Shown here: in pieces, positions 1 through 42,050 of the stretch
How positions within the stretch are numbered: the stretch's first letter is position 1
How the letters are laid out: each line of letters begins with the position of its first letter
Assembly (NCBI GenBank): GCA_021848165.1
Contig: JAJZMW010000160.1
Coordinates: forward strand, 1 to 42,050
DNA length: 42,050 nt
Direction: 5' to 3'
Source: Thermoplasmata archaeon
GTDB taxonomy: Archaea > Thermoplasmatota > Thermoplasmata > Lutacidiplasmatales > UBA184
Translations under genes and position numbers: made by a program
Notes under the pieces: model-generated
Seen by the model: only the letters and a program-made list of their open reading frames with translations
Told to the model about the DNA's origin: nothing
Databases searched by the model: none

Positions 1-417
1 CCAACGAAGTACACCGCCGATGGCGTCGACCGGTCCCCCCCGCTCCTTTTCGAGGAGGTGCCGGCCGGCACGAAAGCGTTCGCCCTGATCTGCGACGATC
101 CCGACGCTCCCGTTGGGACGTGGGTCCATTGGGTCCTCTACGATCTCCCGGGGAGCGCCTCCGGGCTCCCCGAAGGAGTCCCGACCGATGCCACTCTCGG
201 CGACGGAAGCCGCCAGGGCCGCAACAGTTGGAAGAACCACGGTTACGGCGGTCCGTCGCCCCCTCCCGGAACGCCCCATCGCTACTTTTTCCGGCTCTAC
301 GCGCTTCGCGAGCCTCTCGGTCTGCCGTCGGGGCGTGAGGCGAGCGAGGTCGAGACGGCCGCGAAGGCGCGGTCGCTCGCCTCGGCGGAGTACATGGGCA
401 CCTACGGCCGAACGTGA
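1..417 (+). CDS. PEBP/YbhB-YbcL family (Raf-kinase-inhibitor-like) protein, 5' end truncated by the window edge
   Basis: The frame is open from nt 1 (PTKYTADGVDRSPPLLFEEVPAG...). It shows the family hallmarks CDDPDAP...W.HW..YD and GYGGP.PP.G..HRY.F.LYAL. Stop codon at 415-417. Confidence 0.85.
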   Translation, partial: PTKYTADGVDRSPPLLFEEVPAGTKAFALICDDPDAPVGTWVHWVLYDLPGSASGLPEGVPTDATLGDGSRQGRNSWKNHGYGGPSPPPGTPHRYFFRLYALREPLGLPSGREASEVETAAKARSLASAEYMGTYGRT

Positions 418-447
418 TCGAGTCGGCGCCCGACCGGCGGCGTGCCT

Positions 448-774
448 CTACTCGGGCGATGGCGATCGTCGTCGCGGGACGCTCGGGACGTCCAGGGACG
501 CCTTGGTCGCCTCGATGGCGAGGATCATCGCATCGTAGCTGAGGTTCGTCGCGCGGATGAGGGCGGCCCGATCGCGCGGGCCCCCGTCGCGCTCGAATTG
601 GGCGAGGATCCCCTCGAGGAACGAAGCGACCTGCGCGAGCCGCATCGGAAATCGCACCGGGTCCCGGGGGGAGCGGACCATCGCGAGCAGCTCCCGAAGC
701 TCCTCTCGATGGCTATCGAAGACCCCGCGGACGACCGCTTCGGGAATCTCGGAAGCGGGGTCGATCAACGACAT
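448..774 (-). CDS. hypothetical protein (108 aa, helical, no recognised family)
   Basis: ATG-initiated ORF with normal amino-acid composition and G/C-dominated third codon positions. It is divergent from the Rieske oxygenase gene. The overlapping alternative ORFs are Arg/Pro-rich. Confidence 0.45.
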   Translation of the reverse strand: MSLIDPASEIPEAVVRGVFDSHREELRELLAMVRSPRDPVRFPMRLAQVASFLEGILAQFERDGGPRDRAALIRATNLSYDAMILAIEATKASLDVPSVPRRRSPSPE

Positions 775-858
775 CTCCCTCGGCAGGGCCGGCCCCTACT
801 TGTAGGCCGCTCCCTCCCACGTCCGGGACGCACCCGAACGGCCTAATCCCCCCGTGCG

Positions 859-2037
859 GTGGTGCTCCCGATGGCCGGGGCCGCTCCGGGGCCGTACGCG
901 CCGCATCGCTCGGCCCGGACCCCGCCCGGGCGGGTCTACACGGATCCGCAGCGGTTCGACCAAGAGATGGAACGCCTCTTCTTCGCGAACTGGCTCGCCG
1001 TGGGGTCGTCGTCCGAGTTCGCCGAGCGGAACCGGTTCTGGATGCGAGAGGTCGCCGCGGAGAGCGTGCTGCTCGCGCGCGATCGCGCGGGCGAGCTGCG
1101 CGCGTTCTACAACGTGTGCCGGCACCGCGGGGCCCGCTTGGTCGACGGCCCCCCGACGACCGACGGCGGTCCGATCGTCTGCGCCTACCACGGCTGGACC
1201 TACGGCCTCGATGGTCGTCTCCTCGGCGCCCGCGACACCGACGATCTTCCGGGATTCCGCGTCGACGACCAAGGACTCGTTCCCCTCCACGTCGCTGAGG
1301 AGGGCGGTCTCGTATGGATCCACTTCGCGGCGGAGCCGGCGCCTCTCGCCGCATCGTTCGGACCGATCCTCTCGCGATGGGGCGGGGTCCACGGGATGGT
1401 ACGCGGTGCCCGGCGAGAGTACTCCGTCGCCGCGAACTGGAAGATCGTGGTCGAGAACTTCGCGGAGTGCTACCATTGCGCCCCGGTGCACCCGACGCTC
1501 AACCGGATCACCCCGTATCGTTCGGGGGCCAACGACGCGTGGTTCGCCCGCGGGGCGCGCGGCGAGTTTGCGGGAGGATACATGGAGCTCGTCGACGGCT
1601 GCGACTCCCTCGTGCGAGGAGGGCGCACGTCGCGACCGCCGCTGGCGAGCCGTCGGGCCGAGGATCGGCGCCGGATCTACTACTACGTCCTCTTCCCGAA
1701 CCTCTTCTTGAGCTTCGCTCCCGACTACACGATGCTCCACCGGGTCGATCCCCTGGCCCCGGGTCGCTCGCGCGTGGAGAACGAGTTCTACTTCGATGCC
1801 ACCACCGCCGGTCTCCCGAACTTCGATCCGCGCGACGTCGTGGAGCTGTGGGACGAGATCAACCGGCAGGATTGGCGCGTCTGCGAGCTCGCGCAGGCCG
1901 GGGCCCGGTCCCGCTCGTGGCACGGCGGCCGCTACAGCGACACCGAGTCGATGGTCTGCGACTTCGACCGAACGATCGCCGAACGGATGGGGGATCCCGA
2001 TCCGTGGTCGGGGGGCCCTCCCCGGAGGGCGCCATGA
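859..2037 (+). CDS. Rieske [2Fe-2S] non-haem-iron oxygenase, alpha subunit (ring-hydroxylating oxygenase family)
   Basis: Rieske motif CRHRG...CAYHGW and mononuclear iron motif NFAECYHCAPVHP. GTG at 859; an alternative ATG lies at 871. Confidence 0.85.
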   Translation: MVLPMAGAAPGPYAPHRSARTPPGRVYTDPQRFDQEMERLFFANWLAVGSSSEFAERNRFWMREVAAESVLLARDRAGELRAFYNVCRHRGARLVDGPPTTDGGPIVCAYHGWTYGLDGRLLGARDTDDLPGFRVDDQGLVPLHVAEEGGLVWIHFAAEPAPLAASFGPILSRWGGVHGMVRGARREYSVAANWKIVVENFAECYHCAPVHPTLNRITPYRSGANDAWFARGARGEFAGGYMELVDGCDSLVRGGRTSRPPLASRRAEDRRRIYYYVLFPNLFLSFAPDYTMLHRVDPLAPGRSRVENEFYFDATTAGLPNFDPRDVVELWDEINRQDWRVCELAQAGARSRSWHGGRYSDTESMVCDFDRTIAERMGDPDPWSGGPPRRAP

Positions 2038-2921
2038 GCGAGAGGACGTATCCGGTCCGGACCACCGACGGACGGACGCTCTCGGTGCGAGAGGTCGGCG
2101 CTCCCCACGGCCCCGTGGTCTTCGTACTGCACGGCACGCCGATGTCGAACCGTCTCTACGCCCCCCACGTGGAGGACGCCCGGCGTCGGGGGATCCGCCT
2201 GATCGCCTACGATCGGCCCGGCTACGGGGGCTCCACCCCCCGCCCCGGTCGGACGATCGCCGATGCGGCCGACGACGTGCGCACGATCGCGGACCAGCTC
2301 GGGGTCGACCGGTTCGGCGTCTGGGGGATCTCGGGAGGGGGTCCCCACGCCCTCGCGTGCGGGGCGAAGCTCTCCGGCCGGGCTCGCGCGGTCGTCGCTC
2401 TCGCCTCCCCGGCCCCCTACGACGCGAAGGGGCTCGACTACCTCGCCGACACGGGGGAGGCGAACATCGAGGAGACGCGCGCGTCGCTGCTGGGGGCGGA
2501 GGCGCTCGAGGCCGTGATCGGCCCGCAACGGGAGTCCTACGTTCGGGGGGACCGCGCCGCGACCGACGCGGCGATGGCGACGCTGCTGAGCCCGGTCGAC
2601 CGGGCCGTCTATTTCGGGGGGCTGGGAGAGTATCTGTTCGACGGCGCGCGCGCCGGGCTCGCCCCCGGGGTCGCCGGGTGGCGCGACGACGACATTGCGT
2701 TCGTTCGTCCGTGGGGGTTTGCGCCCAAGGAGATCCGCGTTCCGGTCACGCTCTGGCAAGGGCGCCAGGACCGGTTCGTTCCGTACTCCCATGGGAAATG
2801 GCTCGGGGAGGAGATCGGCCACGCCGTGCGCAACCTTTCGGACGAGGACGGACACCTGACGCTCTACGAGCACCGCATCCCCTCGGTGCACTCTTGGCTC
2901 CTGACGTACCTCGGGCGCTGA
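2034..2921 (+). CDS. alpha/beta-fold hydrolase
   Basis: MSERTYPVRTTDGRTLSVREVG..VVFVLHGTP; nucleophile elbow GISGGG. The ATG at 2034 overlaps the upstream stop (ATGA). Confidence 0.8.
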   Translation: MSERTYPVRTTDGRTLSVREVGAPHGPVVFVLHGTPMSNRLYAPHVEDARRRGIRLIAYDRPGYGGSTPRPGRTIADAADDVRTIADQLGVDRFGVWGISGGGPHALACGAKLSGRARAVVALASPAPYDAKGLDYLADTGEANIEETRASLLGAEALEAVIGPQRESYVRGDRAATDAAMATLLSPVDRAVYFGGLGEYLFDGARAGLAPGVAGWRDDDIAFVRPWGFAPKEIRVPVTLWQGRQDRFVPYSHGKWLGEEIGHAVRNLSDEDGHLTLYEHRIPSVHSWLLTYLGR

Positions 2922-2980
2922 TCGACCCCGTGGGGCGCGGCCGTCCCGCGCGCCCCGAGCCGTTCCGCTGCCGAGAAGAT

Positions 2981-3226
2981 TCACTCCCTCCCGCGGCCTG
3001 CGCCGACGAGGAGGAGCACGATCCCGATCACCAGCAGCGCGACGCAGCCGTAGAGGGCGTTCTGCATGAGCTGCACCTGCGCCGCCGGCAGTCCCGGGGT
3101 CAGGGCGCTGATCAGCACCGCATCGAGGACGGTCGCGATGACCCCAAGGAACGCGAGCGCCGCGCCCGCCGTCAGCAGTCCGTTGCCCCGCGCGTCGATC
3201 GGACGAACGCCGCTCGCGGTTCCCAT
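2981..3226 (-). CDS. small membrane protein (81 aa, two predicted TM helices)
   Basis: Two hydrophobic stretches (LLTAGAALAFLGVIATVL and LYGCVALLVIGIVLLLV). ATG start, with a TATA-like element just upstream. Confidence 0.5.
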   Translation of the reverse strand: MGTASGVRPIDARGNGLLTAGAALAFLGVIATVLDAVLISALTPGLPAAQVQLMQNALYGCVALLVIGIVLLLVGAGRGRE

Positions 3227-3258
3227 GGACCTCGCTCCCTCCCCCGGGCCGTCCCGGC

Positions 3259-3264
3259 TTAAAT
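3259..3264 (-). promoter_or_regulatory. TATA-like element (ATTTAA on the minus strand) upstream of the small membrane protein gene
   Basis: An AT-only hexamer in otherwise GC-rich DNA, about 33 nt upstream of the ATG at 3226. Confidence 0.25.
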
Positions 3265-3287
3265 CTGTGCGGTTGGTGAACTCCCCG

Positions 3288-4418
3288 TCACCGGCCCGAT
3301 CGAGCCCGCGGCCAGACCCGGCCCGCGGGCGGTCCGTCGTAGAGCACGTCCGGGCGCATCACGCGGTTCTCGCGCGTCTGCTCCAGGGCATGGGCGGCCC
3401 AGCCGGCCGTCCGTGCGATCGCAAAGGTCGGGGTGAAGCAGTCGGGGGGAAGCCCGACCGCTTCGAGCAGCACGGCCCCGTAGAACTCGACGTTCGGATA
3501 GATCCGGGCCGAGGGCCGATGGCGTCGGAACGCCGCGAGGGCCTCGCGTTCGACCGTCTCCGCGAGCGCGAGGCGGGAGGGGGCGGCGACGCGCTTCGCG
3601 AGGCCGTGCAGCAGCTCCGATCGGGGATCGTCGACTTTGTAGACCCGATGGCCGAAGCCGTAGAGGATCTCCTTGCGCGCCATCCGCTCCTCGATCCACG
3701 GCGCCGCTCGCTCCGTCGCGCCGATGCGGTCGAGCATCTCCGTGACCCGGCTCGGGGCGCCGCCGTGCCGGGGGCCCTTGAGCACCCCGAGGGCCGCGGT
3801 CGCCGCGCTGATGAGGTCGGACTCCGTCGAGATCGCGACGCACAGCGCGAGGGTCGACGCGTTCATCCCGTGATCCGCGAGGAGGTCGAAGTACCCTTCC
3901 AGAGCGCGAACGCGCTCCCCGTCGATCGGCTCGCCGAACATCTGGTGGAGGTACGTCTCCACCTGCCCGCGCTCGGGGTCGATCGGGACCGGCGGGAGCC
4001 CCTGGCGATGGCGCACGAACCGCGCGAAGGCGATCGGGAGCCGCGCGATGAGATCGAACCCCTGCGCCCGGGTCGGGGGATATCCGTACCCGCCGTCGCC
4101 GAGCGAGGAGAGGATCGTCCGCATCGCCTCGAGCGGGGGCAGCGTGGGAGGGAGGTCGGCGAGGACGCGCTCGGTGATCGGCGGGAGGGTGCGTCGCGCC
4201 GCGAGCTCCCGAACGACCTCGGGCGACGGGTCGGCCCCCGGTAGCTCGTCGTAGAGCAGCAGGTGTACGACCGATTCGTACGGCGTCCCGGGCACGAGTT
4301 CGTGGATATCGAACCCTCGGTAGACGAGGGTCCCGTTCTCTCCGTCGACCTGGCTCAGGGAACTCCGACCGATCACGACGCCATCCAGCCCTCGGGAGAG
4401 CCCCGGCTCCGCCGTCAT
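3288..4418 (-). CDS. gltA: citrate synthase
   Basis: LSRGLDGV..G.S.LS.VDGENG.L.YRG.DI..L and GFGHRVYKVDDPR are typical citrate synthase signatures. The start is placed at the MTAEPG ATG (4418) rather than the upstream ORF start at 4496. Confidence 0.9.
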   Translation of the reverse strand: MTAEPGLSRGLDGVVIGRSSLSQVDGENGTLVYRGFDIHELVPGTPYESVVHLLLYDELPGADPSPEVVRELAARRTLPPITERVLADLPPTLPPLEAMRTILSSLGDGGYGYPPTRAQGFDLIARLPIAFARFVRHRQGLPPVPIDPERGQVETYLHQMFGEPIDGERVRALEGYFDLLADHGMNASTLALCVAISTESDLISAATAALGVLKGPRHGGAPSRVTEMLDRIGATERAAPWIEERMARKEILYGFGHRVYKVDDPRSELLHGLAKRVAAPSRLALAETVEREALAAFRRHRPSARIYPNVEFYGAVLLEAVGLPPDCFTPTFAIARTAGWAAHALEQTRENRVMRPDVLYDGPPAGRVWPRARSGR

Positions 4419-4498
4419 ATCGGGGCGAACGAGGTCCCGCACAAAAGGTGGGGCCCCGGCCGCACACGTTAAGGAACGGGCCCGCTCCCACCCCACCG

Positions 4499-4732
4499 AT
4501 GTCGACGCCGCTTGCCGCCGCGTTCGGGCGCGCGATCGGTCAGAAGGTGGAGCTCCGGCTCAAGGACGGTCGCTCCGTGTTCGGACGGCTCGCGGGGACG
4601 GACGATCATCTCAATCTCGTCCTCGAGGAGGCGGAGATCCGGGACGAATCGGGGGCCCGTCGGCTGGGCCGCCTGATCGTCCGCGGGTCGGGCGTTTCGA
4701 GCGTCCACACCGCCCGAGGGCCGCGGTCGTGA
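4499..4732 (+). CDS. Sm-like archaeal protein (LSm/SmAP)
   Basis: Sm1/Sm2 pattern: GQKVELRLKDGRSVFGRLAGTDDHLNLVLEEAE......LGRLIVRGSGV. ATG at 4499. Confidence 0.85.
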   Translation: MSTPLAAAFGRAIGQKVELRLKDGRSVFGRLAGTDDHLNLVLEEAEIRDESGARRLGRLIVRGSGVSSVHTARGPRS

Positions 4733-5439
4733 GCGACGCCGCCCCGCGCGGGTCCGCGCCCCGGGCCCGCCGGCGCCGATCCCGCTCCGAGGAGCTCCGC
4801 GTCCTCCGCGTGCTCGCGAGCGCGGGCGCGGACCGCGCGTCGATCCCGATCACGTCCCTCGAGGTCGGCGAGCGCGTCGGGGCGAGCCAGCAGGCCGCCG
4901 ACCGTCATCTGCTCGCGCTGGAGCGGGCCGGCGAGATCGCGCGCGCGCGCGTCGGCCGCCGCCCCACGATCGCCGTGACGCCCGCGGGGCTCGACGCGCT
5001 CCGGGCGGAGTACATGAGCTACCGGCGGCTCTTCGAGGGACCCGCCCGCGTCGAGCTCGCCGGGATCCTCGTCTCGGGGCTCGGCGAGGGCCGCTACTAC
5101 CTGAGCCAGCCCGGCTATGCGTCCCAGTTCCCCGCTCGCCTCGGCTATGCCCCGTACCCGGGGACGCTGAACGTGAAGCTCGAGGGCGAGGCGCTGCGGC
5201 GCGCCGCCCTGGTCCGCCACTGGAACGGGATCCGGATCGACGGATTCCAGGCGAGCGGACGGACCTTCGGCGGGGCGACGTGCATCCCCTCGCTCATCCA
5301 AGGGTCGCCGGGGCATCTGATCCGACCGGACCGGACGCATTACGCCGACGTGCTCGAGTTCGTCGCGCCGATCTGCTTGCGCGAAACGCTCGGTCTCGCC
5401 GACCAGCAACCGATCTCGCTGACGCTCGAGGAGTCGTGA
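4729..5439 (+). CDS. ribK: CTP-dependent riboflavin kinase with an N-terminal winged-HTH domain (RbkR-type bifunctional kinase/regulator)
   Basis: The C-terminal domain (GLGEGRYYLSQPGY...YPGTLNV.L) matches the archaeal RibK (MJ0056) family. The N-terminal ~90 aa look like an MarR/wHTH module. The GTG start overlaps the LSm stop (GTGA). Confidence 0.8.
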   Translation: MSDAAPRGSAPRARRRRSRSEELRVLRVLASAGADRASIPITSLEVGERVGASQQAADRHLLALERAGEIARARVGRRPTIAVTPAGLDALRAEYMSYRRLFEGPARVELAGILVSGLGEGRYYLSQPGYASQFPARLGYAPYPGTLNVKLEGEALRRAALVRHWNGIRIDGFQASGRTFGGATCIPSLIQGSPGHLIRPDRTHYADVLEFVAPICLRETLGLADQQPISLTLEES

Positions 5440-6455
5440 GCGGCCCGTCGTTGGCGCGGATCGTCGCCGACGAGCGGCGACCGCCTCCCGCTCCCCCCGA
5501 CGCCGCCGCGCGGTACGTGAACCAATGGGTCGAGGACGAAGCGATCGGATCCGAGCGCGTCCGAGCGTTCGTCCTGATCCTGAAGACCCGCGGGTGCTAC
5601 TGGGCGGACGCGAAGGGCTGCTCGATGTGCGGCTACTCGAAGGACACGCTCGGACGCTCCGCGACTCCGGGGGAGCTCGCCGAGCAGCTCCGCCGAGCGC
5701 TCGCGCGCTACCGCGGAGAACCGTACGTCAAGGTGTACACCTCGGGGAGCTTCCTCGACGATCGGGAGGTCGACCCCGCCTCCCGGGTCGCGATCCTCAC
5801 CGCGTTCCGCTCGGCGCGTCGGTTCCTGTTCGAGACGTTGCCCGAGTTCCCGTCGGCCGAGACCCTCGCGCCGCTCCGCGCCGCGTTCCCCGGGACCCTC
5901 GAGGTCGCGCTCGGGCTCGAGTCGACCGACCCCGAGGTGCTGCGCCGGTACGTGAACAAAGGCTCCTCGCCGGACGAGTACCTGGCGGCGGCCGACCGCG
6001 TTCGTGCCGAGGGAGCGTCTCCGAAGGGGTACTTGTTGCTCAAGCCGCCGTACCTCACCGAAGAGGAGTCGGTCCGGGACGTCGTTCGGAGCGTTCGCAC
6101 GGCCGCGGCGCATTTCGACACGCTCTCGATCAACCCCGTCCACATTCAGAACGGTACGGTCGTCGAGTGGCTCTACCATCGCGGCCGGTATCGCCCCCCC
6201 TGGCTCTGGAGCGTGGTGGAGGCGCTCCGCGTCGGGGCGACGTTCCGCGGGAGCGCGCGCCTCGTGTCGTTCCCGACCGCGGGGGGGCTCGCCCGGGGTC
6301 CGCACAACTGCGGAGCGTGCGACGCGACGGTCCTCGAGGCGATCCGGGGGGCCTCTCTCGCGCAGGAGTTCACCTCGCTCGATGCCCTCTCGTGCGCCTG
6401 CCAGTCGGAGTACCGGGCGATCCGTTCGCTGGAGGCGCCGGGCGTCGAAGCATGA
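5436..6455 (+). CDS. archaeal radical SAM protein of the TIGR01210 / RaSEA-like family (archaeosine biosynthesis)
   Basis: Cys cluster LKTRGCYWADAKGCSMCGY followed by an Elp3/MiaB-like TIM-barrel segment, and a C-terminal Cys-rich tail (HNCGACD...SCAC). The GTG at 5436 overlaps the ribK stop. Confidence 0.6.
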   Translation: MSGPSLARIVADERRPPPAPPDAAARYVNQWVEDEAIGSERVRAFVLILKTRGCYWADAKGCSMCGYSKDTLGRSATPGELAEQLRRALARYRGEPYVKVYTSGSFLDDREVDPASRVAILTAFRSARRFLFETLPEFPSAETLAPLRAAFPGTLEVALGLESTDPEVLRRYVNKGSSPDEYLAAADRVRAEGASPKGYLLLKPPYLTEEESVRDVVRSVRTAAAHFDTLSINPVHIQNGTVVEWLYHRGRYRPPWLWSVVEALRVGATFRGSARLVSFPTAGGLARGPHNCGACDATVLEAIRGASLAQEFTSLDALSCACQSEYRAIRSLEAPGVEA

Positions 6456-7267
6456 GCGCCGGCGACCTCGTGCCCCGCCTTCCGCCCCACGCCGAGGAGA
6501 CGATCCTCGCCTTCCTTCGGAGCCACGCCCTCGATCACGGCCACGACGGGGGCGTGGTCGGTCTCTCGGGAGGGATCGACAGCGCGCTGGTCGCGCATCT
6601 TGCGGCGCAGGCGCTCGGGCCGGACCGCGTCCTCGGAGTGCTCTTGCCGGACCCCGAGTGCCCTGCCTCCCTGCGGCGCGAGACCGAGGCGTTCGCCGAC
6701 GCCCTGGGGATCGAGCGCCGGACCCTTCCGATCGGTCCGATCGAGGAGGAGTTCCGCCGGCTCCTCCCCGAGGTCGCCGACCGGGTCACTCGGGGGAACA
6801 CCAAGGCGCGCATCCGCATGATCGTCCTCTACGCGCTCGCCCGCGAGCGCCACCGCGTGGTGCTCGGGACGGGGAACAAGTCGGAGCTCCTGCTCGGCTA
6901 CTTCACGAAGTACGGGGACGGGGGCGTCGACGTCCAACCGATCGCGGATCTGTACAAGACCGAGGTCCGGGCGCTCGCGGCGCGGCGCGCGTTGCCCGCC
7001 GCGATCCGCGACCGACCGCCCAGCGCGGGGCTGTGGGAGGGGCAGACCGACGAGGAGGAGCTCGGTCTTCCGTACGACGCGATCGACCCGATCCTCCGGG
7101 GGCTCGAACGGGGGCTCGCCCCCGAGGAGATCGCGCGACGCACCGGGCTGGGCGCGGCCGCGATCGAGCCGATCCTCGCCCGGGTCGTCGCGAGCCGCCA
7201 CAAGCGTCGCCCGGCCCCGATCGCGGCGGTCTCGGAGCGGACCGTCGGAGCGGCCTGGGACGTCTGA
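6452..7267 (+). CDS. nadE: ammonia-dependent NAD+ synthetase
   Basis: PP-loop GLSGGIDSA plus GTGNKSELLLGYFTKYGDGG and PIADLYKTEV. The ATG overlaps the upstream stop (ATGA). Confidence 0.9.
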   Translation: MSAGDLVPRLPPHAEETILAFLRSHALDHGHDGGVVGLSGGIDSALVAHLAAQALGPDRVLGVLLPDPECPASLRRETEAFADALGIERRTLPIGPIEEEFRRLLPEVADRVTRGNTKARIRMIVLYALARERHRVVLGTGNKSELLLGYFTKYGDGGVDVQPIADLYKTEVRALAARRALPAAIRDRPPSAGLWEGQTDEEELGLPYDAIDPILRGLERGLAPEEIARRTGLGAAAIEPILARVVASRHKRRPAPIAAVSERTVGAAWDV

Positions 7268-7331
7268 GGGTCGGCCAGAGCTTTTGAGGGCGAGCGGGGT
7301 CGGCCGGCCGTTTCGGGAGTCGTCATCGCCG

Positions 7332-8216
7332 ATGGACGGAGCGACCTACCGCCGCCTCTACGACGCCCTCGCGACCCTCGAGGACGTCCACCGCATCGCC
7401 CACGAGGAGCACCGCGACGAGGAGCTGCTCATGGTCATCCATACCCACCGGGTGACGCGCGACGCGACCCGGCGGTTCTATCCCGTCCAGCGCCAGGTCC
7501 CCCGCCTCGCCTCGGAGTGGCGCCACGGGCGCACCCTCCTCGACATCGCGCGGGAGTGGAAGTTCCCCCCGGTCCTGATGGGGCAGATGATGCTCAAGGA
7601 GCTCGGGATCCCCCGGCGGAAGGTCTGGCAGGTGTTCCTGAGCCCCGAGAGCGCCCCCGACCGGCGGCTCCGCACCGAGGTCGAGCACCTCCTCGAAGCC
7701 GACGCCATCTACTCTCCCAAGGGGATGGAGGTCCAACGGGAGCGCGGGAAGCGAGGGGAGGAGCGGCTCGCGCGGTGGCTCGAGCGCCACGGGGTCGGCT
7801 ACCGCACGGAGAAGGACCTGCGGGGGAAGTACGCGAAGACCCCCGACGCCCTCTTGGACGATCCGATCTACTTCTTCGGCCAGAAGATCACCTGGATCGA
7901 GTCGAAAGCGAACTTCGGCGACGACGTCGAGCTCCGCAAGAACCTCCGCCGTCAGCTCGGGCCGTACACCGAGATCTTCGGCGAAGGCGCCGTGGTGTAC
8001 TGGTACGGCTATGTCGACGACGCCGCGAGCCCGCCCGGGATCCTTCTCTGGGACGCGGAGACGATCGAAGGGCTTACGCCGAGCGTTCAGCCTCACTCGG
8101 AGGGAACTCCCGCTGTGCGCCCGTCGAAAGATCCCGCTCGACGACCGCATGCGGAGCCGCCTCCTTCAAGCCGACGATCCACGCCCGACGCGCGCGGCGA
8201 CGGGCCGCCTCCTTGA
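7332..8216 (+). CDS. CDIN1/C15orf41-like protein: HTH region plus a TPD-motif PD-(D/E)XK nuclease domain
   Basis: GKYAKTPDALL...ITWIESKANFGD...VVYWYGYV...GILLWD is collinear with my recollection of the human CDIN1 C-terminal nuclease domain (DKTPDF..WIESKASFGD..VIYWYGF..GILL). TPD at 7839-7847 and ESK at 7899-7907. An alternative upstream ATG lies at 7284. Confidence 0.7.
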   Translation: MDGATYRRLYDALATLEDVHRIAHEEHRDEELLMVIHTHRVTRDATRRFYPVQRQVPRLASEWRHGRTLLDIAREWKFPPVLMGQMMLKELGIPRRKVWQVFLSPESAPDRRLRTEVEHLLEADAIYSPKGMEVQRERGKRGEERLARWLERHGVGYRTEKDLRGKYAKTPDALLDDPIYFFGQKITWIESKANFGDDVELRKNLRRQLGPYTEIFGEGAVVYWYGYVDDAASPPGILLWDAETIEGLTPSVQPHSEGTPAVRPSKDPARRPHAEPPPSSRRSTPDARGDGPPP

Positions 8217-9375
8217 GCTGACGCGGGAACGACCGTCCGAGAGGATCGGAGTCGGCGCTCTTCCCCCGCCCCCGGAGGAAGGCGACCCATCGGAGCGCCT
8301 CCGCTCGGTCCTCCTCCCGCACCGCGATCACGTACGTGTCGAGCGGTGGCTCCCCCTCCGGCCAGCGATCGTTCTCCCGCAACAGGTTCTCGAGGGTCTG
8401 GTCTCCGATCGCGAGGCCGCAGGCCGGAGTCGGGGGCCCGCCGGACCGCTCGATGAGATGGTCGTAGCGGCCGCCGCCGAAGAGCGCGCGCGAGTCGCCC
8501 GTGGTCGCGAACGCTTCGTAGACCGAGGAGGTGTAGTAGGCGAGTCCCCGGACGACCGTCGGGTCGAGTCGCACGCGGTCGGCGATCCCGAGCGAGCCGA
8601 GCAGCCGCAGGAGGCGCCGAAGGCGCTCGACCCCGGCGCGCCCGGCGTCGTCGAGCCCAAGGGCCCCGACGCGATCGAAGAACGCCTCGGCGTCGCGGGG
8701 GCCGATCCCCGTCCCCGTCGACCGGAAGAACTCCTCCAGTTCGCGAGCGCCCCCGCCGGAGAGCCCGCTCGCGATGAGGTCGTCCCGGAACTCCTCGGGG
8801 CGGGCCTTGCGGAACCGATCGACCGCGTGGAAGAACCGGTCGGCGTCGTGCGCTCCGCGCGCCCGGCCGATCGACTCCGCGAGCGCGCGGTCGTTGAGGC
8901 GAAACGCGTAGAGCCCCTCGGCCCCCGCGGCGTCGAGCGCGGCGGAGGCCGTCGCCAGGACCTCGGCGTCGCCCTCCTCGCCGGGGACCCCGAGAAGATC
9001 GAGGTTAAACTGGGAGAACTCGCGCGATCGACCCGACTGCGGCTCCTCGTAGCGCCACAGGCGCGAGATCGTGAACCACTTCACGGGCAACGGCTCCGCC
9101 TTCGCCCGCTCGGCGTAGATCCGGGCGAGCGACGGGGTGGTCTCCGGCGTCAGGGCGACGTCCCGACCGCCCTTGTCCCGGAAGGCGAAGAGCTGGTGGA
9201 CGATCTCCTCGCCGCTCTTCGCGGTGTAGAGATCGAGCGGCTCGACGCTCGGCAGCTCCAGCTCGACGAACCCCGCAAGCCGAGCGGCGGCGCGCATGCG
9301 GCGACGGATCTCGGATCGGGCTCCGGCGTCGGGAGGCGGGTAATCCCGGAAGCCGCGCAGGGTTCCGCCCGTCAT
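8074..9375 (-). CDS. hisS: histidine--tRNA ligase
   Basis: LRGFRDY, class II motifs (RLWRYEEPQSGRSREFSQFN; GGGRYD) and a C-terminal anticodon-binding domain. The start is placed at the MTGGTLRGF ATG (9375). The longer ORF to 9657 would overlap tiaS. Confidence 0.9.
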   Translation of the reverse strand: MTGGTLRGFRDYPPPDAGARSEIRRRMRAAARLAGFVELELPSVEPLDLYTAKSGEEIVHQLFAFRDKGGRDVALTPETTPSLARIYAERAKAEPLPVKWFTISRLWRYEEPQSGRSREFSQFNLDLLGVPGEEGDAEVLATASAALDAAGAEGLYAFRLNDRALAESIGRARGAHDADRFFHAVDRFRKARPEEFRDDLIASGLSGGGARELEEFFRSTGTGIGPRDAEAFFDRVGALGLDDAGRAGVERLRRLLRLLGSLGIADRVRLDPTVVRGLAYYTSSVYEAFATTGDSRALFGGGRYDHLIERSGGPPTPACGLAIGDQTLENLLRENDRWPEGEPPLDTYVIAVREEDRAEALRWVAFLRGRGKSADSDPLGRSFPRQLKEAARRRARRAWIVGLKEAAPHAVVERDLSTGAQREFPPSEAERSA

Positions 9376-9398
9376 CGTCCCGGGCACCGAGGGACCCC

Positions 9399-9404
9399 TA
9401 TTTA
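9399..9404 (-). promoter_or_regulatory. TATA-like element (TAAATA on the minus strand) upstream of hisS
   Basis: AT-rich hexamer about 23 nt upstream of the hisS ATG, consistent with a leaderless or near-leaderless archaeal transcript. It overlaps the tiaS stop codon. Confidence 0.3.
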
Positions 9405-10742
9405 GACCGCGCTCGCCGCGAGCGATCGCACGCGGGGCTCGGGTCCGCGCGGCGCGAGGTGGCGCCGGGCGGAGGGGGTCGGATGGTACGTCCCGCGAGG
9501 GACCGGTGGCACCCGGGCGCGCCACGCGCCGGCTTCGGGCGGCCACCGTCGACCGCATCCCGGGCACCGATAGCCGCGGAGCCGGCCGAGCGAGCGGGCT
9601 CCGCGGCGGCAGGCGGAGCATCGAGGCGCCCCCCGTCGCGGAAGCCGACGCACCCACGCCCGGACCTGGATCCCTTCCAGTCGCACCGATCGGTCCTCGG
9701 AGACGGAACCCCAGACCCGGAGCCGGTCACCGACCACGAGGCGCTGCGCGAGCCGCGGCAGGATCTTCGTCGGCTCGAAGGCGATGCACGGGACTCTCGA
9801 CCCGTCGTGCGCGGTGAGCGGGAAGCGCGCGTGGCCCCCCGCGAGGACGGCGGCGGCCCCCGCCACCGTCCCTTCGAGCGCGACCGTCATCCCCACCGCC
9901 GCCTCGGGGAACGGGAGTTCCACGATGTGATCCCCGGTCCCTTGGTTCGTCGCGAAGAGCAACCATCGGTCGATCGGCTCGGAGCGGAGGGTGGGGAGCG
10001 CCCGCACCGCGTCCGTCGCCCGCATCGCCCGGAGGCCGAAGAGGATCGGGCAGGGGGTGTGGGGGGCGATGAGGAGACGTCGCGTCCGCGGGTCGGTGCA
10101 GAGAAAGAGCGACGGAAACCGTCGCTGCGCGCGCTCCACGCTGGCGCGCTCGACCGTCCGAGGCCGTCCGAGGAGATCCGGTCGACGGTAGGCGATCGCC
10201 TCGTAGCTCCGACGCCGGCCCGGCCAGGCGATCGCGGCCGAGGCCCCCACGACGCCGCGCGGATCGCCGACGAACCGGACCTCGGCGCCGAGGCGCTCGA
10301 CCCGGTCGCGGACGGACTCGACCGCGACCCAACGACGCACCGCTTCCCAGTAGAGGTCCGCGGGAAGGGGCCGGCGGGCCGCGACCATCGCCGGGTCGGT
10401 TCCCGGCTCACCGAGCCGCGAGCCGGCCCGGACGACCTCCCAGGCGCGCTCCACCCAATCGCGTCCCGCGCGATCCGAGAGCTCGCGTCCCCGGCCGAAC
10501 GCACGGACCGCCTGCCCGTCGATCGACCCGATCGAGCGCGCGCGGCCGATCCCGTGCCCGAACCGCGCGGCGAGCGCGGCGTTCCCCCGCGTCTTCCACG
10601 GAGCGTTCGGATTCAGCCGCACGAGCCGCGGCAGGCCTAGGAGATCGATCCGCTCGCTCCGCGCGGCGCGCACCAGCTCGGTGAGGACGTGGGTGGTGCA
10701 TCCCCCGCGCGGGCTGTCGGTGTCGTCGAGGCCGATCCACAT
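9402..10742 (-). CDS. tiaS: tRNA(Ile2) 2-agmatinylcytidine synthetase
   Basis: N-terminal MWIGLDDTDSPRGGCTTH signature, a central OB-like region and a C-terminal zinc ribbon (CSAC...CPGC). Confidence 0.85.
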   Translation of the reverse strand: MWIGLDDTDSPRGGCTTHVLTELVRAARSERIDLLGLPRLVRLNPNAPWKTRGNAALAARFGHGIGRARSIGSIDGQAVRAFGRGRELSDRAGRDWVERAWEVVRAGSRLGEPGTDPAMVAARRPLPADLYWEAVRRWVAVESVRDRVERLGAEVRFVGDPRGVVGASAAIAWPGRRRSYEAIAYRRPDLLGRPRTVERASVERAQRRFPSLFLCTDPRTRRLLIAPHTPCPILFGLRAMRATDAVRALPTLRSEPIDRWLLFATNQGTGDHIVELPFPEAAVGMTVALEGTVAGAAAVLAGGHARFPLTAHDGSRVPCIAFEPTKILPRLAQRLVVGDRLRVWGSVSEDRSVRLEGIQVRAWVRRLPRRGAPRCSACRRGARSLGRLRGYRCPGCGRRWPPEAGAWRARVPPVPRGTYHPTPSARRHLAPRGPEPRVRSLAASAV

Positions 10743-10760
10743 CGATCGGCGCCGAGCCCC

Positions 10761-11633
10761 TTACCCGACGGCGCGCAGGAGCTTCGTGTATCCCTCGAGG
10801 TTCGCCTCGAGGCGGATGTCGGACTGCGCCGGCCCGACCCCATCGGGAAGCAGGATCTTCTCGAGCCCGACCTCGTCCTTCTCGGACGCGGCGGGGCGGT
10901 GCATCACGCCGACCGGGATCTTCCCCTTCTGCCGGGTCTCTTGGCAGAGCCGGAACATCACCTGCCGATCGGTCGGGTCGTATCCGTCGAGCTTCGCCAC
11001 GTCCTGGACCTTCTCGCGCCAGAGCTTGTAGGTGTCGTTGTAGGTGACGCACGGCGAGAGGTCCTCGACGAAGGCGAAGCCGCGGTGCGCGCGGACGAAC
11101 TCGAGCGCCTCGATCAGCACCGTCGTCATCGTCTTCGGGTCCCCCGAGAACGTTCGGGCGATGAAGTTCGGCACCGGGATGCTCAGCGCGGTGAGGATCG
11201 CGTCGAACGGGTGCTCGACGTTCCCCTCGAAGCCGACCTGGCTCGTGGGGGAGGCCTGGCCCTTCGTGAGACCGTAGGTCTCGTTGTTCATGACGAGGTA
11301 GAGGAGGGAGGCGTTCTTCTTGAACGCGTGCATGAAGTGACCCATCCCGATCGCATAGCCGTCGCCGTCGCCTCCCGCGGCCACGACCGTGAGCTCGGGG
11401 TTCGCGAGCTTGACGCCGACCGCCTGGGCGAGGAGGCGCCCGTGCAAGGCGTGGATCCCGTTGATCTCGAGGAAATTGTGGATCGACCCGGAGCATCCGA
11501 TCCCTCCGACCAGGATCAGCTGATGCGGCGGGATCTGGAGCTGGCTCGCGGCCTTCTTGACGCTCGCAAGGACCCCGAAGTCGCCGCACCCGGGGCACCA
11601 GATCGGCTGGACCGGCTTCGCGGAGACCACCAT
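10761..11633 (-). CDS. korB: 2-oxoacid:ferredoxin oxidoreductase, beta (TPP-binding) subunit
   Basis: WCPGCGDFG and GGDGDGYAIGMGHF TPP-binding motifs. The ATG at 11633 lies 2 nt downstream of the alpha-subunit stop. Confidence 0.9.
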   Translation of the reverse strand: MVVSAKPVQPIWCPGCGDFGVLASVKKAASQLQIPPHQLILVGGIGCSGSIHNFLEINGIHALHGRLLAQAVGVKLANPELTVVAAGGDGDGYAIGMGHFMHAFKKNASLLYLVMNNETYGLTKGQASPTSQVGFEGNVEHPFDAILTALSIPVPNFIARTFSGDPKTMTTVLIEALEFVRAHRGFAFVEDLSPCVTYNDTYKLWREKVQDVAKLDGYDPTDRQVMFRLCQETRQKGKIPVGVMHRPAASEKDEVGLEKILLPDGVGPAQSDIRLEANLEGYTKLLRAVG

Positions 11634-11635
11634 CG

Positions 11636-13432
11636 TTAGACGCCTCCCTGGACGGCTTGCACGATCTCGGGGGACCGGAAGGAATGGCCGTCGTACTTGC
11701 GCACGCTGCGCAACTTCGCATGGTGCCACGGGAGCGACTCCCGCAGGAGGTTCGCGTACTGGCCCGTGTAGTTCTGCTCGACCACGTAGCAGACGTCGAC
11801 CCGGGCGAGGAACGGATCGATCTCGGGGACGGGGACCGGGAAGATCGTGCGGGGCTGGTAGAGCCGGGTCGATAGATGCTGCGCGCTCGCAAGCGTCTCC
11901 TGCGCTTCCTGGATCGGTCCGATGGTGCTCCCGTAGCCGATGAGGCCGACCCGCGCCTCCTCGGGTCCGAAGAAGTTCCCGGCGGGCAGATCCGCCCGCG
12001 CGCGCTCCAGCTTTCCCATGCGCTTGGCCATCATCTTCAAGCGGTTGGGCACGGCGACGGAGACGTGCCCCCACTCGTCGTGCTCGTTGCCGGTGATCTC
12101 CGCCCACACCCCGGGGGTCCCGGGGGGGGCGTACGGCGAGATGCCGTCCTCCGAGAAACGGTAGGCCTTGTACTCGGTCAGTTTCGCGACCTCCTCTCCC
12201 GTCAGGATCGCCCCGCGCTGGACGTGGACGCGGGAGAGGTCGAACCGCGGGCTCGTGGTGGTGTTCTGACAGAGCGCTTGGTCGAGGAGGAGCAGCACCG
12301 GCACGCGCCACTTCTCCGCGAGGTTCAGCGCGTCGACCGTCATCTCGAAACATTCTTGGGGCGTGCCGGGGGCGAGGACGAAACGGGGATACTCCCCGTG
12401 ACCGAGATGGACGAGGTGGGCGAGGTCGGACTGCTCCTGCCGGGTCGGCTGGCCGGTGGACGGACCGACCCGCTGGCAATCGGCGACGACGATCGGGAGC
12501 TCCGCCGCCCCCGCGTGACCGATCCCCTCGGTCATGAGCGAAAGGCCGGGCCCGCTCGTCGACGTCATCGAGCGCACGCCGGCGTAGGCGGCGCCGATGA
12601 CCATGTTGATCGCGGCGAGCTCGTCCTCCGCCTGGCGGACGACCCCGTGGAACGGCGGGAGGTAGCGCTGGAGGTACTCCATGATCTCGGTCGCGGGCGT
12701 GATCGGGTAGCCGGCGAAGAAGCGACCGCCCCCCACGACGAAGCCCAAGGCGACCGCCTGATTGCCGATCGTCAGGATGTGGTCGTGCGCGTCGCCGCGG
12801 GCGACCTCCCAGCGATGCGGGAGATCCGGGACCGCCTCCGCCGCCTGGCGGCCGATCGCGAGCGCCTTGAGGTTCTTCTGGAGCGCCTCGGCGCCCCGCC
12901 GCTGGAACCGCTCCTCGATGACCGCGTTCGTGATCTTCTCGTCGAACCCAAGGAGGACGCTCAACGCCCCGTAGGCCGCCGTGTTCTTGTAGATCGGCTG
13001 GCCGACCTGCCCCCCGACCAGCGTCGCGAACGGGAACCCGTAGGAGTTCGGGAGCGAGGTCTGGAAGACGGAGGAATCGTAGATGATGACCCCGTCCGGC
13101 ACGAGCTCCTTGTGCCCGAGTTCGGCCGCCTCCTCATCGAAGGCCAGCAGCACATCGACCTGCGGCTTCACCGCGGCCGCCGGTTGCCGGGACGCGCGGA
13201 CGGAGGCGTCGGCATGGCCCCCGCGGATGCGGGACAGCACGTTCCGGGACGTGTACACGTAGAGGCCCTGCTTTCGGAAGTAGCGACCGAGAAGGTCGGA
13301 GACGGTCAACGTCCCGTCGCCGCCCTGCCCTCCGATCATCACGCTGAGGTCCGCGAGGGTCTTCGCGGGCCGCGGCGGCGAACGAGCGGAATCGTGGACG
13401 GTGGGGGCGATTTCGGCGGCCGGAGTCGTCAT
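11636..13432 (-). CDS. korA: 2-oxoacid:ferredoxin oxidoreductase, alpha subunit (fused gamma+alpha domains, two-subunit OFOR type)
   Basis: The N-terminal gamma-like segment IGGQGGDG is followed by the alpha domain (GYPITPATEI, SGPGLSLM). The start is placed at ATG 13432 because a TATA-like box would otherwise fall inside the ORF. The alternative start is 13513. Confidence 0.85.
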   Translation of the reverse strand: MTTPAAEIAPTVHDSARSPPRPAKTLADLSVMIGGQGGDGTLTVSDLLGRYFRKQGLYVYTSRNVLSRIRGGHADASVRASRQPAAAVKPQVDVLLAFDEEAAELGHKELVPDGVIIYDSSVFQTSLPNSYGFPFATLVGGQVGQPIYKNTAAYGALSVLLGFDEKITNAVIEERFQRRGAEALQKNLKALAIGRQAAEAVPDLPHRWEVARGDAHDHILTIGNQAVALGFVVGGGRFFAGYPITPATEIMEYLQRYLPPFHGVVRQAEDELAAINMVIGAAYAGVRSMTSTSGPGLSLMTEGIGHAGAAELPIVVADCQRVGPSTGQPTRQEQSDLAHLVHLGHGEYPRFVLAPGTPQECFEMTVDALNLAEKWRVPVLLLLDQALCQNTTTSPRFDLSRVHVQRGAILTGEEVAKLTEYKAYRFSEDGISPYAPPGTPGVWAEITGNEHDEWGHVSVAVPNRLKMMAKRMGKLERARADLPAGNFFGPEEARVGLIGYGSTIGPIQEAQETLASAQHLSTRLYQPRTIFPVPVPEIDPFLARVDVCYVVEQNYTGQYANLLRESLPWHHAKLRSVRKYDGHSFRSPEIVQAVQGGV

Positions 13433-13467
13433 GGTAGCTTTGCCCGGCGCCTCGGCGGCGTCGGCGA

Positions 13468-13481
13468 TCGATTCGAATCGA
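13468..13481. promoter_or_regulatory. perfect 14-nt palindrome TCGATTCGAATCGA in the divergent OFOR / 2-oxoacid-elongation intergenic region
   Basis: Read directly from the sequence. It sits between the TATA-like box (13488-13494) and the OFOR alpha start (13432), which is the position expected for an operator near the transcription start. Confidence 0.35.
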
Positions 13482-13487
13482 GCGCGG

Positions 13488-13494
13488 TATTTAA
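13488..13494 (-). promoter_or_regulatory. TATA-like element (TTAAATA on the minus strand) for the OFOR operon
   Basis: AT-only heptamer in GC-rich intergenic DNA, about 56 nt upstream of the ATG at 13432. Confidence 0.35.
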
Positions 13495-13633
13495 CGCATG
13501 GGCCGCCGCTCACCTCGGAGGAAGCGGAGGCACGCGAGGCTCCCGCTCCGCTCCCCCGGACCCGCGCCGGCCGAGCGCCGGGCCGAACTCCTCACGGTAA
13601 ACTTATCTGAGAATCCCGGGTCGCTTGGGTCGG

Positions 13634-14881
13634 ATGGGCGCCGAGGAGAATCTGGTCGAGGACTACCACGCTCGGACCGCCGCGGAGCGACGCATCGCCC
13701 CCCGGATCGAGTTCTGGGACGAAACGCTCCGGGACGGCGAGCAGATGCCCGGGGTCCACTATTCTCCCGAGGAGAAGCTCCGCATCGCCGAACTCCTCAG
13801 CGAGATCGGCGTTCCGATCATCGACGCGGGGATCCCGGTCGTCTCCGCGGAGGAGGCCGCCTCCGTTCACCGGCTCGCGCATGCCGGCCTGCGGGCGAAG
13901 GTCCTCGGATCGGCCCGGACCGTGCCCGGCGATGTCGAAGCGGTCATTCGATCGGGCGCGAGCCACATCGCGATCTTCGTCGCCGCGAGCAACGTCCATC
14001 TCAAGTTCAAGCTCAAAATGACGCAGGAGGAGGTCCTCGAGCACGCGCTCGCCTGCGTTCGCCGCGCGAAGGAGGCCGGCCTCCACACCTCGTTCGTGAC
14101 CGAGGATACCGTCCGGGCGCCGTTCGAGTTCGTCGAGCGGCTCTACCGGGAGGTCCAGAACGCTGGGGCGGACCGCTTGGTGGTGGCGGACACCGTCGGG
14201 ATCATGACCCCCCTCACCTTCCGCTGGTGGCTCGGCGAGTTCCAACGACGCGTTCGACCGAAGGACCTCTCGGTCCACTGCCACAACGACTTCGGGCTTG
14301 CCACGGCGAACACGCTCACCGCGGTCGAGATGGGCGCGGTCGCGCCCCACACCTGCGTCAACGGCCTCGGCGAGCGGAGCGGGAACGCCGCGTTCGAAGA
14401 GGTCGCCTTCGCTCTCGAGCGTCTCTACGGGGTGCGGACGGGACTGAAGCTCGACCGGATCTACGAGGTCTCCCGTCTGGTCGAGGAGCTCTCGGGCATC
14501 CCCGTCCCCGCGAACAAGGCGCTCGTCGGATACTTCTCGTTCAGCCATGAGGCGGGGATCCACACCCACGGCATCCTGGCCCACACGGCGACCTACGAGC
14601 CGATGCAGCCCGAGGCGATCGGCCGGGAGCGCCAGATGATTCTCGGCAAGCATACGGGCAAGGCGGCGCTCGCGGAGAAGCTCAAGGGGAAGGGGATCGC
14701 CGCGCCGGATCCCGTTCTCTCGGAGATCCTCCGCAAGGTGAAGGAAGCGAGCGAGTCCCGTTCGAAGGAGGAGCTGCGTCGCTTCCTCCGGGAGTATCGG
14801 TCCCTCTTCGAACGGCCCGGGATCAGCGACGACGAATTCTGGAAGATGGTGGCGGACGCCGGCATCCAGGTCGCCGCATGA
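13634..14881 (+). CDS. 2-isopropylmalate / homocitrate / citramalate synthase family enzyme (short form, no LeuA regulatory domain)
   Basis: DRE-TIM motifs: WDETLRDGEQ, HCHNDFGLATANT and GLGERSGNA. At about 415 aa it lacks the C-terminal LeuA allosteric domain. ATG at 13634; an alternative TTG lies at 13625. Confidence 0.85.
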   Translation: MGAEENLVEDYHARTAAERRIAPRIEFWDETLRDGEQMPGVHYSPEEKLRIAELLSEIGVPIIDAGIPVVSAEEAASVHRLAHAGLRAKVLGSARTVPGDVEAVIRSGASHIAIFVAASNVHLKFKLKMTQEEVLEHALACVRRAKEAGLHTSFVTEDTVRAPFEFVERLYREVQNAGADRLVVADTVGIMTPLTFRWWLGEFQRRVRPKDLSVHCHNDFGLATANTLTAVEMGAVAPHTCVNGLGERSGNAAFEEVAFALERLYGVRTGLKLDRIYEVSRLVEELSGIPVPANKALVGYFSFSHEAGIHTHGILAHTATYEPMQPEAIGRERQMILGKHTGKAALAEKLKGKGIAAPDPVLSEILRKVKEASESRSKEELRRFLREYRSLFERPGISDDEFWKMVADAGIQVAA

Positions 14882-16164
14882 GCGCGACGGCGCGGGGCCA
14901 TGGAATGACCCTGGCGGAGAAGATCCTCGCCCGGGCCTCGGCGACCGAGTCGGTCGTGCCCGGCCAGATCGTCGAGGGGACCGTCGACCTCGCGATGATG
15001 CACGAGCAGGGCGCGCAAACGGTGCAGCCGTTCCACGAGATGGGCGCCACCCGGGTATGGGACCCCGACCGCGTGGTCATCGCCATCGATCACTGGGTCC
15101 CGGCGTCGACCGAGGGGGCGGCGGTGCTCCATCGGATCCTCCGCAAGTTCGCGGACGAGGTCCACCTTCCACACTTCTACGACGTCGGGAACCACGGCAT
15201 CTGTCACCAGATCCTCGCGGAGAACGGGTGGGTCGTTCCGGGGGATCTGGCCGTCGGCACGGACTCTCACACGAACATGCTCGGCGCGATGGGGGCGGTC
15301 GCGGCCGGCATCGGCCCGACCGAGATGGCGGCGGTCCTGGCCCTCGGACGGCTGTGGCTCAAGGTGCCGCCCACGCTCCGCATCGAGGTCCGGGGAACCC
15401 TCGGACCGGGGGTCACGGCGAAGGATCTCGTGCTGCGGACGCTCGGCGAGGTGAAGACGACCGGCGCCACCTACAAGGCGGTCGAATGGACCGGACCCAC
15501 GATCGCGAAGCTCGGCATGCCCGAGCGCCTGACGATCTGCAACATGACGACCGAGATGGGGGCGAAGTGCGGGATGGTTGCCCCGGACGGGACGACCATG
15601 GAGTATCTCGCGCGGACCGCGAAGCACGCGATGCACCCGCTGCAACCGGACGCCGACGCGAGCTACGAACGGATCCTCCGCCTCGATGTCGACGGGATGC
15701 CGCCGATGGTGGCGTGCCCGTACTCCCCCGACAACGTGCGCCCGCTCCCCGAGGTCGCGCGGGAGCACATCCGCGTCGATCAGGCGTTCCTCGGCTCCTG
15801 CACGAACGCCCGGATCGAGGATCTCCGAGAAGGCGCCGCGATCCTCAAGGGCCACAAGGTCCACCCCCGGGTCCGGTTCATCGTCTCGCCGGCGTCGACC
15901 GCGATCTATCGCCAGTGCCTGAGCGAGGGGCTCGTCGACCTCTACACCGAGGCCGGCGCGGTCTTCACGAACTCGAGCTGCTCCGCGTGCTTTGGTGGGA
16001 ACATGGGCATCATCGCCCCGGACGAGGTCTGCGCCTCCTCCTCGAACCGCAACTTCCCCGGGCGCATGGGACCGAAGGAGGGCCGCATCTACCTCATGTC
16101 CCCCGCCGCGACCGTCGCGGCGGCGATCCGCGGCGAGCTCGCCGATCCCCGGGAGTACGCCTAG
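14878..16164 (+). CDS. leuC: 3-isopropylmalate dehydratase / homoaconitase large subunit
   Basis: Aconitase-family large subunit: MTLAEKIL, GTDSHT, GSCTNARIEDL, and the Fe-S ligand region NSSCSACFG. ATGA overlap with the synthase gene. Confidence 0.85.
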   Translation: MSATARGHGMTLAEKILARASATESVVPGQIVEGTVDLAMMHEQGAQTVQPFHEMGATRVWDPDRVVIAIDHWVPASTEGAAVLHRILRKFADEVHLPHFYDVGNHGICHQILAENGWVVPGDLAVGTDSHTNMLGAMGAVAAGIGPTEMAAVLALGRLWLKVPPTLRIEVRGTLGPGVTAKDLVLRTLGEVKTTGATYKAVEWTGPTIAKLGMPERLTICNMTTEMGAKCGMVAPDGTTMEYLARTAKHAMHPLQPDADASYERILRLDVDGMPPMVACPYSPDNVRPLPEVAREHIRVDQAFLGSCTNARIEDLREGAAILKGHKVHPRVRFIVSPASTAIYRQCLSEGLVDLYTEAGAVFTNSSCSACFGGNMGIIAPDEVCASSSNRNFPGRMGPKEGRIYLMSPAATVAAAIRGELADPREYA

Positions 16165-16171
16165 AGGGAGG

Positions 16172-16702
16172 ATGCGCGAGATCATCGAGGGCCGGGTGTG
16201 GACGCTCGGCCGGGACGTCGACACCGACCAGATCATCTCGGGGAAGTACCTGACGATCATCGATCCGAACGTCCTGAAGACCAAGGTTCTCGAGATCGGC
16301 CTGCCCGAGTTCGCCAGCCAATCGCGCCCGGGGGACATCCTCGTCGCCGACGCCAACTTCGGCTCCGGCTCGAGCCGGGAGCACGCGCCGCAGGCGCTGC
16401 GGGCCGCCGGAGTCGGGGCGATCGTCGCCGATTCGTTCGCCCGCATCTTTTACCGCAACTCGATCAATCTCGGGATCCCGACGATCGAGGCCCCGGGGGT
16501 CCGCGCGCTCTTCGAGAGGTTCGACCCCGCCCGCATCGACATGCGCGCGGGGTCGGTGACGAACGTCCGCACCGGTCGGTCGATCTCCTTCCCTCCGCTG
16601 CCGCCCCACCTGATCGATCTCTTGGAGGCGGGCGGATTGGTGGAGAAGGTCCGCCGCGAGCTCGCGGCGCGCCACCCACCCGCGGGGACGATGCCCCGAT
16701 GA
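16172..16702 (+). CDS. leuD: 3-isopropylmalate dehydratase / homoaconitase small subunit
   Basis: GRVW..G.DVDTDQIISGKYL, NFGSGSSREHAP and FARIFYRNSINLG. GGAGG lies directly upstream of the ATG. Confidence 0.85.
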   Translation: MREIIEGRVWTLGRDVDTDQIISGKYLTIIDPNVLKTKVLEIGLPEFASQSRPGDILVADANFGSGSSREHAPQALRAAGVGAIVADSFARIFYRNSINLGIPTIEAPGVRALFERFDPARIDMRAGSVTNVRTGRSISFPPLPPHLIDLLEAGGLVEKVRRELAARHPPAGTMPR

Positions 16703-17832
16703 GGAGCGCGCGCGCCGAGATCGCCGTTCTCCCGGGCGACGGGATCGGACCCGAGGTGATCCGCGAGGGAGAGAAGGTGCTCGCGGCTCTCGGCGAGAAC
16801 GGCGCCGCCCCGTGGAACCTCACCCGGTACCCCGGCGGCGCGGAGTACTACGAACGGACCGGCCGGGAGTGGGAGCCCGAAGCCGAGGCGGCGACGGAGC
16901 GCGCCGACGCGATCCTCCTGGGCGCGGTCGGCAAGCCCGGGGTCTCGCTCCCCAACGGGGACATCGCCGGGGCCGCCCTCGTGCTCGGACTCCGAACGAA
17001 CCTCGATCTGTACGCGAACGTCCGCCCGTGCCGTCTGTACCCCGGGGTGCTCCACCGCGTCCACGCCTCCTACCAGCAGATCTGGCGGCCGGAGCTGGTC
17101 GACATGATCCTCGTCCGAGAGAACACGGAGGATCTCTACGCCCCGCTGCACGGCCGCCTGAGCCGCGCGCACGAGACCGAGGTCGCGGTCGACACCCGCC
17201 TCATCACTCGCAAGGGCGCGGAGCGGGTCGTGCGACGCGCCTTCGAGATCGCCCAACGGCGGGGGAAGGGGGCCCCCGAGGACCAGCGGCTCCGCCTCAC
17301 GTGCGTCGACAAGTCGAACGTGATGGAGGGATGCCGGTTCTTCCGGGAGACCTACGACCGCGTGAGCGCCGAGTTCCCCGGGGTCGACCGGGACTACGCT
17401 TACGTCGACGCGTTCACCCAGTGGCTCGTCCGCAACCCGGAACACTTCGACGTCGTGGTCGCCCCCAACATGATGGGCGACATCATCACCGATCTCGCGA
17501 GCGTCCTCCAGGGAGGGATGGGGTTCGCCGCCGGAGGGAACCTCGGCGACCGTCACGCGATGTTCGAGCCGGTCCACGGGAGCGCGCCCAAGTACGCGGG
17601 TCGCGACCAGGTGAACCCGTTCGCGACGTTCTTCGCGATCGAGATGATGCTGCGCTACCTCGGCGACCGACGGGGGGACGGTACGTTCTCGGCCCAGGCC
17701 GACCGGCTCGAGCGAGCGATCGCCGGCATCCTCGCCGACGGCGCGGCGCGGACCTACGACCAGGGGGGTACCGCCCGGACCAGCGAGGTCGGCGACCGCG
17801 TCGCGGCCGCGGTGCGCGGAGAGCGTCGATGA
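16699..17832 (+). CDS. isopropylmalate / homoisocitrate / tartrate dehydrogenase family (beta-decarboxylating dehydrogenase)
   Basis: LPGDGIGPEV, LYANVRP, VRENTEDLY, NMMGDIITDL and FEPVHGSAP. ATGA overlap with the upstream gene. Confidence 0.85.
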   Translation: MRSARAEIAVLPGDGIGPEVIREGEKVLAALGENGAAPWNLTRYPGGAEYYERTGREWEPEAEAATERADAILLGAVGKPGVSLPNGDIAGAALVLGLRTNLDLYANVRPCRLYPGVLHRVHASYQQIWRPELVDMILVRENTEDLYAPLHGRLSRAHETEVAVDTRLITRKGAERVVRRAFEIAQRRGKGAPEDQRLRLTCVDKSNVMEGCRFFRETYDRVSAEFPGVDRDYAYVDAFTQWLVRNPEHFDVVVAPNMMGDIITDLASVLQGGMGFAAGGNLGDRHAMFEPVHGSAPKYAGRDQVNPFATFFAIEMMLRYLGDRRGDGTFSAQADRLERAIAGILADGAARTYDQGGTARTSEVGDRVAAAVRGERR

Positions 17833-19010
17833 GCGCGCGCCAGGTCGCGATCGTCGCCGGCGTGACGACCGCGTTCGGGGTCCGCCCGACCACCTGGAGC
17901 GAGATGGCCCAGGAGGTCGGGGCGGCGCTCTTCCGTGAGGAACCGGAATTGCGCAGCGAGGACGTCGACTCCCTCTTCGTTGGTGCCGCCGAACCGGAGC
18001 GGTTCGCCTTCCAATCGCACGTCGCCCCGCTCGCCGCGGAGCAGATGGGGTTGCGCCCCGACCGGATCCTGCAGCGGACCGAGCTTGCCTGCGCGTCGGG
18101 CCAATCGGCGATCCGCTCCGCGTACGCCGCCATCGCCGCCGGCCTGTCCGACATCGCCGTCGCCGTCGGGATCGAGAAGATGAACCTCCCGTCGATGGCC
18201 GAGGCGAACGCGTCGATGGGATGCGTGATGGATCGAGCGTGGGACGGGCCCCACGGCGCGACCGCCCCCCCGTTCTTTGCGATGGTCGCGCAGCGCCACA
18301 TGCTCGAGCACGGGACGACCGAGGAGCAGCTTGCCGCCGTCTCGGCGAAGAACCATCGGTTCGCCAACACCAACCCGACCTCGCAGTTCTATTCGAAGGT
18401 CTTCTCCCGGGAGAAGCTCGCCCGCCTGCCCCTCATCGCCCCCCCGCTGCGCCTCGGCGACTGCTCGAGCATGACCGACGGGGCGGCCGCCGTCGTCCTG
18501 ACGGCCGACGAGAACGTCCGGCGGTTCACGGAGACCCCCGCCTGGATCCGCGGGACCGGACAGTACTCCCATTTCCACAACCTGGCGCACGCCGGGTCCC
18601 TCACCGAGTGGCCCGGACTCACCCGGGCGGCGCGGGGGGCGCTCGGCCAGGCCGGCATCGGGATCGGCGACATCGACGTCGCCGAGCTCCACGACTGCTT
18701 CACGATCTCCGAGATCGTCGAGTACGAGGCGCTCGGTCTCTGCCCTCCGGGCCGGGGGGGGGCGTTCGTCGAGGAGGGGCGGTCGGACGTCGGCGGCGAC
18801 ATCGTCGTCAACCCGCGGGGCGGGCTCCTCGGCTGCGGCCACCCTCTCGGAGCGACCGGGATCGCTCAGGCGGTCGAGATCTTCGGCCAGCTGGGCCAAC
18901 GCGTGCCGGCGGCCCGCCAAGCTCCGCACGCCGAGTGGGGGCTCGTCCACAACCTCTCCGGCAGCGCGAACGTCCATTCGGTCATGGTCTATCAGGGCGG
19001 GGGGACGTGA
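17829..19010 (+). CDS. archaeal-type thiolase (acetyl-CoA C-acetyltransferase, SCP-x-like)
   Basis: Active-site region TELACASGQSAI, C-terminal GGLLGCGHPLGATG, and AELHDCFTISEI. ATGA overlap with the upstream gene. Confidence 0.85.
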   Translation: MSARQVAIVAGVTTAFGVRPTTWSEMAQEVGAALFREEPELRSEDVDSLFVGAAEPERFAFQSHVAPLAAEQMGLRPDRILQRTELACASGQSAIRSAYAAIAAGLSDIAVAVGIEKMNLPSMAEANASMGCVMDRAWDGPHGATAPPFFAMVAQRHMLEHGTTEEQLAAVSAKNHRFANTNPTSQFYSKVFSREKLARLPLIAPPLRLGDCSSMTDGAAAVVLTADENVRRFTETPAWIRGTGQYSHFHNLAHAGSLTEWPGLTRAARGALGQAGIGIGDIDVAELHDCFTISEIVEYEALGLCPPGRGGAFVEEGRSDVGGDIVVNPRGGLLGCGHPLGATGIAQAVEIFGQLGQRVPAARQAPHAEWGLVHNLSGSANVHSVMVYQGGGT

Positions 19011-19573
19011 TGGCCGCCGAAAGCCGTCCCCGCAAGCTTCCTCCGTCGGACGAGGCAGCGCGCCGATCGGAGTCGGCCCCCCCTCCCCCCGTCGCTTCGG
19101 CGGCGCCGCCCGCCCCGACCGAGCGCCCCCCCGCGAGCGCCCGGCCCCCGCTCCCGTTCCTCCTCGACTTCTTTCCGCTCGAAGGGCCGGAACACACGCG
19201 CCTATCGGCGTTCTACGACGAGCTCCGGCGTCGGCGATTCACGACCACGCGCTGCTCGGGGTGCGGGCAGCTCCACTGGCCCCCTCGCGTCGCATGCCCG
19301 GCCTGCCACTCGGAGTCGCTCGGATGGGTCGAACTCCCCACGACCGGACGGATCTACGCGTTCAGCGCCGTGCTCGCGGGAGCCCCGTTGGGCTTGGAAG
19401 GAGACGTCCCGTTCGCGGTCGGACTCGTCGACCTCGACGGCGTCCCGCTGCGCATTTTCGGGCGGATCGACGGCCGACCGTGGCCGGAGCTGCACGTCGG
19501 TGACCCGGTCCGGGTCGTCCCGTACGATCTGCCGGACGGACGGGCGTTCTACCGATTCGAGGTCGTCCCGTAA
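19010..19573 (+). CDS. DUF35 Zn-ribbon/OB-fold protein (thiolase-associated scaffold) with a Pro/Ala-rich N-terminal extension
   Basis: Rubredoxin-like CSGCG....PPR..CPAC followed by an OB-fold segment (GRIYAFS...VGLVDLDG). The ATG shares one nucleotide with the thiolase TGA. Confidence 0.8.
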   Translation: MAAESRPRKLPPSDEAARRSESAPPPPVASAAPPAPTERPPASARPPLPFLLDFFPLEGPEHTRLSAFYDELRRRRFTTTRCSGCGQLHWPPRVACPACHSESLGWVELPTTGRIYAFSAVLAGAPLGLEGDVPFAVGLVDLDGVPLRIFGRIDGRPWPELHVGDPVRVVPYDLPDGRAFYRFEVVP

Positions 19574-19619
19574 CGCCGGCGCTTCGGCGAGCGCGTCCTA
19601 TCGGTGGGAAAGGACAGCC

Positions 19620-19627
19620 TATTTATA
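19620..19627 (+). promoter_or_regulatory. archaeal TATA box (TATTTATA) with a purine-rich BRE-like stretch upstream; promoter of the aglB operon
   Basis: This is the only AT-only octamer in this intergenic region. GGAAAGGACAGCC lies immediately upstream, and the aglB ATG at 19675 is 48 nt downstream. Confidence 0.5.
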
Positions 19628-19674
19628 GTGGCCCAAGGTCTCGCGGCCCGCCGGTCCGAGGGCACCGGTCGTCA

Positions 19675-22600
19675 ATGGTCACCGATTCTCAGGGGTGGTG
19701 GAGCCGGCACGGGTGGACCGTCGCCCTGCTCCTCTCGGCCTTCGGGCTCGCGTTCGCGGTGCGGTCGATCTGGACGATCCCGGTCCTGAACCAGTTCGGG
19801 AACCTCTACGTCTACGCGGGCGGCTCGGATTCGTACTACCACTCGCGGGTGATGCAATTCATCATCTCGAACCACCGGACGCTGATCTTCGACCCGCTCT
19901 TGAACTACCCGATCGGAGCGATCAACCCCCGGGAGCCGCTGTTCGACTGGATGAATGCGATCCTCGGGATCGTCTTCGCCCCGCTCTTTGGCGGGAACGC
20001 CGATAACGCGGGCGCGTTCTTCCTCAATCTCCAGGCTCCGCTCTGGGCGGCGCTGAGCGTCTTCCCGATCTACCTCATCGGGCGGGAGGTCGGGGACCGC
20101 CGCACCGGGATCATCGCCGGGTTCATCTTCGCGTTCCTTCCGGCCACGATCACGGAATCGATCTTTGGCTACGGGAACTATCTGAGCTTCTACACCTTCA
20201 TCATCCTGGTCGTCATCTACTCCTACATCCGGACGGTCAGGGCCGTCGGGTCGCGCCGTTGGGTCGATTCCTACCGCCATCCGAGGTCGATCGTCGCCGG
20301 CCTGCGCGGGCTCTGGCGGACCGAACGCACCGCGATCAAATGGGCCGTGTTCACCGGCGTCGGGTTCGGGACGCTCGCTCTCGCCTGGCAAGGATACACC
20401 TACGCGATCGCGGTCATCGGCGTGTTCATCATCGTCGCGATGCTCATCGAGCGGATCCGCAAGGTCGATTCGTTCGGACTCTACGTCGTCACGTGGATCG
20501 TCGGGCTCGTGGGCTTTCCGATCGCCATGCCCTACTACTACTTCCAACACCAGTTCGTGGGGTGGTTCGACCTTCCGCTCCTGCTCTTCTTTGGGATCCT
20601 GCTCCTGCTCCTCCCCTTCCTCGTGCTCCGAGACTACCCCTGGGTCGTCTCGATCCCGGCCGTCATCGGCATCTACTTCGCCGGCGGCGTCGTGCTCTTG
20701 CTCCTCAACCCGACCTACTTCACGGAGATCGTCACCGGGCAAGGCTACTTCGTCAAGACACTGATCTACTCGACCGTCGCCGAAGCTCAGGCGCCGTCGT
20801 TCGACACGCTCGCGATCTCCTACGGTGTCGTCACCTTCTTCCTCGCCTTCGTCGGCGTCGGCCTCTACGGTTGGGCGCTGATCCGTTCCCGGTTCCCTCG
20901 CTGGCTCCTCGTGTTCCTGATCTTCGCGATCCTCTCGATCTACCTCCCCATCTCCGCCTCGAAGTTCCTGCTCCTCGGATCTCCCGCGTTCGCGCTCCTC
21001 GGCGCGGAAGCGCTGCGGCGGCTCTGGGACCTCGGAGGCTACTCCGATCTGCGCCAGGGCGTGAATTCGCTCGCGGACACGCGCAGCCGGCTCACGGCGA
21101 TCCGCAAGTCGTTCAAGGCGCGGCATGTGCTCATCGTTCTGCTCGTGGTCGGCCTTCTGGTCCCCAACGTCTGGTACGGCATGGACGCCGGCATCCCGAG
21201 CAACGTGAAGGCGCAGGCGTCGGACCAGGTGTACCATTCGCTGCCCTCGTGGCTCCAGGCCCCGGCGAGCCAGGCATCGAGCTTCTACTTCGGCGCGGCG
21301 GGCTCGGCGATCGACACGCCGAATCTGTACGACTCGGCCGGCTACTCTTGGTTAGCGCAGCAAGATACGGCCATCCCGCAACCCGAGCGACCCGCCCTGA
21401 TCGCGTGGTGGGACTACGGGTTCCAGACGATCGACCAAGGGCAGCATCCGTCGGTCGCCGACAACTTCCAGAACGGCATCGACCCGTCGGGGCAGTTCCT
21501 ACTCTCCCAGAACCAGTCGATCGCGATCGGGGTGCTCTCGACGACGCTCCTCTACGCCGAACTCGTGAAGGACGGCGGTTCTACTCTCCCGTCGGGGCTG
21601 ACGACCGTCCTCGCTTCGAACGGCATCAAGGTAGCCACGCTGATGGCGGACCTGACCGACCGGGCCGCCGACTACAACGCGGTCGTGGCGAACCCCCAGA
21701 TCTACATGCCCGTCAACCCGGCCACCCTCACCGACCTCAACGCGGTCTACATGGTGACGAGCTACTACCTCGCGACCCTGACGCCGACCGCGGTCGCGCA
21801 GGTGTACAACGCGATCCAGCAGTATACGGGTTGGTCGATCCGTTACGCGATGGCCGATAGCCGCCTGATCCCCTTCAGCGGCACGAGCACCGGCATCTAC
21901 TACGCGCCGGCCGATCTGACGGGCCGTCTGATCGACTCGGGGGGGAACCCGGAGACGTACTTCAACGTCACCGTGCTCGGCTCGAACGGGCAGTACTATC
22001 CTTCCGGCCAAGTGCCCCCGTCGGTCCAGGCGGTGAACTACTACGTGAACTATTTCGCGCCGTTCTACAACTCGATGATCTACCGGATCTACTTCGGCTA
22101 CAACGGGACCGATATCGGTCTCTCCGCCGGAATCCCGGGCCTCGCCGGTTCCCTCACGAGCTACCCGATCGAGCCGGGCTGGATGGAGTCGCACTTCATG
22201 GTGCAGTACCAGACGGCCTACTACTGCCCCACCCCGTCGCAGGCGGCGAGCCAGGGCTGCTTCTACGCCACGAACCGCCCCACGGCGGAGGCGCTCGCCG
22301 CGAGCCAGGGCGGGGTCGCGAACCTGAACGCGAGCGCCTACTTCGGCGGGGGCGAGTCGGTGCTCGTGTACTACGCCGGTCAGCCGATGACCGGGACGGT
22401 GACCCTCCCGAACGGCGTGCCGGTCGCGGGCGCGCGGGTGACGGTGGACGATGGCTGGGGGATCCCGCACCAGAGCGTCGTGACCGGCCCGAACGGCGAG
22501 TACTCGATCCTCTTGCCGCCGGGGAACGACACCGTGAACGTCACGATCGGGACCCTGCAGGGACTTAGCCAGCAAGGGAACATCGTCCTCGATTCGATCC

Positions 22601-25600
22601 CGATCCAGGTCTCGCCGGCGCTCGGATACAGCTTCTCGGCGCCCACCCTCGTCCGCTCGATCGTGCTGGATCCCTCGACCGTCTCGGGGATCGTGTACTG
22701 GAACATCGCGAACTCGACCGCCTACGTGCCCACGATCGACCCCGTCGCCGCCAACGCCCAGGTCGTCCTTTGGGGGGTTGCGAACGGGAGCCGCATCACG
22801 ACCTCGACCGACGCCGGGGGGACGTTCCAGCTCACGAACGTCCCGCCGGGGGTCTACGACTACAGCGTCCTCTACCAAGGCGCGAACTACACCCAAACGA
22901 GCGTCTACGTCAATCCGGCGAGCTCCCCGGTCAATGCGAGCGCGGGCCTGACGCCGGCGAACCTCACGGGGACCGTGAGCGACAGCTCCGGCGCGCCGAT
23001 CGCTCTCGCTGCCGTCACGATCCAAGGGGCGAACGGGCTCAGTCTTACCGTACCGACCGACAACCAAGGAACGTACACGCTCCAAGACCTCGGGCCCGGA
23101 AACTATACCCTCACCGCAGTCGGCCCTTCCGCGAACGAACGCTCCTTGGGAACATCGCTCGTCCTCACCTCGATCGGAGAGCACAAGGTCGTGAACCTGG
23201 TCGAAGCGCCGGTCGCACCGGTGAGCTTCACCGTCAGCGCGGGGGGGCTTCCGCTCGCGAACGTTCCGGTTCGATTGACCCCGGATCCCGGTGGGAACGG
23301 GACCTCCCCGGTCGCCTCTTACGTGCGAGCGCTCGCGAACGCGACCGTCCTTACCTCGAACGCCGCCGGGGTCGTCAGTGGCTACATTCCCGTCGGGCGA
23401 TACTCGGTCTACGCGGCCACGGTCGTGGGCTCGACCCTCGAGGCGGCGGTCGGCTCGCTTGACGTGTCCACCGCGGCGAGCGCCGTGATCGGTCCCTCCC
23501 TCATCCTCGCCCCGGCCGGATGGCTCACCGGCGCGATCGTCCCGTCGGCCGGGGCGAACTCGACCAGCGTGGTCGTGGCGTTCTCGTCCGGTGGGGCTTC
23601 CACGTACCTCGCGACGACCAACGGCTCGTTCGCCGTGGCGGTGCCGTTCGGGAACTACACCGTTCTCACGCTCCAGAGCCCGACAGGATCTTCGAGCTCT
23701 CTGGACGCCGCGCTCCAAGCGGCGAGCGTCCCGTCGCGCACGTCGCTCGCGGTCGACCCGGTGGTCGCGATCCGAACCACGGTGGCCGTGACGACCCCGA
23801 TCGGCGGTTCGGGAGAGTATCCGGCCGCCGGAACGACCGCCACCCTTTCGATCGGCGGGGGCCCGATCGCGATTTCCGTCCCCGTCAGCGCGGGCGGGAA
23901 CGCCTCCCTGATCGCCCCGTCGTCGTTGGCCAACGGGCAGACCTACTGCTTCTCGGTCGCCGGGTACGGCTACGCGTCCGCGCAGGAGTGCGGCATCGCC
24001 CCCGGGGCGCTCTCCTCGTTCACGCATCTTTCGATCGCGTTCGTCCCGGTCGCGCTGACGTTGGACCTCACGGGCGCCCCCGGGGGCGCGCCGGTGACCG
24101 TCTACCTCAACGGGACCAGCGCGACCGCCCCCGACTACATGGTGACGGGCACGAGCACCGTCACGGTGTCGGTGAACCCCGGCAACTACACCGTCGCGGC
24201 GATCGCGCCCGGCACGCCGGGTCGAACTCTGTACATGTCTCGCCCCGGCCCGACGCTCACCCTCCCTCTCGGGAGCGGGGCCAGGACCGAGTCGATCGCC
24301 CTCCAATTCGAAGTGAACGCGACCGGCACTCTGCTCCTTCCGGCAGGCCTCCCGGCCTCGAACGTGACGATCGAGCTGACCGGCGGGACGACGACCGCGC
24401 ACGTGAACGGAACCGCGTACACGCACGGCTTCTACGTCGCCCCCGGGAGCTATTCCGCCTATTCGGTCGGCACGAGCGCGTCGGGAAGCTTCACCAACCT
24501 CACGGGGGTGACGGTGTCGAACGGGGGGATCGTCTCGCCCACGGTCCGGCTCGGATTACCGGGCTACGTGCTGAGCGGCACGTTGGTCGCCCCCAACGGA
24601 ACCGTGGTTCCCGCCACGACGACCGTCGTCCTCACCTCGAGCGCCGGGGCCGTCGCCCGAGCGAGCGCGACGGCGGGGCGATTCTCGATCACCCTCCCCG
24701 CGGGCACGAGCTACACGGCGACGTCCCAAGCGACCGTCGTGACGGGGGGTCCCAACGGTTCGTACTTCGTGGAATGGTCGACCGTGCCCGGCGGGTCCGT
24801 CTGCTCGGTCGGCGCGGCCCCAAGCACGTGTCAGGTTTCGATGACCGGGTCGGTCCAGCCGGTCTGGTTCAACGGGACCGTTGGGGCGCCAGGGTATTCG
24901 GGTTTCCTCCCGTCGACGCTGACCTTGGTGGGTCCGTATCCGGCCGGGTCGCGAACGACGATCGCCGCCCCGAACGGCGTCTTCTCGGTCTCGGTCGCCC
25001 CCGGCGCCTACACGCTCTACGTCACGAGCGACGGCGCGACGAGCGCCTTTGCGAATCTGTCGAGCGTGACGATCCTGCCGTCCAGTGGGGCGTTCTCGGT
25101 CCGGCTCTCTGACGCGTGGCAGGATCTGATCACGATCCAATCCCCCGGGGGGGGTGGGATCGCGCCGAGCTCGGTGACGCTGAACGTCCTCTCGGTGACG
25201 GGCGCGCGGTGGGCGATCGACTCCGCGCCGCTCTCCGTGCCGATCCCGCTGACGCTGCCGATCGGGGTCTATTCGTTGCGGGCAAACGCGACCGGAAGCC
25301 CGTACGGGGCTCTCGCCGCCGCGCAGGCGCTCGGGAGCGCCACGATCCTCGGCGGGAACACGGCGACCCGGCTTTCGCTGGCCTGGTCGCTCACCACCGA
25401 CGTCTCGGGCCTGGCGCTCGGGACGGGACGCGTCGACCTCCCGGCGAGCGGGGGCCTCGTCCAGTTCAGCGTCACCCTCACGAACCACGGTTCCGCGCCC
25501 ACGCGGGTCAGCGTGGTCGTGAGCCCGGCGTACTGGACCGTCTCGACGTCGCTCACGAACGTGACCCTCGGCGTCACCGCTCCGACCAACACGACCTCGG

Positions 25601-26241
25601 GGATCGTCAGCGTGCTCGTCCCGGCGGGGACCCTCGTGGCGCACCCCGCCTTGATCGTCTCGATCGTGAACGCCTCCTCCGACGTGCCGGTCGCGACCGT
25701 GAAGGACCCGCCGACGGTCTTCGTGGCGCCGAGCTACGGGCTGACGCTCGCGCCCTCCAGCTCCCCCGCCCAGGTCGGTGCGACGCACGTCCTCGTACCG
25801 TTCTCCGTCACCAACACGGGGAATCTGATCGAGGGACTGTCGCTGACCGTCGTCAACGCGGCGCAGCTCGCGAGCCTCGGCTGGACCGCCAACATCGCCC
25901 CGGCGAGCGCGACCACCCCCACGGTCGATCCCGGTACGTCGGTCGTGTTCAGCCTCAACTTGACCGCGACCGGGCCGACGATCCCTCCCGCGACGGGGGT
26001 CGTGGCGGTCGAGGTCCTGAACGCGACGGGGGGCCTCCAGCGGACGATCTCCCTCACCATCCCGAGCACGCAGGTCGCGATCCAGCCCGGGCTCACGGTC
26101 ACCGGCCCCTCGCTCGGAAGCGCCCCGAACGTGCTCCCGACCGGGGCGCTGATCGCTCTGGCCCTGGTCCCGGCGATCGTCGTCGGCCTGCTCCTCGGCA
26201 TCTGGCGGTGGAACCGGACCCGGAGGTGGCAGCGGTGGTGA
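19675..26241 (+). CDS. aglB: giant AglB/STT3 oligosaccharyltransferase (2188 aa) fused to a sequon-rich beta-sandwich repeat array and a C-terminal membrane anchor
   Basis: The N-terminal ~500 aa are polytopic membrane protein with GGSDSYYH in the first external loop. WWDYG at aa 578-582 (nt 21406-21420) is followed by ADNFQNG. From about aa 900 the sequence is Thr/Ser/Val/Gly/Ala-rich and nearly charge-free, with about 30 N-x-S/T sequons. It ends with a TM helix and basic tail (ALIALALVPAIVVGLLLGIWRWNRTRRWQRW). The frame is open throughout. Confidence 0.85.
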   Translation: MVTDSQGWWSRHGWTVALLLSAFGLAFAVRSIWTIPVLNQFGNLYVYAGGSDSYYHSRVMQFIISNHRTLIFDPLLNYPIGAINPREPLFDWMNAILGIVFAPLFGGNADNAGAFFLNLQAPLWAALSVFPIYLIGREVGDRRTGIIAGFIFAFLPATITESIFGYGNYLSFYTFIILVVIYSYIRTVRAVGSRRWVDSYRHPRSIVAGLRGLWRTERTAIKWAVFTGVGFGTLALAWQGYTYAIAVIGVFIIVAMLIERIRKVDSFGLYVVTWIVGLVGFPIAMPYYYFQHQFVGWFDLPLLLFFGILLLLLPFLVLRDYPWVVSIPAVIGIYFAGGVVLLLLNPTYFTEIVTGQGYFVKTLIYSTVAEAQAPSFDTLAISYGVVTFFLAFVGVGLYGWALIRSRFPRWLLVFLIFAILSIYLPISASKFLLLGSPAFALLGAEALRRLWDLGGYSDLRQGVNSLADTRSRLTAIRKSFKARHVLIVLLVVGLLVPNVWYGMDAGIPSNVKAQASDQVYHSLPSWLQAPASQASSFYFGAAGSAIDTPNLYDSAGYSWLAQQDTAIPQPERPALIAWWDYGFQTIDQGQHPSVADNFQNGIDPSGQFLLSQNQSIAIGVLSTTLLYAELVKDGGSTLPSGLTTVLASNGIKVATLMADLTDRAADYNAVVANPQIYMPVNPATLTDLNAVYMVTSYYLATLTPTAVAQVYNAIQQYTGWSIRYAMADSRLIPFSGTSTGIYYAPADLTGRLIDSGGNPETYFNVTVLGSNGQYYPSGQVPPSVQAVNYYVNYFAPFYNSMIYRIYFGYNGTDIGLSAGIPGLAGSLTSYPIEPGWMESHFMVQYQTAYYCPTPSQAASQGCFYATNRPTAEALAASQGGVANLNASAYFGGGESVLVYYAGQPMTGTVTLPNGVPVAGARVTVDDGWGIPHQSVVTGPNGEYSILLPPGNDTVNVTIGTLQGLSQQGNIVLDSIPIQVSPALGYSFSAPTLVRSIVLDPSTVSGIVYWNIANSTAYVPTIDPVAANAQVVLWGVANGSRITTSTDAGGTFQLTNVPPGVYDYSVLYQGANYTQTSVYVNPASSPVNASAGLTPANLTGTVSDSSGAPIALAAVTIQGANGLSLTVPTDNQGTYTLQDLGPGNYTLTAVGPSANERSLGTSLVLTSIGEHKVVNLVEAPVAPVSFTVSAGGLPLANVPVRLTPDPGGNGTSPVASYVRALANATVLTSNAAGVVSGYIPVGRYSVYAATVVGSTLEAAVGSLDVSTAASAVIGPSLILAPAGWLTGAIVPSAGANSTSVVVAFSSGGASTYLATTNGSFAVAVPFGNYTVLTLQSPTGSSSSLDAALQAASVPSRTSLAVDPVVAIRTTVAVTTPIGGSGEYPAAGTTATLSIGGGPIAISVPVSAGGNASLIAPSSLANGQTYCFSVAGYGYASAQECGIAPGALSSFTHLSIAFVPVALTLDLTGAPGGAPVTVYLNGTSATAPDYMVTGTSTVTVSVNPGNYTVAAIAPGTPGRTLYMSRPGPTLTLPLGSGARTESIALQFEVNATGTLLLPAGLPASNVTIELTGGTTTAHVNGTAYTHGFYVAPGSYSAYSVGTSASGSFTNLTGVTVSNGGIVSPTVRLGLPGYVLSGTLVAPNGTVVPATTTVVLTSSAGAVARASATAGRFSITLPAGTSYTATSQATVVTGGPNGSYFVEWSTVPGGSVCSVGAAPSTCQVSMTGSVQPVWFNGTVGAPGYSGFLPSTLTLVGPYPAGSRTTIAAPNGVFSVSVAPGAYTLYVTSDGATSAFANLSSVTILPSSGAFSVRLSDAWQDLITIQSPGGGGIAPSSVTLNVLSVTGARWAIDSAPLSVPIPLTLPIGVYSLRANATGSPYGALAAAQALGSATILGGNTATRLSLAWSLTTDVSGLALGTGRVDLPASGGLVQFSVTLTNHGSAPTRVSVVVSPAYWTVSTSLTNVTLGVTAPTNTTSGIVSVLVPAGTLVAHPALIVSIVNASSDVPVATVKDPPTVFVAPSYGLTLAPSSSPAQVGATHVLVPFSVTNTGNLIEGLSLTVVNAAQLASLGWTANIAPASATTPTVDPGTSVVFSLNLTATGPTIPPATGVVAVEVLNATGGLQRTISLTIPSTQVAIQPGLTVTGPSLGSAPNVLPTGALIALALVPAIVVGLLLGIWRWNRTRRWQRW

Positions 26242-27083
26242 GCCGCCACGCGGCCCGGACCCTCCTGCTCGTGGCGATCCTCGTCGCCGGAGCGTTCGGC
26301 GGGCTCACGGGGGCCGCCTGGGCCACCCCTTCGGGGACGGCCGCGTCGGCCCACCCGGCGCTCCCCGCGAGCTCCCCCCCGCTGACCGGCTCCGTCCACG
26401 GGCCCACGCTCGTGCTGCCCAATGCGACCAACGTCTACACGGTCAACGCGACCGGTGGGCCTGCCGTGGCGGCGAACGGAACGCGCGTCGGGAACCTGAC
26501 CTTCTACGCTTCGCTCGCGAGCGCCAACACCACCGGGGTCAAGGTCAGCCCGACGTTCGGCGGTCTCACGGGCAACTCGAGCTACTCGATCTTTCTGACC
26601 GTCGGGCCGGTGGCCCAGACGGTGACGTTGACGGTGGAGTTCGCGAGCGTCTACCAGCACCAGAACGTCTCGATCAACCTGACGACCGTGATCCAAGTCG
26701 TGCGGCCGTTCCAGCTGACCGGGGAGGTCGTCGCGAGCGCCACGACGGTGCTGCCGTTCTCGATCCAGGTCGCGCTGGACGGGACGATCGTGGGGTCCGT
26801 ATCGGTGCCGACGCTGACGCCGCACGAGTTCTACAACTTCACCTATCAGTACCTCACCGCGGGGCTCGCGTCCGGGTATCACACGTTCACGCTGACCTTG
26901 CCCCAGCAGAACGGCCAGGTGCGATTCGCGAACGGGGCGATCAGCTATTCCGTGACGTTCTACATCGCGGGGCCCGCCCCCAACTACACGCTCTACTACC
27001 TCCTCGGGGGCGTCGCCTTCGTCGGGGTCATACTTATATTCCTCATCTTGGTCGGCGCGCGCCGCCGAGCGGGGGGCCGCTAG
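26238..27083 (+). CDS. secreted, C-terminally anchored, sequon-rich protein (putative surface glycoprotein)
   Basis: The GTG start overlaps the aglB stop (GTGA). N-terminal signal-like segment RTLLLVAILVAGAFGGLTGAAWA. Ten N-x-S/T sequons in 281 aa. C-terminal TM helix plus Arg tail (LLGGVAFVGVILIFLILVGARRRAGGR). Confidence 0.7.
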   Translation: MSRHAARTLLLVAILVAGAFGGLTGAAWATPSGTAASAHPALPASSPPLTGSVHGPTLVLPNATNVYTVNATGGPAVAANGTRVGNLTFYASLASANTTGVKVSPTFGGLTGNSSYSIFLTVGPVAQTVTLTVEFASVYQHQNVSINLTTVIQVVRPFQLTGEVVASATTVLPFSIQVALDGTIVGSVSVPTLTPHEFYNFTYQYLTAGLASGYHTFTLTLPQQNGQVRFANGAISYSVTFYIAGPAPNYTLYYLLGGVAFVGVILIFLILVGARRRAGGR

Positions 27084-27125
27084 ATCGCGGTCCGGTTCGG
27101 CGTCGGAGCGAGGGAGGAGCGGAAC

Positions 27126-27299
27126 ATGACGGAAGCGCGTGCGACGGCCTGCACATCGTGCGGCAGCTCGCTCTCGGTCCGGGGGTCCACGCAGTTCTCC
27201 TGCCCCGCCTGCTCGCAATCCGTGATCGGCCGGTGCCCCCGGTGCCGCGATCAGAGCGTCCTCTACCGCTGCCCGTCGTGCGGCTTCGAGGGTCCGTAG
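27126..27299 (+). CDS. 57-aa zinc-ribbon micro-protein with four CxxC pairs (COG2888 / HVO_2753-like, translation-associated)
   Basis: Translated by hand because it is not in the ORF track: MTEARATACTSCGSSLSVRGSTQFSCPACSQSVIGRCPRCRDQSVLYRCPSCGFEGP. GGGAGGAG lies upstream of the ATG. It sits immediately upstream of aEF-1beta, the conserved neighbourhood of this family. Confidence 0.7.
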   Translation: MTEARATACTSCGSSLSVRGSTQFSCPACSQSVIGRCPRCRDQSVLYRCPSCGFEGP

Positions 27300-27318
27300 G
27301 GCCCGGGAGGGTCGACCG

Positions 27319-27585
27319 ATGGGCCAGGTGGCGGTGCTCTTTCGGCTGATGCCCCAGGGCGTCGAGACCGATCTCCAGGCCGTCGCCCAGGGCGTGAAGG
27401 CGAGCCTGCCGCAGGGCGTGACGATCCGCGGGATGCAAGCGAAGGACATCGCCTACGGATTGCGCGCGCTCCTGCTGAGCGTCGTCATGAACGACGAGGG
27501 GGGGATCCTCGACTCGATCGAGCACGCGCTGAGCAAGGTTCCCGGGGTCGAGTCGGTCGAGGTCATGGAAGAGGGCCTCCTCTAA
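27319..27585 (+). CDS. ef1b: translation elongation factor aEF-1 beta
   Basis: 88 aa. MGQVAVLFRLMP...IAYGLRAL......D.EGG..D.IE..L..V.GVESVEV is the typical aEF-1beta pattern. Confidence 0.85.
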   Translation: MGQVAVLFRLMPQGVETDLQAVAQGVKASLPQGVTIRGMQAKDIAYGLRALLLSVVMNDEGGILDSIEHALSKVPGVESVEVMEEGLL

Positions 27586-27619
27586 GGGCCCCTCGTTCGG
27601 ATCGGCTCCCGAGGGACCC

Positions 27620-28618
27620 GTGGACCTGATCACCCACGTCCTCGTCACCTACCTCGTCACGCTCGGCGTCGTGGGGTTCCAACCGCAGTATCTCGCCGCC
27701 GGGGCCCTCGCGGGGGGGCTTCCCGATGCCGACGCGCTGCTCTATCCGCTCGGGCGGCGGTTCGAGATCTTCCAGCATCGCGGGATCACCCACTCCTTCC
27801 TCGGCGTGACGATCATCGCGATCGCGGGAGCGTTGATCGCCCCGCTCCTCTTGCCCGGCTCGTTCCTGCTCTACTTCGCGGTGATGGAGATGGGCGGGCT
27901 CCTCCACATCGGCCTGGACGCGTTCACGAACTTCTCGGTGCCTCCGCTCCTCCCCTTCTCTCGTCAGCGAATCTGCTACGACGCCGATCGCGCGGTGAAC
28001 TTCTTCACCCTGGTCGTGAGCGTCGTGTCGATGTACGTTCTTCTCGGCGTCGAGCGCAACCAGGTCGCGATCCAGGGGGAGTGGGCGAGCATCGCGGTGC
28101 TCGGCGTCTTCTTCGGGGCATACTTCGCGATCCGCGTCGCCACGCGCGCGTGGCTCGGGCGGGCGAAGTCGCGCTTCGGGCCGTTCGACCACATCGTTCC
28201 CACCGAGAACCCGTTCACCTGGTTCCTCTACGGGGAGCGACGCGCGGGGGACCGGGTCTCCCTCCACTTCGCCCGCTACCGGACCGGGCGCGGGATCTCG
28301 GGACCGTATGCGCTGACGGTCGACCCCGCGGCGGCCACCCGGGCCGGGCCGATCGCGTCCGAGCAGGAGGCGATCGATCGTTCCTACGCGCACCGCCACG
28401 CGCGCGGACGGTTCTTCGAGGATACGTATCTGTTCGCCCGGGCGGAGCCGACCCCGCCCGGCGGGTGGCAGATCACGTGGTACTCCATCGAATTCGTCAA
28501 CTTCGGACGCTCGGCGAGCGTCCAGGTCCTCTTCCCGCCCGACGGCGGGGCCCCGGAGGTCCACCGCGGATTCCGGCGCGTGCGGATGCCGTGGGCCGAT
28601 CGGCCGCCCGCGACCTGA
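27620..28618 (+). CDS. membrane-bound metal-dependent hydrolase (DUF457/YdjM-like) with an extra C-terminal soluble domain
   Basis: N-terminal MDLITHVL...LPDAD....HRGITHS motifs and about 5 hydrophobic helices. The C-terminal ~150 aa are non-membrane and match no family I recognise. GTG start. Confidence 0.65.
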   Translation: MDLITHVLVTYLVTLGVVGFQPQYLAAGALAGGLPDADALLYPLGRRFEIFQHRGITHSFLGVTIIAIAGALIAPLLLPGSFLLYFAVMEMGGLLHIGLDAFTNFSVPPLLPFSRQRICYDADRAVNFFTLVVSVVSMYVLLGVERNQVAIQGEWASIAVLGVFFGAYFAIRVATRAWLGRAKSRFGPFDHIVPTENPFTWFLYGERRAGDRVSLHFARYRTGRGISGPYALTVDPAAATRAGPIASEQEAIDRSYAHRHARGRFFEDTYLFARAEPTPPGGWQITWYSIEFVNFGRSASVQVLFPPDGGAPEVHRGFRRVRMPWADRPPAT

Positions 28619-28642
28619 CGCGGGGAAGTGCCCCCGCGGCGC

Positions 28643-28921
28643 TCACTTGTACGTCGACTGGTGGACCTTGCCCTCGTCGTCGACGATCGTGATGCACTCG
28701 CCTTCGCACTCCTGAAGGCACGCCTCGCACATGATGCAATCCGGGCCGTTGATCACGGCCGACTTCTCGACGCGGAACTGGAACTTAGCGGCGACGTCCG
28801 GATCGTCGACCGCGTTCGGGAACTTCTCTCGCGGCTGCATCTCGAAGACGTTGACCGGGCAGACGTCGCGGCAGTGTTGGCATCCCGTGCACTTGTTGTG
28901 GTCGACCTCTACGCTGACCAT
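28643..28921 (-). CDS. 2x[4Fe-4S] ferredoxin
   Basis: CTGCQHCRDVCP and CIMCEACLQEC cluster motifs, in a 92-aa protein. Confidence 0.85.
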   Translation of the reverse strand: MVSVEVDHNKCTGCQHCRDVCPVNVFEMQPREKFPNAVDDPDVAAKFQFRVEKSAVINGPDCIMCEACLQECEGECITIVDDEGKVHQSTYK

Positions 28922-28973
28922 GGATCCGTCCGGCGGGCGATGCCTGCCGGTGGGGGCTCCAGACGCACGGGCG

Positions 28974-28979
28974 TATATA
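28974..28979. promoter_or_regulatory. symmetric TATATA element in the divergent ferredoxin / thioesterase intergenic region
   Basis: AT-only hexamer, 53 nt from the ferredoxin ATG (28921) and 77 nt from the thioesterase ATG (29056). Confidence 0.3.
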
Positions 28980-29055
28980 GCCGGCGGCTCCGGGCGGTCG
29001 GCGGACCGACCGGACCGGCAACCCTTAGCCCCGCGCGCCCTGGGGGGGCGCGTCG

Positions 29056-29541
29056 ATGACCGAGCTCGAGAACCCGGCCGAGAGCACCTGTTTCGGATGC
29101 GGGCCCGCCAACAGCCGGGGGCTCCGTCTCCGCATGCAGTTGGCGGTCGGAGCGGACGGCGCGGAGGAGGTCCGCTGCCGGTTCGTCCCCCGCGACGACG
29201 AGATCGGCTGGACGGGCCTCCTCCACGGCGGGCTGCATTACCTCATCTTGCAGGAGGCTTCCTATTGGGCCGCGTGGACGCTGGGGGGCCGGGTGATGCG
29301 CTTCGAGGGGCCCGCGACGTACTCGCAGGTCCGCCTTCCGCGCGTCGGCAAGGAGTACGTTGCCCGAGCGCGCCTGACCGGCCGCACCGAGCGCGGCGTT
29401 CGAGTGCACGCGGCGAGCGAGTCCCTCGAAGGGGCACCGTGCGGAGCCCTCGATTCGACCTGGGTTCGGGCGAGCCGGGCGGAGGTCGCCCGGGCCCGGC
29501 TCGACCTGCCGTCGTATCTTCTCGAGGAGATGGACCCGTAG
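29056..29541 (+). CDS. PaaI-family hotdog-fold thioesterase
   Basis: CFGCGP.N..GL N-terminal motif and HGG....L.E core, typical of the PaaI/YbgC-like hotdog family. Confidence 0.75.
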   Translation: MTELENPAESTCFGCGPANSRGLRLRMQLAVGADGAEEVRCRFVPRDDEIGWTGLLHGGLHYLILQEASYWAAWTLGGRVMRFEGPATYSQVRLPRVGKEYVARARLTGRTERGVRVHAASESLEGAPCGALDSTWVRASRAEVARARLDLPSYLLEEMDP

Positions 29542-29551
29542 GGGACGGCGC

Positions 29552-30520
29552 ATGCCGGCGGACGGGGTTGGGGTGGGGAGGACCCGGACCAGGCCGGCGC
29601 CGTCGAGCGGCGGCGCGTCGTTGCGCGGAACCAGCGTGGTGCTGACGGGCGCCACGGCCGGGATCGGAGCCGTGATGGCCGACGAGCTCGCCCGGCGGGG
29701 CGCTTCCCTCTTCCTGATCGCGCGCGATCGGACCCGGCTCGAGACGGTCCTCCGGCTGCACCGGGGGCAAGGCGCCGACGTCGACGGGGCGGTGTGCGAC
29801 CTCGCCGAGCCGGCGGCGGTGCGATCGATCGCCGAGGCGATCCGGTCGACCCACCCTCGGCTCGACGTCCTCATCAACAACGCGGGCGCGCTGTTCTACC
29901 AGTTCGCGACGAACTCGGCGGGCGACGAGAAGACGTTCGCGCTGAACGTCCTCGCCCCGTTCCTCCTGATGGAGACCTTGTGGCCCAGCCTCGCCGCCTC
30001 CGGGGCGGGCCGGGTCGTCAACCTCGCCAGCACCGCGCATCGGACCGGGACGATCGACCTCGCCGACATCGATCGGCGGCGCCACTATCGAGGCTGGGCG
30101 GCGTATTCGCAGTCGAAGCTCGCCCTCCTGTTGCTGACGCGCGAGGCGCCGCGTCGCCATCCCGGCTCGCCGGTGACGGTGAACGCCTGCCATCCCGGGT
30201 TCGTGCGGAGCCACTTCGGCCTCGAAGGGCGGGGGTGGGGCCCCGCGTTGATGCGCTTCGCGCAGCGGATCGGGGCGATCTCGCCCGAGCGGGGCGCCGC
30301 GACGCCCCTGTTCTTGGCGACCGATCCGAGCGTGGCGCGCTACACCGGGGAATACTTCGCGAAGCGCTCCCTCGCGCGGGGATCGCGGCGTTCGCTCGAT
30401 CCGGCGACAGCGCGCGCCCTCTGGGATCTCTGCGAAGAGCGCGCGGGGCGGGGGGCCCGCCCGCCGGTTACGGCGGGGCGCTCCGGAAGCGGCTCGGCCG
30501 GCCCGTCGCCCGCAAGCTGA
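29552..30520 (+). CDS. short-chain dehydrogenase/reductase (retinol-dehydrogenase-like SDR)
   Basis: TGATAGIG cofactor motif, NNAG, and catalytic YSQSK. Confidence 0.8.
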   Translation: MPADGVGVGRTRTRPAPSSGGASLRGTSVVLTGATAGIGAVMADELARRGASLFLIARDRTRLETVLRLHRGQGADVDGAVCDLAEPAAVRSIAEAIRSTHPRLDVLINNAGALFYQFATNSAGDEKTFALNVLAPFLLMETLWPSLAASGAGRVVNLASTAHRTGTIDLADIDRRRHYRGWAAYSQSKLALLLLTREAPRRHPGSPVTVNACHPGFVRSHFGLEGRGWGPALMRFAQRIGAISPERGAATPLFLATDPSVARYTGEYFAKRSLARGSRRSLDPATARALWDLCEERAGRGARPPVTAGRSGSGSAGPSPAS

Positions 30521-30746
30521 CGTCGACGCGCTCGAGCTGGCTTCGGTGTTCGGGGCACAACAGGAACGCGCGAAAGGTCGCGCGGGGGTCGGCGGGGTCC
30601 GCGCTCGCGGCGCAGAGATCGACGGGGCGGGGTCGGTCGTCGCACGGGCCCCCGAGCTCGACGCCCGGGTCGGGTCGCGCGGCACGGAACGCATACTCGT
30701 ACGCCCGTCCCATCTCGCAGAGCGGGCGTTGGAAGATCGCGCTCAT
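30468..30746 (-). CDS. hypothetical small Cys-containing protein (92 aa)
   Basis: ATG-initiated ORF, divergent from the methyltransferase gene. By hand count of the codons, third positions are overwhelmingly G/C, which is the coding signature in this genome. No recognised family. Its 3' end overlaps the SDR gene by 53 nt. Confidence 0.35.
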   Translation of the reverse strand: MSAIFQRPLCEMGRAYEYAFRAARPDPGVELGGPCDDRPRPVDLCAASADPADPRATFRAFLLCPEHRSQLERVDVSLRATGRPSRFRSAPP

Positions 30747-30805
30747 GAGCGTCCCTGGCCGTTCTCCCCCGGGAGGCTATCCTCTCGAGGGGATATCGCT
30801 CGCGC

Positions 30806-31951
30806 ATGTCCCCTCCGTCGGCGGCCCCCGCGCCCCCCAGCCGCGCCTTCGTCCGCCGGTTGCTGCGGGCCTACGCGGACGGGGAGCTCACGAACCTGAT
30901 CCAGATCGGCCACGCGACGGGCCTCTGGACCGTCCTCGCGAACGGGGGAGGGACGGCCGCCGAGATCGCTCGTCGGGCGCGGCTCGACCCCCGCTACGTC
31001 GACGAATGGCTTCGGGCCCTCGCGGTCGCCCGGGTCCTCCGGTACGACGCGCGGCGGGAGAGCTTCCACCTCGCCCCCTCGCGGGCCGCGTGCCTCGCGG
31101 GGCCGGGGATCTACAATCTCGCGCCCGGCAGCGGGATGGTCGCGATCGGGGCGCGGCACCTCCCGCGGGTCGCGCGGGCCTTCCGGTCGGGGAAGGGGAT
31201 CCCCGCGGCGGTCTACGAGCCCGAGTTCTCCCGGCTGATGGACGATCTGAACCGGCGACGATACGACGCGCTCCTGGTGCCGGAGTACGTGCGCCTCGCT
31301 CCCGGGCTCGAGGCGCGATTGCGCCGCGGGATCCGCGTCCTTGACTTTGGCACCGGGAGCGGCCACCCGGTGAACCTCCTCGCGCGTGCGTACCCGCGAT
31401 CCCGCTTCGTCGGGGTGGAGCTCGCCCGTCTCCCTCTGGCGCGAGCCCGCCGGGAGGCGCGGTCGCTCGGCCTCCGCAACGTTCGCTTCGTTCGGGGGGG
31501 CGTTTCCTCCCTGCGGACGCTCGGCCGATTCGACCTCCTCACGGCGTTCGATGTGATCCACGACCTCGCTTGGCCCGAAGCGACCGTGGCGGCGCTCGTT
31601 CGCCGCCTGCGGCCGAACGGACGGGTGCTCATCGGCGAGCCCCGGGCCTCGAGCGACCTCGGCGAGAACATCGGCCGGACGGGGGCGGCGTACCTCTACG
31701 GGGTGAGCGTGACGTACTGCCTCCCGGTCTCTCGGGCCGGGGGGCCGGGCGGCCTCGGAACCTGCTGGGGGGTCGAACGGGCGAAGGCGCTCCTCGAGAG
31801 CGCCGGCGTCGCTCGGGTGCGGGTGCGGCCCGCGCCCGGCAACGCCCTCGCGGTGGTCATCACCGGGCGCATCCTCGCGACGCACCCCCGCCGACGCCGT
31901 TCCGCGGAGGGCCCCGCTCTCGCGCGGGGGGGGAGATCCTGCCCGAAGTAA
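30806..31951 (+). CDS. class I SAM-dependent methyltransferase with an N-terminal winged-helix domain
   Basis: Motif I VLDFGTGSG, and an N-terminal wHTH-like segment (GLWTVLANGGGTAAEIARRARLDPRYVDEWLRAL). The last ~25 aa look non-native and overlap the next gene. Confidence 0.8.
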   Translation: MSPPSAAPAPPSRAFVRRLLRAYADGELTNLIQIGHATGLWTVLANGGGTAAEIARRARLDPRYVDEWLRALAVARVLRYDARRESFHLAPSRAACLAGPGIYNLAPGSGMVAIGARHLPRVARAFRSGKGIPAAVYEPEFSRLMDDLNRRRYDALLVPEYVRLAPGLEARLRRGIRVLDFGTGSGHPVNLLARAYPRSRFVGVELARLPLARARREARSLGLRNVRFVRGGVSSLRTLGRFDLLTAFDVIHDLAWPEATVAALVRRLRPNGRVLIGEPRASSDLGENIGRTGAAYLYGVSVTYCLPVSRAGGPGGLGTCWGVERAKALLESAGVARVRVRPAPGNALAVVITGRILATHPRRRRSAEGPALARGGRSCPK

Positions 31952-32772
31952 CCCTCCCCTCCGGCGTTCGCCTCGCCTACGACACGTTCGGGAGCGAAGG
32001 GGACCCCACCGTTCTCGTCCACGGGTCGTGGGTGGACCGCCGAACGTGGGCCGCGCTCGCGCCGATCCTGGCCCCCTCCCTGCGCCTCCTCACCTTCGAT
32101 CGCCGCAACCACGGAGCGAGCCGGGGACCCGTGCGGGTCCATCCCGTGCAGGAGGACGCGAGCGATCTCGCCGAGCTCCTGGTCGCGACCGACCTCTACC
32201 CGGCGCACGTCGTCGCGCACTCCTACGGCGGTTGCGTCGCGCTCGCGCTCGCTACGCAGCGCCCGGAACTCGTTCGCAGCCTGGCGATCCATGAGGCGCC
32301 CGCGGTGGGGCTGCTCGAGGACGATCCGGCCTCGGTGCCGATCGCGCGAGGGCTTCGGACGAGCGTCGAGCGCCTGCGCACCGAGATCCGGGCGGGGCAT
32401 GTGGACGAGGCGGCGCGAGCGTTCGTGGACGAATTCGCCGCGGACCCGACCGCCTGGGACCGGCTCGCCCCTCCGTGGAAGGAAGCGTTCCGCGCGAACG
32501 CCCCGCGTTGGCTCGAAGAGTTCTCCGACCCCGCCACCGACCGCCCGGATCGAGCGGCGCTCACGGACTTCCTCAGCCCCGTGTTGCTGACCGAGGGAGG
32601 ACGGAGCCCCGAATTCCTGCACCGCATGTCGGCGGCGATCGCCGGTACCCTGCGGAACGCGACGGTCCGCCGCCTCCCCGACGCGGGGCATTTCCCGCAC
32701 CTGACGGATCCCCAGGTGTATGCGGCGGTCCTCCTCCGGTTCCTCGTGGAGCGCGACGTCCCGGCTATGTAG
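31936..32772 (+). CDS. alpha/beta-fold hydrolase (start codon unresolved)
   Basis: VTLPSGVRLAYDTFGSEGDPTVLVHG, nucleophile elbow AHSYGG, C-terminal GHFPHL. The nearest in-frame ATG/GTG/TTG is ATG 31570, 122 codons upstream and inside the methyltransferase gene. The coordinates given start at ATC 31936 (a CTG lies at 31939) purely as a placeholder. Confidence 0.7.
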   Translation: MLPEVTLPSGVRLAYDTFGSEGDPTVLVHGSWVDRRTWAALAPILAPSLRLLTFDRRNHGASRGPVRVHPVQEDASDLAELLVATDLYPAHVVAHSYGGCVALALATQRPELVRSLAIHEAPAVGLLEDDPASVPIARGLRTSVERLRTEIRAGHVDEAARAFVDEFAADPTAWDRLAPPWKEAFRANAPRWLEEFSDPATDRPDRAALTDFLSPVLLTEGGRSPEFLHRMSAAIAGTLRNATVRRLPDAGHFPHLTDPQVYAAVLLRFLVERDVPAM

Positions 32773-34084
32773 GCGGGAACCCATCCCCGCCCGCGTCCCC
32801 GCCGAGGTCGTTCGAAGAGTACTGGGCCACCGGTCGACCGATCGCGGAGCGGCCCGCGACCGGGTCGGGGGGCGAGCCGAGGAAGACGAGCACCGTCATC
32901 GCAATGTCGGTCCCGATGATGATCAGGAACGCCGGAAGCAGGACGGCGTGAAGGCCGGCGGAGGGGCCGGCGGGCAGGAGATCGATCGCGAGGATGAGGA
33001 GGACCGCGTTCGTGAGACCCCGTCCGTACAGTCCCGCGACGCGGTCAACGAACTCGGCGGGGATGCGGCCCCGCTGGGCCCCCTGGAGGAAGAGGTAGCG
33101 GCGGAGCAGCAACAGCGCGATCGGGAGGGCGATCACGGCCGCGATCGCGACGACCCCGAGCGGCTGAAAGGGGACCAAGATCCCCAGAAAGACCAGGAAC
33201 ACGGCCCGCAGAACGAAGGCGATGTCGTTGTGGACCTGCCGGACGGTGGGATCGAGCGCGAAGATCTCCCGGGACGACCGCGGCAGCCAGCGGCGGAAGA
33301 ACGCGTCGTTCCCGAGTACGATGCCCATCACCAACGCCGCCATGATCCCCGACCCGTCCAACGATTCGGCGCCGGCGTAGACCACAAAGAGGAGACCCAT
33401 CGTGGCGAGGCCGGCGAACGTCCGATTCTGCCACCGGGACAGGAATTGGATCGCGGCAAAGCCGCCCAAGAGCCCGAACGCGATCGCCAGCGGCAGCGGA
33501 AGGACGACCGCGGGTACGATCTCGCCCCAACCGCCGCCCGTCACGAGGATGGCGACCAGGATCGTGACCGAGAGGATGGCGAGCGTGTCCTCGATCGCGA
33601 ACTCGAGGCCGAGAAGGCTCGGGATCGTGCCCGGAAAGCCGAGGCGCTGGGCGATCGGCAGCGTCACCGCGCCCGAGACCCCCGCCAACGCGAGGGCGAA
33701 CAGGATCGAGGTCGTCCAGTCGCCCGGGGCGAAGATCCCGTAGGCGACGGCGAAGAGCAGCAGCGCCGCGAGGCCGAAGCTTCCGAAGGCGAACAGCGCG
33801 CCCGACGGTCCGACGGTCCGCAGTTCGCGGATGTTGAAGTCGATCCCCGCGTCGTAGAGGATGATGATCAGCGCGGCGGTCCCGAGGATCGCCCCGAGCT
33901 CCGTGATCTGGGCGGGGGAGACGATGTGGAAGACCGGTCCGGCGAGGAGACCGAAGAGGATCAACCAGAGGACGTCGGGGACGCGGAACCGTTGCTCGAG
34001 CGCGTGCGAACCGAACGCGAGCAGCACCGTCGCGCCGAGCAGCAGGATGGCGACGGTGGTGGTCGACGGCAGGAAGAGGGTCAT
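32765..34084 (-). CDS. cation:proton antiporter (Na+/H+ exchanger family)
   Basis: About 12 hydrophobic helices, with the typical ILYDAG and LGLEFAIED segments of CPA1/CPA2 transporters. Confidence 0.8.
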   Translation of the reverse strand: MTLFLPSTTTVAILLLGATVLLAFGSHALEQRFRVPDVLWLILFGLLAGPVFHIVSPAQITELGAILGTAALIIILYDAGIDFNIRELRTVGPSGALFAFGSFGLAALLLFAVAYGIFAPGDWTTSILFALALAGVSGAVTLPIAQRLGFPGTIPSLLGLEFAIEDTLAILSVTILVAILVTGGGWGEIVPAVVLPLPLAIAFGLLGGFAAIQFLSRWQNRTFAGLATMGLLFVVYAGAESLDGSGIMAALVMGIVLGNDAFFRRWLPRSSREIFALDPTVRQVHNDIAFVLRAVFLVFLGILVPFQPLGVVAIAAVIALPIALLLLRRYLFLQGAQRGRIPAEFVDRVAGLYGRGLTNAVLLILAIDLLPAGPSAGLHAVLLPAFLIIIGTDIAMTVLVFLGSPPDPVAGRSAIGRPVAQYSSNDLGGDAGGDGFPPT

Positions 34085-34136
34085 GCGAAGCGCGCTCGAA
34101 CCTCCTTCCGACCTCGGCGCGCCCCGGAACCGGCGC

Positions 34137-34964
34137 CTACGACGGGGGCGATCCGCCGGACGACGGCGGGCTTCCCTCCCCGAAGAACTCCATCAGGCCC
34201 CGGCCGAGCCACTGGCCGCCGTCGACCGTCAGGACCTCGCCGGTGATGTAGCTCGCCCGATCGCTGACCAAGAACGAGACCGCCTCCGCGATCTCCTCGG
34301 GCCGGCCGAATCGCCCCATCGGGATCCCGCGGAGGATCCGCTCGACCAGCTCGGGCGACGTCCACAGCTGCCGATCCGTTCCCGGGGTGCGCACCGGGCC
34401 GGGCGAGACCGCGTTGACCCGGATCCGATGGACGGCCCACTCGACGGCCAGCGTTCGGGTCAGCGAGACGACCCCGGCCTTGGCGGCGGCGGAGTGCGCC
34501 GTGCCGGGCCCGGCGAGCCAGGCGTAGGCGGCGACGATGTTGACGATCGATGGGTTCGGGCTCCTCCGGAGGCGACCGAACGCCGCTCGAGAGCAGAAGA
34601 ACGTCCCGTCCAGGACGATCCCGAGGACGGCCCGCCAGCCGTTCGGCGAGAGCTCCTCCGCGCGCACGGGAAAGTTCCCGGCGGCGTTGTTGACGAGCAC
34701 GTCGAGCCGACCGTACTCGTCGTCGATCCGCGCGAAGAGCCGCTCGACCTGGGCCACGTCCCGCACGTCGGTCGCCAGCGCGAGCGTCCGCGCGCCGGTC
34801 GGGGCGAGCTCGCGCACGCCGGCCTCCAGATGCTCCGCGGAACGGCTCGCGATCGCGAGGTCGTATCCGTCGCGGGCCAACCGGCCCGCGATCGCGAGAC
34901 CGAGGCCGGTGCCGCCGCCCGTGACGAGCGCCACGGGTCGCTCGGAAGGACGGGGGGGCGCCAT
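34137..34964 (-). CDS. SDR-family oxidoreductase (enoyl/dienoyl-CoA-reductase-like)
   Basis: VTGGGTGLG cofactor motif, NNAAGNF, catalytic-region HSAAAKAG, and ITGEVLTVDGG at the C-terminus. Confidence 0.8.
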   Translation of the reverse strand: MAPPRPSERPVALVTGGGTGLGLAIAGRLARDGYDLAIASRSAEHLEAGVRELAPTGARTLALATDVRDVAQVERLFARIDDEYGRLDVLVNNAAGNFPVRAEELSPNGWRAVLGIVLDGTFFCSRAAFGRLRRSPNPSIVNIVAAYAWLAGPGTAHSAAAKAGVVSLTRTLAVEWAVHRIRVNAVSPGPVRTPGTDRQLWTSPELVERILRGIPMGRFGRPEEIAEAVSFLVSDRASYITGEVLTVDGGQWLGRGLMEFFGEGSPPSSGGSPPS

Positions 34965-35000
34965 CGAACGCGGAGCGCTCCCCCCTACAAACCGATGCGC

Positions 35001-35345
35001 CTACCGTCCCCCCGCGGCGGAGGCGCTCGCCGCGGAGATGAGCGCGTCGATATCCGCCGCTCCGAGACCGCGGAACTGTCGCCCGTCGCGGCGCCAGACG
35101 AGATGCCCGTCGCGGAAGAGCGCGACGGTCGGGACGACCTCGATCCGGAAGGTCTCCCACAAGAGGCTCTCCTCCGAGGTCAGGTCGACGATCGCGGTCG
35201 AGAACGGATGGCGGCCCTCAATGGCCTCGAACTCGGGGCGGAACGCTCGGCAGAACGGGCACCAGTCGGCGAGGAAGGCGACAGCCCACAGACCCGACCG
35301 CTGGACGCGGTCCTGCGCGAAGTCTTCGTCGGTCCAGCGCTCCAT
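35001..35345 (-). CDS. thioredoxin-family protein
   Basis: WCPFC active site in a 114-aa thioredoxin-fold-sized protein. The start is placed at the MERWTD ATG. The remainder of the 460-aa ORF is Arg/Pro/Gly junk. Confidence 0.8.
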   Translation of the reverse strand: MERWTDEDFAQDRVQRSGLWAVAFLADWCPFCRAFRPEFEAIEGRHPFSTAIVDLTSEESLLWETFRIEVVPTVALFRDGHLVWRRDGRQFRGLGAADIDALISAASASAAGGR

Positions 35346-35371
35346 CGGCGGACCCACTCGGAGCCAGGGTA

Positions 35372-36214
35372 TCAGTTTGACCGGGAGGCCGGTCGAGGCC
35401 GGGGGGCGGTCCCTCCTCGGTCGGTGAGGAACCCGGCGATCTCGCGGGCGGGGGTGCGATCGAATCGCGCGGGGAGGGGACGGGGCAGGCGCGCGAAGGG
35501 AACCCGCTTGGAGCGACCGGCGGCCACGAGGAACGGAACCCCCGCGCGACGCGCCTCCCGGGCGAGCGCTCGCGTGCCCACCTTGTGCACCAGCGAACCG
35601 TCCGCGAGGATGGCGTCCGCGCCGACCAGCACCGCGTCGCTCGCTCGCACGGCACTCCGTCGCTCCCGGTCCGGCACCCATCGGGCCGCGATCCCTTCGC
35701 GAGCCCATCGAGCCGCGAGCCGGCGCCCCTCGCCCCCGGGCCGGCTTTCGAGACACGTTACGGTTCCCCGCCATCCGGCAGCGTGGGCCGCGATCAGGCC
35801 GTCCTCCACCATGCGGCTTCGGCTCATGGTGACGAGGGAACGGTACCGGCCGGCGCGTCGCCGCACTGCGGCGGCGACGCGGCCCGGCTCTTCGCGCGTG
35901 CGTTCCACCCAACGGCCCAGCGCCGCCCGGAGGGCGCGGACCCGGACGGGACGGCGCCGCGAGGCACGGCGGAGGCGACGCGCCCACGTCAGGAACGGAC
36001 CCATCGCAGGTTGGGCTCGTTCGAGCTCGGCCGCCCATCGGCCGAGCGCTCGCGGAGCCTGCGGGTCGTTCGGGCGCAACCGATTGACGCGGATGCGGAT
36101 CGATTGGATCGCTTCGAGGGAGAGCTCGTGAGCCCCGCGTCGACGGTCCCGCGCGACCGTCCGGAGGATCGACCGCTCCCGAGACGTCGCCGACTCCGGC
36201 ACGCCCACGTCCAT
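35372..36214 (-). CDS. eIF-2B alpha/beta/delta-like (IF-2B family) protein, short form
   Basis: VTMSRSRMVEDGL....VTCLESRPGGEG..LA......GI......D......ASDAVLVGADAILADGSLVHKVGT is the IF-2B / ribose-1,5-bisphosphate-isomerase family core. Start placed at the MDVGV ATG (36214). Confidence 0.7.
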   Translation of the reverse strand: MDVGVPESATSRERSILRTVARDRRRGAHELSLEAIQSIRIRVNRLRPNDPQAPRALGRWAAELERAQPAMGPFLTWARRLRRASRRRPVRVRALRAALGRWVERTREEPGRVAAAVRRRAGRYRSLVTMSRSRMVEDGLIAAHAAGWRGTVTCLESRPGGEGRRLAARWAREGIAARWVPDRERRSAVRASDAVLVGADAILADGSLVHKVGTRALAREARRAGVPFLVAAGRSKRVPFARLPRPLPARFDRTPAREIAGFLTDRGGTAPRPRPASRSN

Positions 36215-36310
36215 GGCCCCCGAAAGACCCAAGTCGATTTGAGTGCGAAGCCGTTCCGGAGGGCGAGTACCGTGGCGATCCATCCCCCCCTCCGGCGCCG
36301 GAGCCAAAGC

Positions 36311-37414
36311 GTGTTCCCCGGCCCGATCCGGGGGAAGGTCGTCTGGCACGAGTTCGCCTCCCGGCGGTTGGAGGGGAACCCATGGGGGGACCCCTCCGTT
36401 CGGGAGCTCCCGGTCTACCTCCCCCCTTCGGGTCGAACGGAGGGAGCCCCGCTCCTGGTCCTGCTCTCGGGATACACGGGCAGCGGCTCGCTCCACTTCC
36501 AGCGGCCTCGATTCCTCAACGAGAGCCACGCGCAGCACCTCGATCGACTGATCCGGTCCGGGGCGATGGCGGAAGCCGTGATGGTCGCTCCCGACGGGAG
36601 GACCGCGCTCGGCGGGAGCCAATACGTCAACTCCTCGGCGACCGGGGCCTACGACGACTACGTGACGCGGGAGATCGTCCCGTGGGTCCGCGAGACGTAC
36701 CGCACCGGCCCGGTCGCGGTGCTCGGGACGTCGAGCGGGGGCTTCGGCGCGCTGAGCCTCGCGCTCCGGCACCCGGAGGTCTATCGCGCCGCGGCCTCGG
36801 ATTCGGGCGACATGTACTTCGAGTATGGGTACCTGCCCGAGTTCCCGATCGCCTTTCGCGCGATCCGGCGGGCCGGTGGCCCCGAGCGGCTCTTGCGGCG
36901 GCTCTTCTCGGGCCCGGTCGAGGGGTTCGGCCCCCGGGCCCCCGAGGCGACGGGGCTCGAAATGATGGCCTACGCTTCGTGCTACTCCCCCATGGACCGG
37001 GCCCCGGGGACGTTCGAGCTTCCGTTCGACCTCGCCACCGGTGCGCTCGTGGAGCGGGTCTGGCGTCGGTGGCTCGAGCACGACCCGGTCCGCATGATCC
37101 AGCGGGCCCCGTATCGATCGGCGCTGCGTCGCCTCCGCTACGTCTACGTCGATGGGGGATCGAACGACGAGTGGTTCCTCGAGGTCGGGGCTCGGATCTT
37201 CGCGGCGACCGCGCGCCGCCTCGGGGTCGAGATCGACCACCGGGAGTACCCCGGGGGCCACTTCGATGTCGCGACCCGCTACGAAACGATCTTCCCCCGG
37301 CTCGCCGAAGCGCTCGGGTTCCGCGCGCCCCGGCCGCGCCGCCCTAAAACCGGCCCTCGCCGTGGTCGACCCAGCCGGCGACGACCTCGTCCTCGAACCA
37401 CGCGAGGGCGATGA
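36311..37414 (+). CDS. putative esterase (esterase D / enterochelin-esterase-like family)
   Basis: LPVYLPP...PLLVLLSGYTGSG, nucleophile elbow GTSSGG, C-terminal GGHF. GTG at 36311; an alternative GTG lies about 40 nt upstream. The Arg/Pro-rich last ~25 aa overlap the convergent gene. Confidence 0.7.
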   Translation: MFPGPIRGKVVWHEFASRRLEGNPWGDPSVRELPVYLPPSGRTEGAPLLVLLSGYTGSGSLHFQRPRFLNESHAQHLDRLIRSGAMAEAVMVAPDGRTALGGSQYVNSSATGAYDDYVTREIVPWVRETYRTGPVAVLGTSSGGFGALSLALRHPEVYRAAASDSGDMYFEYGYLPEFPIAFRAIRRAGGPERLLRRLFSGPVEGFGPRAPEATGLEMMAYASCYSPMDRAPGTFELPFDLATGALVERVWRRWLEHDPVRMIQRAPYRSALRRLRYVYVDGGSNDEWFLEVGARIFAATARRLGVEIDHREYPGGHFDVATRYETIFPRLAEALGFRAPRPRRPKTGPRRGRPSRRRPRPRTTRGR

Positions 37415-37940
37415 AATACCACGCGAGCGCGAGCGCGTAGACCAGGACCTCGGGTTCGGGGGGGGCCTTCTCCACTTCGATGATCGCGCCGTCGAGCCGT
37501 TCCCCTTCTCGGACGGGCTCCAGGTGCGCCACCTCGGTGCCGCCGCTCTCGGAGATGCTCCAGGCGGGAACCGATACCCCCGCGCGGGCGAGGATCCACG
37601 AGATCCCGGTCGGGAGCGCGATCGCGTGGCGCGAGTGGACCCCCTCGAAGAAGCTCGTGAGGCCGCCCCGAACCTCCCGCTCGCCCTCCCGGAGGAGGGC
37701 GATCCGGGGGCTCAGGAATCCTTGCCGTTCGAGGCGATAGACGCCGTCCGCGGTCTCGAGGCGGGCGAGGCGGCGCCGCTCGGGATCCCACGAGAGCGTG
37801 GCGATCGCTTCCTCGCCGGAACGGAGAGAGTACCCGGTCGGAGCTTCGGGGTCCCGGATCCAGCGGAGCGCCGACAGGTCGACCTTGCCGAGAGGCACGA
37901 GCGCCATCGAGCCGGCACGCGACGGCGAGGGTATAACCAT
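37344..37940 (-). CDS. hypothetical protein, beta-rich with a C-terminal hydrophobic helix
   Basis: ORF with normal composition from MVIPSPS (ATG 37940; alternative ATG 37907). C-terminal hydrophobic helix VLVYALALAWYFIALAWF. No recognised family. Confidence 0.5.
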   Translation of the reverse strand: MVIPSPSRAGSMALVPLGKVDLSALRWIRDPEAPTGYSLRSGEEAIATLSWDPERRRLARLETADGVYRLERQGFLSPRIALLREGEREVRGGLTSFFEGVHSRHAIALPTGISWILARAGVSVPAWSISESGGTEVAHLEPVREGERLDGAIIEVEKAPPEPEVLVYALALAWYFIALAWFEDEVVAGWVDHGEGRF

Positions 37941-37970
37941 CGCGGGCGCTTCCAACGTTCGGAGGGCCGT

Positions 37971-38219
37971 GTGGTCGCGCGCGAGAACGCCTTCGTGATC
38001 GGCGGGCTCGTGATGATCGCGCTGGCGGCGGCGCTGGTCGCTGGCTTGGTCTGGGCGAATGCGGGAGGGGCGGCGTTCGGCGGCTACCTGGCCAGCCTGC
38101 TCTCCGGTGGGTTCGGGGCGTTCTTCGTCTACGTCGGACGGGCCGAGGCGCACGAGCGCCGGGCGCAGCTGCGGCAGCTCGCGGAGGAGCCGACGCTCCC
38201 GGCCGACCCACCCCGCTGA
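37971..38219 (+). CDS. small membrane protein (82 aa, two TM helices)
   Basis: GTG start preceded by GGAGGG. Hydrophobic stretches FVIGGLVMIALAAALVAGLVW and YLASLLSGGFGAFFVYV. Third codon positions are almost all G/C. Confidence 0.5.
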   Translation: MVARENAFVIGGLVMIALAAALVAGLVWANAGGAAFGGYLASLLSGGFGAFFVYVGRAEAHERRAQLRQLAEEPTLPADPPR

Positions 38220-38273
38220 CCTCGTCCCTCGCTCGCAAAGGCTTTTCAGCCCGCTTTGGCGTCGGCCTTTCGT

Positions 38274-38381
38274 GGCCGGGATGGGGTAGCTTGGCCTATC
38301 CTGGGGGACTGTGGATCCCTCGACCCGGGTTCAAAGAGGCGCGGGGCCGACCCCCTCGCCCTGAGACTCTCGGTCCCGGCC
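38274..38381 (+). tRNA. tRNA-His (anticodon GTG) with encoded G-1 and a ~32-nt insertion (putative intron, ~38336-38367) in the T-loop
   Basis: Folded by hand. G-1 is at 38274. Acceptor GCCGGGA (38275-81) pairs with TCCCGGC (38374-80), and the discriminator is C. The anticodon stem GGGGA/TCCCT carries the loop CTGTGGA. The T-stem CCGGG (38325-29) pairs with CTCGG (38369-73). The T-loop TTCAAA|T is interrupted by GAGGCGCGGGGCCGACCCCCTCGCCCTGAGAC. No CCA is encoded. Confidence 0.7.
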
Positions 38382-39299
38382 CTACCGGCGGCGCTGCCGG
38401 GCGGGCGCCGCGCGTTGGGATCGCCCCGGCCGGGAGGGTTTCCGCACCCGCTTTTGAGCGGCCGATCGCCCGGGGCGCGTGGCGGGAGGGGTGCGTCGCT
38501 CCCACCGCACGAGAACCTCGGGAAGTTCCGCGAGGGAGTAATCCGCCCAGGCCGCTCCCCATTTGCGCAGGTCCTCCGGCGTCAAGGTCCACCCGAGGAA
38601 CGAACTGGCCCGTCCGAGGGCCGTCACCCCCGGGACGGCTTGGACCGCTTCCATGTCGAAGCGCGAATCGCCGACCAAGAACATGCGCGCGTTCGGATAC
38701 CGTCGGCGATACTCGATCAGGTGCTCCCGCTTGGTCCCGTCGCGGGAGCCGAGGACCGACTCGAACCAGAACCGGAGTCCCTCGCGCTCCAGCAAGAGCT
38801 CGGCCATCTCGGTCTCGGCGCCGGTCGAGACGACGAGGGTCCATCCCTCCGTGGAGAGCCGGTGGAGCATTTTCGGGACGTCCGGGAACGGTTCGGCGTG
38901 GGCGTACGCCTCGGTGACCTTGCGTTGATGAAAGATCCGCGCGGTCCCCTCCCGGAGCGCGCGGGGGGCCTCGGGGTAGAGCTGGGCGAGCTGCGCTTCG
39001 AACGGGAGGCCGGTCGTCGCAAGGTAGTGGACCCGCCCCTCGTCCGGCGCGGTCCCGAAGGCGCGATGCATCACGTCCCCGGCGACGTCGCTGATCCAGC
39101 GAAGGTCGTCCAGCAGCGTGCCATCGACGTCGAACACGACGACGCCCCGGGCGACCTCCTGCGGCTCCGGGGGAGGAGCGGTCGTCGTCGTGGGCGTGGA
39201 ACGGGAGGTCGAGAAGTACGGGCTCGCCGGCTCGCCGGCGATCGGGAGCTCCCCGTCCGACGGCTCGGTCGTCTCGGGTTGGCGTCGGCCGGAGTCCAT
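38382..39299 (-). CDS. HAD-superfamily hydrolase with a disordered N-terminus and a basic C-terminal tail
   Basis: Motif I VFDVDGTL, motif II VVSTG, and motif IV VGDSRFD. The N-terminal ~50 aa are Pro/Thr/Ser-rich. The stop codon abuts the 3' end of the tRNA-His gene on the other strand. Confidence 0.75.
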   Translation of the reverse strand: MDSGRRQPETTEPSDGELPIAGEPASPYFSTSRSTPTTTTAPPPEPQEVARGVVVFDVDGTLLDDLRWISDVAGDVMHRAFGTAPDEGRVHYLATTGLPFEAQLAQLYPEAPRALREGTARIFHQRKVTEAYAHAEPFPDVPKMLHRLSTEGWTLVVSTGAETEMAELLLEREGLRFWFESVLGSRDGTKREHLIEYRRRYPNARMFLVGDSRFDMEAVQAVPGVTALGRASSFLGWTLTPEDLRKWGAAWADYSLAELPEVLVRWERRTPPATRPGRSAAQKRVRKPSRPGRSQRAAPARQRRR

Positions 39300-39384
39300 C
39301 GCTCGGGCGTGGCGCCGCCCGCCATATGACGGTTCCCCCTTGGGTTATGAGGGGGGCCCGGTTCCCCCTCGCGAGCGCGCCGGT

Positions 39385-40692
39385 ATGCATCCGAGCCGAG
39401 TGATCCGAGGGCGGACGAGCCAGCTGCTGAGCGGCCGTCGGATCGTGGTGGGGATCGCGGGATCGATCGCGGCGGTCGAGGTCCCGCGCATCGTGCGGGA
39501 GCTCCTCCGGCACGGCGCCGAGGTCCGCGCGGTGATGAGCGGCGAAGCGCAGCGCATCCTCACGCCGGAAGCGATCCAGTTCGCGACCGGACAGCCGCCG
39601 ATCACGCACCTGACGGGCGACGTCGAGCACGTTTCGCTCCTGGGGCCGGGCGGCGGCCAGGCGGACCTGCTCTTGATCGCTCCGGCGACCGCGAACACGA
39701 TCGCCAAGATCGCGCACGGGATCGACGACACCCCCGTCACGAGCTTTGCGTCGATGGCCCTGGGCGGCGGGGTCCCGATCTTGCTGGCGCCCGCGATGCA
39801 TGCGCACATGCGGCAGAATCCCGCGATCCGCGACGCGCTCGCGACGCTCGAGCGGTGGGGGGTCGGGATCGTCGCGTCGCAGTCCGCCGAGGGAGAGGAG
39901 AAGCTCGCGAGCCCCGAGGAGATCGCGGCCGCCGTACTGCACGCGCTCGCGCGGAGCCCGTACCGGGGCCGCAGCGTGGTGGTGATCGGGGGGGCGGCCC
40001 GCGAGCCGGTCGACCGGGTCCGGGCGCTGTCGAACGAGAGCAGCGGCGCCACGGCCGTGGCGCTCGCCCAGCACGCGTACTTCCGGGGAGGGACGGTCGA
40101 GCTCTGGCTCGGCCATCACTCGGTCCCGGTGCCGAGCTATCTCCCCTCGCGCGGATGGAGAAGCGTGGACGACCTCCTTCGCCTCGCGGCGGACCAGCGC
40201 GGGCTCCTCGCCTCCGCGGCCTTGGTCATCGTCCCGGCGGCTCTGGCCGACTATACGGTCGTCGCCCGGCCGGGCAAGATCTCCTCGCGCGACCATCCCG
40301 CCCTGACGCTCCGGCTGCGCCGGGCCGAGAAGGTGCTCCCGCGGCTTCGGGAGTTCGCGCCCCCCCCGGTCCGCTTGGTCGGGTTCAAACTCGAGGCGGA
40401 GACGACGCCCGAGGCGCTCGAAGCTTCCGCGCGGCGCCTCGCGGGCGAGGCCGGCCTCGACTGGGTCGTCGCCGACGACGCCGCCACGATGGGAAGCCCG
40501 GAGATCCACGCGCTGGTCCTCCCCCCCCGCGGCGGTCGCCATTGGCTGCACGGCTCGAAGTTCGACGTCGCCGGCAAGTTGCTCGACGACATCGGGCTCG
40601 ACATCGCCCAGCAGCGCACCCCGCGCCCCGGCGCCTCGGGGCCGGCCCCCCGCCGTCGGACGGCGGCGACCCGTCCCCGCCGTCGCCGTTAA
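39385..40692 (+). CDS. coaBC: bifunctional phosphopantothenoylcysteine decarboxylase / phosphopantothenate--cysteine ligase
   Basis: N-terminal flavoprotein domain (IVVGIAGSIAAVE, APATANTIAK.A.GI.D) and a C-terminal DFP ligase domain (SNESSG....LA; AALADY). Confidence 0.85.
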   Translation: MHPSRVIRGRTSQLLSGRRIVVGIAGSIAAVEVPRIVRELLRHGAEVRAVMSGEAQRILTPEAIQFATGQPPITHLTGDVEHVSLLGPGGGQADLLLIAPATANTIAKIAHGIDDTPVTSFASMALGGGVPILLAPAMHAHMRQNPAIRDALATLERWGVGIVASQSAEGEEKLASPEEIAAAVLHALARSPYRGRSVVVIGGAAREPVDRVRALSNESSGATAVALAQHAYFRGGTVELWLGHHSVPVPSYLPSRGWRSVDDLLRLAADQRGLLASAALVIVPAALADYTVVARPGKISSRDHPALTLRLRRAEKVLPRLREFAPPPVRLVGFKLEAETTPEALEASARRLAGEAGLDWVVADDAATMGSPEIHALVLPPRGGRHWLHGSKFDVAGKLLDDIGLDIAQQRTPRPGASGPAPRRRTAATRPRRRR

Positions 40693-40723
40693 GTGACGGC
40701 ACGGTTCGCTCCCGTCGAGTTCC

Positions 40724-41875
40724 ATGGTCAAGCTGGCGGAGTGGCGGGGCAAGGAGATCTTCCGAACGTACGGCGTGCCCCTCCCGACGGGGCGCGTCGC
40801 GAGATCGGCCGAGGAAGCGGCCCGGATCGTCGCCGCCCAGGAGGTTCCCCTCCCGTGCGTGATCAAGGCGCAGGTCCTTGCCGGGGGCCGAGGGAAGGGC
40901 GGGGCGGTCCGCTTCGCGTCCACGGTCGATGAGGCGCGGGCGGCGGCGCAGGCGATCCTCGCGCTCGAGTTCAAGGGGGAGAAGGTCCGCGAGGTCCTCC
41001 TCGAGAGCAAGCTCGCGATCGGGCGGGAGCTCTACGTCTCGATCACGCTGGATCGCGCGGGCCGCATCCCGATCCTGTTGACGAGCGCGCAGGGCGGTGT
41101 CGAGATCGAGTCGGTCCCGGACGACGCCATCGTCCGGCAGCCGATCCATCCGTTCGTCGGCCTGACGGGATACGAGAAGCGGCGGGCCGCGGGGTCGCTC
41201 GGCGTCACCGGCGCGGTGGCCCGATCGCTCGGCGGGCTCTTGGACTCGTTGTGGAAGGCGTTCAACGAGGAGGACGCCGAACTGGTCGAGATCAATCCCC
41301 TCGCCGTGGTCGGCGACGGCGTGGTCGCCCTCGACGCGAAGGTGATCATCGAGGACGACGCCGCGTTCCGTCACCCCGAGTTCGCCGAGGTGCGCGACGA
41401 TCGCACGCCGCTCGAAGAGATCGCCCGGGAGAAGGAGATCGCGTTCGTCCAGCTGGACGGGAACATCGGCGTCATCGCGAACGGCGCCGGTTTGACGATG
41501 GCGACCTTGGACGTGTTGCAGCAGTTCGGGGGACGGCCCGGGGTCTTCCTCGACCTGGGCGGGACCGACGACCCGGCGAAGGTGACCGAGGCGTTCCTCT
41601 TGATGGCCCAAGCGCGGCCCAAGGCGGTCTTCCTGAACATCTTCGGGGGCGTCACGCGCTGCGATACGGTCGCGAAAGGTCTGGTCGAGGCGCTCGGGAA
41701 GGTCCCCACCTCGGAGCGATTCCCCTTGGTGGCCCGGATCCGCGGGAACAACGAGGCGGAGGGGATCGCGATCCTCCGATCGGCGGGCGTCGTCTCCAAC
41801 CCGGACCTCAAGGCGTCGGCGGAGGCCGTCGTGGCCGCGGCCGGTGGGCCCTCGCCCCCCGGGGGTGCCGCATGA
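40724..41875 (+). CDS. sucC: succinate--CoA ligase (ADP-forming) beta subunit
   Basis: [41 protein letters not shown] and NIFGG..RCD. Confidence 0.9.
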
Positions 41876-42050
41876 GCGTTCTCATCGACCGGGAGACCAA
41901 GGTCGTGGTCCAAGGGATCACCGGCCACCAGGGGACCGTCCACGCGCGGCAGATGGCGGCGTTCGGAACCGCCGTCGTGGCGGGCGTCACCCCCGGGAAG
42001 GCTGGCACCTCGGTCGAGGGGGTCCCCGTCTTCGACAGCGTCGAGGACGC
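41872..42050 (+). CDS. sucD: succinate--CoA ligase alpha subunit, 3' end truncated by the window edge
   Basis: [46 protein letters not shown] overlap with the sucC stop. Confidence 0.9.

Follow-up and report, generated by a model that had tools for sequence, protein, structure and literature searches.

In PglB, Stt3 and A. fulgidus AglB the second metal-binding motif is D-x-D or D-x-H, and in characterised AglBs variable beta-rich peripheral units already follow the central core. The protein described here shares the STT3 fold of 13 transmembrane (TM) helices and the extracytoplasmic C-terminal domain with A. fulgidus AglB-L (PDB 3WAJ/3WAK/5GMY/7E9S) and the other characterised AglBs. It is encoded in the window, a stretch of 42,050 nucleotides from a Thermoplasmata archaeon, and A. 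fulgidus AglB-L is its best match in structure and in sequence, with the EL1 Asp, the Glu of the EL5 TIXE motif and WWDYG in common. However, it has 2188 residues instead of about 870, it carries approximately 13 extra beta-sandwich domains, a 14th TM helix that leads the C-terminus back to the cytoplasm and a dedicated partner gene, and its second acidic motif reads N-Y-L instead of D-H-H. We favour, with moderate confidence, the reading that the gene codes for the AglB of this Thermoplasmata lineage in a 'giant' form, that is, a predicted dolichol-linked oligosaccharide:protein-Asn transferase (OST) that includes its own glycosylated stalk or arch and has a partner protein, probably serving as a scaffold in the cell envelope.

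The fused frame and its catalytic core

The frame at 19675..26241 (+) starts with ATG and continues uninterrupted to its stop codon, as the preliminary description had read it (Table 1). That an assembly or frameshift error joined an AglB gene to a downstream surface-protein gene has practically no probability. A few frameshift-broken relatives in long-read bins (L005/P0012, L034, L048) show that such errors occur, but they act in the opposite direction. The artefact is ruled out by the identical 2188-aa protein on four contigs from separate assemblies, by a GC3 of 0.91 that is uniform along the whole frame, and by full-length orthologues, which number in the hundreds, include finished genomes (BA000011.4, CP003168.1, CP058896.1) and form more than 120 clusters (48-63 % identity, 98-100 % coverage, 2136-2211 aa). 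The proposed fusion of an OST core to a long extension is thus genuine.

Table 1 Features of the giant aglB locus in the window. Bounds of individual stalk domains are approximate.
Feature	Residues (aa)	Position	Strand	Basis
Giant aglB gene	2188 plus stop	19675..26241	+	single ORF
13-TM STT3/AglB membrane domain	1-505	19675..21189	+	Pfam STT3, TIGR04154, model, Foldseek
EL1 catalytic motif GGSD52SYYH		19819..19842	+	aligned with A. fulgidus GGND47PWYY
Second acidic motif N168-Y-L170, non-canonical	168-170	20176..20184	+	at A. fulgidus D161-H-H163 position in alignments
EL5 TIXE-type motif T367-V-A-E370	367-370	20773..20784	+	E370 in 63/63 orthologues
Extracytoplasmic AglB C-terminal region	506-892	21190..22350	+	WWDYG, ADNFQNG and N613 sequon inside
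WWDYG		21406-21420	+	kept in 63/63 orthologues
ADNFQNG		21457-21477	+	within the aa 506-892 region
Invariant sequon N613-Q-S		21511-21519	+	kept in 63/63 orthologues
Stalk, ~13 beta-sandwich domains	893-2130	22351..26064	+	AlphaFold model, Pfam CarboxypepD_reg, sequons, Cys pairs, colinearity
Stalk domains 1-7	893-985, 998-1080, 1088-1168, 1173-1266, 1273-1360, 1361-1453, 1456-1543			
Stalk domains 8-13	1544-1624, 1626-1728, 1729-1810, 1811-1893, 1894-1988, 1991-2130			
Flexible juxtamembrane linker	2131-2155	26065..26139	+	pLDDT <50 at model residues 1145-1166
14th TM helix	2156-2177	26140..26205	+	hydropathy 2.83; helix in model
Cytoplasmic tail RWNRTRRWQRW		26206..26238	+	recurrent motif in orthologues
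Partner gene, bitopic glycoprotein (predicted)	282	26235..27083	+	gene call

The N-terminal part is an N-in core of 13 TM helices with the STT3 fold and with D52 (EL1), E370 (TIXE) and WWDYG in place. Pfam STT3 matches aa 47-431 (34.9 bits, cutoff 24.5), and TIGR04154 matches aa 17-807 with E 1.7e-63, its 215 bits lying under the 450-bit cutoff of that profile. The structure model of the core consists of 13 long helices, for which Foldseek returned A. fulgidus AglB (E 2e-15) ahead of STT3A/B, yeast Stt3 and PglB; the A. fulgidus protein in the PDB is also found by sequence. These matches bear out the fold assigned beforehand, and the motif positions given for GGSDSYYH (aa 49), WWDYG (aa 578) and ADNFQNG (aa 595) were exact. 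With 55-76 % identity the core is the best-conserved part of the protein, and D52 is retained in 61 of 63 orthologues. The extracytoplasmic AglB C-terminal region contains a weak AglB_core-like Pfam match (aa 550-618) and the conserved Cys851/Cys862. The second catalytic motif, N168-Y-L, had been missed before. Asn occupies position 168 in 56 of the 63 orthologues and Asp in the other seven; the motif is DHD in the giant AglBs of Methanomassiliicoccales and Poseidoniales and R-M/A-H in Thermoplasmatales.

Beta-sandwich stalk and second membrane anchor

Downstream of the AglB globular region come approximately 13 beta-sandwich domains, ancient and divergent members of the CarboxypepD_reg/transthyretin-like type, then a flexible linker, the 14th TM helix and a cytoplasmic tail of basic character. 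Of two Pfam families put forward earlier for this protein, CarboxypepD_reg (PF13620) matches the extension with 88.6 bits and NEW3 (PF10633) was not detected; EMC7_beta-sandw matches in Pfam with 32.5 bits, and NOMO1-like_2nd is a faint precomputed match. An AlphaFold model of aa 989-2188 is all-beta with a mean pLDDT of 84.3, and its pTM of 0.50 leaves the inter-domain geometry undefined and makes any arch height an estimate only. Structural matches are tandem beta-sandwich rods such as B. anthracis TIE and the MG domains of alpha2-macroglobulin. Judged by this model, the extension consists of folded beta-sandwich domains in series and is neither mucin-like nor of low complexity. Nor is it the repeat array that had been suspected: no tandem repeats were found in the DNA of the extension, and the domains resemble each other only marginally (best E about 1e-4).

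The giant AglB contains 35 sequons, none of them in aa 1-600 and 31 in aa 880-2120, where composition-preserving shuffles yield 12.4 +/- 3.2; every stalk domain carries one to four. The same segment is poor in charge (D+E+K+R 5.2 %) and has 11.5-12.6 % each of A, V, T, G and S. Both the roughly 30 sequons and the near absence of charge had been recognised correctly, but the statement that nearly every Asn of the extension lies in a sequon was too strong (31 of 56, 55 %). Orthologous extensions have a median of 39 sequons against 14 in shuffles (z 7.8), and in about 31 columns of the alignment half or more of the orthologues have a sequon, despite only 25-45 % identity there. By this statistic (z about 8) the extension sequons are under selection. 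Calling the extension 'substrate-like' is fair only insofar as any archaeal surface protein is sequon-rich. Two Cys pairs are conserved in the stalk (1425/1439 and 1710/1719), three in all with 851/862. Because 13 TM helices precede the extension, the Cys pairs are conserved and the sequons are conserved in position, the extension should be extracytoplasmic, as had been assumed, and probably the stalk lies outside the cell in a heavily N-glycosylated form.

A single TM helix follows the extension, and together with the basic tail it supports the proposed C-terminal re-anchoring. Within this helix P2166-A2167 is invariant or near-invariant in the clade; the tail motif [YW]RW[WN][RK]TRRWxR[RW] is shared by nearly all complete orthologues (~70 species genomes), and tails of other lineages are generic and K/R-rich. 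The second anchor is not obligatory for the family, since relatives of ~1100-1200 aa without one exist. As both ends of the stalk are in the membrane, it probably forms an arch or hairpin, not a free rod.

Within the stalk, conservation is highest in the domain next to the globular region (48-62 % identity in the clade, recognisable phylum-wide), and the distal ten domains are fast-evolving (25-40 % identity) with a fixed domain number. Beyond domain 1 the stalk measures 1078-1197 aa in seven lineages at no more than 23 % identity and is colinear wherever similarity is detectable; total length varies only from 2157 to 2231 aa among 63 orthologues. This suggests that selection may act on the number of stalk domains, not on their sequence.

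Distribution and the downstream partner gene

Among the best 150 core homologues (clustered at 50 %), 92 are 2000-3171 aa long, and a TM helix with a basic tail ends 90 of these 92 (>=2000 aa). Members come from Thermoplasma volcanium (TVG1271204, 2076 aa), Ferroplasma, Oxyplasma, Cuniculiplasma, Aciduliprofundum, Methanomassiliicoccales and Poseidoniales; C. divulgatum and O. meridianum both encode one. The giant AglB is therefore the norm in Thermoplasmatota, cultured Thermoplasma included, and not the rarity that the preliminary description implied. Equally long AglB fusions are common in this lineage; a literature search found no study or paper that discusses the architecture. It is present in genomes of cultured taxa that have been available for years (T. 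volcanium, Aciduliprofundum).

A conserved partner gene directly downstream had escaped the earlier reading. Its start overlaps the aglB stop by 7 nt, and its product comprises a signal helix, two beta-sandwich domains, 10 sequons, a C-terminal TM helix and an RRR tail. Partners have ~260-280 aa across lineages and are CARDB-like in most orthologues; the one in the window is only CARDB-like, with 17.5 bits against the Pfam cutoff of 22.7 (E 0.0048). The partner follows the giant aglB directly in 72 of 80 related loci. Because synteny in the soil clade extends over the entire neighbourhood (EF1-beta, YdjM, thiolase), adjacency there is by itself weak evidence. The partner is also found 3' of the giant AglB gene in T. 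volcanium, Aciduliprofundum, Methanomassiliicoccales and two further lineages. Six deep lineages with differing other neighbours have the two genes either overlapping by 4-7 nt or 2 nt apart; in these six the partner is translationally coupled to giant aglB. Homology between lineages is detected by BLASTP (E 9e-10, 7e-12 and 3e-29). Rosetta-stone fusions of the partner to the giant AglB C-terminus occur in P0184 (E 1.7e-23) and P0201 (E 1e-8), and a Poseidoniales example lacks a separate partner and gives a weak fusion signal (E 9e-4). A physical association of the partner with giant AglB is likely.

Possible function and comparison with known systems

The enzyme would work like other AglBs, acting on sequons in surface proteins as these emerge from the membrane, and it probably also glycosylates its own stalk, in cis or in trans. 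The stalk could be a structural scaffold or spacer; among the roles considered earlier, a spacer or ruler is best supported, by length conservation. It might hold the OST within an unordered glycoprotein coat, an exterior protein layer of ~20 nm, and itself contribute to this coat, which replaces an S-layer in many of these archaea. Since an OST is normally a low-abundance enzyme, giant AglB is unlikely to form the bulk of the coat. In both C. divulgatum and O. meridianum, pili and archaella bear N-glycans and the cell has an unordered exterior protein layer of ~20 nm (PMC12448462). For scale, a run of four Ig domains of the TIE type is 19 nm long, and the spacer rod NOMO1 measures 27 nm (PMC8327139).

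Stalk and partner might instead bind or hold acceptor proteins, nascent or folded, or lipid-linked glycans near the active site, and so do the work that in eukaryotes falls to the lumenal domains of the non-catalytic OST subunits ribophorin I, OST48 and Swp1. The phylum-wide conservation of the first stalk domain and the dedicated, sometimes fused partner, which suggests a multi-subunit enzyme, are consistent with this, and the accessory subunits of eukaryotes are bitopic and place beta-rich domains in the lumen. We nevertheless regard it as unlikely: the ribophorin I, OST48 and Swp1 families gave no Pfam match at E <= 0.1, a lectin or carbohydrate-binding family was undetected, and the rapid divergence of the distal ten domains at constant number fits a spacer better than specific binding.

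It is still less probable that the core has lost its transferase activity in the clade, so that the protein would be a structural or adhesive glycoprotein of the surface and glycosylation would fall to another OST. Two of the three A. fulgidus AglB metal ligands (D161, H163) are N and L here, and the TIGR04154 score is below cutoff; however, D52, E370, WWDYG, ADNFQ and the N613 sequon are invariant or near-invariant in a well-conserved core, the N/D alternation at position 168 is as expected of a tolerated metal ligand, and a non-exhaustive search saw no other OST. Thermoplasmatales with an equally non-canonical R-M-H demonstrably N-glycosylate (PMC12448462). Structural matches to Gram-positive pilins, adhesins and TIE, and the CARDB-type domains of the partner, would suit a stalk that is mainly an outward adhesin or binding module for cell-cell or cell-surface contacts, fused to AglB for co-expression only. 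This we consider quite improbable, given that anchorage at both ends leaves no free tip, an adhesin-type terminal domain is absent, and the fusion is phylum-wide, ancient, colinear and fixed in domain number, whereas adhesins vary their repeat number.

Our preferred reading, an OST with its own stalk, finds partial counterparts elsewhere. Archaeal S-layer and surface glycoproteins with a C-terminal TM anchor share the sequon-rich, low-charge, beta-rich ectodomain followed by a helix and a basic tail, and giant AglB is found in lineages without a crystalline S-layer. In contrast to them, giant AglB has no S-layer family match, and its ectodomain is covalently joined to a polytopic enzyme; a profile search found no PGF-CTERM/archaeosortase signal in it. 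The eukaryotic OST complex (STT3 with ribophorin I, OST48, Swp1 and others) has the STT3 catalytic fold in common, as well as the concept of a catalytic subunit combined with bitopic, beta-rich, extracytoplasmic non-catalytic parts, and the ADNFQNG...N613-x-S region resembles the DNXTZNXS/T motif noted for Stt3 (PMC11407970). It differs in that stalk and partner have no homology to the accessory subunits detectable with Pfam and in that most of the extra mass of giant AglB is fused in cis. NOMO (nodal modulator), an ER-lumenal Ig/transthyretin-like rod that keeps membranes about 27 nm apart (PMC8327139), shares the CarboxypepD_reg-type beads-on-a-string arrangement and the C-terminal TM helix, and like the stalk it resembles B. 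anthracis TIE. There is no specific homology beyond the fold clan, and NOMO is enzyme-free with a free N-terminal end, whereas giant AglB is anchored at both ends.

Reading frame and distribution of the giant AglB

The giant AglB is encoded by 2188 codons in one open reading frame without interruption, and the third-position GC amounts to 0.91 over the full frame (genome ≈70 % GC). The preliminary description had read from it a catalytic core with three signature motifs, followed by an almost charge-free extension with about 30 sequons, and this reading is confirmed: GGSDSYYH is located at aa 49, WWDYG at aa 578 and ADNFQNG at aa 595, charged residues make up 5.2 % of aa 880-2120, and this region holds 31 of the 35 N-x-S/T sequons of the protein, compared to none in aa 1-600 and to 12.4 ± 3.2 expected from the shuffled extension. 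Two other statements have to be corrected: 55 % of the Asn residues of the extension, rather than nearly every one, lie in a sequon, and the extension is no repeat array, as DNA tandem repeats are absent and the domains are scarcely alike. A recent repeat expansion of the stalk, as we call the ≈13 domains after the core, is ruled out by this absence of DNA tandem repeats and by the marginal similarity between domains.

The fusion is genuine. An identical 2188-aa protein is present on four contigs of separate assemblies (ERZ27237452, ERZ27237515, GCA_027382245.1), and a search of 5.8 billion proteins yielded more than 120 clusters of 2136-2211 aa with 48-63 % identity at 98-100 % query coverage, the named members of which are all Thermoplasmata MAGs. 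A scan of species-representative genomes found no fewer than 570 loci, of which the best 80, with Candidatus Lutacidiplasma silvani among them, come from acid-soil and peat Thermoplasmata and have complete stop-to-stop frames that end with the same tail. An assembly artefact that merged two genes is rejected in view of the separate assemblies, the many full-length relatives and the occurrence in named cultured species (Table). In three loci from long-read 'MFD' bins (L005, which encodes P0012, L034 and L048) apparent frameshifts cut the orthologue to 1264-1996 aa and move the partner gene away by 0.85-2.4 kb in the downstream direction, which probably reflects indels of sequencing and not biology. 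The long shadow ORFs of up to 975 aa at the giant aglB (the Table lists three, others exist) are antisense or out-of-frame, rich in Arg, Gly and Asp and typical of a 70 % GC genome, and are not genes. Over the AglB TM domain, which is rich in Phe, Leu and Ile, the GC content dips locally to 0.63 and the AT skew is -0.32; this results from the composition of membrane-protein genes and not from a foreign insert.

Since the best 80 loci are close relatives only, the taxonomic breadth was taken from cluster names. The core alone (aa 1-880), queried against 1.84 billion representative proteins, gave 784 matches; 92 of the best 150 have 2000-3171 aa, including matches at 29-37 % core identity, and 90 of these 92 long homologues end in a hydrophobic helix with a K/R tail. 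The rarity implied by the preliminary description is therefore not borne out: equally long AglB fusions are common in this lineage. The giant architecture is common and ancient, it is present in the genomes of cultured species, and the window copy is an ordinary member of a large unstudied group. The phylum also includes a shorter class (≈1100-1200 aa), which comprises two or three beta-sandwich domains and lacks the second anchor. In two Poseidoniales proteins of 3146-3171 aa from marine group II (P0259, P0266) the stalk is longer and an extra polytopic region of ≈350-400 aa precedes the STT3 core. Public databases label the giant AglBs 'STT3', 'glycosyltransferase family 39' or 'carboxypeptidase regulatory-like domain-containing protein'.

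Table. Features of the window and giant AglB and partner proteins of other Thermoplasmatota
Feature	Organism	Window position	Strand	Length or remark
Giant aglB	Thermoplasmata archaeon (window)	19675-26241	+	2188 aa
N168-Y-L170 (second acidic motif)	Thermoplasmata archaeon (window)	20176-20184		aa 168-170
Sequon N613-(Q/E)-S	Thermoplasmata archaeon (window)	21511-21519		aa 613-615
Tail RWNRTRRWQRW	Thermoplasmata archaeon (window)	26206-26238		aa 2178-2188
Partner gene	Thermoplasmata archaeon (window)	26235-27083	+	282 aa, bitopic glycoprotein; overlaps aglB stop by 7 nt
Biosynthetic gene block	Thermoplasmata archaeon (window)	≈13625-19573	+	
Ring-hydroxylating dioxygenase alpha-subunit gene	Thermoplasmata archaeon (window)	859-2037	+	
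Shadow ORF	Thermoplasmata archaeon (window)	21499-24426	-	
Shadow ORF	Thermoplasmata archaeon (window)	19672-21237	-	
Shadow ORF	Thermoplasmata archaeon (window)	22770-25112	+	
GC dip	Thermoplasmata archaeon (window)	20001-21000		
Giant AglB	Thermoplasma volcanium GSS1 (TVG1271204)			2076 aa
Giant AglB	Ferroplasma sp.			2056 aa
Giant AglB	Oxyplasma meridianum			2113 aa
Giant AglBs	Cuniculiplasma spp.			2091 and 2111 aa
Giant AglB	Caldiplasma sukawensis			2093 aa
Giant AglB	Aciduliprofundum sp. MAR08-339			2081 aa
Giant AglB	Methanomassiliicoccales archaeon			2175 aa
Giant AglB	Candidatus Poseidoniales			3171 aa
Partner	T. volcanium			259 aa
Partner	Aciduliprofundum			257 aa
Partner	Methanomassiliicoccales			263 aa
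Partners	two additional Thermoplasmatota lineages			262 and 265 aa

Catalytic core and membrane topology

The N-terminal part has the STT3 fold that had been proposed for it. PF02516 (STT3) matches aa 47-431 with 34.9 bits (cutoff 24.5), and Foldseek with the core model finds AglB of A. fulgidus as the best match (E 2e-15), followed by human STT3A/B, yeast Stt3 and PglB. AlphaFold models aa 1-1100 with a moderate pLDDT of 63; 13 long helices are visible, and the catalytic loops are of low confidence. The archaeo_STT3 model TIGR04154 covers aa 17-807 (E 1.7e-63) and stays below its curated score (215.3 bits vs a cutoff of 450), so that by sequence the giant AglB is related to, but outside, the archaeosortase A-associated subfamily; the AglB_core-like family PF22627 likewise scores 20.9 bits vs a cutoff of 27.

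Most catalytic positions are retained among 63 aligned orthologues. By alignment the EL1 aspartate D52 in GGSDSYYH corresponds to D47 of A. fulgidus and is kept in 61 of them; E370 of the EL5 motif of the TIXE/SVSE type (T367-V-A-E370) and the sequon-binding motif WWDYG are present in all 63, and ADNFQ is invariant or nearly so. The second acidic motif (DxD/DxE/DxH) is different: the giant AglB has N168-Y-L170 where A. fulgidus has D161-H-H163, and residue 168 is Asn in 56 and Asp in 7 of the 63 orthologues. Elsewhere this motif reads D-H-D in the giants of Methanomassiliicoccales and Poseidoniales, D-W-D in Aciduliprofundum and R-M/A-H in Thermoplasmatales. Downstream of WWDYG, where a DK or MI motif would be expected, the sequence has a conserved N613-(E/Q)-S-x-A-I-(G/A)-(V/I)-L. 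The sequon formed by N613 lies 12 residues past ADNFQNG and is conserved in 63/63 orthologues and in the majority of the distant giants. A similar DNXTZNXS/T region has been described in Stt3 and in AglB of TACK and Asgard archaea (PMC11407970), and N613 might be a conserved self-glycosylation site beside the active site.

N-glycans on sequons have been resolved on the pili of C. divulgatum and the archaella of O. meridianum (PMC12448462), and both species encode a giant AglB, a candidate OST. Thermoplasmatales with R-M/A-H at the second motif do N-glycosylate, so that a departure from the canonical second motif does not conflict with N-glycosylation in the same cell. By analogy, the giant AglB would transfer lipid-linked glycans to the Asn residue of N-x-S/T.

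Solved AglB structures show a cytoplasmic N-terminus and 13 TM helices, after which the C-terminal domain lies outside. With the same number of helices, the stalk of the giant AglB should lie outside the cell. The terminal anchor of the preliminary description corresponds to a hydrophobic helix at aa 2156-2177, with the Trp- and Arg-rich tail behind it. This 14th helix would bring the tail back to the cytoplasm, as the positive-inside rule predicts; with both ends fixed, the stalk should form an arch or hairpin. The C-terminus reads VPAI...WRWNRTRRWQRW. In the soil clade (loci L004-L083) the last TM helix contains an almost invariant P-A pair, and the tail motif [YW]RW[WN][RK]TRRWxR[RW] is found in ≈70 species genomes; elsewhere the tail is merely basic. 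P-A pair and tail motif are far more conserved than a passive anchor would need. No NCBIfam model for PGF-CTERM/archaeosortase sorting signals matched at E ≤ 0.1.

Putatively glycosylated stalk and partner protein

Two overlapping models resolve aa 893-2130 into ≈13 beta-sandwich domains with 1-4 sequons apiece. The model of aa 989-2188 (mean pLDDT 84.3) is entirely beta apart from a disordered linker (aa ≈2133-2154) and the terminal helix (aa 2156-2183 in the model). Of the two families that had been suggested for the extension, CarboxypepD_reg (PF13620) matches three stretches with 88.6 bits (cutoff 32.3), and NEW3 (PF10633) has no match in the giant protein at E ≤ 0.1. Weaker Pfam matches comprise EMC7_beta-sandw (32.5 bits vs 26.6) and SdrD_B-type folds, and the last two domains match 'choice-of-anchor T' weakly (26 bits vs a cutoff of 70). 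A specific analogue of the stalk was not found in the PDB: the Foldseek matches (B. anthracis TIE, MG domains of alpha2-macroglobulin, Gram-positive pilins) are tandem beta-sandwich proteins of a generic kind, with TM-scores of 0.12 or less. Cys pairs are conserved at 851/862, 1425/1439 and 1710/1719.

Orthologues are 55-76 % identical over the core and 25-45 % identical over the stalk, yet their total length spans only 2157-2231 aa. At ≈31 alignment columns a sequon is kept by at least half of the orthologues, and the median number of sequons is 39 vs 14 in shuffles (z 7.8). Across orders, the stalk past domain 1 measures 1078-1197 aa with at most 23 % identity and is colinear from end to end where similarity is detectable. 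These patterns are the hallmark of an old orthologous array in which fold, domain number and glycosylation, rather than a specific binding surface, were probably selected. The low charge of the stalk is lineage-specific; D+E amount to 16-20 % in marine relatives.

The gene directly downstream encodes the partner, which has a signal helix, two beta-sandwich domains, 10 sequons, a TM helix and an R-rich tail, as well as a conserved juxtamembrane motif F-Y-x-x-G-P-x-P-x-Y. In a Pfam scan at E ≤ 0.05 CARDB (PF07705) was the sole match and no eukaryotic OST accessory family appeared. For the window protein this match is weak and below threshold (17.5 bits, E 0.0048, cutoff 22.7 bits); its orthologue in T. 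volcanium passes the same cutoff with 28.0 bits, and that of Methanomassiliicoccales reaches 21.0 bits. A partner homologue lies immediately 3' of aglB in 72 of 80 related loci, that is, in all with enough sequence. Within the soil clade this adjacency proves little, because the clade is broadly syntenic. The decisive observation is that the pair recurs in five further lineages in which the remaining neighbours all differ; the two genes overlap by 4 nt in four of them and are 2 nt apart in the other one. BLASTP supports the homology of the partners (E 9e-10, 7e-12 and 3e-29). A profile built from the partners was run against the C-termini of longer giant AglBs. In P0184, a homologue of 2667 aa, it matches aa 2382-2644 (E 1.7e-23), a complete partner fused beyond AglB's own terminal TM helix; P0201, another homologue, matches at aa 2623-2738 (E 1e-8), and a Poseidoniales giant without separate partner gives a weak match (E 9e-4). 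The conserved coupling and this Rosetta-stone fusion argue for a physical association of giant AglB and partner.

An agl glycosylation cluster is absent around the giant aglB, which stands among housekeeping genes (leucine-type biosynthesis, thiolase/DUF35, EF-1beta, YdjM). The contiguous block upstream encodes an HMGL-like synthase, the large and small subunits of aconitase and an isopropylmalate-type dehydrogenase; after it, directly before aglB, come genes for a thiolase and a DUF35/OB-fold protein, the archaeal acetoacetyl-CoA thiolase partner. Farther upstream, a gene with Rieske and ring-hydroxylating dioxygenase alpha-subunit domains (PF00355, PF00848; E 1.8e-44) hints at the oxidation of aromatic compounds in this soil archaeon.

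Possible function and comparison with known systems

We rate the giant AglB as a bona fide AglB relative and its stalk, second anchor and partner as widespread yet apparently undescribed. To our knowledge, OSTs of archaea and bacteria are regarded as enzymes with a single subunit of ≈600-1050 residues, and structures and mechanisms have been studied solely on such forms. The glycoproteome of T. acidophilum is said to have been treated by Vinogradov et al. in 2012. A full-text search of open literature, which included papers on Thermoplasmatales AglB, found no description of the giant architecture.

Like other AglBs, the core presumably moves dolichol-linked glycans onto surface proteins; the stalk would be glycosylated too, and stalk and partner may serve as a structural scaffold or spacer. 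The dimensions can be estimated by scaling from known proteins. Four Ig domains of the TIE type reach 19 nm; in the ER, a spacing of ≈27 nm is set by NOMO1, in which a rod of such domains carries one TM helix (PMC8327139). By this analogy 13 domains could have a contour of up to ≈60 nm, from which follows an arch height of at most ≈30 nm. Cryo-ET of C. divulgatum and O. meridianum revealed, instead of an S-layer, a dense unordered layer of ≈20 nm that probably consists of glycoproteins; the supplement of that study has no entry for the giant AglB gene (PMC12448462). The match between arch height and layer thickness is suggestive but does not count as evidence, and an OST would hardly be abundant enough to dominate the exterior layer. 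A farther-reaching proposal, which we hold to be rather improbable, would see in the OST of Thermoplasmatota not a single-subunit enzyme but a two-gene envelope-spanning machine of giant AglB and CARDB-like partner, whose 13-domain glycosylated arch (up to ≈60 nm contour, ≈20-30 nm high, both feet in the membrane) is a building block or height-setter of the ≈20 nm exterior layer that replaces the S-layer in wall-less archaea. The coat-glycosylating enzyme would then be part of the coat.

Other explanations differ in weight. Stalk and partner could form a platform for substrate handling, analogous to the accessory subunits of the eukaryotic OST. This has appreciable probability; ribophorin I, OST48 and Swp1 families have no Pfam match in the giant protein at E ≤ 0.1, and domain number rather than a specific binding surface seems to be selected in the stalk. 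A pseudo-enzyme, for which the altered second motif might speak, is confronted with the conservation of the other catalytic positions; an adhesin would suit the generic resemblance to Gram-positive pilins and TIE and is confronted with the anchoring at both ends and the fixed domain number. To these two, as to the assembly artefact, we assign no appreciable probability.

A whole phylum carries AglBs of 2100-3170 residues in which a beta-sandwich rod and a further membrane anchor are added, together with a partner that is conserved and in some cases fused. The hosts include cultured Thermoplasma, Ferroplasma, Cuniculiplasma and Oxyplasma, gut-associated Methanomassiliicoccales and abundant marine Poseidoniales, and as cultured hosts exist these proposals are directly testable. 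If stalk and partner are functional, they would provide a concrete candidate for the ≈20 nm exterior layer of the S-layer-less Thermoplasmatales and a natural experiment on the drift of the second metal-binding motif of STT3. They would also represent a multi-component prokaryotic OST with an origin independent of the eukaryotic complex. The likeness of the stalk to NOMO, with a faint precomputed NOMO1-like_2nd match and the generic EMC7_beta-sandw family, is one of architecture and not of membership.

What the first reader, a model, noticed from the sequence alone, without database searches (positions are those of the whole stretch)
38274..38381. tRNA-His gene interrupted by a ~32-nt insertion in the T-loop (non-canonical intron position)
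Hand folding gives a complete tRNA-His. It has an encoded G-1 opposite discriminator C, a 7-bp acceptor stem, the anticodon loop CTGTGGA (anticodon GTG) and the T-stem CCGGG/CTCGG. The cloverleaf closes only if 38336-38367 (GAGGCGCGGGGCCGACCCCCTCGCCCTGAGAC) is removed from the T-loop, restoring TTCAAAT (position 59/60; a 60/61 placement is also possible). The insert can itself form a GGCG-C-GGGG/CCCC-CT-CGCC hairpin. From established knowledge, archaeal tRNA introns are mostly at 37/38. Introns elsewhere, including the T-arm, are known chiefly from Thermoproteales and a few other lineages, and they require a bulge-helix-bulge motif for the splicing endonuclease. In a genome that otherwise looks euryarchaeal/Thermoplasmatota-like, this would be unusual. 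If this is the only tRNA-His copy, splicing is essential.
Basis: partly seen in the sequence, partly recalled or inferred. Interest (0 to 1): 0.6.

Follow-up and report, generated by a model that had tools for sequence, protein, structure and literature searches.

The report
T-loop intron in histidine tRNA gene
This is a real, single-copy histidine tRNA gene of an uncultured acid-soil/mine-drainage archaeon (class Thermoplasmata) whose T-loop is interrupted by a 32-base protein-spliced intron; the kind of intron is known, but it is conserved here in over a hundred species, and in about a third of their tRNA genes, in a lineage whose splicing enzyme is the type said to handle only standard introns.

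Summary
Observation confirmed, interpretation supported.

- **The gene.** Window 38274-38381 (+) is a tRNA-His(GTG) gene with an encoded G-1. A 32-nt intron (38336-38367) sits between tRNA positions 59 and 60.
- **Detection.** ARAGORN and Rfam miss the gene as it stands. With the 32 nt removed, ARAGORN calls a 76-nt tRNA-His.
- **Splicing motif.** The junctions form a bulge-helix-bulge motif. The T-stem is the outer helix. T-loop U54-A57 pairs with the intron's UGAG to form the 4-bp central helix. The two 3-nt bulges are AA|G and AC|U. The intron hairpin is the inner helix.
- **Conservation.** In 30 congeneric species the exons barely change (only three D-loop columns vary), while the intron varies with compensatory changes.
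- **Distribution.** At least 116 GTDB species, nearly all soil Thermoplasmata MAGs and probably Lutacidiplasmatales, carry this intron. Sister families have no intron or a 37/38 intron.
- **Copy number.** It is the only tRNA-His found in this genome.
- **Other tRNAs.** About 12 tRNA genes of this genome, and 12-13 in a 100%-complete congener, have a 27-38-nt intron at 59/60.
- **Splicing enzyme.** The congeners' EndA is the alpha'2 type without the specificity loop.
- **Limits.** Splicing itself is not shown. This scan has noted the same phenomenon before on other genomes.

The parts
38237..38247 (+). Promoter-like box AAAGGCTTTTC (BRE/TATA-like); its TTTT (38243-38246) ends 28 nt upstream of G-1
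   Evidence: An AAA(g/c)cTTTTc-type element lies at the same distance upstream in all 30 congeneric loci, while the rest of the flank is not conserved. That it acts as a promoter is inferred.
38274..38335 (+). 5' exon: G-1 (38274), acceptor 5' strand 38275-38281, D-arm, anticodon arm (anticodon GTG 38311-38313), T-stem 5' strand 38325-38329, and T-loop nt 54-59 TTCAAA (38330-38335)
   Evidence: Invariant in 30 species except for three D-loop columns.
38330..38333 (+). Exon side of the central 4-bp BHB helix (U54 U55 C56 A57)
   Evidence: It pairs with 38362-38365. The pairing is kept in 94% of cells across 30 species, through G/A changes opposite the U residues.
38334..38336 (+). 5' bulge A58 A59 | G, with the cleavage site after 38335
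   Evidence: The geometry was derived from the canonical 37/38 case and checked on the 37/38 intron of this genome's tRNA-Leu(TAA). This is inference from the known BHB architecture.
38336..38367 (+). 32-nt BHB intron at tRNA position 59/60
   Evidence: The length is 28-33 nt in the 116 species.
38338..38360 (+). Inner helix h' of the intron: a hairpin GGCG-C-GGGG / CCCC-U-CGCC with a CCGAC loop. In this genome it is offset by one A.C mismatch (38337/38361).
   Evidence: Six of 10 pairs show compensatory changes in the genus. In several relatives (e.g. L015) it is a perfect 10-bp helix that abuts the central helix.
38362..38365 (+). Intron side of the central helix (UGAG)
   Evidence: Four of 4 pairs form in 71 of the 119 pattern matches and 3 of 4 in 44; 116 of the 119 are tRNA-His genes.
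38366..38368 (+). 3' bulge A C | U60, with the cleavage site after 38367
   Evidence: Symmetric to the 5' bulge. U60 is the same in all copies, whereas the two intron bases vary (AC, AG, AA, AT, CC, GT).
38368..38381 (+). 3' exon: U60, T-stem 3' strand 38369-38373, acceptor 3' strand 38374-38380, discriminator C73 (38381). CCA is not encoded.
   Evidence: Invariant in 30 species.

Best explanation
Window 38274-38381 is the functional, probably only, tRNA-His(GUG) gene of an uncultured Thermoplasmata archaeon, probably of the order Lutacidiplasmatales/UBA184. It is transcribed from its own promoter as a precursor that carries a 32-nt intron between positions 59 and 60.

In the precursor, T-loop nucleotides U54-A57 pair with the intron's 3' segment UGAG. 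Together with the T-stem (outer helix) and the intron hairpin (inner helix), this makes an hBHBh'-type bulge-helix-bulge motif with 3-nt bulges AA|G and AC|U.

The archaeal splicing endonuclease EndA, here an alpha'2 homodimer type, cuts in both bulges. RtcB joins the exons, which restores the T-loop UUCAAAU. RNase P leaves the encoded G-1, and CCA is added afterwards.

What is shown: the gene, the motif, its conservation and covariation, and the presence of RtcB in this genome and EndA in congeners. What is inferred: transcription, cleavage and ligation.
For: - Removing 38336-38367 yields a textbook 76-nt tRNA-His(gtg).
- The BHB geometry fits exactly at 59/60.
- In an alignment of 30 congeneric species, all exon columns are invariant except three in the D-loop, while the intron varies. 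Overall, 96.6% of cells are paired, against at most 68.6% when the partners are slid. Six of 10 inner-helix pairs have changes on both sides. The central helix is kept through U-A/U.G switches.
- At least 116 species genomes carry the same gene with a 28-33-nt intron at the same site. In a sample of 400 genomes of the class it is present in 57/59 of the window's family, in 7/7 and 6/6 of two other families, and is absent from most others.
- A promoter-like box is conserved at a fixed distance upstream in 30/30 loci.
- No other tRNA-His was found in the assembly.
- RtcB is present in this genome.
- A two-repeat EndA is present in 5/5 congeners searched.
- The same 59/60 architecture occurs in 11 other tRNA genes of this genome and in 12-13 tRNA genes of a 100%-complete congener.
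Against: - There is no RNA evidence for the spliced product. The RNA-library contigs laid on the locus showed only unspliced loci of relatives and intron-less tRNA-His genes of other organisms.
- EndA was not found in this 79%-complete assembly.
- In this particular genome the inner helix starts with an A.C mismatch, so the 5' bulge is slightly relaxed. The BHB conformer of the T-arm is 4 kcal/mol above the computed minimum-free-energy fold.
- Published biochemistry reports that wild-type A. fulgidus alpha'2 EndA hardly cleaves a strict BHB intron placed in the D-loop of a full-length pre-tRNA (PMC3241643). Efficient cleavage by a loop-less alpha'2 enzyme is therefore not a given.
Confidence: 0.92

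Rival explanations
1. The insert is removed at a neighbouring position (60/61 or 58/59) rather than at 59/60.
For: From sequence alone, a cut one base to the right would also give a 76-nt tRNA with a 7-nt T-loop.
Against: The 3-4-3 BHB geometry places both cuts two bases 3' of the 4-bp helix, which is 59/60. The same rule reproduces 37/38 for the canonical intron of this genome's tRNA-Leu(TAA). With 59/60 the mature tRNA is invariant across species. With 60/61, position 60 would be G/C/A/T in different species while every other exon base outside the D-loop is fixed.
Confidence: 0.04
2. The 32 nt are not removed, and the mature tRNA keeps an extra hairpin in its T-loop.
For: No spliced RNA was seen.
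Against: In the unspliced form, U54-A57 are locked in a helix, so the D-loop/T-loop elbow cannot form. The insert evolves freely apart from its BHB-defining pairs. The same design recurs in a dozen different tRNAs.
Confidence: 0.02
3. The locus is a decaying pseudogene or an assembly artefact.
For: Standard finders do not call it. One congener (G025, L050) has a degenerate copy with a broken anticodon stem and 3' exon.
Against: The exons are almost unchanged in 30 species and the arrangement is found in at least 116 independently assembled genomes. It has a conserved promoter-like box, and it is the only tRNA-His present.
Confidence: 0.02

Closest known systems
ARMAN-2 (Ca. Micrarchaeum acidiphilum) pre-tRNA-Cys(GCA) and pre-tRNA-Pro(GGG) introns at 59/60 (Fujishima et al. 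2011, PMC3239211)
   Same: Protein-spliced archaeal tRNA introns at the same non-canonical T-loop position, 59/60. The Pro(GGG) introns form a strict hBHBh' motif. The habitat is also acid mine drainage.
   Different: ARMAN-2 uses a three-unit epsilon2 EndA with a specific loop and broad specificity. Its Cys intron is 13 nt long with a relaxed hBH motif. Here the enzyme is an alpha'2 type without that loop. The introns are 27-38 nt with near-strict BHB motifs, and almost all of them sit at the one position 59/60.
Non-canonical and multiple BHB introns of Thermoproteales and other Crenarchaeota/Thaumarchaeota (Sugahara 2008; reviews PMC4090602, PMC4033280; tRNAscan-SE 2.0 census PMC8450103)
   Same: BHB-flanked introns outside 37/38, with 59/60 among the listed positions. 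They affect a large share of tRNA genes.
   Different: [quoted passage not shown] Here I found no sequence similarity between the introns of different tRNAs.
Canonical 37/38 BHB introns of Euryarchaeota cleaved by alpha'2 EndA (A. fulgidus 1RLV/2GJW, T. acidophilum 2OHC, Ferroplasma enzyme PMC8707768)
   Same: The same enzyme architecture: the congeners' EndA aligns end to end with the A. fulgidus enzyme. The same 3-4-3 motif. The Ferroplasma (Thermoplasmatota) enzyme cuts minimal BHB substrates without a tRNA body.
   Different: The position is the T-loop rather than the anticodon loop. Reviews state that alpha4/alpha'2 lineages have only single introns at the canonical position (PMC4090602).

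Membership tests
Archaeal protein-spliced (BHB) tRNA intron | Two 3-nt bulges separated by a 4-bp helix, flanked by helices (hBHBh'), with the cuts at symmetric places | tested here: met
   The outer helix is the T-stem (5 bp) and the central helix is UUCA/UGAG (4 bp). The bulges are AA|G and AC|U, and the inner helix is the intron hairpin, with one A.C mismatch at its base in this genome.
Archaeal protein-spliced (BHB) tRNA intron | Removal restores a canonical cloverleaf | tested here: met
   ARAGORN calls tRNA-His(gtg), 76 nt, with T-loop TTCAAAT, after removal of 38336-38367.
Archaeal protein-spliced (BHB) tRNA intron | Exons are conserved, while the intron is free to vary except for its structure | tested here: met
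   Across 30 species the exon columns are invariant apart from the D-loop. Six of 10 inner-helix pairs show compensatory changes. The covariation score is 0.094, against 0.043 for shuffles and at most 0.031 for slid partners.
Archaeal protein-spliced (BHB) tRNA intron | The host encodes EndA and an RtcB-type ligase | tested here: inconclusive
   RtcB is present in this genome. EndA was not found in this 79%-complete assembly but is present in 5/5 congeners searched.
Archaeal protein-spliced (BHB) tRNA intron | The spliced product is observed | tested here: inconclusive
   Contigs of four RNA libraries showed no joint across the intron. They represent relatives' unspliced loci or other organisms.
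tRNA-His | Anticodon GUG, an extra G-1 paired with discriminator C73 | tested here: met
   G-1 is present in all 30 congeners.
Broad-specificity EndA systems (CSL of (alpha-beta)2, ASL of epsilon2) | An insertion with a conserved Lys at the beta3-beta4 turn of the catalytic unit (A. fulgidus E174-L178 site, PMC3241643) | tested here: not met
   The congener EndA (L054:1474-2535, 354 aa) has two PF02778+PF01974 repeats in one chain. It reads YGSRVGDRL where A. fulgidus reads YGSEKGDLV, with the same length and no insertion.

The most novel reading that the evidence does not exclude
A whole lineage of soil and mine-drainage Thermoplasmata depends on a loop-less alpha'2 EndA to remove T-loop (59/60) introns from about a third of its tRNAs. 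These include single-copy essential ones (His, Asp, Asn). If so, the textbook co-evolution rule does not hold. That rule says non-canonical introns need (alpha-beta)2 or epsilon2 enzymes with a specific loop. Alternatively, this enzyme has found another way to reach a BHB motif in the tRNA elbow, for example because the intron itself keeps the T-loop from docking on the D-loop.
Probability: 0.6. Interest if true: 0.6.

Novelty: new member of a known kind. Interest (0 to 1): 0.5.

Why it matters
Standard tRNA finders miss this gene, so the genome would look as if it lacked tRNA-His and a dozen other tRNAs. That affects MAG quality scoring and any inference about the genetic code. Biologically, reviews state that Euryarchaeota with alpha4/alpha'2 endonucleases have only canonical-position introns. 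Biochemistry also shows that the A. fulgidus alpha'2 enzyme hardly cuts a strict BHB intron outside the anticodon loop. A large, widespread soil lineage in which essential tRNAs need such cuts gives a direct test case for what really limits EndA substrate range. It also bears on why introns pile up at one position, 59/60.

Tried and rejected
- **Finders on the unspliced locus.** ARAGORN and Rfam, at gathering threshold and at E<=10, found nothing. ARAGORN with -i on the whole genome gave many false giant-intron calls. It also misfolded three T-loop-interrupted genes (Gln, Glu, Arg-TCG) as uninterrupted.
- **Plain folding.** The minimum-free-energy fold of the 108 nt gives a cloverleaf with an extended T-arm but not the exact BHB, and its z-score is only -1.35. 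Thermodynamics alone is not informative here.
- **RNA evidence.** One run search and one read-laying gave no joint and no verdict on splicing. The contigs seen were relatives' intron-containing loci and foreign intron-less tRNA-His genes.
- **EndA in this assembly.** Not found, so congeners were used instead.
- **Intron transposition.** Pairwise alignment of the 12 introns of this genome gave scores no better than shuffled sequences, so there is no evidence of recent spread.
- **Kinship of named MAGs.** The tool does not tell the kinship of genomes reached through loci. The order assignment rests on identical intron sequences between G036 (same genus) and MAG SubAcS10-22, and on GC content and habitat (PMC9287336).
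- **Literature.** Searches for non-canonical introns in Thermoplasmata found no paper describing them.
- **False positives of my own scan.** These were discarded by eye: Ile on C40, Ser on C129, and alternative 3' ends of intact Phe, Cys, Thr and Arg-CCT genes.

Full report
**The observation.**
It has G-1, a 7-bp acceptor stem, and a D-arm with A14, G18G19 and A21. The anticodon arm carries the loop CTGTGGA (anticodon GTG, 38311-38313), followed by a 4-nt variable region and the T-stem CCGGG/CTCGG. The T-loop is split as TTCAAA / 32 nt / T.
- ARAGORN finds no tRNA in the window. Rfam finds nothing at gathering threshold, nor at E<=10 on the locus alone.
- After removing 38336-38367 in silico, ARAGORN returns a regular 76-nt tRNA-His(gtg).

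**The splice motif.**
- I derived the expected geometry from the canonical 37/38 case: outer helix, then a 4-bp helix made of four exon bases and four intron bases, with each cut two bases 3' of that helix inside a 3-nt bulge.
- Applied here, the outer helix is the T-stem. The central helix is U54 U55 C56 A57 (38330-38333) paired with UGAG (38362-38365). The bulges are A58 A59|G and A C|U60. The inner helix is the intron hairpin.
- In this genome the first inner pair is an A.C mismatch. In several relatives the inner helix is a perfect 10 bp that abuts the central helix.
- The same rule reproduces 37/38 for the canonical intron of this genome's tRNA-Leu(TAA).
- The BHB conformer of the T-arm costs 4 kcal/mol more than the computed optimum. 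This is usual for a protein-bound bulged motif.

**Comparative evidence.**
- A DNA search of 60 relatives found the full 108-nt arrangement in 30 of 36 species of the genus, at 85-97% identity.
- In the alignment of these 30 (A1), all exon columns are invariant except three in the D-loop. All other variation lies in the intron.
- Counting my structure on A1 gives 96.6% of cells paired, against at most 68.6% for slid partners. Six of 10 inner-helix pairs have changes on both sides. The central helix is kept by U-A/U.G exchanges. The covariation score is 0.094, against 0.043 for shuffles (0 of 500 reach it).
- T60 is the same in every copy while the first intron base is G, C, A or T. That settles 59/60 against 60/61.
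- An AAA(g/c)cTTTTc-type box lies at a fixed distance upstream (38237-38247 here) in all 30 loci. It reads as an archaeal BRE/TATA-like promoter element; its function is inferred.

**Distribution.**
Of these, 116 are tRNA-His(GTG) genes with a 28-33-nt intron at this site.
- Nearly all are labelled Thermoplasmata archaeon MAGs from soils. They include UBA184 and the AcS/SubAcS series.
- G036, which the tool places in the window's genus, has the same intron sequence as MAG SubAcS10-22. The Lutacidiplasmatales paper describes about 69% GC, about 2.1 Mb, and soil and acid mine drainage habitats (PMC9287336). This genome has 71% GC, and its DNA is held almost whole by two mine-drainage runs. The order assignment is therefore probable but not proven.
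- In a 400-genome sample of the class, the pattern is present in 57/59 genomes of the window's family, in 7/7, 6/6, 2/11 and 1/2 of four other families, and in none of the rest.
- Direct reading of other families shows tRNA-His with no intron, or with a canonical 37/38 intron.

**Is it the only tRNA-His?** ARAGORN with and without introns, the Rfam tRNA model, and BLAST with the gene itself find no other copy in this assembly. The assembly is 79% complete, so this is not proof. However, each congener also shows only one strong match.

**Enzymes.**
- RtcB is present in this genome (550 bits). EndA was not found in it, but it is present in all five congeners searched, as one reading frame with two catalytic domains.
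- The 354-aa product has two PF02778+PF01974 repeats. It aligns end to end with the A. fulgidus alpha'2 enzyme (1R0V/2GJW, E = 5e-30).
- At the site where the Crenarchaea-specific loop was grafted into the A. fulgidus enzyme (E174-L178, PMC3241643), the congener enzyme has the same length as A. fulgidus, so there is no such loop.
- That paper also reports that wild-type A. fulgidus EndA hardly cleaved a strict BHB intron in the D-loop of a full pre-tRNA.
- Reviews state that alpha4/alpha'2 Euryarchaeota have only single canonical-position introns (PMC4090602; PMC4033280).
- On the other side, all EndA forms are reported to cut a canonical BHB without a tRNA body. The homodimeric Ferroplasma enzyme cuts minimal BHB substrates (PMC8707768).
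- A plausible reconciliation, which is my inference: while the intron is in place, U54-A57 are held in the central helix, so the T-loop cannot dock on the D-loop and the motif stays accessible.

**Not a lone case.**
- I wrote a small scan that finds BHB candidates, splices them in silico and runs ARAGORN on the product.
- Besides His, it found 27-38-nt introns at 59/60 in Asn(GTT), Gln(CTG), Gly(TCC), Glu(CTC), Ala(GGC), Arg(TCT), Arg(TCG), Ser(GCT), Ser(CGA), Leu(TAG) and Lys(TTT). Lys(TTT) also has a second insert in its D-loop.
- These genes explain the short, low-scoring Rfam tRNA hits.
- In a 100%-complete congener (G061), the 15 weak Rfam hits resolve into 12 tRNAs with a 59/60 intron, including Asp and Ser(GGA). 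The rest are one Trp with a canonical intron, one candidate with an intron near 37/38 whose identity ARAGORN leaves ambiguous, and one unresolved locus.
- Orthologous genes in the two genomes share near-identical exons and the intron position, but differ in intron sequence.
- Introns of different tRNAs are no more alike than shuffled sequences.

**RNA evidence.** Four RNA libraries that hold a few words of the stretch were laid on it. Their contigs are intron-containing loci of relatives, with their own flanks, and intron-less tRNA-His genes of other organisms. No joint was seen, so splicing is neither shown nor contradicted.

**Verdict.** This is a genuine, conserved tRNA-His gene with a BHB intron at 59/60. 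The kind of element is known: position 59/60 is listed in reviews, and ARMAN-2 has 59/60 introns (PMC3239211). What I did not find described in the searchable literature is three things: this lineage, the pairing with a loop-less alpha'2 EndA, and the concentration of a dozen introns at one T-loop position. Earlier agents of this scan reached the same reading on other Thermoplasmata genomes. Those are unchecked notes, and I re-derived the points used here.

Noticed in passing
G000 contigs: C12:2214-2320(+), C15:9651-9766(+), C21:1217-1324(-), C21:1045-1158(-), C74:176-279(+), C81:4382-4483(+), C84:20631-20737(+), C138:2731-2836(+), C160:4261-4370(-), C164:7735-7856(+): Ten further tRNA genes of the same genome carry a 27-34-nt BHB intron at 59/60: Asn, Ser-GCT, Gln-CTG, Leu-TAG, Gly-TCC, Glu-CTC, Arg-TCT, Ala-GGC, Arg-TCG and Ser-CGA. 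ARAGORN misses them or misfolds them as uninterrupted. The 5' part of the Leu-TAG gene looks irregular and may hold a second insert.
   Followed up: partly
G000 C20:3961-~4104(-): tRNA-Lys(TTT) has a 38-nt intron at 59/60 and, by eye, a second insert of about 29 nt in the D-loop (GGGCCCGTAGCTCAGCCCGGTAG | insert | AGAGC...). That would make it a two-intron tRNA gene.
   Followed up: partly
L050 (G025:C30:19560-19870): A congener holds a degenerate copy of the intron-containing tRNA-His. Its anticodon loop reads CTGTGAT, and the anticodon stem, T-loop and 3' exon are broken. It is either a pseudogene derived from the interrupted gene or an error-rich assembly.
   Followed up: no
L039, L041, L042, L046, L048: In other families of the class, tRNA-His carries an intron at the canonical 37/38 position instead. 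The same tRNA therefore has no intron, a 37/38 intron or a 59/60 intron, depending on the family.
   Followed up: partly
window 38296-41010 (-): A 904-aa open frame on the minus strand overlaps the tRNA gene but has no Pfam match. It is most likely a spurious high-GC antisense frame. The real neighbour downstream is a CoaBC-like flavoprotein gene on the plus strand (39118-40692).
   Followed up: partly
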